In this document: in pieces, positions 1-64,000 of the stretch
How positions within the stretch are numbered: the stretch's first letter is position 1
Layout: every line of letters begins with the position of its first letter
From: Patescibacteria group bacterium
GTDB lineage: Bacteria; Patescibacteriota; Minisyncoccia; Phycocordibacterales; Phycocordibacteraceae
Direction of reading: 5' to 3'
Length of the DNA: 64,000 bases
Assembly: GCA_004322365.1 (NCBI GenBank)
Contig: SCTS01000003.1
Location: forward strand, 2,709 to 66,708
Program-made: the position numbers and the translations under genes
The notes under the pieces: generated by a model
What the model saw: only the letters and a program-made list of their open reading frames with translations
Told to the model about the DNA's origin: nothing
Databases searched by the model: none

Positions 1-94
1 CGGGTTTAAAAAACCTAGCTTTAGCCGTGGCGCCCCTCAGGGCGGTGGAAGTTTTCGAGGTGGCCCAAAGCGAGACTTCTCGGCACCTTTAGAA

Positions 95-460
95 ATGCAT
101 CAAGCAACATGTGTGGATTGCGGAAAAATGTGTGAAGTTCCATTTCGCCCTAACGGAAAGAAGCCAGTATTTTGTAGAGATTGCTTTGCAAGTAAGAGAG
201 AAGATACACCTCGCTCGTTTTCGCACGCCCCTTCAAATGCACGACCATCTTTTCGATCTAATTCTTTTGATGGTGGTGAGAGGCAGGGAAGCGATCTGAA
301 AAACCAAGTTGAGCTGTTACACTCTAAGGTGGATGCACTGACACGAATGGTTGCGGCACTTGGCGGCACTTCATCTGAGAGTGTAGCCGTTAAGTCTTCA
401 GGGAAAGCGTTGGTAAAACCATCACTTCGGAAGACTTCTACAAGATCTGCAAAGAAATAG
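95..460 (+). CDS. small zinc-ribbon protein (CxxC-x17-CxxC N-terminus, disordered/coiled-coil tail)
   Basis: ORF track 121 aa; CVDCGK...CRDCF motif; low-complexity S/R-rich C-terminus. Confidence 0.45.
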   Translation: MHQATCVDCGKMCEVPFRPNGKKPVFCRDCFASKREDTPRSFSHAPSNARPSFRSNSFDGGERQGSDLKNQVELLHSKVDALTRMVAALGGTSSESVAVKSSGKALVKPSLRKTSTRSAKK

Positions 461-523
461 ATTCAACCTAGTAGTTTGTTTGTATAGAACAAGCACCCAC
501 TAAAAGTTTTTTAAATATACATT

Positions 524-1981
524 ATGGCAACAGCTCGTGGAGAAGTAATAGTTCGATTTGAAAAAGTCTCACACGACTTTACTATTCGCAAGCCCATTTT
601 GCGTGAGGTGGATTTTTCTATACGCAAAGGAACAAAGATAACCCTCATGGGTCAAAATGGTGCAGGCAAAAGTACTATTTTTGGTTTGATTACTAAAAGC
701 CACGAACCTGAAGACGGTCAGATTCATTTTCAGCATGGGCTCACTATTGCGCTTGGTAGGCAAGTTATTCCGCGAGATCAAATGGACCTTACGGTGCGTG
801 AATTTTTTCAAAAGGTTTTTCCTCACAAGGTGTATGACATTGATCCTCGCATTGATGCAGTTTTAGAAGTGGTGAACTTAGTGGCTCCCTATGAAAAAGT
901 AATACGAACATTTTCAGGTGGTCAGCAGGCACGACTTCTTTTGGCGTCAGCACTTATTCAAAATCCCGATCTATTGCTTTTGGATGAACCAACAAACAAT
1001 CTCGACAAAGAGGGAATTGCGCATCTCACGAAGTTCCTTATTGAATACAAGAAGACGGTGATTGTTATTTCTCACGATGCAGAATTTTTAAATGCTTTCA
1101 CACAAGGGGTTTTGTATTTGGATATTCATACACACACCATTGAGCAGTATGTGGGTAACTACTCTGATGTGGTTGCAGAAATTTCTGTTCGTATAGAAAA
1201 GGAAAACCGTAAGAATGCTCAATTGGCTAAAGAAATACAAGAGAATAAAGACAAAGCAAACTTTTTTGCTAACAAAGGTGGGCAAATGCGTATGGTTGCA
1301 AAACGCATGCGCGCAAAGGCTGACGAGCTTGAAGAAGCCAAAGTTGAGGTGCGGAAAGAAGATAAGGCTATTCGTTCGTTTAGAATTCCATTTCAGCAAG
1401 GGCTTATTGGCGAGATCGTGACTATTTCTTCGCTCACGGTGGTGAAGAAGCACAAACCAACGGAGCGCAAAGTGAAGGTGGTACTCCGAAAGAATGAACA
1501 CCTCCTGCTCGCTGGTCCAAATGGTATTGGTAAAAGTACTCTTTTACAGTCGCTTGCCGATGGAACAGCAAAGGGTGCCGATATTATGCCAGGGGTACGC
1601 ATAGGGTATTACCGTCAGGATTTTTCGAACCTTGATTTTGACAGCACTGTCTATGAAGAGCTTGCATCAGTATTGAGTATTCGCATTGAGGAAGATGTTC
1701 GAAAAGTCGCTGCAGGGTTTTTACTCAGCGGTGAAATTTTTCATTCCAAGATAGGTACGCTTTCTGAAGGACAAAAGGGATTAGTGGCTTTTGCTCGTTT
1801 GGTATTGTTAAAACCGGGACTGCTGATTTTGGACGAACCAACCAACCACATTAACTTCCGTCACTTACCCCTCATTGCGGAAGCACTGAGCGCGTATGAA
1901 GGACCGATGATTCTTGTTTCTCACGTGCCAGACTTTGTTGCACAAATCCGCATTGACGAAATTTTGGATCTAAATAGTTGA
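524..1981 (+). CDS. ABC-F family ATPase (two tandem ABC domains, no TM domain)
   Basis: Two Walker A motifs (GQNGAGKST, GPNGIGKST), two signature motifs (LSGGQQ, LSEGQK), two Walker B motifs (LLLLDEP, LLILDEP), charged linker between domains. Confidence 0.85.
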   Translation: MATARGEVIVRFEKVSHDFTIRKPILREVDFSIRKGTKITLMGQNGAGKSTIFGLITKSHEPEDGQIHFQHGLTIALGRQVIPRDQMDLTVREFFQKVFPHKVYDIDPRIDAVLEVVNLVAPYEKVIRTFSGGQQARLLLASALIQNPDLLLLDEPTNNLDKEGIAHLTKFLIEYKKTVIVISHDAEFLNAFTQGVLYLDIHTHTIEQYVGNYSDVVAEISVRIEKENRKNAQLAKEIQENKDKANFFANKGGQMRMVAKRMRAKADELEEAKVEVRKEDKAIRSFRIPFQQGLIGEIVTISSLTVVKKHKPTERKVKVVLRKNEHLLLAGPNGIGKSTLLQSLADGTAKGADIMPGVRIGYYRQDFSNLDFDSTVYEELASVLSIRIEEDVRKVAAGFLLSGEIFHSKIGTLSEGQKGLVAFARLVLLKPGLLILDEPTNHINFRHLPLIAEALSAYEGPMILVSHVPDFVAQIRIDEILDLNS

Positions 1982-2020
1982 TGTCTTCGTATTATTTTTC
2001 ACATTTTTCCAACTCACATC

Positions 2021-2050
2021 TATTCTAGCTTTTTGCAAAATACTAGAATA
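2021..2050. promoter_or_regulatory. 30-bp imperfect palindrome tattctag-N14-ctagaata (putative ArsR-type operator 1) in arsR promoter region
   Basis: Dyad symmetry read directly; its reverse-complement copy lies at 2323-2350; a -10-like tatatact follows at 2065-2072. Confidence 0.45.
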
Positions 2051-2079
2051 CGTATGAATGATTGTATATACTAACGTGT

Positions 2080-2352
2080 ATGAAAGTGAACTATCGAAAA
2101 TTAGAGCGGATAGTCAAAGGATATGCTAACCATAATCGACTTCAGGTTATGGACTTGCTCAAAAGTGAGCCAGAGCTTTCTGTTGGAGAAATAGCTGAAA
2201 AGCTACAGATAGGATATATGAATGTATCAGATCATATTCGCAAACTCGCTGTTGCTGGACTAGTGATGAAGCGGAGTGACGGTCCTAATGTGAGACACAA
2301 ACTCACTCCTCGTGCTGAATCTATTCTAGTATTTTGCAAAAAGCTAGAATGA
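2080..2352 (+). CDS. ArsR/SmtB-family HTH transcriptional regulator (alternative TTG start at 2062)
   Basis: HTH segment VGEIAEKLQIGYMNVSDHIRKL; ~90 aa; typical ArsR size. Confidence 0.7.
   Translation: MKVNYRKLERIVKGYANHNRLQVMDLLKSEPELSVGEIAEKLQIGYMNVSDHIRKLAVAGLVMKRSDGPNVRHKLTPRAESILVFCKKLE
2323..2350. promoter_or_regulatory. second copy (inverted orientation) of the arsR-associated palindrome, overlapping arsR stop and start of downstream flavoprotein gene
   Basis: tattctagtattttgcaaaaagctagaat equals the reverse complement of the 2021-2050 site. Confidence 0.45.
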
Positions 2353-3707
2353 AAACAAAAGTAAAAAAGTCGGTGGTAGTGCATGGGGCGAAAGATGTAG
2401 CGCCTACCGCAAAAGAAATTGTATGGGATGTGGTGGTCATTGGTGGTGGCCCTGCAGGCATGATGGCAGCTGGCAGGGCTGGTGAGAGAAGGAAGCGTGT
2501 TTTGTTGCTTGAAAAAAATTCTAAAGTCGGAAAGAAGTTACTTATTACAGGCGGTGGCAGGTGTAATGTGACGAACAACAAACCTGATGTTCGCACGATG
2601 CTTGCGAAGTATACGAAGAGTGACAAGTTTCTTTTTTCTGCTTTTACTCAATTTGGTGTAACGGAGGCTTTCAGTTTTTTTAACGAGAAAGGGATGGCTA
2701 TGAAAGAGGAGCCAGAAGGAAGAATGTTTCCTGTTTCAAATAAAGCAGAATCAGTGTGGAATGTGCTTATTGAATATATGAAGGTGGGACGAGTGAAGGT
2801 GCAAACAAAAGCAAATGTATCTGGTATTACTTTCAATAAATTTTTACACAGAGTAATTATTACGCTCACCGACGGGTCTACTATTTCTGCTCGTTCATGT
2901 GTGGTTGCGACTGGTGGAACATCGCATCCAGAAACAGGTTCCACCGGTGAAGGATTTACTTGGTTGGAGTCGCTTGGTCACGAAGTAATAAAAAATGATG
3001 CAGCGCTGGTGCCTATTGCCTTGAAAGATAGCTGGATACATAGCGTTGCCGGTGTAGTGCTTAAAGATATTAAGCTCACGACCTTTAAAAATGACATAAA
3101 GCAACAAGTGTACAAAGGAAAATTACTTTTTACGCACGTTGGCATTAGCGGTCCAACGGTTTTGAATATGAGTAGGGAAGTTGGCGAGCTTTTAACTTCT
3201 TCCGAAGGAGATGAGTATTTGAAAGAAGATGAAGCAGTGGAAACATCAAAGAAGAATGAGGTAACTATTATGCTTGATATGTTCCCGATGTTTGATCACG
3301 GTCTATTGCGAGAAAAACTACAAACAGTGTTAACGACTGAGAGTAATAAAAAAATAAAAAATTCTCTTTCGTCTTTTTTACCTCCGTTGCTCGTTGCTCC
3401 TATTTTAGAGCTTGCACAGGTGAATGGTGAAACATTCAACCACTCCGTGCGCTCGACAGAGCGCACGGCACTCGTTGCTATTTTAAAAGCGGTCCCTCTT
3501 CATGTTTCTAAGCTTCTAGGAAAAAATAAAGCAGTTGTCTCATCGGGAGGTGTAACGCTCAGTGAGGTGAATTTTAAAACAATGCAGTCACGCTTAGTGC
3601 CACAGGTATACCTTGTGGGCGATGTGTTAAATATCAATAGACCATCTGGTGGATATAGTTTGCAGTTATGTTGGACTACTGGATACATCGCAGGAAACAA
3701 CTGCTGA
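2349..3707 (+). CDS. HI0933/BaiN/YhiN-family FAD-dependent flavoprotein (aminoacetone-oxidase-like)
   Basis: VVVIGGGPAGMMAAGRAG Rossmann motif, LLITGGGRCNVTN motif characteristic of HI0933 family; ORF track 2334 TTG start, ATG at 2349 more likely. Confidence 0.8.
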   Translation: MKTKVKKSVVVHGAKDVAPTAKEIVWDVVVIGGGPAGMMAAGRAGERRKRVLLLEKNSKVGKKLLITGGGRCNVTNNKPDVRTMLAKYTKSDKFLFSAFTQFGVTEAFSFFNEKGMAMKEEPEGRMFPVSNKAESVWNVLIEYMKVGRVKVQTKANVSGITFNKFLHRVIITLTDGSTISARSCVVATGGTSHPETGSTGEGFTWLESLGHEVIKNDAALVPIALKDSWIHSVAGVVLKDIKLTTFKNDIKQQVYKGKLLFTHVGISGPTVLNMSREVGELLTSSEGDEYLKEDEAVETSKKNEVTIMLDMFPMFDHGLLREKLQTVLTTESNKKIKNSLSSFLPPLLVAPILELAQVNGETFNHSVRSTERTALVAILKAVPLHVSKLLGKNKAVVSSGGVTLSEVNFKTMQSRLVPQVYLVGDVLNINRPSGGYSLQLCWTTGYIAGNNC

Positions 3708-3732
3708 GGATTAAGTTCGGTATACTGGTTTT

Positions 3733-4305
3733 GTGAAAGAAACTATAGCAATTATTGCTGCATTGTTAGCGATTGCAGGGAACGTTCCCTACCTCATGGA
3801 CATTTTGAAGGGGCGTGTAAAGCCTCATGCGTATACATGGTTTGTCTGGAGTATTGTTTCTGGAATTATTCTTTTTGGACAACTGAGTAAGGGTGCAGGT
3901 GTTGGGGCATTACCTACCGCCGCGTCTGAAATTTTTACACTTATCATTTTCCTTTTTTCACTAAAATACGGATTTAAGGGAATTACAAAAACAGATACTT
4001 TCTTCTTATGTCTTGCGCTGGTAGGTCTTATTCCATGGTTGCTGACAAAAGACCCAACAGCTTCAGTAATTATTGCAGTCTTAATAGATGTCACTGCTTT
4101 TATCCCAACTATCAGAAAAACATGGCTAGAACCAAAGACAGAAACTCCCATTCTTTTTGGAATGAATGTAGTACGACACACCCTCGCACTCTTTTCTTTG
4201 CAGGCATATAATATTGCGACAACCTTACACTCTATTGTGATGATTGCCACAAACTCACTTATGACAGTATTGATTCTTCGAAAAAAGAAAAGAAAGCATC
4301 CATAA
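3733..4305 (+). CDS. hypothetical polytopic membrane protein (~6 TM)
   Basis: ORF track; hydrophobic helices throughout; GTG start. Confidence 0.5.
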   Translation: MKETIAIIAALLAIAGNVPYLMDILKGRVKPHAYTWFVWSIVSGIILFGQLSKGAGVGALPTAASEIFTLIIFLFSLKYGFKGITKTDTFFLCLALVGLIPWLLTKDPTASVIIAVLIDVTAFIPTIRKTWLEPKTETPILFGMNVVRHTLALFSLQAYNIATTLHSIVMIATNSLMTVLILRKKKRKHP

Positions 4306-4312
4306 AAAATAT

Positions 4313-5248
4313 ATGATAAAGATAAAAACAATCCTCTCTATTTTTTGTGTTCTGGCGATTGTATTGGTAGGTATATTTTTTGTGTTTCGTAACACTTCTA
4401 TTATTGAGCCTGCCATAAACGAACAAGCAACTTCTCTGGCGTCGGTTTTGCCAAGCGTTATCATAGCGCTGACTAATACTGATCGAGTGAAAAATGGTTC
4501 ATCCCTTCTTGTTGAAAATCCACTTCTCACTAAAGCGGCACAGATGAAAGCTGACGACATGCTCGCGCGTCAGTATTATTCGCACACAACACCTGAAGGT
4601 CACACTCCACTTTATTTTTTGGATACGGTTGGTTATAAATATTTAAATGCAGGAGAAAATCTTGATTTAACCTATGAGAGTACTGCAGATGATGTGCATA
4701 CTGCATGGCTTAATTCGCCCGCGCATCGTGCAAATCTTTTGTTACCGCAATACACTGAGATAGGGGTAGGGGTCGCTGAAGGAGAATACCGAGGTGAGCA
4801 TGTTACTTTCGTTGTGGAAATTATGACGACGCCGATGCCGTTAGTTAGCAGTACACCAGCGTGCTGTGAATTAGTTGAGGTGACCAAAAAACCTGCGGTG
4901 AAAACCAAAACATCAGTTACGTCTCCACAGTTCATCCCCGTTATACCTGTTTCTTCACCAGCATCAGTACAAACCTCTTCTGAGACATTTATCTCTACTA
5001 CTACATCAGCACTTCCACCGGTATTAGAGAAAGTACTCTCCCAAGTTGCTTCAAGTTCTTTACCACTTCCCACGCTCGTTGTGTCTGTGTCGAGCACGGA
5101 GAGTGCTGTCGAGCTTCTTGGGCTATTTAAAGACACAAAAGTTTCTTTCATTGATTCAGTCCGATCATTCGTGTTTAGTCTACAGAGAGTAACAAAAGAG
5201 TTCGTTATGCGTCTTGGAGAGAGTGCGTCTCGTTTTAAGGTACAATAA
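4313..5248 (+). CDS. secreted CAP/SCP (PR-1/YkwD-like) domain protein with Ser/Thr/Pro-rich C-terminal region
   Basis: N-terminal TM/signal, CAP motifs (YYSHTTPEG..., HTAWLNSPAHRANLL), low-complexity STP-rich tail. Confidence 0.7.
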   Translation: MIKIKTILSIFCVLAIVLVGIFFVFRNTSIIEPAINEQATSLASVLPSVIIALTNTDRVKNGSSLLVENPLLTKAAQMKADDMLARQYYSHTTPEGHTPLYFLDTVGYKYLNAGENLDLTYESTADDVHTAWLNSPAHRANLLLPQYTEIGVGVAEGEYRGEHVTFVVEIMTTPMPLVSSTPACCELVEVTKKPAVKTKTSVTSPQFIPVIPVSSPASVQTSSETFISTTTSALPPVLEKVLSQVASSSLPLPTLVVSVSSTESAVELLGLFKDTKVSFIDSVRSFVFSLQRVTKEFVMRLGESASRFKVQ

Positions 5249-5260
5249 TATTTAGTCAGT

Positions 5261-5914
5261 ATGGATAAAAGACTCATTATATTGCTTGGTATAGCGATCG
5301 TGGCGGTCGGCATCTTTGCAGGGCTTGTGTGGTATGGCGGGCAAAGAACTCTTCCCATTGCAGAAGTACCCATCGATACCTCTATGCCGGACGATAGCGC
5401 GCAATTTCATGCCTATGGTGCGGTAACACTGAAATTAGACGAGCAGGTACTTTTTAAAGATCTGAGTATACGAGTTATTTCACTCGAAGAAGATAGTCGG
5501 TGTCCGACAGGTGTGCAGTGTATTCAAGCGGGGACAGTGCGTGTGAAAGTTGAGATAGTCTCAGGATTGGGAACAAGTACTCCTGTAATAGGTTTAGGAA
5601 AATCAATCACAACCGAGGCAGAAGTCATTACACTTACTGCAACAACGCCTTATCCGGCACGGGATGTTTCTATAGCCCCAAATGAGTATCAGTTTATTTT
5701 CACTGTCGCAAAGCGCACGGTCGCAGGATGTTTTATTGGAGGATGTTCTAGTCAAATATGCAGTGACCAGCCCGACGTAGTGTCTTCTTGTGAATATCGC
5801 GCCGAGTACGCATGCTATCAAAAAGCGACCTGCCAGAGGCAAACAAGTGGTGCGTGTGGGTGGACACAAACTGCCGAGCTGAAATCGTGTCTGTTGAATC
5901 CACCTGCTCTCTAG
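5261..5914 (+). CDS. membrane-anchored secreted protein with C-terminal Cys-rich domain
   Basis: N-terminal TM helix; 10 Cys clustered in last 60 aa. Confidence 0.5.
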   Translation: MDKRLIILLGIAIVAVGIFAGLVWYGGQRTLPIAEVPIDTSMPDDSAQFHAYGAVTLKLDEQVLFKDLSIRVISLEEDSRCPTGVQCIQAGTVRVKVEIVSGLGTSTPVIGLGKSITTEAEVITLTATTPYPARDVSIAPNEYQFIFTVAKRTVAGCFIGGCSSQICSDQPDVVSSCEYRAEYACYQKATCQRQTSGACGWTQTAELKSCLLNPPAL

Positions 5915-5951
5915 CTGAATTTGAATAAGGATTGATTTTGTGGTTTAAAGT

Positions 5952-6842
5952 GTGTATATGATACACAAAAGAAATATTGCTCTGGCAGTTGCTATTTTTA
6001 TACTCCCGTTCTTTCTTGCTCCTGTATTCACATACGCCGCTAATGATTATTCCGAACTACATCTAAATACTGACTCTGTTTTTTCAGCAAAAAATCTTTT
6101 TGTTATTCAGAGATCGGGAACAGTGATATACACCCGTGCTAGGTGGGGGCAAACATTTGTTCGCGTTACCGTGTTTACCGATAAAGGTACAGTGCTGACA
6201 AAAAAATATGGAGGTAATGCGTTACTTAGCGAAATTAAAGAAGGTGATTTGTTGAATGTTGAAGGTGTCTTGGCGGTTGGGGCTGACGAAGTGGTTGTTA
6301 CTGCAAAGAAAGTAAAAGATTTATCGCTTCAATCTGAGCCAAAAAATCTTTTAGGGACTGTGCGTAGTGTTAACGGTAATGGAAATTCATTTGTTCTTAA
6401 AAATACTACATTCGGATCCACAACAATTGCAATTTCAAGTTCTACTATCCTTAAGAAGGGTGTGCGTACCGTTCCCCTCGGAGAAGTAGTTGTTGGAGAT
6501 AAAGTGCTTAGTGCGTCTGGTGTGTATGATTATAAGACAAATATTCTCAGTGCAACGAGTACTGAATTCTACCAAGATAAAACAGTATTTAATCCGCGAA
6601 ATTTTAGTGGCACACTGAAGGAAATTTCAGGAACAACTCTACCAGCGAGCCTCACTGTTGTAGTGGGGAATACACCATATACAGTGTTTCTAACAGAAAA
6701 GACATTGCTGTTTAATAAAACAAGAAAAGCAACATCTCTGAGCCGTTTTGTTGTTGGAGATTCTGTGCGTTTCTATGGCAAGATTCGTCAAAGCAATCTT
6801 ACAGAAATTGATGCCGATGTCGCCTCTGATTTGAACTTTTGA
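5952..6842 (+). CDS. hypothetical secreted protein (signal peptide, beta-rich)
   Basis: ORF track 296 aa; cleavable-looking signal FTYAAND. Confidence 0.5.
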   Translation: MYMIHKRNIALAVAIFILPFFLAPVFTYAANDYSELHLNTDSVFSAKNLFVIQRSGTVIYTRARWGQTFVRVTVFTDKGTVLTKKYGGNALLSEIKEGDLLNVEGVLAVGADEVVVTAKKVKDLSLQSEPKNLLGTVRSVNGNGNSFVLKNTTFGSTTIAISSSTILKKGVRTVPLGEVVVGDKVLSASGVYDYKTNILSATSTEFYQDKTVFNPRNFSGTLKEISGTTLPASLTVVVGNTPYTVFLTEKTLLFNKTRKATSLSRFVVGDSVRFYGKIRQSNLTEIDADVASDLNF

Positions 6843-7663
6843 TGCATCCGATGAAGTATGTAGTCATTGAGAAGAAGGTTGGGGAAACACCTCTACAGGC
6901 ACTTGAAGCATTTCGCCAGACCGATCCTACACTTCAAGACATTCCTCTTACCTACGCTGGACGACTGGACCCTATGGCGAGCGGAAAGTTGCTCATTCTT
7001 ATAGGAGGCGAATGCAAGTATCGAGAAAAATACGATGGACTTGATAAAGAATATGAGTTTGAAATCTTACTTGGTGTAACAAGTGACACTGGGGATGTGC
7101 TTGGGATACCAAGTATGGGTGAGTCTAGATTAATTAAGGAGCACTCAGAAAATGACCTACAAAAGATCGTTTCCTCGCTTATAGGTTGGCATACGCTTCC
7201 ATACCCGCCGTTCTCTTCAAAAACTGTAGCTGGCAAACCGCTGTTTCAGTACGCACTTGAAGGTACTCTTGATTCTATAGAAATTCCTACAATTAAGACA
7301 CATGTATACACAATGGAGTATCTAGTTAAAAAAACACTTACACATAAGGAGCTTATAGAGCAGGTGCTTGGGAAAATACACCTTTTACGAGCCCCTGTAG
7401 ATTCGGGGAAAATTGGCGCTGATTTTAGAAAGGCTGAAATTATTAGGCAATGGGAGGCACTTTCTCCTCAGAGAGATCAGAAATATACAATTCTAAAGTT
7501 CAAAGCGGTGGTCTCCTCGGGTACCTATATTCGTTCACTCGCTCCTATAATTGCAGAGCATCTCGGCACTCTGGGTATGGCATATTCAATTCACCGCACG
7601 CGTATAGGAAAGTATCAGGCCCTCATAGCATCTGTTGGTTTCTGGAAGAAAACCTTTATTTGA
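6839..7663 (+). CDS. truB: tRNA pseudouridine(55) synthase TruB-family
   Basis: GRLDPMASGKLLIL catalytic Asp motif, GTYIRSLA motif; overlaps upstream stop by 4 nt. Confidence 0.75.
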   Translation: MMHPMKYVVIEKKVGETPLQALEAFRQTDPTLQDIPLTYAGRLDPMASGKLLILIGGECKYREKYDGLDKEYEFEILLGVTSDTGDVLGIPSMGESRLIKEHSENDLQKIVSSLIGWHTLPYPPFSSKTVAGKPLFQYALEGTLDSIEIPTIKTHVYTMEYLVKKTLTHKELIEQVLGKIHLLRAPVDSGKIGADFRKAEIIRQWEALSPQRDQKYTILKFKAVVSSGTYIRSLAPIIAEHLGTLGMAYSIHRTRIGKYQALIASVGFWKKTFI

Positions 7664-7724
7664 AAATGAAGTCTTTTATACGGGCATTTTTCATTGTGCG
7701 CTATAGTAGGACATAGAGACCAGT

Positions 7725-8825
7725 ATGGACAAGAAATCTCACCAAGAGTTTATGACAAAAAAGAAGGTATCACTTGGAGCTACTGTGGGTATATGCGTAG
7801 GATCTCTTCTACTTTTGTATCTTGTGGGTCATATAAATATTTTTGAAACAACATATTCTGTCGCAGAGGCTGAGGTGAGTGTGAAGACACCTGCGCCCCG
7901 GGCACCAGAAAAATTAGACAAGCTTGCCTACGATACACGGCTCGTAAAAAATGCTAACTATGCAAGTACGACTTTAGCAAAGCGTACAGCCTCCTCCAGT
8001 CCACTCATGTGGCCAGCAAAGACTGTGTATCCAAACGCTGGGGCGATATTGCCCTTTAAACGCATTGTCGCCTACTACGGAAATTTTTATTCAAAAGGTA
8101 TGGGAGTACTTGGTGAGTATCCAGCTCCTGAAATGGTTAGAAAATTGAAAGCAGAAGTTGCCGTATGGAATGCAGCTGATCCAAGCACTCCTGCCATTCC
8201 TGCCATCAACTACATTCTTATAACGGCACAAGGAAGTGCTGGTAAGGATGGAAAATATCGACTTCGTATGCCGGATACCCAAGTTGATCGTGCAATTGAG
8301 CTTGCAAAAGAGGTGAATGGAATAGTTATTCTTGATGTACAAGTTGGCTTGAGCAACCTCCCCACAGAGCTCCCTATGTATGAAAAGTATTTCAAGATGC
8401 CACAAGTGCACCTTGGAATTGATCCAGAGTTTGCTATGCATAACGGAGTGCGCCCCGGTAGAGTCATAGGTTCGTTTGATGCGTCCGATATTAATTATGC
8501 AGTGAACTATCTCTCAAAACTCGTCAAAGATAATAACCTTCCGCCGAAGGTTCTCGTTGTGCATCGCTTCACTGAGAACATGGTTACCAACTATAAGCAG
8601 ATTAAACCAACACCTGAGGTGCAGATAATTATGGATATGGACGGATGGGGTTTTGGTGCAAAGAAAATCAATACGTACAATACTGTTGTGGCCTCAGAAC
8701 CAGTACAATTTACTGGATTTAAACTTTTTTATAAGAATGACTTAAAGCCTCCCTCTACTCGTTTGCTCACACCAGCTGAAATACTCTCACTCACTCCTCA
8801 ACCATTGTTTATTCAGTACCAGTAG
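7725..8825 (+). CDS. hypothetical membrane-anchored extracytoplasmic protein
   Basis: N-terminal TM helix; 366 aa; no recognisable catalytic motif. Confidence 0.45.
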   Translation: MDKKSHQEFMTKKKVSLGATVGICVGSLLLLYLVGHINIFETTYSVAEAEVSVKTPAPRAPEKLDKLAYDTRLVKNANYASTTLAKRTASSSPLMWPAKTVYPNAGAILPFKRIVAYYGNFYSKGMGVLGEYPAPEMVRKLKAEVAVWNAADPSTPAIPAINYILITAQGSAGKDGKYRLRMPDTQVDRAIELAKEVNGIVILDVQVGLSNLPTELPMYEKYFKMPQVHLGIDPEFAMHNGVRPGRVIGSFDASDINYAVNYLSKLVKDNNLPPKVLVVHRFTENMVTNYKQIKPTPEVQIIMDMDGWGFGAKKINTYNTVVASEPVQFTGFKLFYKNDLKPPSTRLLTPAEILSLTPQPLFIQYQ

Positions 8826-8991
8826 TTTTTTAGTTTAGAATGAACGGAGGGGTAGGTGTGTGTAATAAAAACACATCTGCACCGTCATACTTTGAGAGCG
8901 GTTTTAAAAGGCTCACGAGTAATTGTAATTATGCGATAACTCGAGATATATATGTGTCCTTTATTACTATTTATATATTTATAATAAAATT

Positions 8992-9558
8992 ATGACTAAG
9001 AAAAATATACTCATCGCAGTTGTTGTTATCGCCATTCTTGCGTTTGGCACTTGGTATTTGGTTTCTAAAAATTCCACACTCATCTCAACGACAGGAACAG
9101 ATGTAACTACAGGTACTCCCGACGCAAATGGTGCTACAAATCCGGGTACTACCGCAACACCTACAAAGGGAACAGGTACGCTCAAGACTGCATTTACTCA
9201 GGGTGGAAATTACACCTGCACACTTAATGCACTTGCAACTGATAATGGAAAAACTGCAGGAACAGTGTACGCATCTGCGGGAAAGACACGAACAGATTTT
9301 CGTGCAGAGAGTGCGAGTGGGGTAGTAACAGAGCTTCATATAATTCGTGACGGCACTTCGGCATACACATGGGTTTCGGGTCAGACAACGGGAACTAAGA
9401 CCGCAATCACTACCGCGAGTCCGTTTGTTCCTCGTCAGCCCTCGGGAGCCGGTATTGCTATAACTGATGAATCCTCGGTTGACTGGGATTGTCACCCTTG
9501 GCTCACTGACAAAGCACAGTTTGTTCCTCCATCAAACATTACTTTTATTAAAGGATAA
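8992..9558 (+). CDS. hypothetical secreted Thr/Gly-rich protein
   Basis: Signal/TM at N-terminus, TGT-rich low-complexity region. Confidence 0.5.
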   Translation: MTKKNILIAVVVIAILAFGTWYLVSKNSTLISTTGTDVTTGTPDANGATNPGTTATPTKGTGTLKTAFTQGGNYTCTLNALATDNGKTAGTVYASAGKTRTDFRAESASGVVTELHIIRDGTSAYTWVSGQTTGTKTAITTASPFVPRQPSGAGIAITDESSVDWDCHPWLTDKAQFVPPSNITFIKG

Positions 9559-9595
9559 ACGCCTTCAGGGAAAGTTTGATTCCTTTAATTAACAT

Positions 9596-9623
9596 AAAAA
9601 CCTCTCACCTTGAGAGGTTTTTA
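9596..9623 (+). terminator. rho-independent terminator (aaaacctctca-cctt-tgagaggttttt)
   Basis: 11-bp perfect stem, 4-nt loop, T-run. Confidence 0.65.
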
Positions 9624-9690
9624 TGTAGTCGTTCCCGCCATCTTCGCTATTTGTAAGGTATACAAGCTTAGCGTATATTCCATTAAACAT

Positions 9691-9867
9691 ATGAGTCAAG
9701 AAGGAAATAGGAACCGTTTTAAGGTTGGAGGTAAGCATCGAGGTAATGGACAGGAAGGTTCAAAAGATAAGGTAAGGAAGTGGTGCAGTAATTGTGAGCA
9801 AAAAAAGAAAGTGTTTCCAAGAAATACACTCTGCCCTGATTGCGGAGCGGTGCTTTCAGGTACATAA
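9691..9867 (+). CDS. small basic zinc-ribbon protein (CSNC...CPDC)
   Basis: ATG-initiated 58-aa reading of ORF 9610..9867; the TTG at 9610 lies inside the terminator stem; C-x2-C-x15-C-x2-C. Confidence 0.35.
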   Translation: MSQEGNRNRFKVGGKHRGNGQEGSKDKVRKWCSNCEQKKKVFPRNTLCPDCGAVLSGT

Positions 9868-9941
9868 CATCAATTCACAGTACGCCATTCTGTGCCCCGT
9901 GCTATTATCTACAGCCCAACTTTTAAATTAAAGAAATACTC

Positions 9942-10778
9942 ATGTTACCTACAGCCGTCATTGCGTTCAGAGAATTTTTTGAAGCTTTTCTTATTGTTGG
10001 TGTCTTTTTGGGTGTGTCTAAAACTCTTGGTCTCAAGAGGGAGGTAGAAATTGCGCTAGCGGCTGCTTTGGGAATACTTCTGTCGCTCGTATTAGTCGGA
10101 GGAACATATTTCTTTAGCGGTCAGTTAGGTAACTTTCTCACTGAAAGGACCGTTGAGTTGTTGGAGGGTTATGTAATGGTTTTTTCAGGGCTTTTCCTAG
10201 TCTATGTCATCTTTTCTCTCCACACCGTTATGAGTGCGGGTCGCAAAGGCATGATGAGTAAAGCAGAGGCGCGTTTCAAGGAAAATGCTTTTGATATCTC
10301 ATTATTTTTTACTATCGTCTTTCTTGTTATACGCGAAGGGTTTGAGATTGCACTTTTCACTGCAAGTATTGCGCTCTTGACGACGTTCATTCAAAATTTC
10401 TTGGGGCTCTTGATTGGTCTTGCAGGGGCAAGTGCACTCGGCATTTCTACCTTTTTCGCCTATACACGCTTTCCTACAAGGAAAATATTTAAGGTAACGG
10501 AATACATGGTTATTCTCTTAGGTGCGTCGTTGACACAAAACGGCATTACTAAGCTTTTTGAAAACTATTTCAACATACATCTATCTAACATAGCGCCCAT
10601 TAATCTCTTTTTCCTCCCAGACACAGAAAGCATAGGAGGGCATTTGATTCGAAGTCTTATAGGTATTGAACAGGAATTCAGTCTTGTCCGCTTAAGTATT
10701 ATGCTCGTCTATATCGCTCTTATTTATGTGCTGTTTATGCGTGCACGAGTGAAAAAAACTATCACTACCAAAGAATAG
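9942..10778 (+). CDS. FTR1/EfeU-family iron permease-like membrane protein
   Basis: Two RExxE motifs (FREFFEAF, IREGFEIALF) in TM helices, 7 TM; family assignment from motif only. Confidence 0.55.
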   Translation: MLPTAVIAFREFFEAFLIVGVFLGVSKTLGLKREVEIALAAALGILLSLVLVGGTYFFSGQLGNFLTERTVELLEGYVMVFSGLFLVYVIFSLHTVMSAGRKGMMSKAEARFKENAFDISLFFTIVFLVIREGFEIALFTASIALLTTFIQNFLGLLIGLAGASALGISTFFAYTRFPTRKIFKVTEYMVILLGASLTQNGITKLFENYFNIHLSNIAPINLFFLPDTESIGGHLIRSLIGIEQEFSLVRLSIMLVYIALIYVLFMRARVKKTITTKE

Positions 10779-10843
10779 GCTGGTCTATTTGGCGTATTCG
10801 GTGCGAGAGTATTGCCTCCTAAATCTCTGATACCCTGTGCAGT

Positions 10844-11500
10844 ATGAACTTTTCTATTGAAGAACACGCAGATGCTGAGCTTGAAAAAAGTGGCGCGTTG
10901 ACGACTGCGCGTATTCAGTCTCTAGGTGACAACATTTTTGCGTTCGCGATGACTATGTTAGTGCTAAATTTTCTTCTTCCAGAACTTGGGCGCGAGAATA
11001 CCTTAGTGAGCGTACTCTCGGATCTTTCATTTAGTTTTATTGCGTACGTAATGAGTTTTGTTGTACTTGGCGTTATGTGGGTGAGTCAGCAAAATCAATA
11101 TCACTTTATAGAACGCACTGATCGTCTTTTTCTTTGGATAAATATTTTCTTCTTGATGTTTGTGGTATTCATACCGTTCTCAACACATACGCTAGGTTTG
11201 TATTATGACTCCACGCTCGCGGTACTTATATACGGTCTTAACTTACTCATCTGTGGCGCGCTCCTCTACATGCACTGGGCGTACGCTACACATAACCGCC
11301 GTCTCGTTGCACCAAATTTGAGCGAGCGTGTCGTTAAGGTTATTTCTTTTCGTTTCATTTTCATTATTCTCTGGGTGTCGATTGCTGTTCTTGTGTCCTT
11401 TCTTTCAATTCATGCTGCGTTTTTCCTTTTTGTACCAGCAATGATTTTAGGAATGATTCCTACCATGATGGATCGACTTGCACACCGCTTTTTCTCGTAA
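10844..11500 (+). CDS. TMEM175/DUF1211-family putative K+ channel
   Basis: RIQSLGDNIFAFAMTMLVL matches the RxxxFSD-x-FAIA-TLLVL DUF1211 signature; 6 TM. Confidence 0.6.
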   Translation: MNFSIEEHADAELEKSGALTTARIQSLGDNIFAFAMTMLVLNFLLPELGRENTLVSVLSDLSFSFIAYVMSFVVLGVMWVSQQNQYHFIERTDRLFLWINIFFLMFVVFIPFSTHTLGLYYDSTLAVLIYGLNLLICGALLYMHWAYATHNRRLVAPNLSERVVKVISFRFIFIILWVSIAVLVSFLSIHAAFFLFVPAMILGMIPTMMDRLAHRFFS

Positions 11501-11561
11501 TAACCATGTTTCGTTGTTTTGGTATATACTGACAAGAGTAGTGTCTCCGGTCAGTATTGGT

Positions 11562-11729
11562 ATGAAAAAACAACCAGCAAAGCCAGTCCGTATAAAGCCA
11601 CCGTACGCTCCAAAGCTTACAAAAAGTGCAATTTTAGTATGTACCTGCGGTGTTCGCTATATTAAAACTCGCGTCGATCAAATTGTGTGTATTGCATGCT
11701 TGGTGCAAGAGCGTGATTCACAAAAATAA
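11562..11729 (+). CDS. small basic Cys-pair protein (CTCG...CIAC), possible zinc ribbon
   Basis: ATG-initiated portion of ORF 11478..11729; 55 aa. Confidence 0.3.
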   Translation: MKKQPAKPVRIKPPYAPKLTKSAILVCTCGVRYIKTRVDQIVCIACLVQERDSQK

Positions 11730-11745
11730 AATCAGTTTCACTGGC

Positions 11746-12306
11746 ATGAAAAATGCACTGGTACTCCATGGCACGAATGATTCCTCAGAAGGGAATTGGT
11801 TCCCATGGTTACAGGTAGAACTTGAGAGGATAGGTTGGAAGGTCTGGGTACCTGATTTACCACAAGCCGACGCTCCCAATATGCAGAGGTATCAGAATTT
11901 TATTTTTTCTTCTGATTGGAAATTTGATAATGAATCTGTCATTGTCGGTCACTCGTCAGGCGCGGTAGCAATTTTAGGACTTCTGCAAGCATTACCTGAA
12001 GGTACCGTTATTGATACGGCAGTTTTTGTGGGTGCATTCAAAAATGATTTAGGTTGGGATAGTTTGAAAGAGCTTTTCAGCAAACCATTTGATTTTGCAA
12101 AAATACGCGCCTCGGCAAAGCGTTTTGTTTTTCTTCATTCCGACAACGACCCTTTTTGTCCTCTCGAAGGAGCAACAAGTCTTTCAAAAGAATTAGGGGG
12201 TGAGCTCATTGTTGTCCCAGGTGCATCTCATTTTAGTCTCGGTACTGGAGGTGATGCATATCAAAAGTTGCCCATCATTCTCGATATTCTCCATGAACCT
12301 CATTAA
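11746..12306 (+). CDS. alpha/beta-fold serine hydrolase, RBBP9/YdeN-like
   Basis: GHSSGA nucleophile elbow, HSDND, PGASHF motif order typical of YdeN family; ATG at 11746. Confidence 0.6.
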   Translation: MKNALVLHGTNDSSEGNWFPWLQVELERIGWKVWVPDLPQADAPNMQRYQNFIFSSDWKFDNESVIVGHSSGAVAILGLLQALPEGTVIDTAVFVGAFKNDLGWDSLKELFSKPFDFAKIRASAKRFVFLHSDNDPFCPLEGATSLSKELGGELIVVPGASHFSLGTGGDAYQKLPIILDILHEPH

Positions 12307-12700
12307 GCGGGGAATTGTATTCGGTGTCTTTGATGGGCTTCATGAAGGACATCGGTTTTTTTTGAAATCGGCATCCGATAAATGCGAAAGCCTCATTGTA
12401 GTTGTTGCTATAGATGATGCCTCTCTCGCCCTAAAAGGCAGAATACCCAAGCATTCTTTTAATGAGCGTATGCAAGCACTTCTTTCCTTTAATCCTTCCC
12501 TCAAAGTAGTTCCCGGCGACTCTATACAAGGAGAATGGAGTGCACTGACAATGTATATGCCAGACATGGTGTTTTTGGGGCATGATCAGAGCGCGATTGC
12601 TGAAGAGCTTGAGAAAATAGGAATTCAATTTTCATTTATAGATTCTCACCGCCCGGAAGAGTTTAAATCGAGCTTGCTGCACCGCTTTGAAGTGGAGTAG
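12293..12700 (+). CDS. cytidylyltransferase-like nucleotidyltransferase (PPAT/RibL-like)
   Basis: GVFDGLHEGH (H/T-x-G-H) motif; ~135 aa; overlaps upstream gene by 14 nt. Confidence 0.55.
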   Translation: MNLIKRGIVFGVFDGLHEGHRFFLKSASDKCESLIVVVAIDDASLALKGRIPKHSFNERMQALLSFNPSLKVVPGDSIQGEWSALTMYMPDMVFLGHDQSAIAEELEKIGIQFSFIDSHRPEEFKSSLLHRFEVE

Positions 12701-13060
12701 GGTGTTGACTTATTGTCTAAGTGGCGTAGTATTGCCCCTAACGGCGATATTGCCCCGAGAGCTTCCAGTTCTCCCTGCACTGTGGTCGTCTAATGATGCC
12801 ACCTTTAACCTCACGGGGTTTCTAGTGGTATAGGTCGAATTATTAAATATAATTGCTTTGAGTTTTACTCAGATATATATGGCAGAAGGCTATAAAAATC
12901 CTGAATTCAGTAGGTGTCCTCGTTGTAACCAAGAATTCTCTAAAAATCCTATCGTCGCTTGGTTGCACCAGTGTCCGAAACCATCTCAATTTCGGTAACC
13001 GTAGGGTCGTTTTAGGAAAATAAAAAACACAAGCCCCGATGGGGACGATAGATAAAGAAT

Positions 13061-13084
13061 AAACTGCTCATGGCAGTTTTTTTA
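13061..13084 (+). terminator. rho-independent terminator (aaactgc-tcatg-gcagttttttt)
   Basis: 7-bp stem plus 7-T run. Confidence 0.55.
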
Positions 13085-13112
13085 TTATCTACGCTTGCTA
13101 TAGTGTTTATAT

Positions 13113-13234
13113 GAATCCCGTTAGAAATCGCGGACGCATATTGATGGGTGTAACTATGGCACGGTCGAATATTACAAAAATAACTCAAGTAGGAGCTGAC
13201 GCAAAGGCGTTCGCGCCCTATTTCTAACGGGATG
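13113..13234. repeat. 120-nt element bounded by ~20-bp imperfect inverted repeats (atcccgttagaaatcgcggacgc / gcgttcgcgccctatttctaacgggat); right arm overlaps fba start codon
   Basis: Inverted repeat read directly from sequence. Confidence 0.6.
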
Positions 13235-14194
13235 AATATTCACGACACCGTTCGTACACTCATGCAAGACGGTAAAGGTGTACTTGCGGTAGATCAAGAC
13301 GCGCCCACACTCCAAAAATATTTTTCTATTCTTAATATTCCAAACACAGAGGACTCGCGCCAAAAATATTTTGAGCTTTTGTTTCGAACGCCGGGAATAG
13401 AAAAACTGCTCTCTGCGGTTATTGTGTCTGAAGAAAGGATCAAACAAAGTTCACGTGCTGGAATTCCATTTTCAGATCTTATTTCTTCTAAAAATATTCT
13501 TGTGGGTGTGCATATTGACGAAAATATTTCTGAAAATATATCAGCACGCTTACAAGAATATAAATCACTTGCAATTGGGTGTGCGAAAAAAACTGTGCGT
13601 GTTGAAGTTACCGGTACTCCAATCACTGAAGAGTTTCATGCACGTCTGCGAGGTCTCGCCGATTTCGCCGTAGTGTGTCAAGAAAAAGATATTGTTCCAA
13701 TTCTTGGACTAGAGTTAGTACAGGTAGGCCCGCATACTGCCGAACAAGCTGAAAGTGCACTTGCTGAAAGACTTACTGCTTTGTCTGATTCGTTAGCTCA
13801 CTGTGGCGTCGATTATAAAGGGTTAGTCGTTGAGGTGAGTATGACATCCTCTGGGAGTGAAAATCCATTACCTGCAGAGCCTAAGGAAGTTGCTGAAAGA
13901 ACAATGCGCGCACTTTCCAACTCCATTCCAGAATCCATCGGAGGAATTTTATTTTTTTCTGATGGAGAAACCCCTGAGATGGCAACTGCAGATTTAAATG
14001 CGATTGCTCGCTTGGAGCCGTTCCACTGGCCTGTTGCATTTTGTTTTTCTCGTGCGCTTCAAGAGCCAGTTCTTCGTGTATGGCAGGGTAATGACGAGCA
14101 TATAGTGGAAGCCCAAGCAGCGTTTTATGAACGCCTCCTGTTAAATGTAAGGGCAGATGCTGGGGGATATGGTCAAGGAATGGAATCTCGTTGA
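13232..14194 (+). CDS. fba: class I fructose-bisphosphate aldolase
   Basis: GKGVLAVDQD...TLQKYF and LSAVIVSEE resemble class I FBA N-terminal consensus (GKGILAADES); 320 aa. Confidence 0.75.
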   Translation: MNIHDTVRTLMQDGKGVLAVDQDAPTLQKYFSILNIPNTEDSRQKYFELLFRTPGIEKLLSAVIVSEERIKQSSRAGIPFSDLISSKNILVGVHIDENISENISARLQEYKSLAIGCAKKTVRVEVTGTPITEEFHARLRGLADFAVVCQEKDIVPILGLELVQVGPHTAEQAESALAERLTALSDSLAHCGVDYKGLVVEVSMTSSGSENPLPAEPKEVAERTMRALSNSIPESIGGILFFSDGETPEMATADLNAIARLEPFHWPVAFCFSRALQEPVLRVWQGNDEHIVEAQAAFYERLLLNVRADAGGYGQGMESR

Positions 14195-14549
14195 GTTTTG
14201 TGTTGTATTTTGTTTTTGAGGTTTAGCTAGTTTTCTTTCAACGCAAATCGATACTTTTGTCTGTCCCACAAAACGGCTCTTATGGGTACTTTTGGGACGA
14301 CGCCCCACCAAAAAGTTTGACAGAGACAGTCTTTGTTTCTTTTTGATTTTTTAATTGATATCCACACGATTTTTTTGAGACTCCAATGTCCACAGACATG
14401 TAGAATGCTCTATACCTCCCGTCATTCCTGTTGTAATCTGTACATCCGACTTACATTTTGATTTACCGATTCTTGCGAAAAATATTTCTTGCAAAATCGT
14501 AGAAAATTATTAAATTATTCCGTTTTCGGACGGGCACCATCTCTCGACC

Positions 14550-17411
14550 ATGACTAGCACTCAGAAAACAAAGAAACGAAACGGCACCATCGTTGATTTT
14601 AATCAGGGAAAAATTGTTTCTGCAGTTTCCAAAGCATTTTTTGAAGTTCTTCAAGATACTCATGCTGATGAGTCACAGGCAATAGGCGAGGCGGTGGCGA
14701 GTGCGGTCAGACTTCGCTATGCAGGCACAGCCTCCATTCCTTCGGTTGAGGAAATTCAAGACCTTGTTGAGCATTCACTGATGGAGCGCTCGTATTTTGA
14801 TGTTGCAAAGGCGTACATAATTTACCGTTACGAACACGCAAAGATTCGTGAAGAAAAACAAGAAGAAGTTGTAAAGAAAATTGAAGAGCGAGGACTTTTG
14901 ATTCTCAAGCGAAATGGTGAGCGCGAAATATTTTCAATCGATAAAATTAGAAAAACTATCGAGTTCAGTGTATTGCCAGAAAATGCACGAGGTGTTGATA
15001 TCGACGGTTTTATTTCTCAGGTACAGCGTGAAGTGTATGACGGCATTTCAACAAAAGAAATTGAACGCACACTTATCATGGTTGCGCGTTCAATGATTGA
15101 ACGAGATCCTGCATACAACCAACTCGGAGCTCAGCTCATGTTGAATTCTCTCTACAATGAAGTGCTTCACACTGACGCCATCTCAATAGTGTCAGGCGAT
15201 TTCGATAGCATCTATCGTTCAGCATTTGTAAAAAATGTGAAGACAGCAGTTGAATTAAAACAACTCGATGAAAGAATACTTTCATTTGATCTTTCAAAAA
15301 TTGCAGCAGCACTTCGACCTGAGCGCGATCGCTTACTGAAGTACATTGGTGTTGCAACATTGTCTGACCGATATCTTATTCATAGTAGAGAAAACAAACA
15401 GCCACTTGAAACTCCGCAAATGCTCTACATGCGCGTTGCAATGGGGGTGGCTCTGAATGAGAAAGAAAATCGTGAGGCATGGGCAATTCGTTTTTATGAA
15501 ATGCTTTCAACTCTCCGTTTTGTTCCTTCTACACCAACATTGTTCCACTCAGGCATGCCACGAGCACAACTTTCTTCTTGTTACTTGAACACCGTTGATG
15601 ACGATTTGGACCAGATATTTAAGGTGTACGGTGACAATGCACAAATGTCCAAGTGGGCAGGGGGCATTGGTACTGACTGGACAAACCTTCGTGCGACAGG
15701 TGCATATATAAAGAAGGCAGGCATTACTTCGCAGGGTGTCGTACCATTTTTGAAGATTGCTAACGATGTTACGGTGGCTATAAACCGCTCTGGTAGACGC
15801 CGTGGAGCAACTGCGGTGTACCTTGAAACATGGCACTACGATATTGAGGATTTCTTGGAGCTTCGTAAAAACACCGGAGATGAAAGGCGTCGTACTCACG
15901 ACATGAACACCGCTAATTGGATTCCAGACCTCTTTATGAAGCGTGTGCGTGAAGATGGTTCATGGACACTCTTTTCTCCTGATGAAACACCTGATCTCCA
16001 CCATATCTACGGTAAGAAATTTGAAGAAGCATATGCACGCTACGAAAAACTTGCGGATGAAGGAAAGATAAAACTTTTCAAGCGCATGAAGGCAGGGGAT
16101 TTGTGGAAGAAAATGCTCGCTATGCTTTATGAGACAGGACACCCATGGATTACTTTCAAAGATCCATCAAACATTCGTTCTCCTCAGGATCATGTGGGCG
16201 TCATTCACAACTCAAACCTTTGTACTGAAATTACACTGAACAATTCAAAAGATGAGACTGCTGTTTGTAACCTAGGCTGGGTCAACTTTGCAATGCATGT
16301 GACGAACGGAATGTTTGATCGTGAGAAAGCGAGAGAAACAGTAACGGTTGGTATGCGCATGCTCGACAATGTTATTGACCTTAACTTCTATCCAACAATT
16401 GAAGGTAGAAACTCAAACATGCGTCACCGACCAGTAGGTTTGGGTGTCGGCGGATTCCAAGATGCTTTGTATCAACTCAATATTGATTTTGCGTCTGAGG
16501 CATGTGTACAGTTTGCTGACGAAAGTATGGAAATTCTTTCCTACTACTCAATCCTCGCTTCTACTGATTTGGCACGCGAGAGAGGATCATATGAATCTTT
16601 CCTAGGATCAAAATGGGATCGAGGACTTTTGCCAGTAGATACTATTCGACTCCTTGAAGATGAGCGAGGAGAAACAATTGATGTTGCCAGGGACACAAAG
16701 CTTGATTGGAATGCTGTGCGCGATGCAATAAAAAAATACGGCATGCGTAACTCTAACTGTATGGCAATTGCTCCAACCGCTTCAACTTCAAACATTGTTT
16801 CGGTAGTGCCATCCGTTGAACCTGTCTACAAAAATATTTACGTTGAGTCCAACATCAGCGGAGACTTTACTGTAGTAAATCCTTACCTTGTTGAAGACTT
16901 AAAGAAATTAAATCTCTGGAACGATGCGATGTTGAACGAGCTTAAATATCAAGATGGTTCCCTAGGAAAAATTGCTGGTATTCCGCAAGCTCTCAAGGAT
17001 AAATATAAAGAAACATTTGAAATAGATATGCGTTGGATAATCAAAGCAGCTGCGTATCGTGGAAAGTGGATTGACCAATCACAGTCATTGAACATTTTCT
17101 TCCGTGGTTCATCAGGTAAGGAGCTTTCTGAAATCTACTTCTATGCATGGGAGATGGGCTTGAAAACAACGTATTACCTTCGTTCGCTTGCCGCAACACA
17201 GGTTGAAAAATCAACAGTCTCAACTAAAGAATTTGGTTCTACTCATACTCGTGATCAAAATGCTGGTGTAGATGCTAATGATGCTATGTCTATGACCAAA
17301 CCTGCTTCAACAGTAACTCCTGCACAAGCGCCAGTTGCTGTTGCGGAGACAGCTCCACGAACCTATGTATTGCACCGAGCTCTTGCTGCTGCGTGTGAAT
17401 CGTGTGAATAA
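14550..17411 (+). CDS. nrdA: ribonucleoside-diphosphate reductase alpha subunit, class I, with two N-terminal ATP-cone domains
   Basis: ATP-cone KRNGTIVDF and second KRNGEREIFS; NSNLCTEI active-site motif; C-terminal CESC redox pair. Confidence 0.9.
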   Translation: MTSTQKTKKRNGTIVDFNQGKIVSAVSKAFFEVLQDTHADESQAIGEAVASAVRLRYAGTASIPSVEEIQDLVEHSLMERSYFDVAKAYIIYRYEHAKIREEKQEEVVKKIEERGLLILKRNGEREIFSIDKIRKTIEFSVLPENARGVDIDGFISQVQREVYDGISTKEIERTLIMVARSMIERDPAYNQLGAQLMLNSLYNEVLHTDAISIVSGDFDSIYRSAFVKNVKTAVELKQLDERILSFDLSKIAAALRPERDRLLKYIGVATLSDRYLIHSRENKQPLETPQMLYMRVAMGVALNEKENREAWAIRFYEMLSTLRFVPSTPTLFHSGMPRAQLSSCYLNTVDDDLDQIFKVYGDNAQMSKWAGGIGTDWTNLRATGAYIKKAGITSQGVVPFLKIANDVTVAINRSGRRRGATAVYLETWHYDIEDFLELRKNTGDERRRTHDMNTANWIPDLFMKRVREDGSWTLFSPDETPDLHHIYGKKFEEAYARYEKLADEGKIKLFKRMKAGDLWKKMLAMLYETGHPWITFKDPSNIRSPQDHVGVIHNSNLCTEITLNNSKDETAVCNLGWVNFAMHVTNGMFDREKARETVTVGMRMLDNVIDLNFYPTIEGRNSNMRHRPVGLGVGGFQDALYQLNIDFASEACVQFADESMEILSYYSILASTDLARERGSYESFLGSKWDRGLLPVDTIRLLEDERGETIDVARDTKLDWNAVRDAIKKYGMRNSNCMAIAPTASTSNIVSVVPSVEPVYKNIYVESNISGDFTVVNPYLVEDLKKLNLWNDAMLNELKYQDGSLGKIAGIPQALKDKYKETFEIDMRWIIKAAAYRGKWIDQSQSLNIFFRGSSGKELSEIYFYAWEMGLKTTYYLRSLAATQVEKSTVSTKEFGSTHTRDQNAGVDANDAMSMTKPASTVTPAQAPVAVAETAPRTYVLHRALAAACESCE

Positions 17412-17469
17412 AGATAGCCTTCAGGTTTCAACTTTTAGCTTTAAAATTTAATAACTAAAAAAATCTAAA

Positions 17470-18504
17470 ATGGCAATCCAAAGAAACGCAAAGCCCGTCG
17501 ATGTAAACCAGCGCCGTGTCATTAACGGTCTTGAGGCTGATGTCATTCAGCTCTACCCAATGAAGCATAAGTTTGCGTGGGAGTACTACAACGCTGCAAA
17601 TTCAAACCACTGGCTACCAACAGAAATTTCAATGCAGTTGGACATCGAGCAGTGGAAATCGCCAACTGCACTCTCGCAAGATGAACGACATGCGTTTGAA
17701 ACCATTCTTGGATTTTTCACCACCGCTGATTCAATCGCAGCAAACAACATTGTCATTGGCTTCTACAAGCATGTGACCTCGCCTGAGATTCGTATGTACT
17801 TACTTCGTCAAGCATACGAAGAAGCAATTCACACCCATGCATATCAGTACATTGTTGAATCGTTGGGAATGGATGAGTCTAAGATATTCAACATGTATCG
17901 CGAAGTTGATGCTCTCTACAACAAGGAAGCATTCATTCTTTCGTTTAACGAAGGTGTTTTTGATCCAGCATTTAAAACAGGAACATTTGAAGCAGATCAA
18001 AAATTCTTGGAAAACTGGGCAGTCTTCTCACTCATTTTGGAAGGTATTTTCTTTTACTCATCATTCGCAGTTATGTTTGGCTTTCAGCGCCAGCACAAGC
18101 TCACTGGTTCTGCCGAACAGATTCAGTACATCATGCGTGATGAGTCTATGCACTTGAACTTTGGTCTTGAAATCATCAATGCAATTCGCGAAGAAAATCC
18201 AGAATTGTGGACACAGAAATTCCAAGATCGAATTATCGAACTCGTGCACCAGGCAGTCAAACTTGAGTACGAATATGCGCGCGATGTATTTCCAACGGGC
18301 ATTTTCGGACTCAATGCCGATGGATTCAAAGAATATATTCAGTTTATTGCTGACAGACGCTTGGAGCGTGTAGGACTACCTGCTCAGTACCACTCAACGA
18401 ATCCTTTCCCATGGATGAGTGAAGCTATTGACCTTGCAAAGAAGAAGAACTTCTTCGAGACTCGTGTTACCGAATACAAGACTGGAGGTGCATTGAATTG
18501 GTGA
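17470..18504 (+). CDS. nrdB: ribonucleotide reductase beta subunit (di-iron/tyrosyl radical)
   Basis: EEAIHTHAY and EGIFFYSSF motifs. Confidence 0.9.
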   Translation: MAIQRNAKPVDVNQRRVINGLEADVIQLYPMKHKFAWEYYNAANSNHWLPTEISMQLDIEQWKSPTALSQDERHAFETILGFFTTADSIAANNIVIGFYKHVTSPEIRMYLLRQAYEEAIHTHAYQYIVESLGMDESKIFNMYREVDALYNKEAFILSFNEGVFDPAFKTGTFEADQKFLENWAVFSLILEGIFFYSSFAVMFGFQRQHKLTGSAEQIQYIMRDESMHLNFGLEIINAIREENPELWTQKFQDRIIELVHQAVKLEYEYARDVFPTGIFGLNADGFKEYIQFIADRRLERVGLPAQYHSTNPFPWMSEAIDLAKKKNFFETRVTEYKTGGALNW

Positions 18505-18784
18505 TAGGTCGTCGTATGCATCTAAAAACACCAGAAGCTAGACACCTTTTTCCAGTAAGAGAATATCATCATGGGGCTGTATTCAAAGAACGTGGCGTGC
18601 TTATGCGTTACTGTGGTTTCTGTAAAATAAAAATGACAGATGAAGTGTGGCGAGAGCATCTAAAAGAGCAGAAACATCCGTTATTGAGAGTGTAGTAAAA
18701 CTGTATAGTAAAACCTTCATACATTTGAGGGTTTTTCTTTTTAACCCTCTAGCCCCTAAACGCTAAACGCTATACACTACTAAG

Positions 18785-20251
18785 ATGTTTGGTTTTTTAA
18801 AAAAGAAAGTAGAGCGGTCGCCGATTTTTCTCTACAACACACTCTCAAGAACAAAAGAAGAATTTAAACCAATAAGTGGTAAAAAAGTGCGCATGTATAC
18901 CTGTGGTCCTACGGTATATGACTACGCCCATATTGGGAATCTCCGTGCTTATGTATTTGCCGATACGCTTCGGAGAACACTTGAATACGCTGGTTTTTCA
19001 GTGAAGCAGGTGATTAACATTACTGATGTTGGTCATCTTGCTCAGGACTCCGACGATGGGGAAGATAAGATGACTGCTGCATTGAAGCGTGAAGGTAAGG
19101 AGCTCACCATTGAGAATATGAAAATCCTCGGGGAAGAGTATGCGTCGCTTTTTATTGAAGATTTGAAAGCGCTCAATGTTGAAATGCCTTTCGTATTTCC
19201 ACGAGCTACTGCACACATTCAAGAACAAATTGCATTTATTTCGTCGCTCTTTCAGAAGGGATATGCGTATAAAACCTCAGATGGCATGTATTTTGATACT
19301 GCTAAGTTTCCTTCCTATGGTGCACTTGGTTCGTCTGATGTCGGACAGGGTGTGTCTTCTGCGGGTCAATCACGAATAGTGGCAAATCCCGAAAAGCATG
19401 ACCAACGAGATTTTGCTCTTTGGAAGTTTGACAGTGCGCTTGGTTTTGAAGCGCCGTGGGGAAAGGGGTTTCCTGGTTGGCATATTGAATGTACTGCGAT
19501 GGCAACAAAATATCTTGGTAAAAGTTTTGATATACATACTGGTGGCATCGATCACATTGCCATTCATCACAACAACGAAATTGCACAGGCAGAAGCGGTG
19601 TCTGGGAAAAAATTTGTGAACTATTGGATGCACGGTGAATTTATTACCATAGAAGGAAAACGCATTGGAAAATCAGAAGGGAATGCAATTCGTTTATATC
19701 AGCTTCGTGAAAACAACATAAGTCCAGTTGTATATAGGTATCTTTTGCTCACTGCTCATTATCGTTCACTTTTGAATTTCACATGGGAAGCTGTGCTTGG
19801 AGCACAAACTGCACTTCAGAGAGCTCAACGCATGTTTGCGGATTTTCCACGGAATGGACATATCGCAACTCTCTATCGCACAAAGTTTGAGACGGCGATT
19901 AATGATGATTTGAATATGCCAATCGCAATTGCCGTCATGTGGGAGCTTTTGAAAGATGATTCGGTCACACCTGCCGATAAGCGGGCGACAATTCTCGATT
20001 TTGATCGTGTATTTGGGTTAGGTTTTGGTACGGGATCGCTTTCTGAGAGCTCTAAAGTTTCGGTCACTGCGTTATCTGATGTACCGACGGAGGTAGCGTC
20101 TTTGGTTAAAGAGCGTGAAGAGGCGAGAGATACTAAGGATTGGGCACGCGCTGATGCACTAAGACTTTCCATTGAAGAACAAGGATTTACAGTTGAAGAT
20201 GCCCCAGATAGATCTGTTGTACACAAAGCACCGGAAGGGTTTAGGGGATAG
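18785..20251 (+). CDS. cysS: cysteine--tRNA ligase
   Basis: YTCGPTVYDYAHIGN (HIGH), KMSKS-like RIGKSEGN, zinc-binding Cys. Confidence 0.9.
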   Translation: MFGFLKKKVERSPIFLYNTLSRTKEEFKPISGKKVRMYTCGPTVYDYAHIGNLRAYVFADTLRRTLEYAGFSVKQVINITDVGHLAQDSDDGEDKMTAALKREGKELTIENMKILGEEYASLFIEDLKALNVEMPFVFPRATAHIQEQIAFISSLFQKGYAYKTSDGMYFDTAKFPSYGALGSSDVGQGVSSAGQSRIVANPEKHDQRDFALWKFDSALGFEAPWGKGFPGWHIECTAMATKYLGKSFDIHTGGIDHIAIHHNNEIAQAEAVSGKKFVNYWMHGEFITIEGKRIGKSEGNAIRLYQLRENNISPVVYRYLLLTAHYRSLLNFTWEAVLGAQTALQRAQRMFADFPRNGHIATLYRTKFETAINDDLNMPIAIAVMWELLKDDSVTPADKRATILDFDRVFGLGFGTGSLSESSKVSVTALSDVPTEVASLVKEREEARDTKDWARADALRLSIEEQGFTVEDAPDRSVVHKAPEGFRG

Positions 20252-20373
20252 TGGGTAGCGTTTAGGTGTTGAATTTTGGAGTTTTTTCCCTAAACCCTAA
20301 ATGATCCCTTCGGATTCGATGAGGCATCGCCTACTCCCGTGGTATCCTGTTTTTATTAACTAAGCACTTTTAT

Positions 20374-20901
20374 ATGAACAGTAAAAATATCAACGTTATC
20401 ATCATATTGGCAATTGCAGTTGTCGCTATCTTCATCGGACTTGGATTCTTTGGTTTCGGTGGACTTGGTACTACAGGTGCTCCAAAAACTGAACAAAATG
20501 GCGCGCAAGCAATTCTTGCTGAAATTCAACAGACAGGAACAGTTGCAGATCTTCGGGTTCAAGAAATTACTGACGGGGCTGGCGAAGTAGTTGTTGCTGG
20601 GGATACGCTCACCGTTCAATACATTGGTGTTTTACCTGATGGTACAGTTTTTGATTCAACGGATGCACATGGCGGTACACCGTTCACATTTACTATTGGC
20701 GCTGGAAAGGTTATTCAGGGATGGGAAAGAGGTCTTCTTGGTATGAGAGAAGGGGGCCGTCGCTTACTTGCGGTACCGCCGGCGTTAGGATACGGCGCAC
20801 AGGCAAATGGCGTGATTCCTGCGAATGCCACATTGATATTTGATGTGCAACTTTTGAAACGGGTTCCCGCAGGCACTCCTGTCACACCAGCGACTCCATA
20901 A
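20374..20901 (+). CDS. FKBP-type peptidyl-prolyl cis-trans isomerase (membrane/secreted)
   Basis: GDTLTVQYIGVLPDGTVFDS...GWERGLLGMREGGRR...LIFDVQLL FKBP core. Confidence 0.85.
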   Translation: MNSKNINVIIILAIAVVAIFIGLGFFGFGGLGTTGAPKTEQNGAQAILAEIQQTGTVADLRVQEITDGAGEVVVAGDTLTVQYIGVLPDGTVFDSTDAHGGTPFTFTIGAGKVIQGWERGLLGMREGGRRLLAVPPALGYGAQANGVIPANATLIFDVQLLKRVPAGTPVTPATP

Positions 20902-20907
20902 GTGGTA

Positions 20908-22143
20908 ATGTCTGTAGGTTCTTTCTCGTTTAAGATACAACACGCGCTTCCCATTGGAGCGCGTGTTGGCATTGTAGAGACTCCCCATGGCTTGTTTGAA
21001 ACTCCTGCGTTTGTGGTAGTGGGGACAAAGGCAACAGTGAAATCTGTGTTGCCTGATGATTTGCGTATGCATGCCGGTGTGGATGTTGCCCTTGCAAATA
21101 CCTACCATCTTTTTCTTCAACCGGGTGAAGATATTGTAGCCGAGGCTGGTGGTCTGCATGCCTTCATGGGCTGGGAAGGGCCTTTATTTACCGACTCAGG
21201 AGGGTTTCAAGTTTTTTCGTTGGGTGTAGGTTTTGGAAAAGGTCTTTCAAAATTTGTCCCCCGTAAGGATGATGTTGGGTTTACAAAACCCAACATTCCA
21301 ACAGTGTTTGATGAAGATGTTCGTTCTCAACATGGGAAGTTGGCTATTGTTGATGATGAGGGAGTTTCCTTTACTTCCCACATTGATGGAACGCTGTATC
21401 GATTTACACCTGAGCGATCAGTCGAAATTCAACACAAGCTCGGGGCTGATATTTTTTTTGCGTTTGATGATTTTGTTTTGCCCGATGCCCCTCGGGAAGA
21501 ACAAATAACTTCAATGCGTCGAACGCATGCATGGGCAGAGCGATCCCTCGCGACACATAGGGCAAACCTTAAAGCCAGAAAACGACAAGCAATTTTCGGC
21601 ATTGTGCAGGGAGGGAGATACGCTGATCTTCGGGCAGAGAGTGCAAAAATAATTGGGGAGATGGAGTTTGATGGCTTTGGTATTGGAGGAACTTTTTCTA
21701 AAGCGGATTTAGGAGAAACTCTTCGAGTTGCCATAGATAACCTCCCACCCGAGAAGCCTCGGCATCTTTTGGGTATAGGAGAACCTGAGGATATTTTTGA
21801 AGCAGTGTCACAAGGCATAGATACTTTTGATTGTGTACAGCCAACACGCCTTGCACGAACGGGAATGATTTACACAGCTCGAGGAAAAGTTAATCTTTTG
21901 AATGAAAAATACATTCGTGACTTCTCGCCGCTCGATGTAGAAACAGGAGGGTATGCCTCGGAGCATTTTTCAAAAGCATATGTAGCGCATTTGTTCCGTG
22001 CAAAAGAAATGCTCGGCGCCACAATAGCCTCAATTCATAATTTATACTTCCTCACTTCTCTGATGAAAAATATTCGTCAATCCATTCAAGAAGATAGATT
22101 TGAGCAGTTTCGAGTATCGTTTTTGAGCCAGTATTCTAATTGA
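20908..22143 (+). CDS. tgt: queuine tRNA-ribosyltransferase
   Basis: LFETPAFVVVGTKATVK, LANTYHL, FGIVQGG motifs; GTG at 20902 also possible. Confidence 0.85.
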   Translation: MSVGSFSFKIQHALPIGARVGIVETPHGLFETPAFVVVGTKATVKSVLPDDLRMHAGVDVALANTYHLFLQPGEDIVAEAGGLHAFMGWEGPLFTDSGGFQVFSLGVGFGKGLSKFVPRKDDVGFTKPNIPTVFDEDVRSQHGKLAIVDDEGVSFTSHIDGTLYRFTPERSVEIQHKLGADIFFAFDDFVLPDAPREEQITSMRRTHAWAERSLATHRANLKARKRQAIFGIVQGGRYADLRAESAKIIGEMEFDGFGIGGTFSKADLGETLRVAIDNLPPEKPRHLLGIGEPEDIFEAVSQGIDTFDCVQPTRLARTGMIYTARGKVNLLNEKYIRDFSPLDVETGGYASEHFSKAYVAHLFRAKEMLGATIASIHNLYFLTSLMKNIRQSIQEDRFEQFRVSFLSQYSN

Positions 22144-22190
22144 ATTTTCAAAAGCTGGAACCTGACAGCTGAAAGCTGTACGCTGTCTAG

Positions 22191-23321
22191 ATGGAGCCTC
22201 TTGCGGTAAAAATTCGACCCAAAAATCTTGATGAATTCATTGGGCAGGAGCATTTAGTAGGAGCTGGGAAACCTCTTCGTGTTGCCATAGAAGGTAAACA
22301 CCGATTTTCTTTTGTGCTCTGGGGACCACCAGGAGTAGGAAAGACAACCTTGGCACGCATTTATGCTGATTCACTCGATGCTACTTTTTTTGAACTTTCG
22401 GCTGTTGCAGTTGGGAAAGAAGATATTAGGAAAGTAATAGCTACTGACACAGGTGGAAAACCAAAAGTTTTATTTCTTGACGAAATACATAGATTTAATA
22501 AAGCTCAGCAAGATTTTCTTCTTCCTTTTGTAGAGAAAGGCGACCTAACATTAATTGGGGCAACGACGGAAAATCCTAGTTTTGAAGTTATTCCTGCGCT
22601 TTTGTCCCGTGCCCGCGTATTTGTACTTCAGTCAATATCTGAAGAAAATATGACAAAGATAGTGACTCGCACAGAGGTCACACTCAATGCGGAAGCTATT
22701 GATTGGGTCGTTGCGTATGCGAATGGCGATGCACGAGCTCTAATTACTATTATTGAGAATGCCGAGCGTTTATATGGAGAAGTAACCACAAAGACACTGC
22801 AAGAATCACTTCAATCAGGGCGTCTTCGATACGACAAGAAAGGTGAGGAACACTACGATACTATTTCCGCATTCATAAAAAGCATGCGTGCAAGTCAACC
22901 TGATGCTGCAATGTATTATCTTGCGCGCATGCTTGAGGGTGGGGAAGACCCCGTGTTTATTGCACGGCGTATGGTGATTTTTGCCAGTGAGGATATTGGG
23001 CTCGCTCAACCCACCGCATTAGTGGTAGCAAATGCGGTGTTTGATGCTGTTCGCTCAATAGGAATGCCTGAGGCTGGAATAAATCTGGCCCATGGTGTTG
23101 CCTATCTTTCAAATTCTAAAAAAGACCGTTCCAGCTATGATGCCCTCCGTTCTGCGCAAGCGGATGTTCAGGCTACGGGGAATCTGCCTATCCCTATGAA
23201 TGTGCGTAATGCACCAACAAAGCTTATGAAGGAGTTGGGATACGGCAAGGAGTATACAAAATATGACACAGAGAGTTATTTGCCTGAAAAATTAAAAAAG
23301 AAGAAATATTTTGATTCTTGA
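22191..23321 (+). CDS. rarA: replication-associated recombination protein A (AAA+ ATPase RarA/MgsA)
   Basis: [29 protein letters not shown] Walker A, sensor motifs. Confidence 0.85.
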
Positions 23322-23694
23322 CAGAATTTTTGAAAAGAGTATTTTGGATATATGGCAACTGTAGTTCGTAACTTTGGCCTTCTTCTCGTCGTCAGCCTAC
23401 GCTAACGGAGGGGATTTGAGTTATATAAAAAAAACAAACCCTTCCCTAAAACGGAGGGGTTTTTAAAAATAAATATCATGAGTATAGATAATGGGGAGAG
23501 AGGTCATCGCGGATTTTTAGGTTCACGACAGCACGTTGAACACAAAAGTGTACATCCTGGATGTTTTTGTCAAATGAAGCTTTCATCTGAAAATTCTACC
23601 CCTACGCATGACCGTTATATATGTATCTTTGAAGGGTGTCATAGGGGAAAATGGGAGCGAAAAATATAATTTTTGAGTTTTTTGTTATAGTGCC

Positions 23695-25782
23695 ATGGTG
23701 AACGGGTTTAAACTCAAATCAGAATATTCACCCGCGGGTGATCAGCCTAAGGCCATTGAGGCGTTGGTTAAAGGTGTGAAAAAAGGGGAGTCACATCAGA
23801 CACTTCTTGGTGTCACGGGGTCGGGTAAAACATTCACTGTTGCAAATGTTATACAGCAGATTCAAAAGCCAACCTTAGTTATTGCGCACAATAAAACACT
23901 TGCAGCACAACTCACACAAGAGTATCGAGAATTTTTTCCTGAAAATGCAGTGCATTATTTTGTTTCCTATTACGATTACTATCAGCCAGAGGCATATATG
24001 CCGATGACTGATACCTACATCGAGAAAGAGGCTCAAATTAACGCTGAAATTGATCGTTTACGCCACGCTTCTACTCAGGCACTTTTAACTCGAAGTGATG
24101 TCATTATTGTGGCATCTGTCTCTGCTATATACGGCCTTGGCTCTCCTGAGCAATATAAAAGAGTTCATAGAAACATTAAAGTGGGCGAGAAGTTTGAGCG
24201 TGCGGAGTTCGTGCGCGCCCTCATTGGATTGCAGTTTGAGCGAACTAATGCTGATTTAACTCCAGGAACATTTAGAGCGGTAGGTGCCAATGTTGAACTG
24301 ATGCCAGTCAACGAAGTGGCGGTGTACCGTATTCATCCAGAGAATGGAAAGATTGCACATATCAGTAAATTGAATGCGGTCTCGCGAGCTCTCGTTGATG
24401 AACCAAAAGAATTTTTTCTTTTTCCTGCAAAGCATTACGTTACCGATGAAGCCGATAGAGGAAGAGCAGTTGCGGATATACAAAAAGAACTTGATGTTCG
24501 TTTAGTTCAGCTTGAAGCTGAAGGGAAAATGCTTGAAGCAGAACGCTTGCGGAGACGCACTCGCTACGATCTCGCTCTCATTCGTGAAATTGGATACTGT
24601 AACGGTATTGAAAATTACTCTTGTCATTTTGATGGGCGCAAAGCTGGAGAGCCACCCTACACACTTCTCTCATATTTTCCGCACAAAGCAGATGGAACGC
24701 CAGACTTCTTGACGGTCATTGATGAATCGCATGTGACTATTCCTCAGCTTCGTGGCATGTATGCGGGAGATCAGTCACGAAAGAAAATGCTCATTGATTA
24801 TGGGTTTCGATTGCCCTCTGCTGCGGATAATCGCCCTCTAACATTTGATGAATTTGAAGGAAGGGTGGGTGAAAAAGTGTATACCAGTGCAACACCGGGA
24901 GTGTATGAGTTTGAACACTCGGGTAAGCCTATTGAGCAAGTGATTCGCCCTACTGGGCTCATTGATCCTGAAATAATAATTCGTCCTGTAACTGGCACCA
25001 GTTCGTCTAGTAGTCAGGTTGTCGACTTTATAGAAGAAACCATCACGGTAGTAAAAGGAGGAGGGCGGGTATTGGTAACGACGCTCACGAAGAAAATGGC
25101 AGAAGATTTATCTGAATTTTTAAAGGAAAAGAAAATAAAAGCAGAATATATTCATAGCGACATTAAGACGATTGACCGCATTACTATTCTTACTGAATTT
25201 CGTAAGGGTACCTTTGACTGCTTGGTGGGCGTTAACCTACTTCGTGAAGGACTCGACCTGCCTGAAGTTGAGCTTGTGGGAATATTGGATGCAGACAAAG
25301 AAGGATTTCTTCGTTCCGATACATCGCTTATTCAAACTATAGGTCGTGCCGCAAGAAATGTGAACGGCAGAGTTATTCTTTATGCGGATGGTATGACGGG
25401 TTCCATGGAGCGTGCCATCGGTGAGACTAACCGTCGTCGTGCAGTTCAGCTTGCCTACAATAAAAAACACGGCATTACACCGAAAACCATTCATAAGGTT
25501 ATTAAAGACATCACCGAGACACTGCAGTCAGAGCGAGCCGCTACTATCGCTATGCTTTTGGCAGTTGATGAGGATCGCACGCATGATCCTAAAGCCTTGA
25601 AGGCTCTTATTGCAGAAAAGCGTCAGCAAATGGAAGACGCTGTAGAGGTTCTTGATTTTGAAACTGCTGCATTGTTGCGTGATGAGGTGTATAAACTCGA
25701 AGAGAAGTTGCCAGTGCCCAAAAAACCTAAGCGCAAACCAAAATGGCCTAAGAAGGGGATGGTTGTAAATTTAGAGGACTAA
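23695..25782 (+). CDS. uvrB: excinuclease ABC subunit B
   Basis: GVTGSGKTFT Walker A, helicase motifs, C-terminal UVR domain LLRDEVYKLEE. Confidence 0.9.
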   Translation: MVNGFKLKSEYSPAGDQPKAIEALVKGVKKGESHQTLLGVTGSGKTFTVANVIQQIQKPTLVIAHNKTLAAQLTQEYREFFPENAVHYFVSYYDYYQPEAYMPMTDTYIEKEAQINAEIDRLRHASTQALLTRSDVIIVASVSAIYGLGSPEQYKRVHRNIKVGEKFERAEFVRALIGLQFERTNADLTPGTFRAVGANVELMPVNEVAVYRIHPENGKIAHISKLNAVSRALVDEPKEFFLFPAKHYVTDEADRGRAVADIQKELDVRLVQLEAEGKMLEAERLRRRTRYDLALIREIGYCNGIENYSCHFDGRKAGEPPYTLLSYFPHKADGTPDFLTVIDESHVTIPQLRGMYAGDQSRKKMLIDYGFRLPSAADNRPLTFDEFEGRVGEKVYTSATPGVYEFEHSGKPIEQVIRPTGLIDPEIIIRPVTGTSSSSSQVVDFIEETITVVKGGGRVLVTTLTKKMAEDLSEFLKEKKIKAEYIHSDIKTIDRITILTEFRKGTFDCLVGVNLLREGLDLPEVELVGILDADKEGFLRSDTSLIQTIGRAARNVNGRVILYADGMTGSMERAIGETNRRRAVQLAYNKKHGITPKTIHKVIKDITETLQSERAATIAMLLAVDEDRTHDPKALKALIAEKRQQMEDAVEVLDFETAALLRDEVYKLEEKLPVPKKPKRKPKWPKKGMVVNLED

Positions 25783-25851
25783 AGACTCTAGCGTCGGCCT
25801 TCATGAGGCGGTACTATAGGGGTACCGCCGAACCGGCGGTTATTCGTATAT

Positions 25852-28476
25852 ATGGCAAAAGAAAAATCGAAAGATATTCATGACTCTGATGTAGGTCTCG
25901 ACAAGATTGTTGTTCGAGGTGCAAAGACACATAACCTCAAGAATGTTTCCCTAGAGATTCCTCGAAACAAGCTTGTGGTATTTACAGGTCTTTCTGGTTC
26001 AGGAAAATCGTCACTTGCATTCGACACCATTTTTGCTGAAGGACAGAGAAGGTATGTAGAGTCACTTTCTGCATACGCTCGGCAATTTTTAAACCAGATG
26101 GCAAAGCCCGATGTCGAGGAGATTACTGGCCTTTCCCCAGCCATCGCTATTGATCAGAAAAGTCGCTCCAATAACCCGCGCTCCACGGTGGCTACTATTA
26201 CTGAGATTTATGACTACATGCGTATTCTGTATGCTCGCGTAGGTCAGCCGTACTGTACACAAGACGACACTCCAATTCAGAAACTTTCCAAAGAAGAGAT
26301 TATGAAGATAATTCTTCGCACAGCTGAGGTGGTTGATTTGAAAGCAACAGCAAAGAGGGCAATGGGGGTTGCATATAATGATTTGAAAGTTCGTATTTTG
26401 GCTCCCGTAGTTGTCGGTAGAAAGGGTGAATATTACCAACTCCTGTATGACTTACTCGGTAAAGGATTTGAGAAAGTAATTGTTGACGGAAAAGAACATT
26501 CACTTCGAGAGAGAATTGCTATTGAAAAGAATAAGGTGCACGACATTGATGTTGTAGTGGATGAGATTTTTGTTACCGAATTTGAAAAATCAAAAGTAGA
26601 TGCACGGGAACGCTTATCTGAAGCGATTGAGCTTGCGCTTAAAGAATCGAACGGTCTTATAAAGATAGAAAACCCACTGAAAGAAGTACGCATTCTTTCT
26701 GCAAAATTCATCTGTCCTTTAGACGGTTCTTCATTCCCTGAAGTTGAACCTCGACTATTCTCATTCAATAGCCCGTATGGTGCATGCCCTGAATGTCACG
26801 GCCTTGGCACAGTCGGATTCTTTAATCTCGATATTTGTACTGTGTGTGAAGGGAAGCGCCTTCGACCAGAAGCACTCCGTGTGTTTTTGGGAGGCACTGA
26901 AAACAAACTGGGTATTTCGATTGTTGATTTGACTCGACTTTCAATTATTGATGCAAAGGCTTTTATTGAAAATCTTAAACTGACCAAAAAACAGGAAGAA
27001 ATTTCAAGCGCCATTCTCAAAGAAATTCTTGCACGCTTACAATTCATGATTGACGTAGGTATTGGCTATCTTACCCTCGATCGTACTGCCAACACGCTTT
27101 CTGGTGGTGAGGCACAGCGTATTAGGCTCGCATCTCAGTTGGGAAGCGGTCTTGTGGGCGCCTTATACGTTCTCGATGAACCAACTATAGGTCTTCACCA
27201 AAAAGATAATGATCGTTTAGTTAAAACACTTTTACGGCTTCGAGATTTAGGTAACAGCATCATTGTTGTGGAGCATGACGAAGATACTATTTTTTCCTCG
27301 GATTTTATTGTGGACATTGGCCCAGGGGCTGGGGTACATGGGGGAGAGATAGTTGTTGCTGGGTGGCTCGACAAACTCCTTACAGCAAAACGAAATGACT
27401 CAGGCTCTTTGACACTCTCGTACCTTCGTGGAGAAAAAAAGATTCCGATTCCCGATGAGCGACGCACTGAGCAAAAAGGTGCCTTGAAAGTGAGACAAGG
27501 AAATATTTTCAACATCAAGAATATGGATGTTGATGTTCCTTTGGGTAGGTTGATTTGTGTCACTGGTGTTTCGGGCTCTGGAAAGTCATCTTTTATGTAT
27601 GAACTATTGTATAAAAATCTCCGAGGGAAGTTAGAGCGAAATTATAGAACAACAAAGCTGTATAACTGTGCAAGTTTTTCAGGCGCTGAATATTTGAGTC
27701 GAGTCATTCTTATCGACCAATCATCTATTGGTCGCACACCTCGCTCTAACCCCGCAACATATACGGGTGCCTTTTCACATATTCGAGATATGTTTGCTGC
27801 AACGACTGAGGCTCGTGCTCGAGGATGGAAGGGTGGTAGGTTCTCGTTCAATGTAAAGGGAGGACGATGTGAGGCATGCCAAGGAAACGGCACCATTGCC
27901 GTTGAGATGCATTTCTTGCCCACAGTGTATGTAACTTGCGATGTGTGTGACGGTAAGCGCTTTATGAAGGAAACCTTGGAAGTCGAATACCGAAAGAAAA
28001 ACATACATCAAGTACTTTCTATGACAGTGGAAGAGGGACTTGAGTTCTTTAATGATATTCCCGCTATTCATGATCGTCTTAAAACACTTTCAGAAGTGGG
28101 CCTTGGCTACTTGAAGTTAGGTCAATCCGCAACGACACTTTCAGGTGGTGAAGCCCAAAGAGTGAAGATTTCTTCGGAGCTCTACCGTAGACACACCGAA
28201 AAGACTATTTATCTTTTAGACGAGCCTACTATCGGGCTTCACTATGAAGATGTTCGAAAACTTATAGACATTTTGCAGACCCTCGTAAACAAAGGGAATA
28301 CAGTCATGGTTATTGAACACAACATGGAACTCATAAAGAGTTCTGACTTCGTTATCGATATTGGACCTGACGGGGGAGTTGATGGAGGGAAAATCGTCGC
28401 CAAGGGTACGCCTGAAGAAGTGGCGCGGACGAAAGGCTCATATACTGGGGAATATTTGAAACCACTCTTGAAATAA
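25852..28476 (+). CDS. uvrA: excinuclease ABC subunit A
   Basis: Two ABC modules ([22 protein letters not shown]), zinc-finger Cys clusters, LSGGEAQR x2. Confidence 0.9.
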
Positions 28477-28497
28477 TGATTTTGGTATAGTGACTCT

Positions 28498-29727
28498 GTG
28501 AAGAAGAAAGATCTAGATTTTTCAAAAATCCCTGATACACCAGGTATTTATATCTTTCGTAAAGGAAAGAAGATTTTATATATAGGGAAGGCAACATCAC
28601 TTCGAAGTAGAATCCGTAGCTATTTTGTTGTTGCGATAGCTGATATTCGCAGTCCCTTGATTGCAAAGATTGTTGTAGATGCGGAAGCTGTGACATGGGA
28701 AGAAACCGATTCAGTTTTAGAGGCATTTCTTTTGGAATCGAAACGAATAAAAGAATATCAGCCGGTAGGAAATACAGATGCGAAAGATAATAAGAGTTGG
28801 AATTATTTAGTGGTTACCAATGAAACCTTTCCTCGTTTTCTTGTCGTTCGTGAAAGAGAGCTTACTTCTAAATTTTCTCCATCTCTCATCAAGTATCTCT
28901 TCGGGCCTTTCCCGAGTGGAGTGATGCTCAAGAGTGCTTTAAAAATAATTCGTAGAATCTTTCCTTTTTTCGACACCAAGTTTCCTCTAGACAATCATTT
29001 AAGCCCTGCGAATGAAAAAACACTTCACTTTAATCAATCTATTGGACTCTATCCTCGAGAGCTCAATGAAATTGAATATAAAAAAACCGTTCGCAATATC
29101 GTTCTTCTCTTTGAAGCAAAGAAATCCACTCTTTTGAAAACATTGGAGCGAGAAATGATGAAGTCTGCAAAAGCTGAAGATTTTGAAGAAGCAGAAAAAT
29201 TAAAGCGGCAAGTGTTTGCTCTGAGGCATATTCAAGACATTAGTTTAGTAAAAGAAGAACTTCGTGCCCCTGAGAGTTCGGAATTTCGTATTGAAGCGTA
29301 TGACACAGCGCATATTCGGGGGAGTGCTCCACGAGGAGTTATGTCGGTCATAGTGGATGGGAAAGCTGTTCCCGCTGAATATCGAACATTTACAATTCGA
29401 GATGCAAAGGCAGGGGATGATTACGCAGCCCTTACAGAGATAATTACTCGAAGAGCTAATCACCCTGAGTGGCCTTTTCCAAAATTAATTGTTATTGATG
29501 GAGGAAAAACGCATCTGAATATCGCAAAGAAGTTGCTTGTGAAAGTGGGCATTGATGCGGATGTTGTTTCTGTAGTAAAAGATGAACGACATCGTCCACG
29601 AGAAATCTTAGGCGGTACTGCACTTGCCGTAACGCATGAATCCAGCATTCTTCTTGCAAATAGTGAAGCGCATCGATTTTCTATAGCAAGGCATAGGCAA
29701 GCGCTCCGGAAGTCGAGTTTGCAGTAA
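28498..29727 (+). CDS. uvrC: UvrC homolog, short form (GIY-YIG + UVR + RNase H-like endonuclease domains, no C-terminal HhH)
   Basis: GIYIFRKGKKILYIGKA GIY-YIG; EDFEEAEKLKRQVFAL UVR motif; RIEAYDTAHIRG endonuclease motif; only 409 aa. Confidence 0.75.
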   Translation: MKKKDLDFSKIPDTPGIYIFRKGKKILYIGKATSLRSRIRSYFVVAIADIRSPLIAKIVVDAEAVTWEETDSVLEAFLLESKRIKEYQPVGNTDAKDNKSWNYLVVTNETFPRFLVVRERELTSKFSPSLIKYLFGPFPSGVMLKSALKIIRRIFPFFDTKFPLDNHLSPANEKTLHFNQSIGLYPRELNEIEYKKTVRNIVLLFEAKKSTLLKTLEREMMKSAKAEDFEEAEKLKRQVFALRHIQDISLVKEELRAPESSEFRIEAYDTAHIRGSAPRGVMSVIVDGKAVPAEYRTFTIRDAKAGDDYAALTEIITRRANHPEWPFPKLIVIDGGKTHLNIAKKLLVKVGIDADVVSVVKDERHRPREILGGTALAVTHESSILLANSEAHRFSIARHRQALRKSSLQ

Positions 29728-29768
29728 TTTTGGAACCTATTTTCTGAAGGTGCGGTACAATATTTAAC

Positions 29769-30734
29769 ATGATAACCGTTGCTGTACTTCGTGGAGGTCC
29801 TAGTAATGAACATGATGTCTCTTTAAAGTCAGGGGCAAATGTTTTGAGTCACTTACAGAGAGAGCCCTACCGTGCGATAGATGTATTCATAGATAAGAAG
29901 GGTGTGTGGCATGTTCGTGGCGTTCCTATTGAGCCTGAGAGGGCACTTAGCTCTGTCGACGTGGCGTTTAATGTCATTCACGGGCATTACGGAGAAGATG
30001 GCACCTTACAGCGAATATTAGACAGAATTGGCATTCCTTACACTGGAGGTAACGCTCTTTCGGCAGCACTTTCTATGAACAAAGTGTTAACGAAAGACAT
30101 GCTCGCTTCTTCTGATATCAAAATGGCACACCACGCCATTTTGAATGTGTCGCCGACTTTGGATAAAGACATACTCGAGCTGTTTCGAAGATTCCCTCAG
30201 CCTTCAGTTATAAAACCAAATGCTTCTGGTTCATCGGTTGGGGTGACCATTGCACGGAATTTTGAGGATTTTAAAGAGGGCATAAAAAAAGCTTTTGCGC
30301 ATTCAACGCAGGTATTGATTGAAGAATTCGTACAAGGTAAAGAAGCCACTGTGGGTATCGTTGAAGGGCTCCGTGGGAAAAAACACTATGACCTTCTCCC
30401 CGTCGAGATTGTGCCACCACCAAATGCAGATTTCTTTGACTACGAATTTAAGTACAACGGTGAGACCACTGAGAGAGTGCCTGGAAACTTTACTCGTGAT
30501 GAGACAGCAGAGCTTCAAAGACTCGCAGCACTTGCACACGAGAAGATTGGACTTCGTCACTATTCTCGCTCTGACTTCATTGTGTCTCCTCGAGGTATAT
30601 ATTTCCTTGAAGTAAACAGCGCTGCTGGCGTTGGATTAACAGAACAATCACTACTACCAAAAGCACTTGCCGCAGTGGGTATTTCTATGGATGAATTTTT
30701 AGATCATGTTATTAAAGAAACACTAAAAAAATAA
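29769..30734 (+). CDS. ddl: D-alanine--D-alanine ligase
   Basis: ITVAVLRGGPSNEHDVSLKSG N-terminus, ATP-grasp motifs. Confidence 0.85.
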   Translation: MITVAVLRGGPSNEHDVSLKSGANVLSHLQREPYRAIDVFIDKKGVWHVRGVPIEPERALSSVDVAFNVIHGHYGEDGTLQRILDRIGIPYTGGNALSAALSMNKVLTKDMLASSDIKMAHHAILNVSPTLDKDILELFRRFPQPSVIKPNASGSSVGVTIARNFEDFKEGIKKAFAHSTQVLIEEFVQGKEATVGIVEGLRGKKHYDLLPVEIVPPPNADFFDYEFKYNGETTERVPGNFTRDETAELQRLAALAHEKIGLRHYSRSDFIVSPRGIYFLEVNSAAGVGLTEQSLLPKALAAVGISMDEFLDHVIKETLKK

Positions 30735-30738
30735 TTCT

Positions 30739-31077
30739 GTGAATATTCACCTTACGGATAAAAAATGTGTGGCGTGCGAAGGGGGGATTCCTCCGCTTAC
30801 TAAAGAGGAAATTTCCGCATTCAAACCCCAAGTACCAGTCTGGGAGGTATCGTCTGATGCAAAATCTATTTCGCGACAGTTTGTATTCAAAGATTTCAAA
30901 GAAGCTCTTGCTTTTGTGAATAAGGTTGGAGCCATAGCTGAAGAGGAAGGACATCACCCCGACATCAAGCTTTTTGAATATAAAAATGTACTCGTTACAC
31001 TTTCCACCCACGCAATAAATGGGCTTTCTGAGAATGACTTTATTTTAGCCGCAAAGATTGATACACTCCCTATCTGA
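30739..31077 (+). CDS. pterin-4-alpha-carbinolamine dehydratase (DCoH/PCD)
   Basis: EEEGHHPDIK catalytic motif; 112 aa. Confidence 0.8.
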   Translation: MNIHLTDKKCVACEGGIPPLTKEEISAFKPQVPVWEVSSDAKSISRQFVFKDFKEALAFVNKVGAIAEEEGHHPDIKLFEYKNVLVTLSTHAINGLSENDFILAAKIDTLPI

Positions 31078-31124
31078 GGGGCTGACCTCTCTGCTCGCAA
31101 AGGGTGCATGCAAAGACTTTGCAT

Positions 31125-31155
31125 GGTACTCTCTTTCTCATCAAGGGCCGTAAAC
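31125..31155 (+). pseudogene. truncated duplicate of tRNA-Ala leader plus first 8 nt of tRNA
   Basis: tactctctttctcaNNNagggccgt occurs twice (31127-31151 and 31207-31231), each preceded by a 9-bp hairpin. Confidence 0.45.
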
Positions 31156-31224
31156 AAAGTTTTCGGCCACCCTCTTCGAAAAGATTACATACAAAGAGTT
31201 GTATGATACTCTCTTTCTCAGTGA

Positions 31225-31297
31225 GGGCCGTTAGCTCAATTGGTAGAGCGCCGCATTTGCAATGCGGAGGCAGCCGGTTCGAAACCGGCACGGTCCA
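31225..31297 (+). tRNA. tRNA-Ala (anticodon UGC)
   Basis: Cloverleaf folded by hand: acceptor GGGCCGT/ACGGTCC with G3:U70, anticodon loop tttgcaa, T-arm gccgg-ttcgaaa-ccggc; CCA not encoded. Confidence 0.85.
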
Positions 31298-31306
31298 CAA
31301 TAAAAG

Positions 31307-32215
31307 ATGAAAAAACCTAGTTCTCAAGTGAAAACAGGCACGTTCAAACTCAAGTCGGGTCTGGCCGATATGCTCAAAGGGGGTGTCATTATGGATGTGG
31401 TAAATGCAGAGCATGCAAAAATAGCCGAAGATGCAGGAGCAGTTGCTGTGATGGCTCTAGAGCGAGTGCCATCAGACATCCGTGCAATGGGAGGTGTGGC
31501 TCGCATGTCTGACCCAAAGATGATTAAGGGAATACAGTCCGCTGTTACCATTCCCGTTATGGCAAAATGCAGAATAGGGCATTTTGTAGAGGCACAGGTA
31601 CTTGAAGCTTTGAGTGTTGATTTTATTGATGAAAGCGAAGTGTTAACTCCTGCGGATGAGCAATTTCATATTTCAAAAGAAAATTTCACTACGCCGTTTG
31701 TATGTGGTGCTCGTGATTTAGGGGAAGCTCTCAGAAGAATCTCTGAAGGTGCTGCAATGATACGAACTAAAGGTGAGGCAGGAAGTGGCAATATTGTGGA
31801 GGCAGTACGGCACATTCGTACGATGCAGAGCGGTATTGCCGAGCTTGTAGATCTTCTCGAAAAAAAGAATACAAAAAAATTACAAATGCTTGCTCGTGAG
31901 TATAGGGTTTCATATGAATTGGTTTTGAAAGTAGCGAAGCTTGGGCGATTGCCGGTAGTTAATTTTGCAGCGGGAGGCATTGCAACTCCTGCAGATGCGG
32001 CGCTCTGTATGCAACTTGGTGTTGACGGTGTGTTTGTAGGTTCGGGGATATTTAAGAGTTCAAACCCTAAAAAAACAGCCAGAGCCATTGTCGACTCTGT
32101 GGCTCACTTTAATGATGCAAAAAAGATTGCCTTAGCAAGTGAAGATGTAGGAGAGGCTATGAAGGGGCAAGAAATTTCAGCTCTCCAAACTCGTTTAGCA
32201 AGTCGTGGTATTTAG
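31307..32215 (+). CDS. pdxS: pyridoxal 5'-phosphate synthase lyase subunit PdxS
   Basis: [43 protein letters not shown] conserved core. Confidence 0.9.
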
Positions 32216-32222
32216 TGCTTCC

Positions 32223-32819
32223 ATGCAATCTCTTACGGTAGGTGTTCTCGCTCTCCATGGCGATGTTCGTGAGCATGTAGAGGCAATCAATGAAGCTGTA
32301 GTCAATCTAAAAATTTCAGTCATTGTAGTGCTTGTTCGTACGGCAGGTGACTTGGAAACGCTTGACGCTCTTATTATTCCTGGGGGTGAAAGCACTACAC
32401 TGCAAAAACTGTGCGAGAGGGAAGGAATGTTTCAGAAAATGAAAAAAGTGAAGAATATATTTGGCACCTGCGCGGGGGCAATTCTTTTAGCAAAAGAAGT
32501 TTTACACGCATCTGAAGGTCAGAAAACGTTAGAGCTTGTTGATATTGAAGTAGATAGAAATGCCTACGGTCGACAGAATGAATCTTTTGAAAAGGTGATT
32601 AAGACTGAACTTGGTTCGATGAATGCTGTTTTTATTCGTGCCCCGAAGATTACTAGGGTAGGTAAAGGGGTTAAAGTACTTGCTAGAAATGGGGCTGAAA
32701 TAATCGCCTGTGAAGAACGAGTTGGAGGCAGATACTATTTAGCGACATGCTTTCATCCAGAGTACACCTCCAGCACCTTTCATAAATATTTTTTAAAGGA
32801 GGCTTTGCGGAAGCGGTAG
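32223..32819 (+). CDS. pdxT: pyridoxal 5'-phosphate synthase glutaminase subunit PdxT
   Basis: VGVLALHGDVREH, IIPGGESTT, GTCAG catalytic Cys. Confidence 0.85.
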   Translation: MQSLTVGVLALHGDVREHVEAINEAVVNLKISVIVVLVRTAGDLETLDALIIPGGESTTLQKLCEREGMFQKMKKVKNIFGTCAGAILLAKEVLHASEGQKTLELVDIEVDRNAYGRQNESFEKVIKTELGSMNAVFIRAPKITRVGKGVKVLARNGAEIIACEERVGGRYYLATCFHPEYTSSTFHKYFLKEALRKR

Positions 32820-32825
32820 GGTAAT

Positions 32826-33887
32826 TTATTTTCCTTGACCGTAATATTGTTTGAGAAGAGCAACATGCTCCTTGTAGGTTGCGGTGCAGTGGAAGCCTCC
32901 TTTTTTGTCATGGAAGTAGAAGATGCAATCTGTTTTTTTAGGATTAAGCGCTGCAACGACAGCGGCAACAGAAGGGCTTGCGATAGGAGTTGGCGGTAAA
33001 CCAGAATTTAGATAGGTGTTGTAGCTTGATTTAATATATTTATCTTTTGGTGCAACTTTAGGCCACCATATATCGTTTTTTCCTTTGTTTGCAGAGCTTT
33101 TTGCATACTGAAGAGTTGCATCAATTTGGAGATTCATGTCATTCCAAATACGATTCCAGATTATGCCTGAGATTATTCGCATTTCATCAGGGTCGCTTGT
33201 CTCGCGCTCCAAGAGGGATGCAATGGTTAGTGCTGTCTCCAATGGAACTATTTGGGCAGTGGAGGTCGCATAGCGAGAAAGTATTGTGTTATGAAAACGC
33301 TCATCCAAGGTTCGCTTGATAGCATCAAGATCATCACCGGCATTGACTTCATATGTCCCTGGGGCAAATTTACCCTCACCTAGAGTTGGGGCTTCCGTAT
33401 TTGTATGGGTAAGAAACTCTGCGCGCTCTTCTCGACTCCAATCTAATGTTTTTCCAAAAGCTCGCGCAACCTCTTCTTGTCTATATCCCGGGTAAATGGT
33501 GACAAATTGCATTCCTGCTGCTCCGACAAGTGCATAGCCAGGCACGGAAGTGATGATGCTGGCGATAGTACCTAATATTCCCTTTGCCTTAATAGAAGCA
33601 GCAGATAGTGAGGGGTTTTCTTTAGTAAAGAAGGCATCTACTTCTGCATTTTCGTTGATAGATCTTCCTTGTGGATTGACGCTGACAGGGAAAGGTTTAA
33701 CTGTAGGAGTTACGATTTCTTGTTCCTGCTGTATTTGAAAGGAGAAAAAATAAGGGAATGAAAGAACTGCGATACCTATAACCACAGCAATTACTGCACC
33801 CCAGAGCAGGAGTGGTTTTTTACTTGGCATTTTTTTCTTAGCCTTGATGTTTCGCGTCAAAGGTTTTGAGGCTGAGGAACTTGCCAT
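32826..33887 (-). CDS. mltG: endolytic murein transglycosylase MltG (YceG-like)
   Basis: N-terminal TM; SSYNTYLNSGLPPTPIASP signature; convergent with pdxT. Confidence 0.8.
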   Translation of the reverse strand: MASSSASKPLTRNIKAKKKMPSKKPLLLWGAVIAVVIGIAVLSFPYFFSFQIQQEQEIVTPTVKPFPVSVNPQGRSINENAEVDAFFTKENPSLSAASIKAKGILGTIASIITSVPGYALVGAAGMQFVTIYPGYRQEEVARAFGKTLDWSREERAEFLTHTNTEAPTLGEGKFAPGTYEVNAGDDLDAIKRTLDERFHNTILSRYATSTAQIVPLETALTIASLLERETSDPDEMRIISGIIWNRIWNDMNLQIDATLQYAKSSANKGKNDIWWPKVAPKDKYIKSSYNTYLNSGLPPTPIASPSVAAVVAALNPKKTDCIFYFHDKKGGFHCTATYKEHVALLKQYYGQGK

Positions 33888-33916
33888 ACGATACAGTATA
33901 ACGCTAGGAATGGATT

Positions 33917-34891
33917 CTAATCAGTTTCAAAAAGCTCACTCAATGATTCACCATTATTTAGGCGATTAATAGCATTTCCAAAAATTTCACCCACAGAAAT
34001 AACTTCTATTTTCTGAGACAGTGTTTGCGTTTGAAGAACGCTGTCAGTTATGAATATTTTTTTAACGGGTGAGCGGTCAATGGCGGACATGGCACTTCCT
34101 GAAAGTATGCCGTGCGTAGCTGCAGCGTAGACTTCTTTTGCGCCGTTCTCCATAAGTAGAGCAGAGGCTTTTTCAAGAGTTCCACAGGTATCAAACATAT
34201 CATCAATAATGAGTGCGATTTTGCCTTTTACATCGCCGACAAGTTTCATTGCCGTTACCTGATTGGGAATTTCGCGTTGTTTGTGAATAATTGCAAGATC
34301 TACATTTTTTGTTAATCGTTTTGCATATGATTGTGCACGACTTACACCGCCGACATCAGGTGACACGACCACGAGCTCCTCTTTTGCTAATGCGTCAGCA
34401 AAGAAGGACTGGAAGAAAGATATAAATACAGGTCGGGCGTATAAGTAATCAACGTTGGTGTCCCTGAAGAATCCGCCAATGGCATCTGTATGTAAGTCCA
34501 TTGCCAAAATTTTATCGGTACCGAGTGTTTCAAGGAGTACTGCAACTACCCGAGCGGAAATTGGTTCACGAGGCTTTGCTTTCCTCTCCTGCCGTGCGTA
34601 TCCCATGTAGGGGAGTACGACGGTGATTTCTCGCGCAGACGCACCACGCGCGGCTTCAACAGCGAGGAATAAGCGCATCCAGTTTTCAGCAGGTGGGTTA
34701 GTGGATTGAACAAGAAATACACTCTTTCCACGAAGATTCTCCATAAACTGAACATGCTGTTCGCCGTCAGAGAATGTTTTTAGTTTTATTTTCCCCAAGG
34801 AGGTGCCGAGCTTTGATGCAATTTTTTCAGCAAGAGGGTCGTTCGAGCCGAGGCTGAATATTGCGTAGTCCATTAGTGGGGAGTATATCAA
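33917..34891 (-). CDS. prs: ribose-phosphate pyrophosphokinase
   Basis: DLHTDAIGGFF, PRPP-binding DDMFDTCGTL motif. Confidence 0.85.
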   Translation of the reverse strand: MIYSPLMDYAIFSLGSNDPLAEKIASKLGTSLGKIKLKTFSDGEQHVQFMENLRGKSVFLVQSTNPPAENWMRLFLAVEAARGASAREITVVLPYMGYARQERKAKPREPISARVVAVLLETLGTDKILAMDLHTDAIGGFFRDTNVDYLYARPVFISFFQSFFADALAKEELVVVSPDVGGVSRAQSYAKRLTKNVDLAIIHKQREIPNQVTAMKLVGDVKGKIALIIDDMFDTCGTLEKASALLMENGAKEVYAAATHGILSGSAMSAIDRSPVKKIFITDSVLQTQTLSQKIEVISVGEIFGNAINRLNNGESLSELFETD

Positions 34892-34965
34892 GAACTGTGT
34901 CTAATGTGTAACATTTTCCTCTTTGCGTGGGTTTATGTATTTAGTACTAGGATGCATGCGTAAAG

Positions 34966-35427
34966 GTGTCCCGTGTCTTATACTGCTTTAATACACTCAT
35001 GATTATCGTAAACCAACTCACTGAGGTTTCAGATCAAAACATACAGGAACTAGAGCTTCTCTCGGGTATGTTGCATGGCGATGAACGAAAATCATCGGCA
35101 GACGAAATTGCCCGCATACTCGGCAACCCTTCTATTATTTTTGTTGTTGCAAAAGACTCTGAACGCATTATAGGAATGGGTGCGCTCTATATACATCAGA
35201 AAGTTGGTAAAATAGGGTCATATATAGAAGATGTCATTGTTGATAGTGCGTACCGTGGACAAGGGTTAGGTAAAAAAATAGTACAAGCTCTCATTGATGG
35301 GGCACGCGAGCGGGGAGTGGTATCAATTTCACTTACCTCACGACCAGAAAGAATTGCAGCGCATACTTTGTATGAAAAACTTGGTTTTAAAAAATATGAC
35401 ACAAATGTTTTTAGAATTACCCTCTAA
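34966..35427 (+). CDS. GNAT-family N-acetyltransferase
   Basis: RGQGLGKKIVQALIDGARERG acetyl-CoA binding motif A. Confidence 0.7.
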   Translation: MSRVLYCFNTLMIIVNQLTEVSDQNIQELELLSGMLHGDERKSSADEIARILGNPSIIFVVAKDSERIIGMGALYIHQKVGKIGSYIEDVIVDSAYRGQGLGKKIVQALIDGARERGVVSISLTSRPERIAAHTLYEKLGFKKYDTNVFRITL

Positions 35428-35439
35428 TAGCTAGCTCTA

Positions 35440-36585
35440 ATGTCACGGGTAAAAATTACGGAATATCGAGCTAAGAAACTCATTCTCGGAGATTCATATA
35501 CGGGAGTTTCTATTCACAATGGGAAAATTGTACTTCCGAAAAGTGGGCGATTTGTTGCAAAGGTTGATCAAGGTATTAAGAAGCGTTTTAAGCAGGGGCT
35601 TGTTGCCGTGGATGGTACATCCACGGCAATTTCTAAAAGTGTCTCTTTGTGGAGGAAAAAAGGTTTCTCTCATTTTCTTGTTGAGCCGTATGTACCGCAT
35701 GAGGAGTCTGAAGAGCAGTACCTTTCTTTAGAGCGGGTGCGCACGGGAATACGAATATTGCATGCATCTGCTGGCGGTATTGATATTGAAGCGCATCCCG
35801 AGCTTGTGAAAACATATCTCATAAATCCAGCACTACCATATACGATAGTGCCGGGCATCCCAGAAAAATTCTTGAAACATCTTGTGGAGGTGTTTGAGAA
35901 GAACTTTTTCTCGTTTCTTGAAATTAATCCACTCGTTGTTCGGGGAGACGAAGTATATATCCTCGATGCAGCGGTGCTCGTCGACAGCGCGGGAATATTT
36001 TTCGTCAAAAATGGATGGAGTGAAGACGATATTGTTGAGGGAAAGGCACGACATATTGCTGAAGAAAAAGTGCAGGCACTTCAAAAAACTACCCCTGCCT
36101 CTTTGAAACTCACCATTTTGCACCCTGATGGAGGTTTGTTTTTTCTGCTTTCAGGTGGTGGTGGAAGTATTGTTATTGCGGATGAGGCAGAACTTAATGG
36201 TGTGGGTCGCTCCATTGGCAATTATGGAGAATATAGCGGTGGTCCAACTCGGGAAGAAACACATCTCTACGCACGAGAGGTGATCCAGCTATTACTTAAT
36301 TCACCTGCAAAGAAGAAAGCCCTCGTGATTGCTGGAGGTATTGCAAATTTTACCGATATTAAATCAACTTTTAGAGGTGTCGTTGATGCCTTGTCAGAGT
36401 ACACGGGCACTCTCCGGAGAAAAGGTGTAAAAGTATTTGTGCGTCGTGGTGGGCCACATGAAAAGGAGGGACTTTTGTATATGGAGGAGTATTTAAAAAA
36501 GGAAAAATTATTTGGTTCAGTGTATGGCTCTGAGGCAGTGATTACGAGTGCAGTGGACGATGCGATAGCATTTATAAAAAAATGA
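35440..36585 (+). CDS. ATP-citrate lyase small (ATP-grasp, AclB-like) subunit
   Basis: Recalled blocks match eukaryotic/bacterial ACL N-terminal half: FLVEPYVPH, FLEINPLVV, LKLTILHPDGG..LSGGGGS, NYGEYSGGP, AGGIANFTD, FVRRGGP. Confidence 0.75.
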   Translation: MSRVKITEYRAKKLILGDSYTGVSIHNGKIVLPKSGRFVAKVDQGIKKRFKQGLVAVDGTSTAISKSVSLWRKKGFSHFLVEPYVPHEESEEQYLSLERVRTGIRILHASAGGIDIEAHPELVKTYLINPALPYTIVPGIPEKFLKHLVEVFEKNFFSFLEINPLVVRGDEVYILDAAVLVDSAGIFFVKNGWSEDDIVEGKARHIAEEKVQALQKTTPASLKLTILHPDGGLFFLLSGGGGSIVIADEAELNGVGRSIGNYGEYSGGPTREETHLYAREVIQLLLNSPAKKKALVIAGGIANFTDIKSTFRGVVDALSEYTGTLRRKGVKVFVRRGGPHEKEGLLYMEEYLKKEKLFGSVYGSEAVITSAVDDAIAFIKK

Positions 36586-38387
36586 ACATACTTGAATTAA
36601 CACGGAAAGGAAGAACAAAGGTTCTCGTCATAGGGAATCATTCAGGCATTATTCAGTCGATGCTTGATTTTGATTTTCTTTCAGGTAAAGACATTCCTTC
36701 TGTGCTGGGGATAGTTGCAGGGAATCGCAAAGCAGAAAAATATTTTTTTGGCACTAAAGAAATTTTGTTGCCATGTTATAAAAACATTCAAATTGCTTCG
36801 GAAGTCCTAGGTTCAAAAGTCGATTGGATGCTTAATCTTCAGTCAGGACGGCGTACATTTGAATCAACGGTTTCCTTTTTTGATTTTTTCCCAAAATCAC
36901 TTGGGGCACACATATTTGCAGAAAATGTTCCAGAAAGTCATGCAACTGAGCTCATCTCTCGTTTTGGTAAAAAATATTTCATTGTGGGGCCTTCAGGAGT
37001 TGGGTTGTTGGTGCCGAACGCATTAAAGCTTGGTGCCATTGGTGGTGTTGATGCGGTGCAAATTAAATCTGGAGCACTGACAAGTGCTGGAAATATTGCG
37101 GTTGGTTCAACCTCTGGAGGGATGACTAATGAGTTGATTCATGCAGTTGCGCGTGCTGGGAAAAGGCTCTCGTTTGCCATAGCTATTGGTGGGGATAGAT
37201 TTCCCGTTGTTTCTTTAACGCAAATATTTGCACTCGCTGAAGCAGATTCTCAAACAGAAGGATTTGTATATTTTGGAGAGCTTGGCGGTGTAGATGAATA
37301 TGAAATTATTGAGCTCATTAAGGCAAAAAAGTTTACCAAACCCCTCGTTGCCTACATTGCAGGAATCATAGATGAAGCATTTGATGAACATGTGCAATTT
37401 GGGCATGCAAAAGCACTCGTTCAGACAATGGACGAAAGCGCTCGTGCAAAGCGTGAGGCACTTCGCAGTGTTGGTGTTATTGCTCCTGATACATTTCCTC
37501 AGTTTCTTGATGCGCTTCAAAAACTTCCCGGAGGCGCGTATACTGCTGAGGAAATGGACATTCAACCGCTCCAAGGGCGCCAGAAAAGCATTCTTTCAAC
37601 GAGAAAGGTTTTGGATATAGATGAGGGTCGTGTTTTTGTAAAAGGAAAAAAGCTTTTGAAAGGCAAAGAAAATGCGTTTGTTGACGCTACCTTGGGGGCT
37701 CTTCTAGGGAAACCAGTACGCTCTCCAGTAACACGAGCTTTTACCGAAGCCGTTTTTGAAATGCTCATAGACCATGGAGGAAATGTATCAGGAGCAGTGA
37801 ACACTATGATTACTGCCCGTGCAGGGAAAGATCTTGTTTCGTCTTTAGCCTCAGGTCTTCTCACAGTGGGCCCTCGTTTTGGTGGAGCAATAAACGAAGC
37901 AGCTCGTTTGTGGATTCTAGGTGTGGTGTCGCAAAAAACAGGTTTGGGGTTTGTAGCTGAAAAAGCAAAAGCAGGAGAGCTGATTTTAGGTATTGGGCAT
38001 AAGAAATACCGCGTTGGGTTGGCAGATCCTCGAGTGAAAGCTCTTGCTGAATTCGCAACGCTTCTTAAAAAGCATCCGCATTATGATTTTGCACGGAGTG
38101 TTGAGAAAGCAACAACTTCAAAAAATGGAAAATTGATTTTAAACATTGACGGCGCTATTGCGGCATTACTTCTGGATATTTTGAGTGAGTGCGAAGGAAT
38201 GAGCGAGCGGGAACTCCAAGAGCTTGCTGACGCAGAATTCTTTAATGCATTTTTTGTTATCCCTCGTTCCGTTGGTTTCATTGCACATTTCATGGAACAA
38301 AAGAAAAACGATGAAGGTTTGTTCCGTCTCCCCGATGAACTACTGTTTGTGAGAGAAGAGACTCCAAAGAAAAATAAGAAGAAATAA
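36582..38387 (+). CDS. ATP-citrate lyase large (CoA-binding/phospho-His + citrate-synthase-like, AclA-like) subunit
   Basis: SucD-like N-half with QFGHAKA phospho-His loop; C-terminal GIGHKKYRVGLADPR matches citrate-synthase/citryl-CoA-lyase G-x-GH-x-x-Y-x-x-x-DPR; ATGA overlap with upstream gene. Confidence 0.75.
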   Translation: MNILELTRKGRTKVLVIGNHSGIIQSMLDFDFLSGKDIPSVLGIVAGNRKAEKYFFGTKEILLPCYKNIQIASEVLGSKVDWMLNLQSGRRTFESTVSFFDFFPKSLGAHIFAENVPESHATELISRFGKKYFIVGPSGVGLLVPNALKLGAIGGVDAVQIKSGALTSAGNIAVGSTSGGMTNELIHAVARAGKRLSFAIAIGGDRFPVVSLTQIFALAEADSQTEGFVYFGELGGVDEYEIIELIKAKKFTKPLVAYIAGIIDEAFDEHVQFGHAKALVQTMDESARAKREALRSVGVIAPDTFPQFLDALQKLPGGAYTAEEMDIQPLQGRQKSILSTRKVLDIDEGRVFVKGKKLLKGKENAFVDATLGALLGKPVRSPVTRAFTEAVFEMLIDHGGNVSGAVNTMITARAGKDLVSSLASGLLTVGPRFGGAINEAARLWILGVVSQKTGLGFVAEKAKAGELILGIGHKKYRVGLADPRVKALAEFATLLKKHPHYDFARSVEKATTSKNGKLILNIDGAIAALLLDILSECEGMSERELQELADAEFFNAFFVIPRSVGFIAHFMEQKKNDEGLFRLPDELLFVREETPKKNKKK

Positions 38388-38437
38388 TTCCTGTTCCGTA
38401 GCCACTTGTTCTGAGTTATTATTGTCTCTACAGTATC

Positions 38438-38510
38438 GGGCGGTTAGCTCAGTTGGTAGAGCGTTCCCTTCACACGGGAGAGGTCACAGGTTCGAATCCT
38501 GTATCGCCCA
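38438..38510 (+). tRNA. tRNA-Val (anticodon CAC)
   Basis: Acceptor GGGCGGT/ATCGCCC, D-arm gctc-agttggta-gagc, anticodon loop ttcacac, T-arm acagg-ttcgaat-cctgt. Confidence 0.85.
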
Positions 38511-38615
38511 CACATAATTTATTATGTGTGGCAGGATGAGAATGCCGGAGCGATGTTTTTAGTTTCGAAAAACCGTGAGGCGGGGTTGCGACCAAAGCGA
38601 GCGACGACGAGCTTT

Positions 38616-38646
38616 GAGTTGTGACCGAATCCTGTATCGCCCACCA
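38616..38646 (+). pseudogene. degenerate copy of tRNA-Val 3' half (T-arm remnant + acceptor 3' strand + CCA)
   Basis: gaatcctgtatcgccca repeats the tRNA-Val 3' end 115 nt downstream in direct orientation. Confidence 0.55.
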
Positions 38647-38678
38647 GTTCTTTTAAATTCTAATTTTCTTCCTCATTT

Positions 38679-38752
38679 CGGGGCGGAGTATGCCGGTAGT
38701 ACATACGATTCGGGTTCGTATAGACCGAGTTCGATTCTCGGCGCCCCGACCA
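38679..38752 (+). tRNA. tRNA-Pro (anticodon CGG), C1:G72, CCA encoded
   Basis: Acceptor CGGGGCG/CGCCCCG, 3-bp D-stem, anticodon stem tacga/tcgta with loop ttcgggt, T-arm ccgag-ttcgatt-ctcgg, ACCA tail. Confidence 0.7.
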
Positions 38753-38779
38753 TAGAGGTAAAACATATTTTTTATTCAT

Positions 38780-38850
38780 GGGCCTATAGTCAAGTGGTAC
38801 GATGCTACATTCGCATTGTAGAGGCGCGAGTTCGATTCTCGCTAGGTCCA
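38780..38850 (+). tRNA. tRNA-Ala (anticodon CGC)
   Basis: Acceptor GGGCCTA/TAGGTCC with G3:U70, anticodon stem ctaca/tgtag loop ttcgcat, T-arm gcgag-ttcgatt-ctcgc. Confidence 0.8.
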
Positions 38851-39004
38851 CAGAAATAATGCGCAAAGCGCATATATTTCGTAGGATGTCGCATCCCTGA
38901 TGCGACGCCACAAAGTTATCATTTGTGCTCCAGGGAGCAGGGCTCGCAGGAACTCTTTCAAAAAGAATAGTGACCTGAGGTCCAATTCTCTTTCTCGCAC
39001 ACTC

Positions 39005-39076
39005 GCTTTCATCGTTCAATGGATAGGACATCTCCCTCCGAAGGAGAAAATCCAGGTTCGACTCCTGGTGAGAGCA
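39005..39076 (+). tRNA. tRNA-Arg (anticodon CCG)
   Basis: Acceptor GCTTTCA/TGAGAGC (two G:U), D-arm gttc-aatggata-ggac, anticodon stem tctcc/ggaga loop ctccgaa, T-arm ccagg-ttcgact-cctgg. Confidence 0.6.
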
Positions 39077-39122
39077 CAAACAAAAACTAACCGCGCAAGC
39101 GATTATTTTTGTTTGTGCTCTC
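39070..39122. repeat. 17-bp perfect inverted repeat hairpin (gagagcacaaacaaaaa / tttttgtttgtgctctc, 19-nt loop) overlapping the tRNA-Arg acceptor 3' strand
   Basis: Exact reverse-complement arms read from sequence; followed by a 7-bp hairpin (ggatgtc-tggga-gacatcc) at 39124-39141 and a hairpin+T6 at ~39143-39176. Confidence 0.7.
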
Positions 39123-39322
39123 GAGGATGTCTGGGAGACATCCGTGCAGGAATCGAATACCTTGCGAGCATTTTTTCTGAACTTCCGAAAAAACCACGTA
39201 CTCCAAGAGTCATTCTGCTGAATGAGGTGTACAGCTCCTGTAAAGGGACTTTTCAGAAACTGCGTTCGGACGAAATGAAAACTGCGTTTTCGTTTCGCTC
39301 CTCGCTTGTTTCTGTAAGGAGA

Positions 39323-39340
39323 GACTCCTGGTGAGAGCAC
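39323..39340 (+). repeat. direct repeat of tRNA-Arg 3' end (gactcctggtgagagcac) 250 nt downstream of the tRNA
   Basis: 18-nt exact copy of 39059-39076. Confidence 0.6.
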
Positions 39341-39408
39341 TCTTCAACTCCTTTCGTTCGCTCAGTGCAACAACTTACAGCGATTATTTTTCTAAGCACT
39401 ACAAAAAG

Positions 39409-39450
39409 CCTGTATAGTATAAATTAACGACCGTTAACTTATACTATACC
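39409..39450. repeat. palindromic element copy A (cctgtatagtataaattaacga-ccgttaacttatactatacc)
   Basis: Near-perfect 42-bp palindrome; same family as 54794-54839 and 55204-55245. Confidence 0.7.
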
Positions 39451-39509
39451 GAGTAAGATGGGTAGTATTTTGTTTAATGCTTTAATTTTGGGCGGTATAT
39501 AATAAAAAA

Positions 39510-40088
39510 ATGAAAGATCGATCATACCGAAAACCTCTGATGCCTGAAAATGCGAAGCGTGTTTTTGAAGGTGAAATTTTTGACATGTATCAGTGGGAAC
39601 AAGGGCTCTACGATGGAACTTCTGCAACTTTTGAAAAAGGTTCTCGTCCCGATACCGCGATCGTTTTTCCTATTATGGAAGACGGACAGATTTTGATAAT
39701 TGAAGACTCGCAACCTCATCGAGAGACAGTTCTTACTACTGTTGCAGGCAGGATAGAGTTTAACGAAACTCCTGAAGAGGCTGCCAAGCGGGAACTCTTG
39801 GAAGAGACAGGTTATGAAGCAAATACATGGGAATCTTTTTACACAGTTACCCCAGTCGAGAAACTTGATTGGGTTAATTATGTTTTTATCGCAAAAGGAT
39901 GTAGAAAAGTAAAAGATCAACAGCCTGACGCAGGGGAGAAAATAACTGTACGCTCAGTCACATTTGAGGAACTTATTTCACTTGCTTCGGAAGGGGAGTT
40001 GCGGGGCAGGGATTTCAGAATCATGGTACTTCAGGCAATGTTAAATCCTGAAAAAATGAAAGATTTACGAAAGAGGTTTGCCAACTAG
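39510..40088 (+). CDS. NUDIX hydrolase
   Basis: Nudix box GRIEFNETPEEAAKRELLEETG. Confidence 0.8.
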   Translation: MKDRSYRKPLMPENAKRVFEGEIFDMYQWEQGLYDGTSATFEKGSRPDTAIVFPIMEDGQILIIEDSQPHRETVLTTVAGRIEFNETPEEAAKRELLEETGYEANTWESFYTVTPVEKLDWVNYVFIAKGCRKVKDQQPDAGEKITVRSVTFEELISLASEGELRGRDFRIMVLQAMLNPEKMKDLRKRFAN

Positions 40089-40193
40089 AGGTGGTATCAC
40101 GGAACCATGGCATGGTTGAAGTCGGGGTTTGCGCTTTTTCAAACAAACATCCCAGTAAAAAAGTCATTCGTAGCGATGTTGTACACTTAAGGA

Positions 40194-40925
40194 GTGTACA
40201 CGACGCTCATATATAAGACGCCGTTCTGGAAAGAGGCCCTTATGGTGTTCATCGCATTTGCATTTATCGGGGTCGGGATGTTAGGCGTGTATGTGGCTTA
40301 CGCAGACGGCAAGTGGGTTGGGTATCTAATCGGACTAATCGCTATTCCGTTAGGTGTTATTGGTGCCATTTTGTCGGTCAGTAGTCGTACAGTGCTGAGG
40401 CTCGATGCAGGTGGTGTATTCGTACAGCCACACTTCCTCTCAAAGCAGACAATCTCGTGGAGCAATATAGAACGGTTCGAAAAATCCATTCAAACATTCA
40501 GCCAGAAGGACCGTTTCGGGTCGAGCGAACATAAGATGGCATACCTTGGAATTTATTTAAAACAGCCACGTGAAGCAGGTGTTGCGTTCGAGGTTGCTCA
40601 AACAGTATTTGAAAATATTGATGCAAAGAATGCTAAGGATCCGCTCATTGCAAAGCAACGGCAGGGACACATTTTTATTTCCGAACTCCTCCTCCCAGGG
40701 AACATCGATACTGTGCTTCGTGAAGTACGCGAATACCATGTGCATATGGTGGGGAACTCGGTTCATTATGAGTCCACGGAGATCTTTCCAAGTACCAAGG
40801 GGTCGTTCAAGCCGTCGATATACATGATCGTAGCCGGAATTGCAGTCGCTGCATTCCTTCTTCTATTTCTCCTTTCATTCATAACTGGCATGACACCAGA
40901 ACGCTTACTCAACTCAGTTTTCTAA
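40194..40925 (+). CDS. hypothetical membrane protein (N- and C-terminal TM helices)
   Basis: ORF track; GTG start, internal ATG at 40242 possible. Confidence 0.45.
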   Translation: MYTTLIYKTPFWKEALMVFIAFAFIGVGMLGVYVAYADGKWVGYLIGLIAIPLGVIGAILSVSSRTVLRLDAGGVFVQPHFLSKQTISWSNIERFEKSIQTFSQKDRFGSSEHKMAYLGIYLKQPREAGVAFEVAQTVFENIDAKNAKDPLIAKQRQGHIFISELLLPGNIDTVLREVREYHVHMVGNSVHYESTEIFPSTKGSFKPSIYMIVAGIAVAAFLLLFLLSFITGMTPERLLNSVF

Positions 40926-41027
40926 TCAATACTAAAACGTAAAAGGGTAGTCTACTAGGAGATGGTTTTTCACGTCTGATTTTTTGACGCAATGAACAAA
41001 AAATTACTATCTATTCTGGAGAGTTTT

Positions 41028-41621
41028 TCACCAAGCCCATTTCACTGATACAAAAGCAATTGCGAGAATACTAAGAAGAGTAATTCCTTGTAGTGCCATT
41101 AATATATATTTATGTGAACGCGCGACATGCGATTTTCTTTTGAGGTAGGCATGCCAGCCTTGATGAATTAAAATTATATTTCCAGTCAGTGCAAAAATGA
41201 GTATTAAGGCAGAGGTGTTTGCGGTGAGCGTTAATGCGTCAAATCCGTAGAGAGCTACACCCGCCCCCACTCCAGCAAATAGTATGTCCAGTAGTGCATT
41301 TTCTGCATCCTCTACGAGGCCAGCCCCAAACTCAAGAGCTTCGTAGAGTACTGCTCCACCAGTGATTGCTATAAAAGCGTAGAGAGTCGGCATCTCTAGA
41401 AACCACGCGAATGCTCCGAAGGTTAATCCAGAAAGTAGGTGCACGAGCGACCAGAAGTCAGCATAGCGACCATGCGCCCACCCGAAGTTTACTAGTTTTG
41501 AAGCCGTGCGTTCAAAGTTCAATTTCAGCATCTTCTCCCTAGTATACCTTTTCATCCTAAAATATCGTGGTATTCTTTGCGCGTATTCTAAAAAGAAGAA
41601 ATACCTATGGACGAAAAACAA
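41028..41621 (-). CDS. hypothetical polytopic membrane protein
   Basis: ORF track 197 aa, hydrophobic helices. Confidence 0.5.
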   Translation of the reverse strand: MFFVHRYFFFLEYAQRIPRYFRMKRYTREKMLKLNFERTASKLVNFGWAHGRYADFWSLVHLLSGLTFGAFAWFLEMPTLYAFIAITGGAVLYEALEFGAGLVEDAENALLDILFAGVGAGVALYGFDALTLTANTSALILIFALTGNIILIHQGWHAYLKRKSHVARSHKYILMALQGITLLSILAIAFVSVKWAW

Positions 41622-42125
41622 TTGAACGGGGAGATACGTACTGAAAAGACTCCACGCACGGTGTATTTTTTTGAGTACCTGACACGTTGGACTGGTTCCA
41701 TCCCATCATTGATTGTTCACACAATTCTTTTTGGCGGTGCTTTTGCTTTAGGTTTTCTACATATAGCTCCATGGGATTCTGTGCTTTTAGTATTGACGAC
41801 ATTAGTTTCTTTAGAGGCAATCTATCTTTCTTTACTCATTCAAATGACAGTCAATAGACATTCCGAAAGCTTGAAGGAGGTCGGGGAAGACGTCGAAGGC
41901 ATTCAGGAGGACATTGAGGAGATTACCGAAGACGTCGAAGGCATTCAGGAGGACATTGAGGAGATTACCGAAGACGTCGAAGGCATTCAGGAAGATGTTG
42001 AAGAAATGACTGAAGAAGATGCTGAAGACGCAGAATTGGAAAAGCGTCACCTCGTGAGCCTAGAGCAGTTAACAAAAGATGTGCAACGGGTCTTACAGGA
42101 CTTGGAAAAATTCAAGAAACAGTGA
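41607..42125 (+). CDS. membrane protein with C-terminal acidic 14-aa tandem repeats (EDVEGIQEDIEEIT x3)
   Basis: N-terminal TM region then three repeats encoded by 42-nt DNA tandem repeat. Confidence 0.55.
   Translation: MDEKQLNGEIRTEKTPRTVYFFEYLTRWTGSIPSLIVHTILFGGAFALGFLHIAPWDSVLLVLTTLVSLEAIYLSLLIQMTVNRHSESLKEVGEDVEGIQEDIEEITEDVEGIQEDIEEITEDVEGIQEDVEEMTEEDAEDAELEKRHLVSLEQLTKDVQRVLQDLEKFKKQ
41886..42011 (+). repeat. 42-nt tandem repeat, two perfect copies plus one diverged copy
   Basis: gaagacgtcgaaggcattcaggaggacattgaggagattacc repeated exactly at 41886 and 41928. Confidence 0.8.
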
Positions 42126-42252
42126 GAGGTCAGGTGTTAGGTGTTAGGTGTCAGGTTCCAGGTGCCAGCTTTTTCTACCTCTAATTTCAAAGTCAGAAGC
42201 TAAAGGCTATTTAGGCTAGCCCCGAGAGGTTCGGAGTGTTAGAGTATTTGCA

Positions 42253-43005
42253 ATGGAATCTAAAATTCATATCTCGCTGAAAGCGGATTCGTTTGGAACT
42301 CTGTGGGGTATGCCCATCACAAGCAGTCTGCTTATGACATGGTTGGCAATGGGAATCCTCTTCCTTTTCGTGTTTCTGTTTAGGCGCTCCATTGCCCTTA
42401 TACCGGGAAAACTGCAAGCAATGCTTGAGTGGGCGATTGAAGGCGCGATGGCATACATGACCGAGACCCTTGAAGATGCGAAGCTCGCTCGACGTTTTTT
42501 CCCACTCATAGCAACGCTCTTTCTCTTTATTCTGACCATCAACGAACTCGCGTTCTTCCCTGGTGTAGGAAGCGTAGGATTCTTTACTGAGCACGGATTC
42601 GCGCCACTACTCCGCCCTTCAACTGCCGACCTCAATACAACACTCGCCCTTACCCTCATCTCAGTTATTATTGTTGAAATCACTGGTGTGGTAGCGCTGG
42701 GATTTTTCCGTTATACAGGGAAATTCATAAATTTCTCGTCCCCACTTAATTTTGTTGTTGGTTTAATTGAATTAGTAAGCGAACTGGGACGCTTGGTGTC
42801 GTTGTCGTTTCGTCTTTTCGGTAACATATTTGCGGGTGAGGTTTTGATTGCGGTGATTGCGCTGTTCGTGCCGTATATTATGCCTATCCCATTTATGCTC
42901 TTCGAAATTTTTGTTGGTTTTGTTCAAGCTGTTATCTTCTCTTTACTGACTTTGTTTTTCATCAAACTTGCGGTTACGCCCCCTCATGCGAGCGAAGCTC
43001 ATTAA
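42253..43005 (+). CDS. atpB: F0F1 ATP synthase subunit a
   Basis: FRLFGNIFAGE conserved Arg motif; 5-6 TM. Confidence 0.85.
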   Translation: MESKIHISLKADSFGTLWGMPITSSLLMTWLAMGILFLFVFLFRRSIALIPGKLQAMLEWAIEGAMAYMTETLEDAKLARRFFPLIATLFLFILTINELAFFPGVGSVGFFTEHGFAPLLRPSTADLNTTLALTLISVIIVEITGVVALGFFRYTGKFINFSSPLNFVVGLIELVSELGRLVSLSFRLFGNIFAGEVLIAVIALFVPYIMPIPFMLFEIFVGFVQAVIFSLLTLFFIKLAVTPPHASEAH

Positions 43006-43107
43006 AACTGAGGAAAACCAGCCTCAATTGCTAGCCTAGTGAGGGGAAATTGGTGTATACTAGCGAGGTAATTATCAAGCCGTAAGGCATTATTTTGTAT
43101 TAATTAA

Positions 43108-43341
<234 letters not shown>

Positions 43342-43369
43342 TTGGTTTGATTTAGAAGGAATCTAAAAT

Positions 43370-43816
43370 ATGGGAGAGCTATTTGCTACATTCGGTCTTG
43401 ATGTACGACTGCTTGTTATTCAAGCAGTGAATTTTGGCATCACACTCGTTATACTTTGGTACTTTTTGTATCGACCACTTCTTCGGATAATTGGTGAACG
43501 AAAAGAGAAGATTGCGAAAGGTGTCCGTGATGCCGAAGCAGCAGCTTTCGCTGTTACGGAAATTGAAGAAAAGCGTACTTCAATGCTTTCTGCCACAGAG
43601 CGTGAGGCACAAGGCTTGGTTGAGCGTGCAACTCTCGAGGGTAAGGATGAGCGTGCAAAAATCATAAAAACTGCACAAGAAAGAAGCGACGCAATACTTG
43701 CCGATGCTAAAGCGGAGGCTGTGGAAATGCAACGCCGTGCTCTTGCCGAGTCTGAGAAGGAAATGACTCGTTTGGCAGTGCTTGCTGCAGAAAAAATTCT
43801 TCGAAAACAATCATAA
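43370..43816 (+). CDS. atpF: F0F1 ATP synthase subunit b
   Basis: Single N-terminal TM then long charged helix, operon position. Confidence 0.75.
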   Translation: MGELFATFGLDVRLLVIQAVNFGITLVILWYFLYRPLLRIIGERKEKIAKGVRDAEAAAFAVTEIEEKRTSMLSATEREAQGLVERATLEGKDERAKIIKTAQERSDAILADAKAEAVEMQRRALAESEKEMTRLAVLAAEKILRKQS

Positions 43817-43822
43817 ACCACC

Positions 43823-44206
43823 ATGTCACTTGCTAATGCCTATGCTTCAGTTATTAATGAAACTCCACAAGAGCTTCAAAATGCTGATTTTACTTTGAAG
43901 TTGCTTGCGTTTATGCGTGCACGAGGACACATGTCACTTCTTTCTGAGATTGTGCAAATACTAGAAAATAAACCAAAAGAGGCTGACGCAGTAGTGACTG
44001 TTGCTCACGGGGCAGATTTGAAAGAATTTGCATCTGAAATAAAATCTGCTCTCTCTACATTAGGGGCGGATGCAAAAATACACCGCACCATCGTTGATGC
44101 CCGTGCTGTGGGTGGCTATTCAGTGCGCGCAGGTTCTCAAATAATCGACAACACCTTTAGAACAGCGCTCGTCGACATTTATCAAAAAACAGTAGGTAGT
44201 AGATAA
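43823..44206 (+). CDS. atpH: F0F1 ATP synthase subunit delta (short, 127 aa)
   Basis: Operon position between b and alpha; OSCP-like C-terminal region. Confidence 0.6.
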   Translation: MSLANAYASVINETPQELQNADFTLKLLAFMRARGHMSLLSEIVQILENKPKEADAVVTVAHGADLKEFASEIKSALSTLGADAKIHRTIVDARAVGGYSVRAGSQIIDNTFRTALVDIYQKTVGSR

Positions 44207-44282
44207 TCGGTAGCGCACTTTAAAGCTCGTTACTTACCATTTACTACATACTTTAAACTTGTTACTAACTTACTAATCTCAT

Positions 44283-45842
44283 ATGGACATCAGCATCATT
44301 GAACGCCTCAAGAGAGAAATTGAATCCTTTGCACCAAATGCAAAGCCAACTGAAACGGGCATCGTGCGCAAGGTGGGTGATGGCATTGTTGAGATAGAAG
44401 GTTTGGATGAAGTGTCGATGGCCGAGATGGTTCGCTTTGACGAAGGTTCGGTATCTGATGTGAAAGCAACTATCGCACATGAGGATACACTCTACGGCGT
44501 TGTGTTGAACTTGGAAGAGAATACTGTAAAGGCAATCATCCTTGGAGATTCTTCCCGCATTAAAGAGGGAATGCTTGTGCATCGCACAAAGAAACTTCTT
44601 TCAATACCAGTTGGAGATGCAGTGATTGGTCGCATCGTTGATGCACTTGGAGTTCCTATAGATGGGAAAGGCCCAATCAAGGCGGATGCCACGAGTCCTA
44701 TTGAGCGCGAGGCGTACGGCGTTATTGATAGAGGTCCTGTGAATGTGCCAATGCACACCGGCATTAAAGCAATTGACTCACTGATTCCTATCGGCCGCGG
44801 ACAGCGCGAACTCATCATTGGTGACAGAGGCACTGGTAAAACAACGGTTGCTATTGATGCAATTTTGAACCAACTCAATGAACCAAAGGAGACACGCCCT
44901 ATTTGTGTATATGTCGCTATTGGTCAAAAAGAATCAAAGACTGCCCGCATTGCAGCAATGCTTAAAGAGCGCGGTGCGATGGATTACACCATTATGGTAT
45001 CAGCTCCAGCATCAGCGTCAGCAGCATTCCAATTCTTGGCACCGTACGCGGGTGTAACTTTGGGTGAATATTTCATGGATAAAGGCAGAGATGTGTTGGT
45101 TATCTATGACGATCTTTCCAAGCAAGCTGTTGCGTACCGACAACTCTCTCTTCTCCTTCGTCGTCCTCCTGGACGCGAGGCATACCCTGGAGACATTTTC
45201 TACCTCCACTCAAGACTTTTGGAACGAGCTGCAAAACTTTCTCCTGAAAAAGGAGGAGGCTCTCTTACGGCACTTCCTATTATTGAAACGCAAGAAGGTG
45301 ACATCTCGGCATACATTCCAACCAATGTTATTTCTATTACTGATGGTCAGATGTTCTTGGAAGCGGATCTTTTCAACAAAGGAACGCGCCCTGCTATCAA
45401 TGTAGGTATTTCAGTTTCTCGTGTCGGTTCCGCTGCTCAAACAAAAGCTATGAAGAAGGTGTCGGGACGCATCAAGCTCGACCTCGCACAGTTCCGTGAA
45501 CTTGAGGCATTCATGCAGTTCTCCCAAGACCTTGATGCTGAAACAAAGAAGACTATCGATGGTGGTCGCCGTCTTTCAGCAATCTTGAACCAAAACAAAA
45601 ACGCCCCAATTCCATTTGAGCGACAAGTCGTTGTCATGTACGCAGTCACGAACGGTTTCTTTGATGCCTTTGGTGCAGAGCAGATGGGTGAGATAGAGGC
45701 GAAGTTTCTTGCATATCTCGACAGGGAAGCAAAGGGAGTTCTTGAAGCTATCCGCACATCTAAAGAAATAGCTAAAGACACAGAAGAAAAATTGAAGAGC
45801 GCTATTCAATCGTTTGTTTCAACTGTAGATGTGAAAAGCTAA
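44283..45842 (+). CDS. atpA: F0F1 ATP synthase subunit alpha
   Basis: GDRGTGKT Walker A, conserved alpha core. Confidence 0.9.
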   Translation: MDISIIERLKREIESFAPNAKPTETGIVRKVGDGIVEIEGLDEVSMAEMVRFDEGSVSDVKATIAHEDTLYGVVLNLEENTVKAIILGDSSRIKEGMLVHRTKKLLSIPVGDAVIGRIVDALGVPIDGKGPIKADATSPIEREAYGVIDRGPVNVPMHTGIKAIDSLIPIGRGQRELIIGDRGTGKTTVAIDAILNQLNEPKETRPICVYVAIGQKESKTARIAAMLKERGAMDYTIMVSAPASASAAFQFLAPYAGVTLGEYFMDKGRDVLVIYDDLSKQAVAYRQLSLLLRRPPGREAYPGDIFYLHSRLLERAAKLSPEKGGGSLTALPIIETQEGDISAYIPTNVISITDGQMFLEADLFNKGTRPAINVGISVSRVGSAAQTKAMKKVSGRIKLDLAQFRELEAFMQFSQDLDAETKKTIDGGRRLSAILNQNKNAPIPFERQVVVMYAVTNGFFDAFGAEQMGEIEAKFLAYLDREAKGVLEAIRTSKEIAKDTEEKLKSAIQSFVSTVDVKS

Positions 45843-45876
45843 AACCTAGCACCTGAAACCTGACACCTAAAATCCC

Positions 45877-46794
45877 ATGTCTCTCAAGGATATAAAAATC
45901 AAAATAAAATCTGTTGACCGTACTCGTAAAGTTACGAAGGCAATGGAGTCTGTTTCTGCGGTAAAGATGCGCAAAAGCCAGATACGCGCAATTACTTCAC
46001 GACCATACGCTTCTTCCGCGCTTTCTATTTTGGAACGCATGAGTGTTTCTCTCTCATCTCTCAAACACCCGTTGACAGTTGTGCGCCCTGTTAAAAAAGC
46101 TGCCATTGTTGTAGTGACAAGCGATAAAGGTTTGTGCGGAATATTAAATGCTGCTGTTGTGAAATCCGCCTACACGCTTGCGGAATCACTTGAAATCCCG
46201 CGTGAAGCAATTTCTATCTATGCTTTTGGACGCAAAGGGGCCGAGTTTTTTGATCGCCGTGGATATCAAATTTTAGGAAAATTTGAAAACGTTTCCGACG
46301 ATGTTTCTGTTGCTGATTTGGCGCTGGTATCAAACGATATTGCGCGAGCGTTTCTAAGTAAAGAGTTTGATCGTGTTGATGTTGTATACACGAATTTCAA
46401 ATCAACCTTTGAGCAAAGTGCTATTGCCCACAAGGTACTACCGCTTTCGATTGAAACAGTTTCTGAAATAGTAAGTGGCATTGCTCCAGTGAAAGGAAAA
46501 TTTGCTGTAACAGAGCGAGTGAAAGGCCCTGCATCATACACGGCAGAGCCATCTCAAGAGGTGGTTGTCGATGCTTTGATTCCACGCTTGGTAAGTGTTC
46601 TTTTCTTTCATGCACTTCTGGAGTCTAAAGCATCCGAGCACTCAGCTCGAATGGTTGCTATGAAGAATGCATCTGATAAATCCCGTGACCTCTCAAAGTT
46701 GCTGACGAGAAAGTACAATAAAGCTCGTCAGGCGCTTATTACCAGAGAAGTTTCCGAGATTGTCGGAGGTATTGAGGCGATGGCGACTAGTTAG
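45877..46794 (+). CDS. atpG: F0F1 ATP synthase subunit gamma
   Basis: N- and C-terminal coiled-coil helices, operon position. Confidence 0.8.
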   Translation: MSLKDIKIKIKSVDRTRKVTKAMESVSAVKMRKSQIRAITSRPYASSALSILERMSVSLSSLKHPLTVVRPVKKAAIVVVTSDKGLCGILNAAVVKSAYTLAESLEIPREAISIYAFGRKGAEFFDRRGYQILGKFENVSDDVSVADLALVSNDIARAFLSKEFDRVDVVYTNFKSTFEQSAIAHKVLPLSIETVSEIVSGIAPVKGKFAVTERVKGPASYTAEPSQEVVVDALIPRLVSVLFFHALLESKASEHSARMVAMKNASDKSRDLSKLLTRKYNKARQALITREVSEIVGGIEAMATS

Positions 46795-46827
46795 AAAGAA
46801 TAGAAGAACTAATGTAAAATCAAAAAC

Positions 46828-47010
46828 ATGGCATCCCCAGAAAGAAAAGGAGCATTAGATATCTTTAATCTTCCGGGTCGCGGGCGACTTGGTTTGGCAG
46901 GAGGAATGGGCGGAGGCGGAGGCTCATACAGACCTGAACCAGTAAGCCGTCGTGACAATGTGGTAAAGCTGGATGATTTTAGAAAATTGAAGGAAGATAC
47001 GAATCAGTAA
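46828..47010 (+). CDS. small Gly-rich hypothetical protein inserted between atpG and atpD
   Basis: ORF track 60 aa; GLAGGMGGGGGSY; fills the gap between atpG and atpD. Confidence 0.35.
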   Translation: MASPERKGALDIFNLPGRGRLGLAGGMGGGGGSYRPEPVSRRDNVVKLDDFRKLKEDTNQ

Positions 47011-47035
47011 ACTCACAAAATTTAATTTACAATAA

Positions 47036-48415
<1,380 letters not shown>

Positions 48416-48567
48416 TGGCCTATGTTAAGAGATCGTCAACCTACGCTTCGAGAAAAACCTCTAAATCCGCTTGAAACGTATATTTCTTTCATGCGGAGAG
48501 TGAGTTCACCTCTCATGGAGTGGTTGCTTCCCGATGCATTACCTGCGAAAAAACAAAAATAATTTTT

Positions 48568-48798
48568 ATGTTGGTTGTTATTGCAAAAGTTCATGAGAAT
48601 CTTTTTTCGGGAGAAGCACTCTCGCTTTCTGCTATGACCACAGAAGGGAAGCTGACGATACTTCCAAAACATGAACCATTTGTAGCAAACCTGAAAGCAG
48701 GAGAAGTGGTAGTAAAAACAACTTCAGGGGAAGAGAGGTTTGATATTACTGAAGGAGTTCTTGAGGTGTCTAACAATCAAGTAACGGTACTTTTGTAG
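48568..48798 (+). CDS. atpC: F0F1 ATP synthase subunit epsilon (beta-sandwich domain only)
   Basis: MLVVIAKVHENLFSGEA...LTILPKHEP; ATG at 48568; 76 aa. Confidence 0.65.
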   Translation: MLVVIAKVHENLFSGEALSLSAMTTEGKLTILPKHEPFVANLKAGEVVVKTTSGEERFDITEGVLEVSNNQVTVLL

Positions 48799-48837
48799 GT
48801 TTCTTGACAAAACTGTATTTTGGAGTATAAGTAGTAG

Positions 48838-49002
48838 ATGGCAAGCAAAAAAGAACGAGTAAAACGAGAACGAGTAATACTTTGTAGTCACCTATATTGT
48901 ATATTTCCAGGTCGGCACAAATGCTTTAATTGTGAGGGTATGTACTGTGCTGGTCACTTAGCAATTCACTTAATGATTAGTAGGTGTTCTTCTATAAGAT
49001 AG
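48838..49002 (+). CDS. 54-aa Cys/His-rich peptide (CSHLYC...HKCFNCEGMYCAGH), candidate zinc finger, own promoter and terminator
   Basis: TTGACA (48806) -N16- TATAAG then ATG 8 nt later; ends before terminator 49026-49051; not in ORF track (<60 aa). Confidence 0.3.
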   Translation: MASKKERVKRERVILCSHLYCIFPGRHKCFNCEGMYCAGHLAIHLMISRCSSIR

Positions 49003-49025
49003 GAGTAGAATTTTCAGAAGCATCT

Positions 49026-49051
49026 AAAAAGCAACAGATAGTTGCTTTTTT
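49026..49051. terminator. bidirectional rho-independent terminator between convergent atp operon and RND operon
   Basis: aaaaagcaac-agatag-ttgcttttttt: stem flanked by A-run and T-run. Confidence 0.7.
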
Positions 49052-49061
49052 TATACAAGAT

Positions 49062-52000
49062 TTAAGTTGACGAAGAGGGATTCCAGAATTGTTTTCCTGG
49101 GTTTCGGTAGACGAGGATTGGGGTGAGTACCAATGTCAAAATCATTGCAAATGAGAGGCCAAACATAATAGCGAAGGCAAGAGGTCCCCATAGTGCAGAT
49201 GCGCCAGCGAGAGGAATCATACCAATGACGGTAGTGATGGTAGTGAGAACAATTGGTCGGAGTCTACTTGCTGAACCGTCGACAACTACCTCCTCCAATG
49301 TCTTTCCTTCAGGATTCTTCATGCGGATTATGATTGAGTCCACAAGAATTATGGCGTGGTTGATTATGACGCCAGCAAGCGCAATGACACCAAGAAGGGA
49401 AGAGAATGAGAGTGGCTGTCCAGTAAGAGCAAGGCCACCTAGTACTCCAATGAGAGAAAGAATAACGAGCATGAGGAGATAGAACGAATAGCGGAATGAA
49501 TTGAATTCGAGTACTAGAACTGCAAGCATAAGCACCAAACCAGCAAGGAAGGCAATTCCCATTTCACTGAATGACTTGTTTACATCTTCCGTTTCGCCTC
49601 CGATTTTCATTACCACACCGGTCGGTAGAGTTTCTTTTTCAATAGCTTTTTTGAATGCAGTAGACACCTCAACAGCTGTTGCCCCTCCTTCGGTGTATGC
49701 AGAAACAGTGGCAATGTTTTTTTGGTCTTGGCGCCTAATAACTGCGTTTGATTTTTCAATAGAAGGAGAGAGAATTGAACCTAACAGTACTGTGCCCCGA
49801 GGTGTTTTTACAGATAGGTTTAGGAGCGTATTGATGTCTGCTTTTGTTGTATCTCCAGGTTCTTGCCAAGCAGGGTTTAGGTTTGTGGAGACAAGAACGT
49901 CGATGTCCTCGGTGTCGTTTTTTATAGTGGTTGCAACAACACCTGAGACTGCAGTTCGGAGAATGCTTGCTACTTGAAGAGGTGAGAGTCCCACTTGTGA
50001 TGCCTTGGCGCGGTCAATAGTGAGAGCAAACTGTGTTCCGTCGTCTTTAATAGATGTAGCTACTTCAGCGGTACCTTTGATGGAGCGCATCATTTTTTCA
50101 CCGGTGGCTACTGAGCGCTCTAGGTCATCAAGATTGTCTCCTGAAAAGGTTATAAGAACTGGGGCGCCCGAAGGTGGTCCGCCAGCTGGCTCGAATGCAT
50201 TTACAGAAAATTCATGGAAAACAGAAACTTTTTTTCTGAGCTCCTCAGTAATTTGTGTTGAAGTTTGTTTCCGATCTTCTTTCGGTACGAGCTTGATGGT
50301 GATGTTTGCGTATTTGGCACCGCTGGATTGATTTTGACTTAATCCTGATGAAGCACCGACGGTGGTTACAAATGAGCTGATACGCGAATCGTTATAAAGA
50401 AGCTCTTCTACACCTCGGGTGGCAAGATCAGTCGCTTCAAGTGGTGTGCCTTGCTTTGCTTCTACTTCAAGATATACATAATCGGCATCTTCTGATGGGA
50501 AAAAGAGCACTTTCACAATACCTGACACTGGTAAGAGAATTGCTACGACGAGAGCAAGACCCAATCCAAGCATGAATCTATTTTGGAATTTTCTATTTTT
50601 CAAAACTCCCGTAAGAAAGCTTCGGTACCATACTTGTGCTTTGTTATTCCACTCTTCTTGTATGAATTGAAGTTTGCCAGTGCTTCGCTTGGTGAGATTT
50701 ATTGCAATTAATGGTACAAGGCCGAGTGCTACAAAAATCGAAGCAATAAGAATGGTAATGATTGTAAAGGGGATTGATTGAATGTATTGACCAACAATGC
50801 CTGAAATAAAGAAGAGTGGTGCAAACATAACGACAGTCGTCATGGTTCCTGCAGTCAAAGGTCGTGCGTATTCACGGATGGCTTCTTTTGCTGCGCGAAT
50901 CGGATCACCGAATTTCTGGTAGCGCGTGTGAATTGCTTCTGTTACCACGATGCCAGAATCAACAAGAATGCCGATCGCAAGAATGAGTGCGAAGAGTGAG
51001 ACGAAGTTTATGGTATTACCTGAAGCGTTCAGTCCTATGAAGGCAATAACAAAAGAAAGAGGAATCGAAAGTCCTGCAACGAGCGATTCTCGCCAGCCAA
51101 TTGTTAACACAAGGCAGATCATGACGAGAGCGATTGTTTCTAAGCCAACTTTAGTAAGTTCGCTCAAACTTTTCTGAACTTCTTCTCCAAGGTCAATCGA
51201 GATATCGGTAGTGATACCCAAAAGCATTGTTCCTGAGAGTGAGTTTAGTTTTTCTTTTGCTGCTGATGCTGTTTTGAAAATATTTCCTCCAGCTTTTTTA
51301 TATACTGAAAGGGTAATTGCAGGCTCTGCTGGATCGCCTTTAGTAGAAACGCGAGATACGCTTTTTGCTTTCTCAAGACCGTTAACGATGTCCGCTACAT
51401 CGCGAAGATAAATTGGATTGCCGTTCAAATTCCCGATACTTGTTTGCGCGAGTTCTTCTGGGTCATTCAGATCACCCTTAAAGGCAACAGAATACTCAAT
51501 GGCATCGACGGTTATAGTGCCGACAGGTAAAGAGCTATTGGACGCGCTTAGGGCGGATACTACGTCCGTAAGTGATAGTCCGTATGATTGTAGAGCTTCT
51601 TTGCGGACAATTATGTTCGCTTCTCGTTCGCGGGTACCGCTGATTTCCACTCTGGACACACCAGACACTTGCTCAAGTTCATCCTGCACATCTTTGGCAA
51701 GACGAGTAAATTCTGTTGGCGGAAGTCCGCCAGAAAGAGACACTATAAAAATTGGTTGATCGTTCGCTGTGATGCGCAGTACCACAGGTTCGTCTGCGTC
51801 TTTAGGAAGTTTGGGTTTTGCACGGTCAACTGCATCTTTAACATCCTGAATTGATTTATCAATATTTGCCGATGCTTCAAATTCAGCACTCACTACAGAG
51901 ACTCCTTCGCGAGAAGATGAGGTAAGTTTGTGAAGGTTCTCAACAGTCCCAACTTCTTTCTCTATTTCCTTTGTTATGAGTTTTTCAGTGTCTGCTGCAG

Positions 52001-52166
52001 AGGCACCACGAAGTGTTGTTTGAATAATGGCAATAGGAATTGTTACCTCTGGGGCATTTTCTTTTGGTATTGCTAAAACGGCTACGAACCCTGCCACCAC
52101 AAGCCCGATTATTACTAGGATAGTGAACTGCCTGCGTTCAATGAAAAAGTTCCAAAATTTATGCAT
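49062..52166 (-). CDS. RND-family efflux transporter permease (AcrB/HAE-like, 12 TM, two large loops)
   Basis: 1034 aa, duplicated 6-TM + loop architecture, conserved RND TM4 region. Confidence 0.85.
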   Translation of the reverse strand: MHKFWNFFIERRQFTILVIIGLVVAGFVAVLAIPKENAPEVTIPIAIIQTTLRGASAADTEKLITKEIEKEVGTVENLHKLTSSSREGVSVVSAEFEASANIDKSIQDVKDAVDRAKPKLPKDADEPVVLRITANDQPIFIVSLSGGLPPTEFTRLAKDVQDELEQVSGVSRVEISGTREREANIIVRKEALQSYGLSLTDVVSALSASNSSLPVGTITVDAIEYSVAFKGDLNDPEELAQTSIGNLNGNPIYLRDVADIVNGLEKAKSVSRVSTKGDPAEPAITLSVYKKAGGNIFKTASAAKEKLNSLSGTMLLGITTDISIDLGEEVQKSLSELTKVGLETIALVMICLVLTIGWRESLVAGLSIPLSFVIAFIGLNASGNTINFVSLFALILAIGILVDSGIVVTEAIHTRYQKFGDPIRAAKEAIREYARPLTAGTMTTVVMFAPLFFISGIVGQYIQSIPFTIITILIASIFVALGLVPLIAINLTKRSTGKLQFIQEEWNNKAQVWYRSFLTGVLKNRKFQNRFMLGLGLALVVAILLPVSGIVKVLFFPSEDADYVYLEVEAKQGTPLEATDLATRGVEELLYNDSRISSFVTTVGASSGLSQNQSSGAKYANITIKLVPKEDRKQTSTQITEELRKKVSVFHEFSVNAFEPAGGPPSGAPVLITFSGDNLDDLERSVATGEKMMRSIKGTAEVATSIKDDGTQFALTIDRAKASQVGLSPLQVASILRTAVSGVVATTIKNDTEDIDVLVSTNLNPAWQEPGDTTKADINTLLNLSVKTPRGTVLLGSILSPSIEKSNAVIRRQDQKNIATVSAYTEGGATAVEVSTAFKKAIEKETLPTGVVMKIGGETEDVNKSFSEMGIAFLAGLVLMLAVLVLEFNSFRYSFYLLMLVILSLIGVLGGLALTGQPLSFSSLLGVIALAGVIINHAIILVDSIIIRMKNPEGKTLEEVVVDGSASRLRPIVLTTITTVIGMIPLAGASALWGPLAFAIMFGLSFAMILTLVLTPILVYRNPGKQFWNPSSST

Positions 52167-52196
52167 ACGAGTTAGCTAATGGCTATAGCCTAAAAC

Positions 52197-53798
52197 CTAT
52201 TGGCTAATAATTACTTCTTCACCATCCTTAAGGCCTCGAGCATCTTTAACTATTCTCATGTCGGAAGTTATTCCTGAAGTTACCGCAATTCTAGAACCTG
52301 CAAGCGTTCCAACAATCACAGGGTGGGGAACAAGGATTCCATTTTCAGTAACGGTGAAAACAATTGTTCCCTCAGGGGTAATTTTGAGTGCAGATAAAGG
52401 TAGGGTGAGAGGAGTGTCCTTTACTGATGTTTTGGTTGTTCGCGCAATGGATACAGATGCACTTGATCCAGAAACTAGAGAAGTATTTTGAGGAATAGAG
52501 ATGCGAACTTCAGCTTTTTTTGTTACAGGGTCAAGTGCGTTTGCAAGTCTGACAACTTTACCTGTGACTGATTTTCCAACCACTACAGTTGCCCCAACGG
52601 AAATGTCAGCAATGTCACGCTCTGAAACGAACACAACAACCTCAAGACCTCGTGCATTCGTTATATATACAACAGGCACTGACGCGTTCACGAAAGACCC
52701 CACCTCAAGGTCAAGACGGTTAATAGTGCCTCCAATTGGTGCGCGGATGATAGTTTTTTCTAGATTAGCTTTTGCTGCTTGAAGATTAGCTTCTGCTCCG
52801 CGTACATCCGAATTTTGTAATGCACCTCCAGAAAGATTTTCTGTTGACACTTGTACTGCGGAAGTCTTCGCCTTCAAATTCTCAATTGCACTATTCACTG
52901 CAGAGGCAGAACCGTTTACGTTTGAAAGTGCTAGTGATACATCAGCACGATATCCTGCAATTGCAGCATCAGTAACGGAGCCAGACGCGATTGCCTTATT
53001 GAGAGCTGAAACCGTTGCAGAGAGAAGATCGCGAACCTTATTGATGTCACCCCGGAGAGCTTCAAGCTCAGCAAGGGCGCTTGTGGCGTCAGTTGGAGTC
53101 TCTGCTCTTTCTTCTCGGATTAAAACAGTTTGTATTGCAAGGCGCTTACTTTCTACATTCAGAACAGCCTGAGAATTTGAAGTCGATACTATAAATTTAG
53201 GCTGTGAGCCGTTTGGATTAGAAAATACCCCATCTAATTTTTTACTCACTGCATCGTCAAGCGTCGCGTAGGTGCTAGCAATTGTATTTTTTGCGGAGTT
53301 AATACTTGCAGTGAGACTGTCTTCAGCACTGCCAAGTCCGATACCGCTTACGGCGACACCTGTCTTTGCTTTATCAAGTGCTGCTTCTGCTTGTGCTACT
53401 CCTGCGCGTTGTGAATCGTTCTTCAGGTCTGCAATGACTGTGCCAGCCCCAACAGTGTCACCGAGTGATCGGTACACATGTGCGACCGTACCAGATGCAT
53501 CAGGAGCTACATTGGCTTCGCTGACGGAGCGAACTTCACCAATTAAGGAGATGGGTTCTGGAGCAGAAAGGTCGTTTGCCGAGAGTAGGGTCACTTGCCG
53601 TCTCCCGTCTGTAGCCCCCTCAGGCTTTGCTTTGAAAAAATAAGACATACCTACACTTCCGGCAATGAGAGCAACAATAATGCCAAGAGAAATGAGTTTA
53701 TGTGCTTTTGCTACGATAAAAAACTCTTGTGAAGCTTTCCAAATAAATATCAATCCTCCTCGAAGAAAGGTGAGTGCGCGTATAAGGTGTTCGTTCAT
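52197..53798 (-). CDS. efflux periplasmic adaptor / HlyD-family membrane fusion protein (long, 533 aa)
   Basis: N-terminal TM anchor, long coiled-coil (Ala/Ser-rich), C-terminal beta-barrel motifs; directly upstream of RND gene. Confidence 0.7.
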   Translation of the reverse strand: MNEHLIRALTFLRGGLIFIWKASQEFFIVAKAHKLISLGIIVALIAGSVGMSYFFKAKPEGATDGRRQVTLLSANDLSAPEPISLIGEVRSVSEANVAPDASGTVAHVYRSLGDTVGAGTVIADLKNDSQRAGVAQAEAALDKAKTGVAVSGIGLGSAEDSLTASINSAKNTIASTYATLDDAVSKKLDGVFSNPNGSQPKFIVSTSNSQAVLNVESKRLAIQTVLIREERAETPTDATSALAELEALRGDINKVRDLLSATVSALNKAIASGSVTDAAIAGYRADVSLALSNVNGSASAVNSAIENLKAKTSAVQVSTENLSGGALQNSDVRGAEANLQAAKANLEKTIIRAPIGGTINRLDLEVGSFVNASVPVVYITNARGLEVVVFVSERDIADISVGATVVVGKSVTGKVVRLANALDPVTKKAEVRISIPQNTSLVSGSSASVSIARTTKTSVKDTPLTLPLSALKITPEGTIVFTVTENGILVPHPVIVGTLAGSRIAVTSGITSDMRIVKDARGLKDGEEVIISQ

Positions 53799-53801
53799 AT
53801 A

Positions 53802-54131
53802 TTACGATCGTTCAGTTTTTTTAAGTACTGAGCGAATATTTTTTAAATTGCCCGCTAAATGCGCTGCGAATTTTTCAACATTTGCGAGTTTAGTAAATGC
53901 AATCATATCGCACCCCATGCCAAAAACGAGTAATTTCTCACCATCTTTGAGGTTCATTGCTTTCCGTGCTTCCGCAGGAATTACAACCTGTCCTTTGGCG
54001 CCCACTGTGGTGGTGCCATAAAACTCTTTTTGGGTAGTGTGTGGTTTTATCATAAGTATTTCGAATCCTATCATGAGTATCCCAATGCATACAAGTATGA
54101 AATGTAAGAATATCAGCAGGCTCGTCCACAT
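53802..54131 (-). CDS. SpoVT/AbrB (MazE-like) domain protein with N-terminal hydrophobic segment; candidate regulator of the efflux operon
   Basis: TTVGAKGQVVIPAEARKAMNLKDGEKLLVF swapped-hairpin AbrB motif; start trimmed to internal ATG (54131) because the upstream ORF extension overlaps the convergent gene at 54165. Confidence 0.5.
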   Translation of the reverse strand: MWTSLLIFLHFILVCIGILMIGFEILMIKPHTTQKEFYGTTTVGAKGQVVIPAEARKAMNLKDGEKLLVFGMGCDMIAFTKLANVEKFAAHLAGNLKNIRSVLKKTERS

Positions 54132-54164
54132 GCCTCTTGAGATAAAAAACAAAGGAAAGATTGT

Positions 54165-54773
54165 ATGTCTGCTAGAATAGGCGACATGACTTCGAGTAAG
54201 AAGAAAATATTTATTCTCATGGGAAATCCTGACAGCGATTCTCGTACAGGACACCTTGCTGATGCGTATGAACTCGGCGCTCTTGAAGCAGGACATGAAG
54301 TGAGGCGTCAAAATGTAGGTGAGATGCATTTCGACCCAATACTCCATAAGGGATATAAGGTTATTCAGGAATTAGAGCCTGACTTAAAAGCTTTTCAGGA
54401 AAATGTACGATGGGCAGATCATTTGGTGGTGTTGTATCCAAACTGGTGGTCCACGATGCCCGCCCTCTTGAAGGGACTTATTGACCGGGCGTGGCTTCCG
54501 GGGTTTGCGTTTCGTTTTCATAAAACCGACACATGGTGGGACGGTCTTTTGAAAGGAAGGAGCGCTCGCATAATAATTTTAGCTAACACCAACCCATGGG
54601 CTGCGTGGTTTATGTTTGGTGAATTCACTAACGAACTTGCGCGGGCAACGCTCGCATTTTCAGGTATTCGTCCAATTTCAATCAATGTGTTTACACCCTC
54701 TGAGAAAGTCTCAGAAACCAAATGGAAAAAATGGGTGCAGATGGTGCAAGAAATGGGGAAATTTGCCCGTTAA
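54165..54773 (+). CDS. flavodoxin-like fold NAD(P)H-dependent oxidoreductase (Flavodoxin_2/MdaB/KefF-like)
   Basis: FILMGNPDSDSRTG N-terminal FMN-binding loop, WWSTMPALLKGLIDR. Confidence 0.7.
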   Translation: MSARIGDMTSSKKKIFILMGNPDSDSRTGHLADAYELGALEAGHEVRRQNVGEMHFDPILHKGYKVIQELEPDLKAFQENVRWADHLVVLYPNWWSTMPALLKGLIDRAWLPGFAFRFHKTDTWWDGLLKGRSARIIILANTNPWAAWFMFGEFTNELARATLAFSGIRPISINVFTPSEKVSETKWKKWVQMVQEMGKFAR

Positions 54774-54793
54774 TTTTTCAATGTTGCATTTTT

Positions 54794-54839
54794 ATCTGTA
54801 TAGGATAATCTAACGACCGTTAGGTTATCCTATACAGAT
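54794..54839. repeat. palindromic element copy B (atctgtataggataatctaacga-ccgttaggttatcctatacagat)
   Basis: 46-bp near-perfect palindrome with one mismatch. Confidence 0.75.
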
Positions 54840-54872
54840 GTTTTAAACTTAAGGAACAAAACTAAAGTATTT

Positions 54873-55154
54873 TTGTTACCTTGGCTGTATTCAAAAAGTA
54901 CTACATGTGCACCCTTTATTAACTCAGTGTATAACTTTTTATATATGCCTTTTGGAAGAATACTTGAAGGAAAAATAAACCGTCGAGCTAAGGCTGATCG
55001 AACTTTGGTTGGTGAACGCGAAGTTAAACTCGATTCTTTTGGACGTCAATTGAAAAAAAGAAATGAGGGGGTTTATGATGTGTGGGGCATCTTAAAAATT
55101 TTTGAAAGCGGTAGAACGGAAAAGGTGATTCGAATAGGATCTTTCGAAGGATAG
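54873..55154 (+). CDS. hypothetical small protein
   Basis: ORF track 93 aa; bounded by palindromic elements B and C; no motif recognised. Confidence 0.3.
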   Translation: MLPWLYSKSTTCAPFINSVYNFLYMPFGRILEGKINRRAKADRTLVGEREVKLDSFGRQLKKRNEGVYDVWGILKIFESGRTEKVIRIGSFEG

Positions 55155-55203
55155 GGTTAATTAATACATTGCGCAGCTAAAGCGTAATAATCCTGATTCC
55201 TGT

Positions 55204-55256
55204 CTGTATAGTATAATTTAACGATCGTTAAATTATACTATACAGGTCTTTTTTTA
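55204..55256. terminator. palindromic element copy C (42-bp perfect palindrome) followed by T9 run
   Basis: ctgtatagtataatttaacga|tcgttaaattatactatacag then gtcttttttt. Confidence 0.75.
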
Positions 55257-55383
55257 AATCTTTCTTGATTGTGATTGCGCAGGTTTGATTAAAATATTAT
55301 TTTCTTGAAAGTCGAATAATCTTTTCAGGCATTGCGATGTATCGACTAGCCACTAAGCCCTAAACCCTATACACTAGGCACCT

Positions 55384-56481
55384 ATGGGTTTATCTATCGG
55401 TATTGTTGGTCTTCCAAATGTGGGCAAATCCACACTTTTTAACGCACTCACCGCAAAAGGTGTCCCTGCGGAGAATTATCCGTTTTGTACTATCGATCCA
55501 TCGGTCGGCATTGTGCCAGTGCCTGACCCTCGCCTTCAAAAACTTGCCACGCTTTCAAATTGCTCAAAGATCATTCCTGCGGTTATTGAGTTTGTTGATA
55601 TTGCTGGCTTGGTAAAGGGTGCGTCTGAAGGTGCCGGACTAGGAAATCAGTTTCTTCAGCACATTCGCGAAACAGATGCGATTTTGGAAGTGGTGCGTAT
55701 CTTTGATGACGCCGACATTACACACGTTGAAGGTGAGGTTGATCCTGTTCATGATATTGAAGTCATCAATCTAGAACTTGTTCTTACTGATCTTTCTGCA
55801 GTATTAAAGCGACTTCAAAGTGTTGAGCGCGATAGCAAGCGGGGAGTTAAAGAAGCAATTTTAGAACAAGCAACACTACAGAAAGTTGAACAAACTCTTT
55901 CAGCGGGAAAGCTCGCCTCAACCACAGTACTGTCAGATGAAGAACGCTTTGCAATACGCGGATTGCAACTTTTGACCATGAAGCCAATTATGTACGCCCT
56001 CAATAAAAAAGCCGGGGGGCACAATCTTGATGAGATGAATGATGGTCGCTATCAAAAACTCGTTGAGTTTTTAGACGGTATGGGTGCTGAATACGCCACT
56101 GTGGATGCAGGAATTGAAGGAGAACTTCGTGATGTTGCAGGTGAAGATAAAGAAACATTGAGACGAGAGTTTGGGGTTTTAGACGACGGGCTAGACGGGC
56201 TTATTCGTGCAGGATATCGGTTGCTTGGATTAATGACATTCCTTACTACGGGAGAGGTTGAAACGAGAGCGTGGACAGTGAAGATTGGCTCCACCGCACC
56301 TGAAGCTGGGGCAGCTATTCATACTGACTTTAGGGATACCTTTATTAAGGCAGAAGTGGTTCCCTATGAAAAACTCGTTGAGGCTGGATCGTATGTTGCA
56401 GCTCGCGAAAAAGGTTGGGTGCGAACAGAAGGCAAGGAATATATAGTGAAAGACGGAGATGTCATTGAATTCAAGGTATGA
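55384..56481 (+). CDS. ychF: ribosome-binding ATPase YchF (Obg-family GTPase)
   Basis: GIVGLPNVGKSTLFNALT G1 motif, C-terminal TGS domain. Confidence 0.9.
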   Translation: MGLSIGIVGLPNVGKSTLFNALTAKGVPAENYPFCTIDPSVGIVPVPDPRLQKLATLSNCSKIIPAVIEFVDIAGLVKGASEGAGLGNQFLQHIRETDAILEVVRIFDDADITHVEGEVDPVHDIEVINLELVLTDLSAVLKRLQSVERDSKRGVKEAILEQATLQKVEQTLSAGKLASTTVLSDEERFAIRGLQLLTMKPIMYALNKKAGGHNLDEMNDGRYQKLVEFLDGMGAEYATVDAGIEGELRDVAGEDKETLRREFGVLDDGLDGLIRAGYRLLGLMTFLTTGEVETRAWTVKIGSTAPEAGAAIHTDFRDTFIKAEVVPYEKLVEAGSYVAAREKGWVRTEGKEYIVKDGDVIEFKV

Positions 56482-56677
56482 TGAAGATGTTAGTAATGTA
56501 GTTTTTATGGATGACCTTTTTCATTTAGAGAGCTTAGGTGGAGGTCAAGAGCAGAAAAGAGATAAAGAGATTTTGGCTGCGCAAGAACGCATACAAAAGC
56601 TCAATGAGGCAATTGCCGAGGCTCCAGATAAAATTATTAAATTATTCACTCGTAAAAAAAGAAAGTAATAAATTTTT

Positions 56678-57628
56678 ATGGATACAGCAATAAGAGCAAA
56701 GGTTACCGCGAAAGATTTCTTCTTATGGCTTGGTGCAATGGTTGCACTCTATGTGTCAGCAACCTCACTCATTCTACTGGTTCACCAGTATATAAATGTA
56801 TTTTTTCCTAACGCTCTAGACTACGCACCTTCGTATTCTAGTTCGATGCGGTTTGCTATAGCATCTCTGGTTGTATTTTTCCCGCTCTACATATGGCTCA
56901 CACGAATGCTCCATCAAGATATTCGACAGACACCTTTGAAGCAAGAGCTCTGGGTTCGTAAATGGCTTATCTTCCTTACACTTTTTGTTGCCGGTATTAC
57001 TATGGCAATCGATTTGGTGATGCTGGTTAACACGTTCTTAAATGGTGACATAACAACCCGCTTCATCCTCAAGGCACTCACAATTCTCATCGTTATTGGT
57101 GGAGGTTTTTGGTACTACCTTAATGAATTGAAAGGAAAGTGGGAAGAAAAGAAAAAAGAATCCACCATTGTTGCAGGTATTGTGTCTGTCATTGTTCTGG
57201 CTACTGTAGCGAGCTCTTTCTTCATTATCGGTTCTCCTCAAACGGAGCGTTTGGCACGGTTTGACGAGCAAAAAACAGCTGACTTACAAAATATTCAGTG
57301 GCAAATAATTAGTTATTGGCAACAAAAAGAAAAATTGCCAGTGAGTCTTGCAGATCTTGAAGATCCACTTGCTGGTTTTGTGGCCCCAAAAGACTCTCAA
57401 ACCGGTGCTTCATATACGTATGAATCAACTGGTGCAATGTCGTTTAAACTTTGTGCTGACTTTAACGCTCCAAGTCGTGACATGATCACTGGTGCGGACA
57501 CCAAGGCAATGAGAGTCCCTGCACCAATAGGGGGCGACCTCGCTAATGAAAATTGGAAACACAACAGTGGCACAGTTTGTTTCGACCGAACCATTGACCC
57601 TGATCGTTTTCCTGTCTTCAAAAAATAG
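56678..57628 (+). CDS. hypothetical membrane protein (4-5 TM N-terminal half, soluble C-terminal domain)
   Basis: ORF track 316 aa. Confidence 0.5.
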   Translation: MDTAIRAKVTAKDFFLWLGAMVALYVSATSLILLVHQYINVFFPNALDYAPSYSSSMRFAIASLVVFFPLYIWLTRMLHQDIRQTPLKQELWVRKWLIFLTLFVAGITMAIDLVMLVNTFLNGDITTRFILKALTILIVIGGGFWYYLNELKGKWEEKKKESTIVAGIVSVIVLATVASSFFIIGSPQTERLARFDEQKTADLQNIQWQIISYWQQKEKLPVSLADLEDPLAGFVAPKDSQTGASYTYESTGAMSFKLCADFNAPSRDMITGADTKAMRVPAPIGGDLANENWKHNSGTVCFDRTIDPDRFPVFKK

Positions 57629-57664
57629 CTTTCAGCTTGGAGTTTTCAGTCGTATAATCCCTAC

Positions 57665-60076
57665 ATGGGTAGCTATGACCACAAAAAGATAGAGAAGAAG
57701 TGGCGCAAACACTGGGAAGAAACGAATGCGTATGTAACTACTCCATCGTCGTCAAAGCCAAAACACTATGCTTTGGACATGTTTCCGTACCCATCGGCGT
57801 TAGGTCTCCACACTGGTCACGTAGAAGGGTATGCAGCGACCGATATTTATAGTCGTTTTAAACGAATGAAAGGGTTTAATGTGCTCCACCCTATGGGATG
57901 GGATGCGTTTGGTCTCCCTGCAGAAAACTATGCAATAAAAACAAATACGCCACCTCGGGAAACTACAAACAAGGCAATTGATAACTTTCGCAATCAAATC
58001 CAACGCTTAGGTCTTTCGTATGACTGGTCACGAGAAATAGGCACTCACAATCCTGATTATTATAAGTGGACACAGTGGTTATTTTTGTTTTTGTTTGAAA
58101 ATGGCCTTGCAGAAAAACGCATGGGTAAGGTGAATTGGTGTCCCACCGACCAAACAGTACTCGCTAATGAACAAACGGTAAGCGAGAGCGGAGAAAAGGG
58201 TGTGTGTGTTCGTTGCGGTACAAAAATAATTCAACGCGAGCTTTCGCAGTGGTTTTTCAAAATTACTGATTTTGCTGATGCATTAATTGATGATTTGAAC
58301 GACGTTGATTGGCCTGAATCTACAAAAATTAATCAACGCAATTGGATTGGTAAAAAAGAAGGGGTCATTGTTACTCATAAGGTTAAAGGAATGGATTTGT
58401 CGCTCGACACTTTCAGTGCATATCCGGCATGGCTCTTTGCGGATACCTATATAGTGCTTGCTCCTGAACACCCAGCAGTCAAAAATCTCGTAGAGGGCAC
58501 TGAAGCCGAGATAGATGTAGAGGCTTTTGTTAAGCGCATGCAAGAAGTCACAACGATTGATCGGACAAACGCCACAATGGAGAAAGAGGGTATTTTTACA
58601 GGCCGCGTTGCCGTTGACTCTCTCACCGGTAAAGAATTTCCTATTTGGATTGCTAATTTTGCTTTAATGGATTTTGGAACAGGAATTATTCGCTGTTCTT
58701 CACATGATATTCGCGACCTTACATTTGCTAAAAAATATGGAATTCCTTTGAGTGAGGTAGTAGAGAGAGAAAGTCCCGATATGCCAGTTGATGCTCATGC
58801 TAATAAAGGTGTTTTAAAAGACTCGGGTCCGTTCACTGGTCGCACTATTAATAATGAATTAATTCAAGAAATAATTGCGTGGATAGAAAGTAATGGATAT
58901 GGGCATACTCAGACTACATACCGTCTTCGTGATTGGCTTATTTCTCGCCAACGATACTGGGGTGCACCTATTCCGGTAGTCTATGATCCAGAAGGGAAAG
59001 CGCATGGAATTCCAAAAGAACACTTGCCGTGGTTGCTACCTGAGGATGTTGAGTATTTACCAAAAGGTACTTCTCCTCTAGGGACTTCCAAGGAGCTTTT
59101 GGAACGTACAGAAAAAATATTTGGAAAAGGATGGAAGCCCGAGATTGACACTATGGACACTTTCGTGTGTTCTTCGTGGTATTTTCTTCGATTTGCCGAT
59201 CCACATAATGAGATTGAGTTTGCGTCGAAAGAAGCACTAAAAACATGGCTTCCCGTCGACCTCTACATGGGAGGTGCTGAACACACAGTTTTGCATCTTA
59301 TGTATGCTCGTTTCATCACCAAGGCATTACAGAAGTTTGGATACATAGAGTTTGGTGAGCCGTTCTCCAAACTCCGTCACCAAGGGATGATTCTTGCTGA
59401 AGATGGAACCAAGATGTCTAAGTCGAAAGGTAATGTCATAAATCCTGACGAAATTAGTGAGCTCTATGGCGCGGACACGCTACGAATTTATGAAATGTTC
59501 ATGGGTCCTCTTGAAGCTATGAAACCATGGAGCACAAAAAATATTATTGGCTCACGGAGATTTTTGGAGCGTGTCTGGAGGGTACAGGAAAAGGTGAGTC
59601 AAGGTGCAACTTTGAGTGCAAGCGCTGATGCCACCTTACAGCAAACAATTAAAAAAGTAGCTGAAGATATTGAGCTCCTTAGTTTAAATACTGCTGTGAG
59701 CCAGATGATGATTTGTGTTAATGCTTTTGAAAAAGAAGAAAAAATACCTACCGAAAGCTATGAGAGCATGCTCTTGGTACTTGCCCCGTTTGCACCTCAT
59801 ATGACAGAAGAATTGTGGGGAGCTTTGGGTCACACTTCTTCAATTCATCAAGAAAATTGGCCAGTGTTTGATGAAAGTAAGCTCGAAAAAAATGAAGTAG
59901 TAATGGCTGTTCAGGTTGGTGGAAAAGTAAAGGGCACTATTGTTATTCCTCGCGGAGCTACAGAAGAGGAGGTAGTTGGATTAGTACGAAAAGACATCAA
60001 GCTTGGCGAGGTAGTCCCTCAAAACCCATCCCGCACGATATTCGTCCCCAATAGGGTTCTTAACTTCATCCCGTAA
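57665..60076 (+). CDS. leuS: leucine--tRNA ligase
   Basis: HTGHVEGYAATD (HIGH-class), KMSKSKGN, editing domain. Confidence 0.9.
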   Translation: MGSYDHKKIEKKWRKHWEETNAYVTTPSSSKPKHYALDMFPYPSALGLHTGHVEGYAATDIYSRFKRMKGFNVLHPMGWDAFGLPAENYAIKTNTPPRETTNKAIDNFRNQIQRLGLSYDWSREIGTHNPDYYKWTQWLFLFLFENGLAEKRMGKVNWCPTDQTVLANEQTVSESGEKGVCVRCGTKIIQRELSQWFFKITDFADALIDDLNDVDWPESTKINQRNWIGKKEGVIVTHKVKGMDLSLDTFSAYPAWLFADTYIVLAPEHPAVKNLVEGTEAEIDVEAFVKRMQEVTTIDRTNATMEKEGIFTGRVAVDSLTGKEFPIWIANFALMDFGTGIIRCSSHDIRDLTFAKKYGIPLSEVVERESPDMPVDAHANKGVLKDSGPFTGRTINNELIQEIIAWIESNGYGHTQTTYRLRDWLISRQRYWGAPIPVVYDPEGKAHGIPKEHLPWLLPEDVEYLPKGTSPLGTSKELLERTEKIFGKGWKPEIDTMDTFVCSSWYFLRFADPHNEIEFASKEALKTWLPVDLYMGGAEHTVLHLMYARFITKALQKFGYIEFGEPFSKLRHQGMILAEDGTKMSKSKGNVINPDEISELYGADTLRIYEMFMGPLEAMKPWSTKNIIGSRRFLERVWRVQEKVSQGATLSASADATLQQTIKKVAEDIELLSLNTAVSQMMICVNAFEKEEKIPTESYESMLLVLAPFAPHMTEELWGALGHTSSIHQENWPVFDESKLEKNEVVMAVQVGGKVKGTIVIPRGATEEEVVGLVRKDIKLGEVVPQNPSRTIFVPNRVLNFIP

Positions 60077-60108
60077 CCCCACGTTGGGTCTTGAGGGTTC
60101 AACGTGGG
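60066..60108 (+). terminator. hairpin after leuS (aaccccacgttg-N14-caacgtggggtt), candidate terminator without T-run
   Basis: 12-bp inverted repeat read from sequence. Confidence 0.4.
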
Positions 60109-60136
60109 GTTGGGGATAAGTATTTGGCGGTTTGAC

Positions 60137-60165
60137 GGGATTTAAAATATGTGCTATAAGAAGTG
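60137..60165 (+). promoter_or_regulatory. sigma70-like promoter TTGACG-N17-TATAAG upstream of 60201 gene
   Basis: Hexamer spacing consistent with consensus. Confidence 0.4.
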
Positions 60166-60200
60166 GACACAGTAATCAATAAAAATTACGGCTCATATTT

Positions 60201-61229
60201 ATGATCAAACTTCCTTTCAAGCCTGTTCAAGTGAGCAAACGACTTGTTGCAGTACTACCTGAACGTTCACGCGATGTTGTGGTGAGCCGTTATGGCTTAG
60301 GTTCAAAAGCTCGCGGAGAAACCCTTGATGCTATTGGAAAGCGATATGGCATTACACGAGAACGCGTTCGCCAAATTGAAAACCACGCAACAAAACTCAT
60401 ACAAGATTCTTCAGCTCTCACAAAAGAAGCCTCTTCTTTTGTGTGGCTCGAGAATGCTATCCGTGAATTAGGTGGCGTACTGTCAGAGAGTATGTTGCTC
60501 GATGAGTTTGCAAAGGATACTGAAACACGAAACCATCTTTATTTCTTACTCGTTGTTGGACAGCCATTCATTTCTGCAAAAGAAACTCCTGACTTTAAAG
60601 CTCGCTGGTCTGTTGATCCAGAGCTTACCAAGGCAGTTGAATCTGCTTTGAAGCAAGTTCACGGAACCGTTAAACACTCTGATGTTTTATCTGAAGACAA
60701 ACTTGTTGAGCATGTTATGAGTTGTCTCACTAAGGTCAACACCAAGTATCGTTCTAAAGATACTGTTCGTAGATGGCTCGAGCTTTCAAACTGTATTATG
60801 CGAAATCCTTTAGGTGAATGGGGACGCGCATCGGCACCAGGAATTAGAGTAAAAAATATTCGCGACCATGCGTATCTTGCCTTAAAGCGTCATGGCTCGC
60901 CGATGCATTTTCGTGAAGTTGCAAAATCAATTGAAAAACTTTTTGGGAAAAAAGCCCATGAAGCAACAACACACAATGAGCTCATCAAAGATGGTCGCTT
61001 TGTTCTTGTTGGTCGAGGTATTTACGCTCTCAAAGAGTGGGGATATCGCATTGGCCCAGTTGTTGAAATCATTAAGCACATTTTAAAGGAATCAGGGCCG
61101 TTAACTCGTGAGGAAATCATGAAGCGTGTTTCGAAAGAGCGTTATGTGAAGCCCAACACCATTATTGTGAACTTGCAGAATTCATCATTCACTAAAAAAG
61201 ACGGTAAATATTCATTGAAGGGCGCCTAA
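60201..61229 (+). CDS. DNA-binding protein with N-terminal sigma-70 region-4-like HTH and C-terminal HARE-HTH (RNA polymerase delta-like) domain
   Basis: VVSRYGLGSKARGETLDAIGKRYGITRERVRQIENHA resembles sigma r4; C-terminal DGRFVLVGRGIYALKEWGY resembles RpoE-delta/HARE-HTH motif DGRF..L..WGL..W. Confidence 0.5.
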   Translation: MIKLPFKPVQVSKRLVAVLPERSRDVVVSRYGLGSKARGETLDAIGKRYGITRERVRQIENHATKLIQDSSALTKEASSFVWLENAIRELGGVLSESMLLDEFAKDTETRNHLYFLLVVGQPFISAKETPDFKARWSVDPELTKAVESALKQVHGTVKHSDVLSEDKLVEHVMSCLTKVNTKYRSKDTVRRWLELSNCIMRNPLGEWGRASAPGIRVKNIRDHAYLALKRHGSPMHFREVAKSIEKLFGKKAHEATTHNELIKDGRFVLVGRGIYALKEWGYRIGPVVEIIKHILKESGPLTREEIMKRVSKERYVKPNTIIVNLQNSSFTKKDGKYSLKGA

Positions 61230-61448
61230 GAAATTGAAATATGAACAAATCAGAAAATCCATACGGATTAATAGACGATCCTTTTGTTCTTTCTACAGAA
61301 ACAATCGAAGCTATGCGAGAACAGTCTAGGCGTGAGGCAGTGAGGCCTCCGTCAGTCGAAGAGCAAGCTGACCTTATACTAGGCTTTCTCTCTCCTAGAA
61401 AATAGTAACTAAGTATAGAAAGCTAAACCAACAAGCCATCAAAATGGC

Positions 61449-62696
61449 TTGTTATGTTATATTTTGAGGATGTCTCGTCGCCACACACTGCAATTTCTCG
61501 TTATTTTTGCACTCCTTGCAATTCCAGTACTCATTTATTTTGCTCCAGCTTTTGTAGCTTTCCTTTATAACACTCTTACTTTTTTAGCCCCTCTATGGCT
61601 CCCCGCCGCACTTCTAGCTACGCTCTGGCCTCTATGGCTCAATGTCATTCGCTCTAGATTTGTTGACTCAATTCCTTATGTCACGCTTGAATTAAAGCCG
61701 GGTGATGAGACGCCTTCTACTGCAAAAGCAATGGAGCTTGTTTTTTATTCTCTGTATCACCGGACAAACATTTCGCGAATAGATGCCTATTTTCATGGCA
61801 AAGTTCGTTCATCGTGGTCGTTTGAAGTATATGCACACAATGGTCGTGTACGATTTTTTGCCCATGTGCCAGAGAGTTATCGTGTATTACTTGAAGGACG
61901 AATCCAAGCGGAATATCGTGATATTGATATTCATGAAGTGCGTGATTATTCGAGAGAGCTTCATTTCGACCCTCTCCATATGCGACTTACTGCACGCGAA
62001 TACACTCTCGCAAAACCAGACCCGTATCCATTAAAAACTTATGTCTCATATGAAGGTGGGCAGGGGAAACGAGATGTCTTTGGTGAAATTGTAGAAGGGT
62101 TAGCACATACCAACACACATGAACATGTGTTTCTTTCAATAATAATGCGACCACACCAACGGGATCGTTACAATATTTTTGAAAATCCACGAGACACGCT
62201 TCATGAGGCAGCGCATATTGAAATTAAAAAATTAGTTGGTGCGCAAGGTGAAATGAGTAAGCTTGCACCAACAACTAAAGCTATAGTGAGCGCTATAGAG
62301 TCAGCGTTAAACAAACCTTCCTTCGATTGCGGTATACGGTCGCTTTATATTGCAGACAAAGATCATTTTGACGAGTCGTACGAACAAAAACTCACGCATT
62401 TACTCGACCTTTTAAACGACAATGATTTGAACGGCTTTGTTGCGTATGACCCCAATCATCGCCCTGGCTTCATATTGTCTGAGATTTTTGGTGCAGTCCC
62501 TATACTCGCTTCATCGCATCTTCTAAACTTATATCGTCGTCGAGCTTTTTTTGCTCCACCCTACTATGGGAAAGCATTTGTACTTAACACTGAAGAGTTA
62601 GCGACATTGTTTCACTTACCGCACGCGAGTCGTGGTAGTGCACTGGCTCGTATGCGTGGTCTTACGCTGGAACCGCCTGAGAATTTACCTATTTAG
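61449..62696 (+). CDS. hypothetical membrane-anchored protein (2 N-terminal TM helices, large soluble domain, no NTP-binding motif)
   Basis: ORF track 415 aa. Confidence 0.5.
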   Translation: MLCYILRMSRRHTLQFLVIFALLAIPVLIYFAPAFVAFLYNTLTFLAPLWLPAALLATLWPLWLNVIRSRFVDSIPYVTLELKPGDETPSTAKAMELVFYSLYHRTNISRIDAYFHGKVRSSWSFEVYAHNGRVRFFAHVPESYRVLLEGRIQAEYRDIDIHEVRDYSRELHFDPLHMRLTAREYTLAKPDPYPLKTYVSYEGGQGKRDVFGEIVEGLAHTNTHEHVFLSIIMRPHQRDRYNIFENPRDTLHEAAHIEIKKLVGAQGEMSKLAPTTKAIVSAIESALNKPSFDCGIRSLYIADKDHFDESYEQKLTHLLDLLNDNDLNGFVAYDPNHRPGFILSEIFGAVPILASSHLLNLYRRRAFFAPPYYGKAFVLNTEELATLFHLPHASRGSALARMRGLTLEPPENLPI

Positions 62697-62743
62697 TAAG
62701 GGTTTAGTGTTTAGTGGCCAGCGTTTAGCTTTCAGGTTTTAAA

Positions 62744-63697
62744 ATGCAAAACAACACAAAGAAAATAATTTATATCATTGCATGGGTTTTGGTTGTTTCT
62801 GTATTTGCCGTATACAGTCTATTCATTGCATCTCCTTTGAATTTCCAGAAGGATTCCATTGTTACAATTTCCTCAGGGACGAGCGTAGAGGAGGCTGGAG
62901 AATTATTGAAAGCAAAGCATGTTATTCGATCTCCGTTCATGTTTTCAGTGCTTGTTCGAATTATCTACCCTTCAGGTATTATTGCTAACCACTATTCGTT
63001 TTCTAAACCTCAGTCAGTGTTGGTGATTGCGTACCGTCTTGCAAAAGGGAAAACAGATTTGGTACCCCTTAAGGTAACTATTCCAGAAGGCTCTAGTTCT
63101 TTTGAGATTTCAAACATCCTGGAGAACACACTCAAGGATTTCGACTCGGTAACTTTTAAGACACTCGCAAAATCACAGGAGGGATACTTGTTTCCTGACA
63201 CGTATTTTTTCTTACCAGGAACTACACCTGAAGCAGTGATTGATACAATGCGTAAAAACTTTGATGAAAAAATAAAGCCCCTTGAGAGTGATATTGCTAC
63301 ATTTGGAAAACCAATGAATGAGGTATTGGCGATGGCTTCAATTCTTGAGAGGGAAGCGCGCCAGAGTGAAACCAGAAGAATGGTTGCGGGAATATTGTGG
63401 AAGCGAATATCTATTGGCATGCCACTTCAAGTTGATGCGGTTTTTGGATACATCTTTCAAAAAAGTGGCTATGCCCCAACGCTCACTGATTTACAAACTG
63501 ATTCTCTTTACAACACATATTTGCATCGAGGACTTCCACCAACGCCTATCGGCAATCCTGGTTTGGAGGCAATACAAGACGCCATAACACCAACAAAAAA
63601 TAACTACCTCTACTATCTGACCGACAAAGAGGGAAAGATTTATTATGCAAAGACATTTGCGGAACATCGGCTCAACAAACTAAAAGCCAGAAACTAA
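62744..63697 (+). CDS. mltG: endolytic murein transglycosylase MltG paralog
   Basis: N-terminal TM; LYNTYLHRGLPPTPIGNPG signature. Confidence 0.8.
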   Translation: MQNNTKKIIYIIAWVLVVSVFAVYSLFIASPLNFQKDSIVTISSGTSVEEAGELLKAKHVIRSPFMFSVLVRIIYPSGIIANHYSFSKPQSVLVIAYRLAKGKTDLVPLKVTIPEGSSSFEISNILENTLKDFDSVTFKTLAKSQEGYLFPDTYFFLPGTTPEAVIDTMRKNFDEKIKPLESDIATFGKPMNEVLAMASILEREARQSETRRMVAGILWKRISIGMPLQVDAVFGYIFQKSGYAPTLTDLQTDSLYNTYLHRGLPPTPIGNPGLEAIQDAITPTKNNYLYYLTDKEGKIYYAKTFAEHRLNKLKARN

Positions 63698-64000
63698 CAA
63701 GAGATTTGACCAAAGGTTGACAAGTTGCTGGTGTCTCTGTACCTGTAGCAGTGGGGCACTTACTTATAGCAGGATTACTTACTCCACCTCTCGGAGCTAT
63801 TGCTGCCGGTACTTTTGCGACCTCAGCACTTGTTTTTTGGTTAGCGCGAGGATACAGAAAAGGTAGAGAGAGCGTTCTTGATCATTGGAACAAATGGCCG
63901 GTAAAACCCGGTCGATAGTAGTACTGTATATTATTTTAAATAAATATGGGAGATCCAAGGCCTTATGAAATGCATAGTGGACACATTCCTGTGTCTGGAT

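Follow-up and report, generated by a model that had tools for sequence, protein, structure and literature searches.

A predicted two-subunit ATP-citrate lyase with a clade-specific phospho-histidine loop, probably a stand-alone and long-resident enzyme of a Paceibacteria lineage

The stretch of DNA analysed here (the window, 64,000 nucleotides in all) carries two adjoining genes, aclB and aclA, whose products are predicted to make up a complete, intact two-subunit ATP-citrate lyase (ACL, EC 2.3.3.8) of the AclB/AclA type. Taken jointly, our results are probably best explained by a functional heteromeric ACL that carries out citrate cleavage as a stand-alone reaction and that has long been passed on by vertical descent within this Paceibacteria/Kaiserbacteria lineage.

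The layout of the locus is given in Table 1. The earlier note on this DNA had described two translationally coupled open-reading frames of 381 and 601 aa with a GNAT acetyltransferase directly upstream and a tRNA island with att-like repeats directly downstream, and each of these features was found. Both frames read along the + strand and share four nucleotides, ATGA, an overlap that is also present in 30 of 38 related loci. The stop codon of the upstream gene, which was identified as a GNAT by its Pfam Acetyltransf_1 match (4e-20), is 12 nt 5′ of aclB, and four tRNA genes lie within 38438-39077, downstream of aclA, with exact 19-nt and 18-nt repeats behind two of them. The motifs listed in the same note were also located, FLVEPYVPH, FLEINPLVV, NYGEYSGGP and FVRRGGP in the 381-aa translation and GHAKA and GIGHKKYRVGLADPR in the 601-aa translation. 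A scan of 34700-39600 for sigma-70 promoters and terminators returned sites that were no commoner than in shuffled sequence. The wider gene context was taken from a relative at 97% identity.

Table 1 Features of the ACL locus and the adjoining tRNA genes (window coordinates)
Feature	Position	Strand	Size	Remarks
GNAT N-acetyltransferase gene	34999..35427	+	142 aa	From ATG 34999; longest ORF from GTG 34966
aclB	35440..36585	+	381 aa	ATP-grasp and citrate-binding domains
aclA	36582..38387	+	601 aa	CoA-binding, phospho-His and C-terminal citryl-CoA-lyase / citrate-synthase-homology domains
Phospho-His loop codons (H275-A276-K277)	37404..37412	+		GHAKA; usual form GHAGA
tRNA-Val (CAC)	38438..38511	+		ARAGORN; Rfam tRNA 69 bits
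Insert behind tRNA-Val	38512..38644	+	133 nt	Diverged copy of structured tRNA-trailing element; covariance model R1
tRNA-Pro (CGG)	38679-38752	+		ARAGORN, Rfam
tRNA-Ala (CGC)	38780-38851	+		ARAGORN, Rfam
tRNA-Arg (CCG)	39005..39077	+		ARAGORN, Rfam
Insert behind tRNA-Arg	39078..39340	+	263 nt	Ends in 18-nt tRNA 3′-end copy

The AclB/AclA architecture proposed for the pair holds domain for domain, both in the Pfam assignments and in full-length alignment to solved ACLY structures. AclB contains the Citrate_synth_N ATP-grasp domain (PF24948; 1e-28, 100.7 bits against a cut-off of 83) and the ACL-specific Citrate_bind domain (PF16114; 9e-48), and AclA contains Ligase_CoA, Succ_CoA_lig and a C-terminal Citrate_synt domain (5e-21 over residues 371-582), with the lyase domain spanning roughly residues 347-590 of the 601-aa subunit. 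In searches of the PDB, AclB matched the N-terminal part of human ACLY (1.6e-58, 202 bits, human residues 53-418), M. concilii ACLY-A (5e-48), C. limicola AclB (9e-29, 104 bits) and CcsA (4e-14), and AclA matched human ACLY (2.4e-95, 323 bits, residues 11-591), M. concilii ACLY-B (1e-93, residues 11-587) and C. limicola AclA (4.5e-54, 187 bits). Given full-length alignments to ACLY structures at 1e-58 and 1e-95, the ACL fold is a foregone conclusion. AclB residues K41, R49, N163, D176 and G267 align with human K58, R66, N203, D216 and G309, and N303, F304, T305 and R336 with human N346, F347, T348 and R379, all nine being invariant in 38 clade members. From 3MWD and the ACLY literature, we take K58, R66, N203, D216, G309, N346, T348 and R379 to be citrate- or nucleotide-site residues of the human enzyme. 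On AclA, E114 (in the sequence IFAENVP), H275, H398 and H473 align with human E599, H760, H900 and H975, and R484, D523, R562 and R582 with human R986, D1026, R1065 and R1085; these eight are invariant in 41 clade members.

In the phospho-His loop of AclA, the catalytic His is kept and the next-but-one Gly is replaced by Lys. The resulting FGHAKA is found in 117 of the 120 closest homologues and in all but one member of a clade with 100/100 bootstrap support in neighbour-joining (NJ) analysis, and GHAGA or GHAGS is found in nearly all ACL representatives outside that clade. Judged from these alignments, the change from GHAGA to GHAKA is a clade-specific one, placing a Lys by the catalytic phospho-His as a natural variant of a motif that is nearly invariant across other ACL.

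By analogy with solved ACLY enzymes, ATP would be bound by the ATP-grasp domain of AclB and citrate by its citrate-binding domain, AclA His275 would be phosphorylated and pass the phosphate to citrate, CoA would attack citryl-phosphate to give citryl-CoA, and the C-terminal lyase domain (His398, His473, Asp523) would cleave citryl-CoA to acetyl-CoA and oxaloacetate. Acting alone, ACL would thus convert citrate from a host or the surroundings to acetyl-CoA and a C4 acid. To our knowledge, CPR bacteria generally lack a TCA cycle, and no other TCA-cycle gene was present among the annotated ORFs of the 64 kb, some ORFs being without a Pfam match or unscanned; the ACL, therefore, most likely works alone, turning scavenged citrate into acetyl-CoA, with the direction of flux, the source of citrate and the fate of the products being what we infer. 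The host is a streamlined CPR bacterium (Paceibacteria), in agreement with the earlier description of the organism as streamlined, possibly symbiotic and without other TCA genes in the window. No citrate transporter was recognisable in the 64 kb, and no metabolic partner such as malate dehydrogenase or a citrate transporter was found beside ACL in 45 loci, where the genes that recur are of the housekeeping kind, apart from those for a DUF11 surface protein and an AI-2E-family transporter. A like physiological reading has already been proposed for the ACL of a Gracilibacterium (PMC6851277).

In most relatives ACL is closely coupled to a GNAT gene. In ~25 related loci the gene directly upstream of aclB codes for a GNAT, either of the window family or of a second one, and in ~28 such a gene lies within 1.5 kb; the 142-aa form agrees with relatives, and dN/dS of the GNAT gene is 0.12-0.23. 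This conserved linkage suggests that some of the acetyl-CoA feeds N-acetylation of a substrate, and the GNAT-aclBA operon may serve the lineage as a dedicated, and perhaps the sole, means of turning host citrate into acetyl groups. Assignment of the GNAT as GNA1 was considered and dropped: as a single sequence it matched eukaryote-type glucosamine-6-phosphate N-acetyltransferases in the PDB (3FB3, 3T90, 1I12), but a profile search ranked a diamine acetyltransferase first, with matches ranging across many GNAT classes (polyamine, aminosugar-phosphate and protein N-acetyltransferases), and no NCBIfam score reached its cut-off.

Given the domains shared among these enzyme families, the pair might be a mislabelled succinyl-CoA synthetase (SCS), ADP-forming acetyl-CoA synthetase (ACD) or citryl-CoA synthetase (CCS), and there are indeed weak matches to SucC/SucD and acetate-CoA ligase models, as well as many homologues named 'citrate/2-methylcitrate synthase' or 'hypothetical protein' by NCBI. 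Every such model, however, scores far under its curated cut-off (SucC 42 bits against 375 and SucD 95.7 against 336 in NCBIfam, and likewise the SCS, citrate synthase and CCL models), and AclA matches SCS-alpha in the PDB no better than ~2e-20 and CcsB/CCL at 1e-16, against 1e-95 for the full-length ACLY alignment. The ACL-specific citrate-binding domain is present, and the citrate-synthase-like domain aligns as a fused part of the alpha subunit, not as the separate ~260-aa lyase that CCS with CCL would entail. By best hits and in the NJ tree, the pair belongs with ACL and not with SCS, ACD or CCS; only 124 clusters (50% identity) reach E<=1e-30, and those checked by name or PDB search were ACL-type. 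An SCS, ACD or CCS identity is thus extremely improbable and already refuted by the Pfam, NCBIfam and PDB comparisons. It is just as improbable that aclBA has lost its function and is decaying. In AclB, the ATP-grasp half is ~40 residues shorter than that of human or M. concilii ACLY, and the GHAKA loop is unusual, but dN/dS of 0.05-0.2 (0.07-0.22 for AclB and 0.045-0.06 for AclA), catalytic residues that are all invariant over 38-41 species, and intact reading frames and translational coupling already contradict it.

A functional ACL could still have come from elsewhere or serve another pathway. The earlier note had suggested horizontal acquisition through the tRNA island, and the tRNA cluster just downstream of the pair, in which 18-19 nt of tRNA 3′ ends are exactly repeated, would be in keeping with an island integrated at the adjoining tRNA genes. 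The repeats, however, bracket the 133- and 263-nt inserts 3′ of the tRNAs, with ACL outside them, 5′ of tRNA-Val; no integrase gene is present; and the order GNAT-aclB-aclA-tRNA-NUDIX is unchanged in genomes with or without the inserts. The GC, GC3 and codon usage of aclB and aclA, compared with the other window genes, are within ~1.2 sd and so native. Across eight related genomes, the amino-acid identity of AclA/AclB declines from 0.97 to 0.67 in parallel with that of the neighbouring housekeeping genes Prs, Ddl, PdxS and UvrC; synteny around ACL is identical in close relatives, all of which have ACL, and 45 species-representative genomes of the lineage carry the enzyme. Among the 120 closest homologues, identity is 63-97%, those with names being Patescibacteria, Paceibacterota or Kaiserbacteria, and the clade itself is recovered at 100/100. 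Recent arrival on an island is, therefore, highly unlikely and already contradicted by these comparisons, and the pair is best read as an old, vertically inherited trait of the Paceibacteria/Kaiserbacteria lineage. An ancient transfer into the clade ancestor is plausible given that the ACL family is patchy in CPR; the Gracilibacterium ACL has been reported as closest to archaeal proteins (PMC6851277). Deeper NJ nodes are weak (sister to Saccharibacteria-type ACL 49%, to DPANN-like sequences 13%). As for pathway, the reductive TCA (rTCA) cycle is usually recognised by its ACL, and metagenome pipelines score the enzyme in this way, which would make this a CO2-fixing organism. This we regard as very improbable: OGOR, fumarate reductase, PFOR and rTCA enzymes, like other TCA genes, are absent from the 64 kb and from the recurrent neighbours in the ~20-kb neighbourhoods of 45 loci, and AclA is far from the Chlorobium type (187 bits against 323 to human), with Chlorobium-type P0192 distant in the tree. 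Alternatively, the enzyme might run in reverse as an ATP-conserving citrate synthase, making citrate, ATP and CoA from acetyl-CoA, oxaloacetate, ADP and Pi, a direction described for Desulfobacter postgatei. In principle the reaction can go either way, CPR depend on substrate-level phosphorylation, and citrate synthase was not seen in the window; on the other hand, no acetyl-CoA or oxaloacetate source or citrate-using enzyme is nearby, the conserved GNAT partner consumes acetyl-CoA, which fits acetyl-CoA production, and there is an operon for an F-type ATP synthase. Reverse operation is, on balance, improbable, and stand-alone citrate cleavage is the preferred reading.

Follow-up of the att-like repeats exposed a tRNA-trailing element that has no Rfam family. 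An exact copy of the final 19 nt of tRNA-Val stands at 38626-38644, and one of the final 18 nt of tRNA-Arg at 39323-39340, both repeats enclosing only non-coding DNA (114-245 nt). Behind tRNA-Val, the insert consists in order of a hairpin, an arm complementary to the tRNA T-loop/T-stem, a core and the 19-nt tRNA 3′-end copy, and a covariance model (R1) made from 23 copies in metagenomes matches 38517-38644 full-length (38.5 bits, E about 1e-6). The tRNA-Arg insert shares the repeat hallmark and gave no R1 match. Elsewhere the element is ~140-220 nt long, follows a tRNA gene of the same strand at a distance of a few tens of nt, begins with a hairpin and then an arm complementary to the T-loop/T-stem of that tRNA, and ends in each copy with 19 nt of its own tRNA, from C56 to the base after the discriminator; its core is a conserved three-way junction, with exact 18-mers kept across more than 120 contigs. 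It is abundant and strongly covarying, and its hosts so far are Paceibacteria genomes and uncharacterised metagenome contigs. Copies are gained and lost between genomes with AclA 96-97% identical: the tRNA-Val insert is absent at the matching site in L006 (AclA 96% identical), the tRNA-Arg insert is absent in L004, and the tRNA-Pro site, empty in the window, holds a 153-156-nt insert in both L004 and L006. Searches of Rfam 15 gave only tRNAs as significant matches in window 38300-39600 (E<=1), only tRNAs as credible matches in 12 loci with canonical copies (E<=0.1), where weak matches never overlapped the element, and just two chance-level matches for one canonical copy (E<=10). Nothing in IMG/VR viral contigs, INPHARED phages or PLSDB plasmids matched the element, nor did it turn up in the searchable full-text literature by sequence or descriptive terms, and no protein gene recurred within 4 kb of it. 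Quite possibly, though we propose it only tentatively, the tRNA-Val insert belongs to a family of structured elements not yet described, either a new non-autonomous mobile element that targets tRNA 3′ ends or a tRNA-mimicking RNA. In the former case, it could move by target-primed insertion, duplicating 19 nt of the target, or by folded single-strand integration; in the latter, it could have a function of its own.

Matches to aclA/aclB in CPR are routinely scored as markers of the rTCA cycle, that is, of carbon fixation. With an ACL almost certainly working alone in this Paceibacteria lineage, such calls would overstate autotrophy. The locus points to citrate, taken from a host or the environment, as a supply of acetyl-CoA for ultra-small bacteria with a poorly understood carbon economy, and the conserved GNAT partner offers a link that would be comparable, in bacteria, to the acetylation fed by ACLY in eukaryotes.

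Compared with known systems, the pair most resembles ACLY. Human ACLY (PDB 6HXH, 6POE, 3MWD) is the top-scoring solved relative of both subunits, and its catalytic residues and citrate-site N346, T348 and R379 are all kept; it is, however, one fused ~1100-aa chain with a linker where the window enzyme is two chains, and human G762, H908 and R976 are replaced by Lys, Val and Lys in the window AclA. The M. concilii (Methanothrix/Methanosaeta) ACLY-A/ACLY-B enzyme (PDB 6HXI/6ZNW) is likewise of two subunits with identical domain order and catalytic residues, but belongs to another clade, the M. concilii/eukaryote-type P0143 being placed elsewhere in the NJ tree, and has GHAGA as its loop and a longer ATP-grasp subunit. 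The C. limicola AclB/AclA (rTCA type, PDB 6HXJ) is also heteromeric and shares the domains, whereas its similarity is much lower and it serves an autotrophic rTCA cycle. Hydrogenobacter CcsAB/Ccl (PDB 6HXQ/6HXP) has homologous domains and the same chemistry split over two enzymes, its lyase being a separate protein rather than fused to alpha, with similarity of only 1e-14 to 1e-17. Within CPR, ACL is already known from Gracilibacteria and Saccharimonadia. In a Gracilibacterium without a TCA cycle, a two-subunit ACL, termed 'rarely detected in CPR' and reported with GHAGA, was predicted to split imported citrate, giving acetyl-CoA and oxaloacetate (Sieber et al. 2019, PMC6851277). By that published description, it comes from another CPR class and has the usual loop, whereas in the window lineage ACL is conserved throughout, GHAKA is clade-wide and the enzyme is GNAT-linked; the window pair adds this GHAKA clade to the ACL of CPR.

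The two overlapping reading frames that the earlier note had assigned to ATP-citrate lyase (ACL) very probably encode that enzyme. All of the motifs quoted there were found in the translations, the ATGA overlap that couples aclB to aclA was confirmed on the + strand, and the citrate-synthase-like C-terminus was recovered as a Pfam domain (5e-21) of the 601-aa protein, together with Ligase_CoA and Succ_CoA_lig. Two ACL domains of Pfam matched the 381-aa protein: ATP-grasp (PF24948, 1e-28) and citrate-binding (PF16114, 9e-48). In comparisons with all PDB chains, human ACLY matched AclA residues 11-591 (2.4e-95, 323 bits) and Methanosaeta concilii ACLY-B reached 1e-93; Chlorobium limicola AclA was weaker (4.5e-54), and the matches to SCS-alpha (2e-20 or worse) and CCL/CcsB (about 1e-16) were weak. 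AclB gave the same ranking, from human (1.6e-58) through M. concilii (5e-48) and C. limicola (9e-29) to CcsA (4e-14).

HMMER alignments were transferred to native human ACLY numbering for the residues that we take, from the ACLY structural literature, to be functionally important. AclA E114, H275, H398, H473, R484, D523, R562, and R582 correspond to human E599, H760, H900, H975, R986, D1026, R1065, and R1085, and AclB K41, R49, N163, D176, G267, N303, F304, T305, and R336 correspond to human K58, R66, N203, D216, G309, N346, F347, T348, and R379. None of the mapped catalytic and substrate residues varies within the clade, as judged from 41 AclA and 38 AclB sequences. The phospho-histidine loop departs from the usual form: FGHAKA stands at this site in 117 of the nearest 120 AclA homologues and, with a single exception, throughout the clade that has 100% bootstrap support, compared with GHAGA or GHAGS in nearly all other ACL representatives; K277 is itself invariant in 41 sequences. 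As every other catalytic residue is kept and purifying selection is strong (dN/dS of 0.045-0.06 for AclA, 0.07-0.22 for AclB, and 0.12-0.23 for the adjacent acetyltransferase), the economical reading of these sequences is that the GHAKA-type AclA would be an active enzyme.

The GNAT acetyltransferase gene noted directly upstream is indeed there, its stop codon lying 12 nt 5′ of aclB, and it is probably co-transcribed with aclBA. ORF clustering across 45 loci identified an acetyltransferase immediately 5′ of aclB as the only recurrent non-housekeeping partner of ACL. Seventeen related loci carry the GNAT family of the window, mostly 0-12 nt from aclB or overlapping it. Eleven loci have a second family, about 200 aa long and in most cases 1-4 nt from aclB, which is also GNAT by Pfam (Acetyltransf_3 and Acetyltransf_1 in 9/9 members). 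The two families are only remotely related (hhalign probability 61%); one locus, L019, carries both in tandem. That two unrelated GNATs occupy the same position argues for a functional coupling in which ACL makes acetyl-CoA and GNAT spends it. Profile comparison of the window's GNAT ranked a diamine acetyltransferase first (6YUG, 1e-17), ahead of a GNA1-like enzyme from Trypanosoma (3FB3, 1e-15), and below these the matches spread over many other classes.

A complete, conserved ACL thus has a GNAT gene as its neighbour, and, as the earlier note had remarked and ORF annotation of the 64-kb window bore out, the region has no other TCA gene; no recognisable citrate carrier was found in the window. 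We lean, by a modest margin of confidence, toward a role in citrate cleavage that feeds acetylation and amino-acid or C3/C4 metabolism. Drawing on ATP and CoA, the enzyme would split citrate from a host or the surroundings into acetyl-CoA and oxaloacetate; the acetyl-CoA would enter acetylation reactions, and the oxaloacetate would enter amino-acid or C3/C4 interconversions. The same enzyme could serve in a reductive TCA cycle or run in reverse with a yield of ATP, and on the gene content around ACL in the window and the related loci both are unlikely. The pair might also be a misidentified SCS, ACD, or CCS; this is unlikely, as neither protein was placed within SCS or ACD, and scores against the NCBIfam SucC, SucD, citrate synthase, and citryl-CoA lyase models fell far under the curated cut-offs (42 vs 375 bits and 96 vs 336 bits, for example). 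That aclB and aclA are a decaying relic is unlikely as well, given the retained catalytic residues and the low dN/dS.

Citrate cleavage of this kind would be a long-standing property of the lineage. The 120 best AclA homologues are 63-97% identical, and those with names belong to Patescibacteria, Paceibacterota, Kaiserbacteria, or Liptonbacteria MAGs. A survey of one genome per GTDB species found 45 ACL loci, a lower bound since a single protein query was used, and almost every one carries a Paceibacterota, Kaiserbacteria, or Patescibacteria label. Of 44 loci that could be scored (window included), 39 have aclB next to aclA, and the ATGA overlap is retained in 30/38. The 97%-identical relative GCA_018062445.1 shares gene order with the window across 20 kb, from UvrA, UvrC, Ddl, PdxS, and PdxT, then YceG and Prs on the opposite strand, through GNAT, AclB, AclA, the tRNAs, and NUDIX to the F-type ATP synthase operon. 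GC, GC3, and codon usage of aclB and aclA lie within about 1.2 sd of the 48 larger window genes, and AclA/AclB identity to eight related genomes declines from 0.97 to 0.67, keeping pace with Prs, Ddl, PdxS, UvrC, and YceG. An E-value of 1e-30 or better was reached by only 124 clusters (50% identity) in a library of 1.84 billion representatives. In an NJ tree of 51 near-full-length representatives and the window's AclA, the latter fell in a clade (100/100 bootstrap) that also includes a sequence from Dojkabacteria and unnamed ones from metagenomes; the sister group, with weak support (49%), includes a Saccharibacteria sequence, a DPANN (Norongarragalinales) sequence lies nearby, and the cluster representatives P0143 (M. 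concilii/eukaryote type) and P0192 (Chlorobium type) fall elsewhere. From distribution, composition, parallel divergence, dN/dS, and tree, ACL has therefore long been part of this lineage, kept by selection and passed on vertically. The recent acquisition through the tRNA island proposed earlier is contradicted by the native composition and by the divergence parallel to neighbours; an ancient transfer into the ancestor of the lineage is possible.

The rest of the window is CPR-typical housekeeping, with class-I aldolase, an RND pump, FTR1 permease, and others, and it also encodes small secreted or membrane proteins. Two YceG/MltG-family paralogues lie less than 30 kb apart, at 32826-33887 (-) and 62744-63697 (+). 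Class-I ribonucleotide reductase, which is oxygen-dependent, is present with its small subunit (14550-18504), and together with the complete F-type ATP synthase operon (42253-48798) and a flavodoxin-like NAD(P)H oxidoreductase (54165-54773), it hints that the host is aerotolerant. In a Kaiserbacteria-like sub-lineage, the gene directly 3′ of aclA (L012:2144-4213 and the equivalent site in 19 loci) encodes about 690 aa, with a membrane segment at the N-terminus and a weak match to DUF11; GlyRS, an AI-2E-family transporter, and MetRS follow.

Coordinates of the ACL genes, partner acetyltransferases, tRNA cluster, and inserts (window unless a locus is named; L004-L041, ACL-bearing loci of related genomes)
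Feature	Position	Strand	Remarks
aclB ORF	35440-36585	+	381 aa
aclA ORF	36582-38387	+	601 aa; ATGA overlap with aclB
Codons for AclA H275-A276-K277	37404-37412		GHAKA in place of almost universal GHAGA
Four tRNA genes	38438-39077		3′ of aclA
Element copy	38512-38644		behind tRNA-Val
tRNA-Arg(CCG) insert	39078-39340		263 nt; ends in exact 18-nt tRNA 3′ copy
Element copies	L004:11931-12063 and 12170-12325; L006:12025-12177
Element copies	L035:12602-12735 and 14378-14505; L041:13611-13749
Element copies	L049-L168		metagenome loci
Second-family GNAT	L009:562-1134		directly 5′ of aclB, other Paceibacteria sub-lineages
Second-family GNAT	L022:8259-8849; L025:8213-8842; L041:8236-8859; further loci		directly 5′ of aclB

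The tRNA island with att-like repeats described downstream of ACL was confirmed, with four tRNAs and exact repeats: the 3′-terminal 19 nt of tRNA-Val recur 133 nt downstream, and the 3′-terminal 18 nt of tRNA-Arg recur 263 nt downstream. The anticodons are CAC, CGG, CGC, and CCG, all with C at the first position, so the cluster gathers the C34 isoacceptors of four four-codon boxes. These repeats are no sign that the ACL genes were imported; alignment with three close relatives revealed them as the ends of small, variably present inserts behind tRNAs. The tRNA-Val insert is present in the window, L004, and L035 and absent from L006, the tRNA-Pro insert is present in L004 and L006 and absent from the window, and the tRNA-Arg insert is present in the window and absent from L004. 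At tRNA-Pro the window has the empty site (...CCCCGAC followed directly by CATAGAGG), and L006 has the same flank after a 153-nt insert ending in a 19-nt tRNA 3′ copy. For 8 of 47 testable tRNA genes from the window and the 45 loci, the final 16 nt reappear 133-263 nt further downstream, vs 0/141 control comparisons. A 226-aa ORF (38660-39340, -; deviant GC3, z = +2.3) is almost certainly spurious; it runs antisense across the inserts and three of the tRNA genes.

Every insert is built in the same order: first a hairpin, next an arm that is complementary to the T-loop/T-stem of the tRNA and ends in TCGAA, then a core, and last the tRNA 3′ copy. Apart from the one behind tRNA-Arg, the inserts belong to a conserved structured element of about 140-220 nt on the same strand as the preceding tRNA, whose core forms a three-way junction (canonical sequence ...CGGAGGCGGTATACAAGACGA...GCTTGTCGCCGAG...). 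The core 18-mer GGAGGCGGTATACAAGAC, from L035 and L041, occurs in at least 120 metagenome contigs; among the matches listed, 85/124 contexts have a same-strand tRNA just upstream, these tRNAs cover 18 amino-acid specificities, and the exact tRNA repeat is 19 nt in 30 cases. Twenty-three copies fit the junction with 93.5% of cells paired (32-46% with slid partners) and a covariation score of 0.414 (vs ≤0.10; attained by 0/500 shuffles). The covariance model built from them, R1, found 126 copies in 767 kb, including one in the window (38517-38644, 38.5 bits, E about 1e-6), two each in L004 and L035, and matches in L005, L006, L007, and L041. In the model-fitted alignment, compensatory changes occur at 29/29 pairs and 92.9% of cells are paired vs 34-41% when slid. 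G-U pairs exceed A-C pairs (132 vs 37), which places the structure on the strand of the tRNA.

Directly behind a tRNA lie 96 of the 126 copies, with 7 behind another copy and up to four per locus (≤15 kb), and presence differs between near-identical genomes. No recurrent protein gene was found near the element, and it had no match in Rfam 15, viral contigs, phage and plasmid collections, or the literature searched. A non-autonomous mobile element targeting tRNA 3′ ends fits the fixed 19-nt duplication from C56, the target-matched complementary arm, the tandem copies, and the strain-level gain and loss. The exceptional core conservation and covariation suggest a structured RNA or folded single strand under selection. 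The tRNA-Arg insert also carries a further repeat, of 13 nt (AGCGATTATTTTT, 39098 and 39379), and a perfect hairpin of 17 bp (39070-39122). It shares the repeat hallmark of the others, but R1 did not match it, so it may be a relative that has decayed or that differs in kind.

Past work has placed ACL in other CPR bacteria. For the Gracilibacterium enzyme, of possibly archaeal origin, the predicted role was to turn citrate taken up by the cell into acetyl-CoA and oxaloacetate (PMC6851277). In groundwater, a study of 2025 reported enrichment of aclAB among Saccharimonadia MAGs (PMC12577380); its supplementary table gives aclA in 3/11 MAGs of one class, in only 2/372 of the largest class, and in 0-3.5% of the others. 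According to a preprint, CPR sequences in citrate-cleavage trees are wrongly annotated as SCS or citrate synthase. The Paceibacteria/Kaiserbacteria ACL clade, its GNAT linkage, and the GHAKA loop had no description in the non-subscription literature searched. ACL itself is already known in CPR, and the pair in the window is a further member.

Follow-up and report, generated by a model that had tools for sequence, protein, structure and literature searches.

The window, i.e., the whole 64-kb stretch of DNA analyzed in this study, comes from a genome of the Patescibacteria (Paceibacterota) and contains an island of four tRNA genes: tRNA-Val (CAC; 38438..38511), tRNA-Pro (CGG; 38679..38752), tRNA-Ala (CGC; 38780..38851) and tRNA-Arg (CCG; 39005..39077). 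These genes, like all features of the island described below, lie on the forward strand. ARAGORN and Rfam (family RF00005 at gathering score; 46.6-69.2 bits, with 69.2 bits for tRNA-Val) agree on all four, which had been named in the same way in an earlier inspection of the DNA (the sequence-only reading). The cluster adjoins aclBA, in agreement with the position directly after ACL-like genes given in that reading, and related loci show this arrangement to be an old syntenic feature. Pfam analysis of 20 ORFs (flanking the island, flagged by a motif, or of unclear function) revealed housekeeping genes only.

Two of the four tRNAs are followed by a direct copy of their own 3' end. The last 19 nt of tRNA-Val (C56 to C74, CGAATCCTGTATCGCCCAC; repeat D3) at 38493-38511 recur at 38626-38644, 133 nt downstream, and the second copy is followed by CA, giving CCA at 38644-38646. 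The last 18 nt of tRNA-Arg (G57 to C74, GACTCCTGGTGAGAGCAC) at 39060-39077 recur at 39323-39340, 263 nt downstream. The sequence-only reading had reported a Val 17-mer and an Arg 18-mer recurring 115 and 250 nt downstream, values close to the true ones; the repeats are exact and the length of the Arg repeat stands, while the Val repeat has 19 nt and the gaps between the copies are 114 nt (Val) and 245 nt (Arg). Each repeat sequence occurs exactly twice in the window, even with two mismatches allowed, the chance expectation from dinucleotide-preserving shuffles being 0.00 and 0.01.

The island was compared with about 50 loci around one gene and with two metagenome contigs. This census yielded about 20 inserts, distributed over seven tRNA species (Val-CAC, Pro-CGG, Arg-CCG, Ala-CGC, Ala-GGC, Tyr-GTA, and Trp-CCA); some 16 of about 48 non-redundant tRNA genes in the loci (roughly a third) have one. 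The C34 isoacceptors, which had been seen as the theme of the island, are thus incidental, since the same inserts follow tRNA-Ala-GGC, tRNA-Tyr-GTA and tRNA-Trp-CCA. Insert sizes cluster at 133-204 nt, and the two elements of the window measure 133 and 263 nt. Contigs of further relatives, retrieved by exact-protein look-ups, mostly end at the island, as do the Logan contigs.

Alignment with the related genomes, which had been proposed as a check, revealed both inserts to be variable, with empty and filled sites at the same tRNAs. The tRNA-Val site is filled in the window and in loci L001 and L032 and empty in L004 and L005, and the tRNA-Pro site is filled in L003, L001, and L077 (type A inserts of 153-158 nt) and empty in the window and L032; the flanks are identical in both cases. 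In L003, the 3' end of tRNA-Arg is joined straight to the native trailer. The duplicated ends therefore do resemble att sites, as had been suggested, because relatives have the same tRNA without an insert and with the native trailer joined directly. The inserts also change quickly. The aclA genes of L001 and L003 are 97.2% identical while their tRNA-Pro inserts share only 72% identity, and the L001 insert is closer to that of a genome with 81% identity than to that of L003. These comparisons show gain, loss and replacement of the elements between strains at a pace exceeding that of host gene divergence. In L002, two different elements stand in tandem behind tRNA-Arg. The island itself is mosaic, with L002 lacking the Pro and Ala genes and L003 containing truncated Arg and Val elements. 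Duplicated 5' parts of tRNA genes are also present.

The inserts align end to end and share the same order of modules. Starting from the tRNA, they consist of a terminator-like hairpin (H1), an inverted copy of the tRNA (segment X), a hairpin-rich core, the direct copy of the tRNA, and the native trailer. The stem of H1 often extends into the tRNA end, and in many copies H1 has the look of an intrinsic terminator. Segment X covers the T-arm and 3' end of the element's own tRNA; in some members, a small conserved hairpin (H2) interrupts it. The core belongs to one of three unrelated types (A, B, and C), and one core type can be joined to different tRNAs. The match between the inverted segment and the cognate tRNA extends over 10-15 nt in every type B element, over 11-13 nt in three type A elements, and over 12-13 nt in two of the three type C elements, the third one being the Arg element of the window with 8 exact nt plus an 11-nt segment X with one mismatch. 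With non-cognate tRNAs, the average match is 2-8 nt. According to folding predictions, the inverted segment pairs with 13-21 of the last 23 tRNA nucleotides in 13 of 15 cases. The Val element of the window and the Pro-type elements have a degenerate inverted copy, so either such a copy is no absolute requirement or it decays once the element has inserted.

The type A element behind tRNA-Val spans 38512..38644 (133 nt including the right repeat). Its orthologue in L001 is 93% identical, and it is homologous to inserts behind tRNA-Pro, tRNA-Arg and tRNA-Ala-GGC. Hairpin H1 (CCACACATAAT / ATTATGTGTGG; 38508..38531) has arms of 11 nt that are 100% complementary (inverted repeat I7), the 5' arm beginning within the tRNA 3' end. 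A degenerate inverted copy of the tRNA-Val 3' segment lies at 38526..38542, read from the sequence as GTGTGGC plus AGGATGAGAA, where the ideal copy would be GTGGGC..AGGATTCGAA; the predicted fold pairs 15 of the last 23 tRNA nucleotides, and the longest exact antisense match is only 6 nt. The core (38546..38625) comprises CGGAG-nnATG, hairpin H3, a CGAGGCGGGG hairpin, hairpin H5, and TGTGAC, and its stems show compensatory changes in alignments A1 and A4. The CGGAG-nn-ATG, conserved in type A, has the look of a Shine-Dalgarno sequence with a start codon; a small peptide was rejected by eye, as the ORFs comprise 5-25 codons and are unconserved. The right copy of C56-C74 (38626..38644) precedes the native trailer CAgttcttttaaa, which is homologous to the trailer directly behind tRNA-Val in L004.

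The type C element behind tRNA-Arg spans 39078..39340 (263 nt including the right repeat) and is homologous to L077 8798-8962, behind a tRNA-Arg, and to L075 2360-2205, behind a tRNA-Trp. Its H1 (39070..39122; inverted repeat I1) has perfect arms of 17 nt, the 5' arm taking in the last 8 nucleotides of the tRNA. Hairpin H2 (GGATGTCT-GGGA-GACATCC; 39125..39143), which is also found in L077, splits the inverted tRNA copy and is followed by segment X (CAGGAATCGAA; 39147..39157), antisense to the 3' half of the tRNA-Arg T-arm. The core (39158..39322) is longer than in L077 and L075 and contains an ACCTTG..CAAGGT stem, internal hairpins, and GCTCCTGTAAGGAGA, as supported by comparison with these relatives and by internal repeat D12. 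Behind the right copy (39323..39340) lies the native trailer of tRNA-Arg-CCG (39341..39375). Its sequence, conserved in L002, L003, and L005 behind the final repeat, has the appearance of an earlier, degenerate duplicate of the 3' end of tRNA-Arg.

A short module follows tRNA-Ala-CGC as well (38852..38915; terminator scan). Its sequence has homologues in L001 (6443-6509) and in the H2 part of the Arg element, and it consists of a terminator-like hairpin (38859-38873), AGGATG, hairpin H2 (38888-38906), and CCACA repeating the tRNA end, without a long repeat and without a core. A third att repeat at this site was rejected given a match of only 5-7 nt (CCACA), and so was a ggtcca match at 38975-38984, which sits in the conserved promoter-like region of tRNA-Arg.

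One relative of these inserts, in L075, carries genes. In this 2.9-kb element, the same ends enclose csoR and a gene for a P-type ATPase, and no recombinase is encoded. The order is tRNA-Tyr, a mini-element, the repeat, a hairpin with a Tyr-specific segment X, the CsoR-like repressor, the P-type ATPase, a 72-aa ORF, a type B right core, and the Tyr repeat. Inserts of this family can accommodate cargo genes, which in this one case form a copper-type efflux cassette. With att repeats on both sides and no recombination module, the inserts, the L075 element included, have the constitution of cis-mobilizable, integrase-less elements.

The junctions of all these inserts are regular. In the inserts compared, the left edge of the repeat is always TT/CGA in the T-loop (C/GA in type C, the slash marking the edge) and the right edge is always C74; the extent from C56/G57 to C74 is constant across seven tRNA species and several lineages. 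The right-end junctions read GAGAGG/CGA, GTGAC/CGA, and GGAGA/GA. This regularity bears on an origin of the inserts as by-products of replication or repair, in which template switching at the terminator hairpin would create the inverted copy, microhomology at the T-loop would paste in a foreign core, and gene conversion would keep the copies matched, all without a dedicated enzyme. A direct-inverted-direct layout is what template switching would produce, the junctions fall in the quasi-palindromic and near-universal GGTTCGAnTCC, and the island is rich in deletions, mosaic modules (L002, L003) and partial 5' tRNA duplications. However, the boundaries are too regular for such a process over this range of tRNAs and lineages, and the conserved right-end cores, together with the cargo-bearing member, argue for cis-acting ends under selection. 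We consider this origin very unlikely.

Hairpin H2 of types A and B has nine pairs that are 100% paired, seven of them with compensatory changes, and the element sequences fold better than shuffled ones (z about -4). Raw folding energies favor the tRNA-sense strand in 16 of 17 elements, but with strand-matched shuffles this difference is gone (z of -3.9 versus -3.6); both strands are equally non-random in folding, which gives no support for a particular single strand. All elements are oriented in the tRNA sense. An alternative view takes the inserts as structured 3' trailers that would be useful to the host in termination, in 3' processing, or as a tRNA-like RNA cut by RNase P and RNase Z, and that would spread by ordinary recombination rather than selfishly. 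The terminator-like H1 of many copies, the common orientation, the covarying hairpins, and the folding beyond shuffles are consistent with such a role, and pairing of the inverted with the direct copy could yield an acceptor/T-like helix with ACC(A) at its end. Against it, sister strains use the same tRNA in the absence of the module, three unrelated cores occupy the same position, a version with cargo exists, and neither an Rfam match nor a strand preference of folding was found. We regard host-useful trailers as unlikely. The specific version of a tRNA-like RNA with an acceptor-stem mimic was rejected, as the acceptor complement is unconserved (e.g., in the Ala element of L005).

In the island and in L002, only tRNAs match Rfam 15, both at gathering score and with E-values up to 10, other matches being far below gathering, and no ribozyme, intron, tmRNA or riboswitch family was matched. 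The repeats are thus not seen to be conserved parts of a longer RNA gene, a case that the sequence-only reading had listed as its own refutation: the inserts vary and correspond to no Rfam family. That reading had also noted that no integrase is present, and none was found by Pfam in the 20 ORFs of the window, nor any credible one by phmmer among 1608 ORFs of the window and about 50 loci, with an E. coli XerD query. Two ORFs flagged by a regular expression for tyrosine-recombinase motifs were rejected, since Pfam identifies them as an FTR1 permease and a TGT enzyme. The inserts themselves contain no ORF, unlike tyrosine-integrase elements, which have an integrase gene inside the element next to an att junction. 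Among 2.9 million viral contigs, no copy was found; five pattern scans for cores of types A, B, and C returned nothing or chance matches in unrelated coding DNA. A metagenome scan for the type B block retrieved two contigs only, one of which is the L002 contig, indicating that this pattern is too strict. A large or autonomous element combining the same tRNA repeats with an integrase was found neither in the about 50 loci, nor in the viral contigs, nor in the strict-pattern metagenome scan.

These searches weigh on the idea that the inserts are independent relics of large, integrase-bearing prophages or islands whose interiors were lost, leaving attL and attR close together. The geometry is that of classical att sites, the repeat starting in the T-loop and reaching the tRNA 3' end and the native trailer standing behind the distal copy, and partial tRNA copies from elements of 9-121 kb are common (PMC9897764). 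Nevertheless, independent deletions should leave differing junctions and gene fragments, while the inserts share ordered modules, contain no remnants of ORFs, and cluster in size at 133-204 nt; in addition, the about 50 loci revealed neither an integrase nor a large element between tRNA repeats, and the viral contigs no copy. Such relics are therefore highly improbable in our view. The sequence-only reading had proposed decayed integration events or tandem duplication, from which we depart: the inserts are compact homologous units of 133-263 nt with a shared architecture, recurring behind different tRNAs and in different genomes.

We propose that the repeats are probably the right-hand junctions of two miniature integrase-less elements, members of a modular family in Patescibacteria that is specific for the 3' ends of tRNA genes and is moved in trans via site-specific recombination at the T-loop. 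Each of the two inserts is flanked by a repeat of the partial tRNA 3' end with an intact tRNA on one side (61-69 bits), as is characteristic of tRNA-integrating elements. By supplying or duplicating the 3' end, the element leaves the tRNA intact. Neither a recombinase nor a helper element nor a circular form was found, so the enzymology is inferred throughout. The crossover would take place at the T-loop, as for tRNA-integrating islands, the host or a helper would provide the recombinase in trans, and the mini-elements would essentially be bare att regions. The repeats could equally represent a long target duplication rather than an att core borne by the element. It speaks against a mobile element that a length of 130-260 bp is very short for excision and integration as double-stranded DNA.

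The contiguous block of tRNA 3' copy, hairpin loop and inverted copy could form a hairpin resembling the double-stranded target; if so, this would account for the way in which the inverted copy follows the tRNA that is targeted. By analogy, the family might even represent a new class of recombinase-less mobile elements with a folded-hairpin att imitating the T-arm and 3' end, inserted by a host recombinase just as CTX-phi is by XerCD at dif, and retargeted by swapping the tRNA-derived hairpin module. We regard this speculative proposal as rather unlikely; if true, it would amount to programmable, cassette-like gene acquisition at the tRNA genes of CPR bacteria. CPR bacteria (Patescibacteria) have tiny genomes and are thought to be poor in mobile elements, and little is known of their gene exchange. 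The elements point to an unrecognized route of genome plasticity in this group. A target-matched inverted repeat next to the junction lies outside the textbook picture of tRNA att sites and offers a testable idea of how one family can use many tRNA genes. In practice, the inserts are a hazard for annotation, as they create potentially confusing partial tRNA copies, and for assembly, which they break (Logan contigs).

Several known systems share features with these elements. MITEs are recognized by terminal inverted repeats at both ends and a short target duplication of 2-10 bp. Like MITEs, REP/BIME and small intergenic palindromic repeats, the inserts are short, non-coding, hairpin-rich, multi-copy, and intergenic. 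Unlike MITEs, they have no terminal inverted repeats, the inverted segment being internal and pairing with tRNA-derived sequence; the flanking repeat consists of 18-20 bp of tRNA, and they are placed in the tRNA-3' orientation without exception. Among other known types, IS200/IS605-type PATEs, IS110 bridge-RNA mini-elements, group II introns, and retroelements were rejected, as none of them fits an 18-20-nt tRNA repeat on an ORF-less unit of 130 nt. Integron cassettes have GTTRRRY / RYYYAAC core sites and attC hairpins and form arrays by intI/attI. Similar to such cassettes, the inserts are small promoterless units with a structured, imperfectly palindromic site, arrays, and optional cargo. 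In contrast, they have no GTTRRRY/RYYYAAC, no attI and no IntI nearby, and their insertion point is a tRNA gene.

Work by Williams from 2002, cited via PMC9897764, is said to distinguish a T-loop sublocation class of tyrosine integrases in prophages, ICEs and genomic islands that integrate into tRNA genes. The inserts resemble these elements in their location on the 3' side of an intact tRNA, the repeat from T-loop to 3' end, the trailer after the distal copy, tandem accretion, and presence or absence between strains. They differ in size (133-263 bp versus 9-120 kb), in having neither an integrase nor any gene, in the use of at least seven tRNAs by one family, and in the inverted target copy beside the junction. 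Cargo-only satellites have been described with tycheposons (10.1101/2020.12.28.424599). Like these satellites and CIMEs, the inserts have att repeats but no recombination module, presumably move in trans, and form arrays at tRNA genes; they are far smaller, and their conserved hairpin architecture and target-matched inverted repeats are undescribed for those elements.

A further parallel concerns elements that use the machinery of the host. IMEX elements exploit host Xer recombinases, and CTX-phi has a folded single-stranded attP for its dif target and XerC/D. The inserts differ in that their target is the tRNA T-arm and 3' end rather than dif and that they have no replication or packaging function. 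As in IMEX and CTX-phi, they encode no recombinase of their own and contain two inverted target-like sites with a short loop, predicted to fold as a target-duplex hairpin, and integration would likewise be irreversible, leading to arrays.

The window contains five tRNAs in all (ARAGORN), four of which lie inside 640 nt: tRNA-Val-CAC (38438-38511), tRNA-Pro-CGG (38679-38752), tRNA-Ala-CGC (38780-38851) and tRNA-Arg-CCG (39005-39077). These four are also recognized by the Rfam tRNA model, with scores of 46.6-69.2 bits. A repeat finder returned two exact direct repeats of tRNA 3' ends, CGAATCCTGTATCGCCCAC (19 nt; 38493-38511 and 38626-38644) and GACTCCTGGTGAGAGCAC (18 nt; 39060-39077 and 39323-39340). 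Both occur exactly twice in the 64-kb window with two mismatches permitted, and shuffles give chance expectations of 0.00 and 0.01, respectively. The distal Val copy is followed by CA and reads CCA. The four tRNAs and duplicated 3' ends described in the sequence-only reading are thus correct, and a search for further copies in the window added none.

Upstream of this island lie both subunits of an ATP-citrate-lyase-like enzyme (35440-38387), here in a Patescibacteria genome, and downstream a NUDIX gene. The large subunit is 96-97% identical to relatives in three Paceibacterota/Parcubacteria MAGs (loci L001-L003), 90% in L032, 80% in L004, 78% in L005 and 62-69% in many other Patescibacteria. 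The enzyme has 1737 homologues at E <= 1e-100, and the source-named matches listed are nearly all Patescibacteria MAGs. The Val-CAC/Pro-CGG/Ala-CGC/Arg-CCG cluster adjoins these genes in six related loci (L001, L032, L004, L005, L077 and L038), in differing order and orientation, and is therefore an old syntenic feature rather than an imported island. L002 (5857-6500) and L003 (5857-6440) differ in tRNA content despite 96% identical AclA proteins: the former has neither tRNA-Pro-CGG nor tRNA-Ala-CGC, and its tRNA-Arg-CCG allele is very different; the latter retains only the 3' half of tRNA-Arg-CCG. The C34 isoacceptors of the island seem dispensable. Four Logan contigs with the same aclA (L079, L080, L081 and L082) end within or just past the first island tRNA, which would fit an interruption of short-read assembly by repeats or strain heterogeneity.

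All tRNAs in the loci were scanned for a downstream recurrence of their final 14 nt, which was found for about 16 of about 48 non-redundant tRNA genes, always within 331 nt and never beyond. Profile searches and reading added copies behind tRNA-Ala-CGC (L005), tRNA-Tyr-GTA and tRNA-Trp-CCA (L075), tRNA-Pro and tRNA-Arg (L077), and tRNA-Ala-GGC (L032, L038). The inserts sort into three core types. Type A, which includes the window Val element (38512-38644), reads CGGAG-nnATG, hairpin, CGAGGCGGGG, hairpin, TGTGAC; type B has the form GTAGATTTCGAGCGTAAGAC..CCCTTTGAGGGT.AAACGCGAGAGG; and type C, which includes the window Arg element (39078-39340), has an ACCTTG..CAAGGT stem and the 3' end GCTCCTGTAAGGAGA. 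Every core type occurs behind several different tRNAs, so the shared C34 anticodons that had been singled out are incidental; inserts also follow tRNA-Tyr-GTA and tRNA-Ala-GGC. The inserts are one family and not scattered relics.

The type C right end (39316-39332) resembles the tRNA-Arg anticodon stem (39041-39057) and is retained behind tRNA-Trp (L075, about 2225-2205), which hints at a possible origin at tRNA-Arg with a later change of target. Behind tRNA-Ala-CGC lies a short module (38852-38915) without core or long repeat, composed of a terminator-like hairpin, AGGATG, a hairpin homologous to the second hairpin of the Arg element, and CCACA repeating the tRNA end. Type A cores behind tRNA-Ala in L004 and L077 have a repeat of just 7 nt (CCACAAA).

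The spacers between island tRNAs differ sharply among near-identical strains, and alignment to related genomes revealed both empty and filled sites at tRNA-Pro and tRNA-Val. The tRNA-Pro site is empty in the window and L032, with CCAtagagg directly 3' of the tRNA, and filled in L003, L001 and L077 by a 153-158-nt insert and a 19-nt tRNA-Pro 3' copy, followed by the same trailer. The tRNA-Val site is empty in L004 and L005 (aagtcctt directly 3') and filled in the window, L001 and L032 by a 133-174-nt insert and repeat, followed by the homologous trailer aagttctt. In L003, the tRNA-Arg 3' end is fused directly to the trailer found after the distal repeat in the window, and behind tRNA-Arg L002 carries a tandem of two different inserts, both terminating in a tRNA 3' copy. 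L001 and L003 have an aclA nucleotide identity of 97.2% and a tRNA-Pro insert identity of only 72%; the L001 insert is nearer to its counterpart in L077 (77%), a locus with an AclA 81% identical to that of the window, and the L003 insert is equally near to the Arg2 insert of L002. The Val elements of the window and L001 are 93% identical (aclA, 89.9%), as would fit vertical inheritance of this copy. The native trailer of tRNA-Arg-CCG (39341-39375; tcttcaactcc...gcaacaac), kept in L002, L003 and L005, looks like an older, degenerate tRNA-Arg 3' end copy (TTCGACTCC...GAGCAAGCAC), which suggests possible earlier insertion rounds.

Directly 3' of the tRNA, each element begins with a first hairpin that is often intrinsic-terminator-like (A-tract, GC stem, T-tract) and whose 3' arm often reaches to pair with the last 4-10 tRNA nt. 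It is followed by sequence antisense to the 3' part of the element's own tRNA, split in some elements by a second hairpin of nine pairs, which is 100% paired in six copies with compensatory changes in 7 of 9 pairs. The antisense sequence is best preserved in a part, X, that reverse-complements the cognate tRNA's GGTTCGAnTCCnn, for example CAGGAATCGAACC (Arg), TACAGGATTCGAACC (Val), GCGGAGTCGAACCGC (Ala-CGC), TGGATTCGAACC (Tyr) and ACAAGGATTCGAA (Trp). In the window Val element (CAGGAT.., 6 nt) and the Pro elements X is degenerate; in the window Arg element it reads GTGCTCTC plus CAGGAaTCGAA. Every type B element has a longest cognate match of 10-15 nt, two of the three type C elements have one of 12-13 nt and three type A elements one of 11-13 nt, against an average of 2-8 nt for non-cognate tRNAs. 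In 13 of 15 folds of the last 23 tRNA nt with the element start, 13-21 of these nt are predicted to pair with the antisense segment (15 nt for the window Val element, 13 for Arg). No strand preference of folding was left after composition control. The direct copy 3' of the core always runs from the T-loop, where it starts at TT/CGA (C/GA for type C), to C74, and the native trailer follows.

Further repeats occur in the window. Upstream of tRNA-Ala-TGC (31225-31298), a 33-nt direct repeat (31119-31231; 85%) takes in a promoter-like TACTCTCTTTCTC, a further 5 nt and the tRNA's first 7 nt. Comparable 5' modules precede tRNA-Pro and tRNA-Arg in L002, L004 and L032 (tRNA 5' acceptor-strand copy, small hairpin, TTCGAAAAGAAT, another hairpin, ATTCTCTTTCTC); tRNA genes of this lineage are thus flanked by partial duplications on both sides. 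A 38-nt near-perfect palindrome (39412-39449; GTATAGTATAAATTAACG / CGTTAACTTATACTATAC) upstream of the NUDIX gene is kept in L001 and L032. In L003, an extra 450 nt lies between two copies (about 6482-6520 and 6953-6990) and holds a 103-aa ORF without a Pfam match; this may be another small mobile unit.

The window and all loci encode no tyrosine recombinase, in agreement with the sequence-only reading, and a Pfam scan of 20 of the 53 window ORFs found housekeeping genes throughout. The att-like nature of the tRNA 3' junctions is upheld by the filled and empty sites. The proposal that the inserts are decayed relics of large elements is unlikely, because the copies align end to end without gene remnants. 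A cargo-carrying family member lies behind tRNA-Tyr in L075 (3286-6261, minus strand). Here, a type B mini-element is followed by a diverged Tyr repeat, another hairpin and an X specific for Tyr (TGGATTCGAA), then by genes for a CsoR-like metal repressor and a P-type ATPase and by a membrane-like ORF of 72 aa, and finally by an 84-nt stretch of right core of type B (nhmmer E 3e-17) with a 13-nt Tyr repeat. The same two ends can thus enclose 2.7 kb of accessory genes, among which there is no recombinase, and the mini-elements resemble a direct, cargo-free joining of these ends, i.e., the att region alone. A trailer RNA useful to the host is possible, but the module is absent from sister strains, the same position is filled by three unrelated cores, and one version carries cargo. 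In view of the many deletions and partial 5' duplications close by, a contribution from template switching and microhomology at the quasi-palindromic T-arm is possible, but it would leave the regular boundaries and conserved ends unexplained.

Taken together, the comparisons show insertions at a fixed tRNA-gene position that keep the tRNA intact and are strain-variable, tandem-stacking, modular and cargo-capable. We infer that they would move by site-specific recombination with the crossover in the T-loop, the enzyme presumably being supplied in trans. The repeats may be either an element-borne att core or a long target duplication; the data fit both. In a circular form, the repeat, first hairpin and antisense segment would be contiguous and could fold into one hairpin, whose stem would copy the duplex tRNA gene from the T-loop to past the 3' end.

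The inserts matched no Rfam family and no viral contigs, and a single metagenome scan matched two contigs and no more. Literature keyword searches returned only classical large tRNA-integrating elements, which is not proof of novelty. Integrases targeting the T-loop sublocation of tRNA genes reportedly show the geometry seen here. CTX-phi has a folded single-stranded attP and uses the host XerCD, and this attP resembles the hairpin proposed for the mini-elements. By this analogy, a folded att hairpin served by a host recombinase is conceivable, and we regard it as rather unlikely; it would explain the target-tracking antisense segment, the missing integrase gene and the accumulation in arrays. 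The feature is a miniature, integrase-less new variant of the known tRNA-att theme, for which a target-matched inverted repeat is unusual.

Follow-up and report, generated by a model that had tools for sequence, protein, structure and literature searches.

Dispersed 42-bp intergenic palindromes in Paceibacterota genomes are candidate sites of a small PaaX-like protein

The window, i.e. the whole analysed stretch of 64,000 nucleotides from a Patescibacteria group bacterium, contains one 42-bp dyad in three copies, A, B and C (Table 1). Copy A lies, as predicted, between a tRNA cluster and the NUDIX gene, 332 nt past tRNA-Arg (end at 39077); 46 nt separate it from the -10 box of the NUDIX gene downstream. 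This TATAAT box, 6 nt ahead of the ATG, is a leaderless-type promoter; copy A lies upstream of it without overlap. Copy B lies 22 nt past the stop codon of the flavodoxin-like gene, and copy C is located 49 nt past ORF69 and 138 nt upstream of ychF, which has a TACACT -10-like box (55370-55375) 8 nt ahead of its ATG. The distance between palindrome and promoter varies, from about -46 to -88 for NUDIX to beyond -120 for ychF. The original prediction had placed a 93-aa ORF between copies B and C. The bracketing was verified, and 93 aa is the longest reading of the frame (TTG start at 54873), but a 69-aa protein starting with the ATG at 54945 is more likely. ORF69, the hypothetical protein EPO14_00850 (TAK59164.1) at NCBI, has no Pfam family and one homologue, which is 90% identical and has the same palindrome arrangement.

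Table 1. Features at the two palindrome loci of the window (positions in the window)
Feature	Position	Strand	Remark
Palindrome copy A	39410..39451	.	18/20 arm pairs, centre AC
TATAAT box	39498..39503	+	6 nt ahead of NUDIX ATG (39510)
NUDIX hydrolase gene	39510..40088	+	downstream of copy A
Flavodoxin-like fold / FMN reductase gene	54165..54773	+	upstream of copy B
Palindrome copy B	54794..54839	.	core 54796-54837, extended by AT/AT
ORF69, 69 aa	54945..55154	+	bracketed by copies B and C
Palindrome copy C	55204..55245	.	perfect 21+21 dyad, centre AT
GTC then T7 tail after copy C	55246..55255	+	T7 at 55249-55255
ychF GTPase gene	55384..56481	+	downstream of copy C

A half-site search that allowed up to three mismatches matched six arms, exactly those of copies A, B and C, while 100 shuffles gave an expectation of 0. 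No copy is thus expected by chance, and the folding z-scores of the palindromes are -5 to -10. These results confirmed that all three are perfect or near-perfect palindromes of one sequence family. Copy A has the sequence CTGTATAGTATAAATTAACG AC CGTTAACTTATACTATACCG, with T/C and A/C mismatches; the site is real, but it lies one base to the right of the predicted span (39409-39450). Copy B is a variant, GGATAATC...GGTTATCC, with one T.G wobble, and its predicted extent, including the AT/AT beyond the core, was retained, as were the position and the perfection of copy C. In contrast, the T9 run predicted to follow copy C turned out to be GTC and T7. The hairpin and this tail resemble an intrinsic terminator on the + strand; the proposed bidirectional action did not hold up, as copy C has no upstream A-run and would terminate in one direction at most.

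Genomes with 83-98% identity to the window contain orthologues of copies A and C, and their occupancy is stable, with both present in all six genomes compared. At the copy A locus, L100 and L094 contain a single orthologous copy, and VMHB and JBBAAE contain two palindrome copies and a 103-aa ORF. Orthologues of copy C were found in L010, L011/L068, L090 and L112. Copy B is known from the window and strain L112 only and is missing in L010, L090 and L011. Regions orthologous to the window contained no additional sites matching the pattern. The comparison with the relatives also revealed that cassette differences adjoin palindromes at both window loci, and that indels without palindromes exist, e.g. 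at window positions 40081-41025. A homology search with the small bracketed ORFs (ORF69, the 103-aa ORF, and a 107-aa ORF) found none among them, so that there is no common passenger gene.

In the search for further copies, sequence totalling roughly 0.8 Mb was sampled from at least six related Paceibacterota genomes; it contains about 95 distinct sites, a count that includes orthologous sites and corresponds to roughly 20-25 independent loci. A genome scan contributed 53 loci, nearly all from three Paceibacterota MAGs, and a metagenome scan 49 further loci. The density is 18-22 sites per genome of about 0.8 Mb, or about one per 40 kb. All sites are strictly intergenic (0 within ORFs), at a median distance of 67 nt from the upstream stop codon, and they occur between divergent as well as between tandem genes. 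Many are orthologous between genomes. Orthologous palindromes differ at 0-5 of the 42 positions, mostly in compensated pairs; their flanks are 75-95% identical, and conservation of palindromes above that of flanks was not clearly seen between orthologues. At three or four independent loci, an A-tract/CTGGCACC promoter motif follows the end of the palindrome at a distance of exactly 16 nt. Viral contigs, searched for a phage or viral origin, gave 0 matches. Among the Rfam covariance models, tRNAs alone reached the gathering threshold, and nothing credible at E<=10 was found around copy A. Literature searches retrieved no description of the palindrome element, nor of PaaX-like proteins in CPR bacteria. 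Chance similarity of terminators is ruled out by the shuffles (0 expected) and by the 53 loci of the genome scan, and the possibility that the element is confined to three sites and unconserved across strains does not apply. The palindromes form a real family, conserved in a Paceibacterota (CPR) clade, with about 20 intergenic 42-bp dyads in each small genome.

The TATAG, TAA and TAACG blocks are unchanged in 188-190 of 190 arms; TATAG and TAACG were fixed by the search patterns, so that only three variant sites (local by-catch) are unbiased for them; the second scan placed no constraint on TAA. The stem base C1-G42 is conserved, and positions 1-3 vary (CTG, CGG, CAG, CGA, CAA). The other stem positions are variable and covary between the arms: 91% of the variable stem cells are paired, and changes on both sides were observed in 180 cells, compared to 77 +/- 7 in shuffles (0/500). 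Flanking bases, which are specific for each site, lengthen the stem at about 60% of the sites, and often supply GC pairs and A/T runs, e.g. AAACCC[...]GGGTTTT. The resulting hairpins are perfect or nearly so.

A candidate for the cognate HTH regulator was found. Elsewhere in the genome, outside the window, lies a gene for a 193-aa PaaX-like protein (TAK59261.1, compared to TAK59164.1 for ORF69), annotated in the MAG to which the window seems to belong; short contigs encode an identical protein. It consists of an N-terminal winged helix and a Cas2-like domain and lacks the C-terminal ligand-binding PaaX_C domain. It matches Pfam PaaX_M at 5.9e-20, and its best PDB match is E. coli PaaX (8a39; profile 1.6e-4, fold 6e-5), followed by Cas2 folds. 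In all six of the closest loci (L032, L045, L048, L070, L078, L085) this gene is situated between two family palindromes, and the same is true for a homologue with 74% identity (L103). Homologues with 51-68% identity (L104, L105, L106 twice, L107-L111) have other, lineage-specific palindromes of 36-44 bp on both sides; such bracketing is counted in ten Parcubacteria contexts that are more distant. The similarity of upstream and downstream flanks is 13-38 for PaaX-like genes versus 9.0 +/- 1.7 for 152 control genes, and in 7 of 10 cases it exceeds that of every control gene. Wherever the centre is asymmetric, the two flanking copies are inverted (ACGGTAGC versus GCTACCGT in L104; gt versus ac in L111). 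The palindrome sequence shifts with the protein lineage, and the module is found in more than one neighbourhood, for example at the S10-L3 junction and after map. As a genome has about 20 sites and roughly 800 genes, chance alone would give about one doubly flanked gene per genome; therefore, the case for the association rests on its repetition across lineages.

We consider these lineage-specific intergenic dyads to be most likely the DNA sites of the small PaaX-family protein, a reading held with about even confidence. Binding, the assignment of half-sites and a regulatory outcome are all suggested by the association of gene and site. The E. coli PaaX operator is TGATTC(N27)GAATCA (PMC9493321), and the palindromes contain two short inverted half-sites about 27 bp apart in the same geometry (candidate half-sites TGTATAG-N26-CTATACA). 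As in the PaaX operators of E. coli and Pseudomonas, the dyad is long (~39-42 bp), short conserved outer half-sites are separated by about three helical turns, the protein family shares the domain pair, and a site lies beside the regulator's own gene. The differences are that the 193-aa protein lacks PaaX_C, that no paa genes are involved, that the gene is always followed by a second copy, that a tiny genome has about 20 sites at gene boundaries, and that the whole 42 bp, beyond the two half-sites, can form a hairpin with covarying arms. Of the two predicted identities, REP/MITE-like elements or sites of a dimeric regulator, the latter is best supported, by the bracketing of the PaaX-like gene and the operator geometry.

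In such a system, the Cas2-like domain would serve for dimerisation. As E. coli PaaX does on its operator, the dimer would contact each of the invariant outer blocks (TATAG/CTATA) with one of its winged helices; the block centres are about 32 bp, or three helical turns, apart. The two copies around the protein's own gene in all relatives would fit autoregulation, which is known for PaaX (PMC9493321), together with control of the next gene, and in the window's clade the site would have multiplied to about 20 gene boundaries. As the window palindromes lie upstream of, and not on, leaderless-type promoters, the bound protein would work as an upstream regulator or as a boundary or roadblock element, and not in the manner of a classical promoter-occluding repressor. 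A promoter inside the palindrome, suggested by the TATAAT in each arm, was rejected: each downstream gene has a TAnnnT box of its own, 6-8 nt ahead of the ATG and 50-130 nt from the palindrome, and the flanks contain no conserved -35 motif. Several observations count against a simple operator, namely a fourfold enrichment of T-runs, which operators do not predict, the stem-extending flanks, the varying distance to promoters, and the covariation of the arms. The latter is unexplained by such a model, since a dimer on duplex DNA needs none; the conventional operator pair of an ArsR-like gene in the window (2062-2352) is not symmetric at its free positions. The covariation leaves room for a mechanism beyond a plain operator.

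The T-runs raise the question of termination. A transcript that runs across a site will fold into a hairpin of -16 to -31 kcal/mol, and where a T-run follows on the transcribed strand, clearly at copy C and weakly at copy B, termination would be expected; these two copies probably terminate transcription. The whole family might be plain intrinsic, often bidirectional, terminators with a long AT-rich stem inherited from a common ancestor, in which a GC clamp at the stem base and flanking A/T runs would halt RNA polymerase without a dedicated protein. This explanation, which we regard as unlikely, fits a hairpin that is stable on both strands, the conserved C1-G42 pair, flanks with extra GC pairs and A/T runs, and the intergenic location shortly past upstream stops. 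T-runs occur at 46% of stem sides versus 11% in the background, and 79% of the sites have at least one. However, they are similarly frequent in all four orientation classes of flanking genes (0.39-0.50), their side is unrelated to the strand that brings an incoming gene, and at many tandem loci the T-run is on the antisense strand only; that of copy A is also on the antisense strand. Also, the sense strand shows no bias towards G.U over A.C (16 against 10, p=0.33). The ordinary terminators of these genomes are many unique GC-rich hairpins, unlike the fixed, AT-rich 20-bp stem of the family, and in some cases one of them separates the palindrome from the upstream gene (L011/L068, L037 after rplL, L111); L111 has separate canonical terminators on the outer side of each of its two palindromes. 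Because the T-run side is independent of gene direction, a G.U bias is absent and GC-stem terminators are used alongside, plain termination is insufficient to explain the family. It also leaves the invariant blocks and the specific bracketing of the PaaX-like gene unaccounted for. That the 20-bp duplex acts in read-through transcripts, as an RNase III site or 3' protective hairpin that would separate or stabilise neighbouring messages, is very unlikely. The stem of about two helical turns, its pairing kept by compensatory changes, the location between tandem genes, and the RNase III encoded in relatives (L103) agree with it; the sites between divergent genes, the non-significant strand asymmetry of the centre dinucleotide (AC vs GT) and of G.U pairs, the lack of a matching Rfam family, and the link to the PaaX-like gene do not.

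The bracketed gene could alternatively encode the cognate enzyme of a REP/RAYT-like selfish system that binds, and possibly cuts, the hairpins of mobile or copy-corrected elements and has spread them to about 20 sites. We judge this improbable, although many features are shared with REPtrons: short extragenic palindromes in tens of dispersed copies (here about 95, none in ORFs), a gene flanked by two inverted copies (L104, L111), and an element sequence that changes with the protein lineage. The different neighbourhoods of the module, the covarying arms and stem-extending flanks, and the cassette differences beside palindromes at both window loci also agree with it, as does the protein, in which the aspartate of the Cas2 FDI motif is kept and an acidic motif, PYDCED, is invariant. 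Hallmarks of REPs are a GT(A/G)G tetranucleotide beside an imperfect hairpin of 20-40 nt and a Y1 (HUH) transposase gene flanked by the repeats. In contrast, the palindromes have no GTAG head, their hairpins are perfect or nearly so, they are single and not in BIME clusters, and they are positionally stable between species, with no extra sites in window-orthologous regions. The flanked gene encodes a PaaX_M/Cas2-like protein without HUH/Y1 or another transposase domain, and PaaX relatives are repressors; the only Y1_Tnp among the loci examined, at a distant Kaiserbacteria locus, adjoins a different palindrome. MITEs were rejected: the two flanks of a site are either unrelated or inverted complements and in no case direct repeats, so that target-site duplications are absent, and occupancy is conserved from genome to genome. 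Some indels have no palindrome beside them, and the ArsR-like gene in the window is also bracketed by its own operator pair, so that bracketing alone is no sign of mobility. A related and similarly doubtful idea is a module, widespread in Parcubacteria, in which the Cas2-fold/winged-helix protein together with the hairpin palindromes on its two sides propagates or maintains itself. Such a unit would be a functional REP/RAYT analogue on a PaaX/Cas2 scaffold, and its protein would bind extruded hairpins specifically and might also process them; if true, this would explain why the arms covary, why the two flanking copies are inverted and why the sites have expanded to about 20 in this clade.

Further known systems were compared with the family. 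DNA uptake sequences (DUS/USS) have about one copy per kb, also inside genes, and do not match one strictly intergenic site per 40 kb. Integron attC sites are imperfect hairpins with extrahelical bases in arrayed cassettes beside intI; the palindromes have perfect stems, no arrays and only two cassette-like differences, and no integrase was seen in the window. For parS and Fur/LexA-type boxes, copy number, length or architecture spoke against a match. AspA-type winged-helix centromere binding proteins gave weak profile matches to the winged-helix region of the PaaX-like protein (E about 0.005-0.009), and these proteins and multi-site nucleoid proteins (Noc, MatP) share with it a palindromic site beside the protein's own gene and tens of chromosomal sites, but no partition ATPase context was seen here, and the family sites are strictly intergenic and much longer.

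The genomes of CPR bacteria are tiny and encode few regulators, and hardly any of their regulatory sites are known from experiments. A protein-site pair conserved across Parcubacteria, and amplified to about 20 gene boundaries in the window's clade, would give a testable entry into CPR gene regulation or chromosome organisation. The PaaX-like proteins in these MAGs are routinely labelled 'Cas2' or 'phenylacetic acid repressor', and the palindrome context makes both labels doubtful.

Three intergenic palindromes of one sequence family, copies A, B and C, had been predicted in the window, and all three are present (see the table). The exact outer pattern matched copies B and C, and a 20-nt half-site with up to three mismatches matched exactly the six arms of the three copies; in both cases, no match was expected in the window. 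Single-strand folding energies of the copies ranged from -16 to -31 kcal/mol, and their z-scores from -5 to -10. The GC content of about 42% is bacterial, and the gene content includes a tRNA cluster, NUDIX, a flavodoxin-like gene, ychF and an RND pump, among others. Judging by its sequence, the source belongs to a Paceibacterota (Parcubacteria, CPR) clade.

Coordinates of palindromes, dyads and promoter motifs in the window and in loci (L numbers) fetched from related genomes or metagenomes
Feature	Location	Details
Palindrome copy A	window 39410-39451	two imperfect pairs
Palindrome copy B	window 54796-54837, extendable to 54794-54839	one T.G wobble
Palindrome copy C	window 55204-55245	perfect 21+21 dyad
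ArsR/SmtB-like winged-helix gene	window 2062-2352	96 aa; dyads 2022-2051 and 2323-2350
Recurrent pre-start motif	window 22149-22192 (+); 42174-42120 (-); 55343-55386; 18745-18788	
Recurrent pre-start motif, other examples among many loci	L002 267; L013 378; L031 5357	
Additional long palindromes	L056 164, L015 6247, L027 4287, L095 1680; L053 2425, L040 699/1766	
Additional long palindromes, continued	L093 3546, L082 1820; L088 8513, L027 7954	

A genome-wide pattern count extended the family well beyond three members. When one genome of each species was scanned for the pattern TATAGNATAANNTAACGNNCGTTA, at least 53 loci were retrieved, nearly all from the Paceibacterota MAGs JAGOSG01, VMHB01 and JBBAAE01, and a looser metagenome scan retrieved at least 49 loci, mainly from one further genome (Ga0207952) and the source sample of JBBAAE. 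No copy was found in the viral contigs scanned. After removal of duplicates, at least about 95 distinct sites remained in 0.8 Mb of fetched DNA, and a genome of about 0.8 Mb contains at least 18-22. Orthologous sites are included in these minimum counts, so that the independent loci number roughly 20-25. The sites were found between tandem, convergent and some divergent genes, and none was inside an ORF according to crude ORF calls. The genomes carrying the family are 83-98% identical to the window. No description of the element was found in the searchable literature; the family is real and conserved and, as far as that literature shows, previously undescribed. An attC site, an uptake sequence and a known RNA family were rejected as its identity, as were REP and MITE, and the earlier REP/MITE-like reading was not supported.

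The anatomy of the element was derived from 190 pooled arms. TATAG (positions 4-8), TAA (11-13) and TAACG (16-20) were invariant in 188-190 of them; TATAG and TAACG were fixed by the search patterns, TAA was left free in the second scan, and the pattern-independent by-catch in the fetched loci comprised three variant sites only. C1 was conserved at 96%. The variable positions (1-3, 9, 10, 14 and 15) covaried between the arms: 91% of the variable cells were paired, both sides were changed in 180 compared with 77 +/- 7 in shuffles (0/500), and the signal collapsed in register-shift controls. Pairing extended into the two nearest flanking base pairs at about 60% of the sites, with site-specific bases. 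The dyad centre was AT, AC or GT, but never GC.

A cognate HTH regulator had been proposed as a search target, and a candidate was sought as a gene flanked by two palindrome copies. In every closest locus (L032, L045, L048, L070, L078 and L085), a 193-aa winged-helix gene was located between two palindromes. Its product matched Pfam PaaX_M, the Cas2-like middle domain of PaaX (5.9e-20). A profile built from 37 homologues had E. coli PaaX (8a39) as its best PDB match (1.6e-4), together with weak matches to the AspA and MarR winged helices, and the AlphaFold model (pLDDT 68 overall, >70 from residue 60 on) had 8a39 as its first match, followed by many Cas2 structures. The gene is absent from the window; the protein is annotated as TAK59261.1, apparently in the window's MAG, as indicated by accession proximity.

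The PaaX-like family is widespread in Parcubacteria, and the gene was bracketed again in ten further contexts, in which the palindrome shifted with the lineage. The palindrome was unchanged around a homologue with 74% identity (L103), homologues with 68% and 57% identity (L104, L109) retained the outer ATATAGTATAA arms with a new centre, and homologues with 51-60% identity were flanked by other dyads of 36-42 bp, many around CTATAG (L105, L106 twice, L107, L108, L110, L111). In the cases with an asymmetric centre (L104, L111), the two flanking copies were mutually inverted. The similarity of upstream and downstream flanks was 13-38 for PaaX-like genes, and 9.0 +/- 1.7 in a control set of 152 other genes. 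According to a review on the phenylacetate pathway (PMC9493321), TGATTC(N27)GAATCA is bound by PaaX in E. coli, where the protein also represses its own promoter. The geometry of this operator is that of the present dyad, TGTATAG-N26-CTATACA. Together, the bracketed gene and the equal operator geometry make candidate DNA sites of the PaaX-like protein the best-supported reading of the 42-bp palindromes, in line with the dimeric-regulator site of the original prediction; binding is inferred from sequence. Such sites would have multiplied to about 20 gene boundaries in the clade.

In two distant Parcubacteria, the PaaX-like gene and both palindromes reside in a ribosomal-protein cluster after map (L110 10001-10567) and between S10 and L3 (L111 8265-8849), respectively. 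A Kaiserbacteria locus (L106) has a 42-bp palindrome, GTACTTGTTTATGATTCGCGGTCGCGAATCATAAACAAGTAC (18979-19020), with TGATTCGCG within its arms; the locus also contains a Y1_Tnp gene, which is flanked by another hairpin, and a pair of PaaX_M paralogues. The sequence TGATTCGCG is close to the E. coli PaaX box, WWTRTGATTCGYGWT.

Termination was weighed against the operator reading, with a T-run defined as at least 5 T in 7 nt. T-runs followed the stem on 46% of the sides, and the background frequency at intergenic positions was 11%; a T-run was present on one side or both at 79% of the sites, and on both at 14%. Their frequency was unaffected by an incoming gene on that side (0.39-0.50 either way), at several tandem loci the T-run was on the antisense strand only, and transition mismatches showed no sense-strand preference for G.U (16 vs 10, p=0.33). 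Ordinary, unique, GC-stem bidirectional terminators are numerous in these genomes and sometimes separate the palindrome from the upstream gene (L011/L068, L037 after rplL, L111). Because the T-run side is independent of gene direction, a G.U bias is lacking and separate terminators exist, termination does not explain the family. Termination through the hairpin would be a by-product at sites with a T-run on the right strand, and is plausible at copies C and B. For copy C, predicted as a bidirectional terminator with T9, this upholds the function in part, but the tail is GTC followed by T7 and an upstream A-run is absent.

The 42-bp element thus appears to work most like a PaaX-type operator, with a hairpin-type constraint beyond that model, which accounts neither for the arm covariation and stem extension nor for the T/A-run enrichment. 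These features may reflect a second selective layer, i.e. an RNA hairpin or cruciform, or recognition of the extruded form by the PaaX-like protein. Another possible source is template-switch 'correction' of quasi-palindromes in replication, a known mutational process. The ArsR-like gene of the window offers a comparison: it is bracketed by a 28-bp dyad, ATTCTAG-N2-TTTTGCAAAA-N2-CTAGAAT, in two mutually inverted copies, the second of which overlaps the 3' end of the gene and the start region of the flavoprotein-like ORF 2334-3707. These dyads look like a classical operator pair, and bracketing would fit ordinary regulator logic, with control of the own promoter and of the neighbouring gene. 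Their free positions are not symmetric; by comparison, the full symmetry seen in the 42-bp family is unusual.

Presence and absence were compared across relatives, as had been suggested: sites A and C have orthologues in all 83-98% identical genomes, and the differences are cassettes at loci A and B/C. Locus A comprises palindrome, 103-aa ORF and palindrome in VMHB and JBBAAE, and one palindrome in the window, L100 and L094. Locus B/C comprises copy B, a 69-aa ORF (ORF69) and copy C in the window and strain L112; JAGOSG and Ga0207952 have one palindrome and lack the ORF, and the JBBAAE locus carries an unrelated 107-aa gene together with a terminator of its own. The palindromes may be sites of recombination, but there are also indels without palindromes. 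One such segment (window 40081-41025, 945 bp) contains a 243-aa ORF without a Pfam match, has no palindrome at its borders and is missing from L100 and L049, where the same flanks are joined by 34-36 nt.

ORF69 is identical to TAK59164.1 from a 'Patescibacteria group bacterium' MAG. The 107 nt from copy B to its ATG (window 54838-54944) are almost identical in L112, compared with about 85% for the adjoining coding sequence, and all four substitutions are non-synonymous under the 93-aa reading. This region is therefore conserved as non-coding and the 69-aa start is favoured: of the predicted 93-aa ORF, the bracketing by B and C held, while the length did not.

In the genes of the lineage, 6-8 nt separate the ATG from a TAnnnT box, which often follows TG; upstream of it are an A-tract and a cTGGCA -35-like box. 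This layout reads as a leaderless-type design with a sigma-70-type promoter. The palindromes are upstream of these promoters without overlapping them, and a distance of exactly 16 nt separates the palindrome end from the A-tract/CTGG motif at three or four independent loci; the fixed spacing hints at functional coupling of palindrome and promoter. The recurrent pre-start motif has the order A-tract, CTGGCACC, 7-nt repeats (CTGNNAN), TG-TAnnnT, 6-8 nt and ATG, and inverted copies (TAGGTGCCAG) are located directly at some stop codons, e.g. L003 926-960. For the NUDIX gene, a perfect TATAAT precedes the ATG by 6 nt (window 39498-39512) and is also kept in L049 and L034, which points to a leaderless transcript.

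Several other elements were observed. Between tRNA-Arg and copy A, GACTCCTGGTGAGAGCAC (window 39320-39350) resembles the 3' end of tRNA-Ala (T-arm and acceptor) and is probably a decayed tRNA remnant; L049 has tRNA-Ala at the corresponding place, and the tRNA cluster varies in order and strand among relatives (L100 vs window). Relatives have additional small families of long palindromes, e.g. ATACCCCTTATTCGTGCGAATAAGGGGTAT, GTATACCCCCACACCTTTTCA...TGAAAAGGTGTGGGGGTATAC and CTAAAAATCGAATAGGTTGCATATGCAACCTATTCGATTTTTAG, some of which share an intergenic region with the 42-bp element. The leader of gltX (glutamyl-tRNA synthetase) contains a conserved hairpin, CTCGGGGAAGRG...CYCTTCCCC(A)CTCGCTTCGTTAG (L003 1095-1135, L001, L019, L052), which could be a cis-regulatory RNA.
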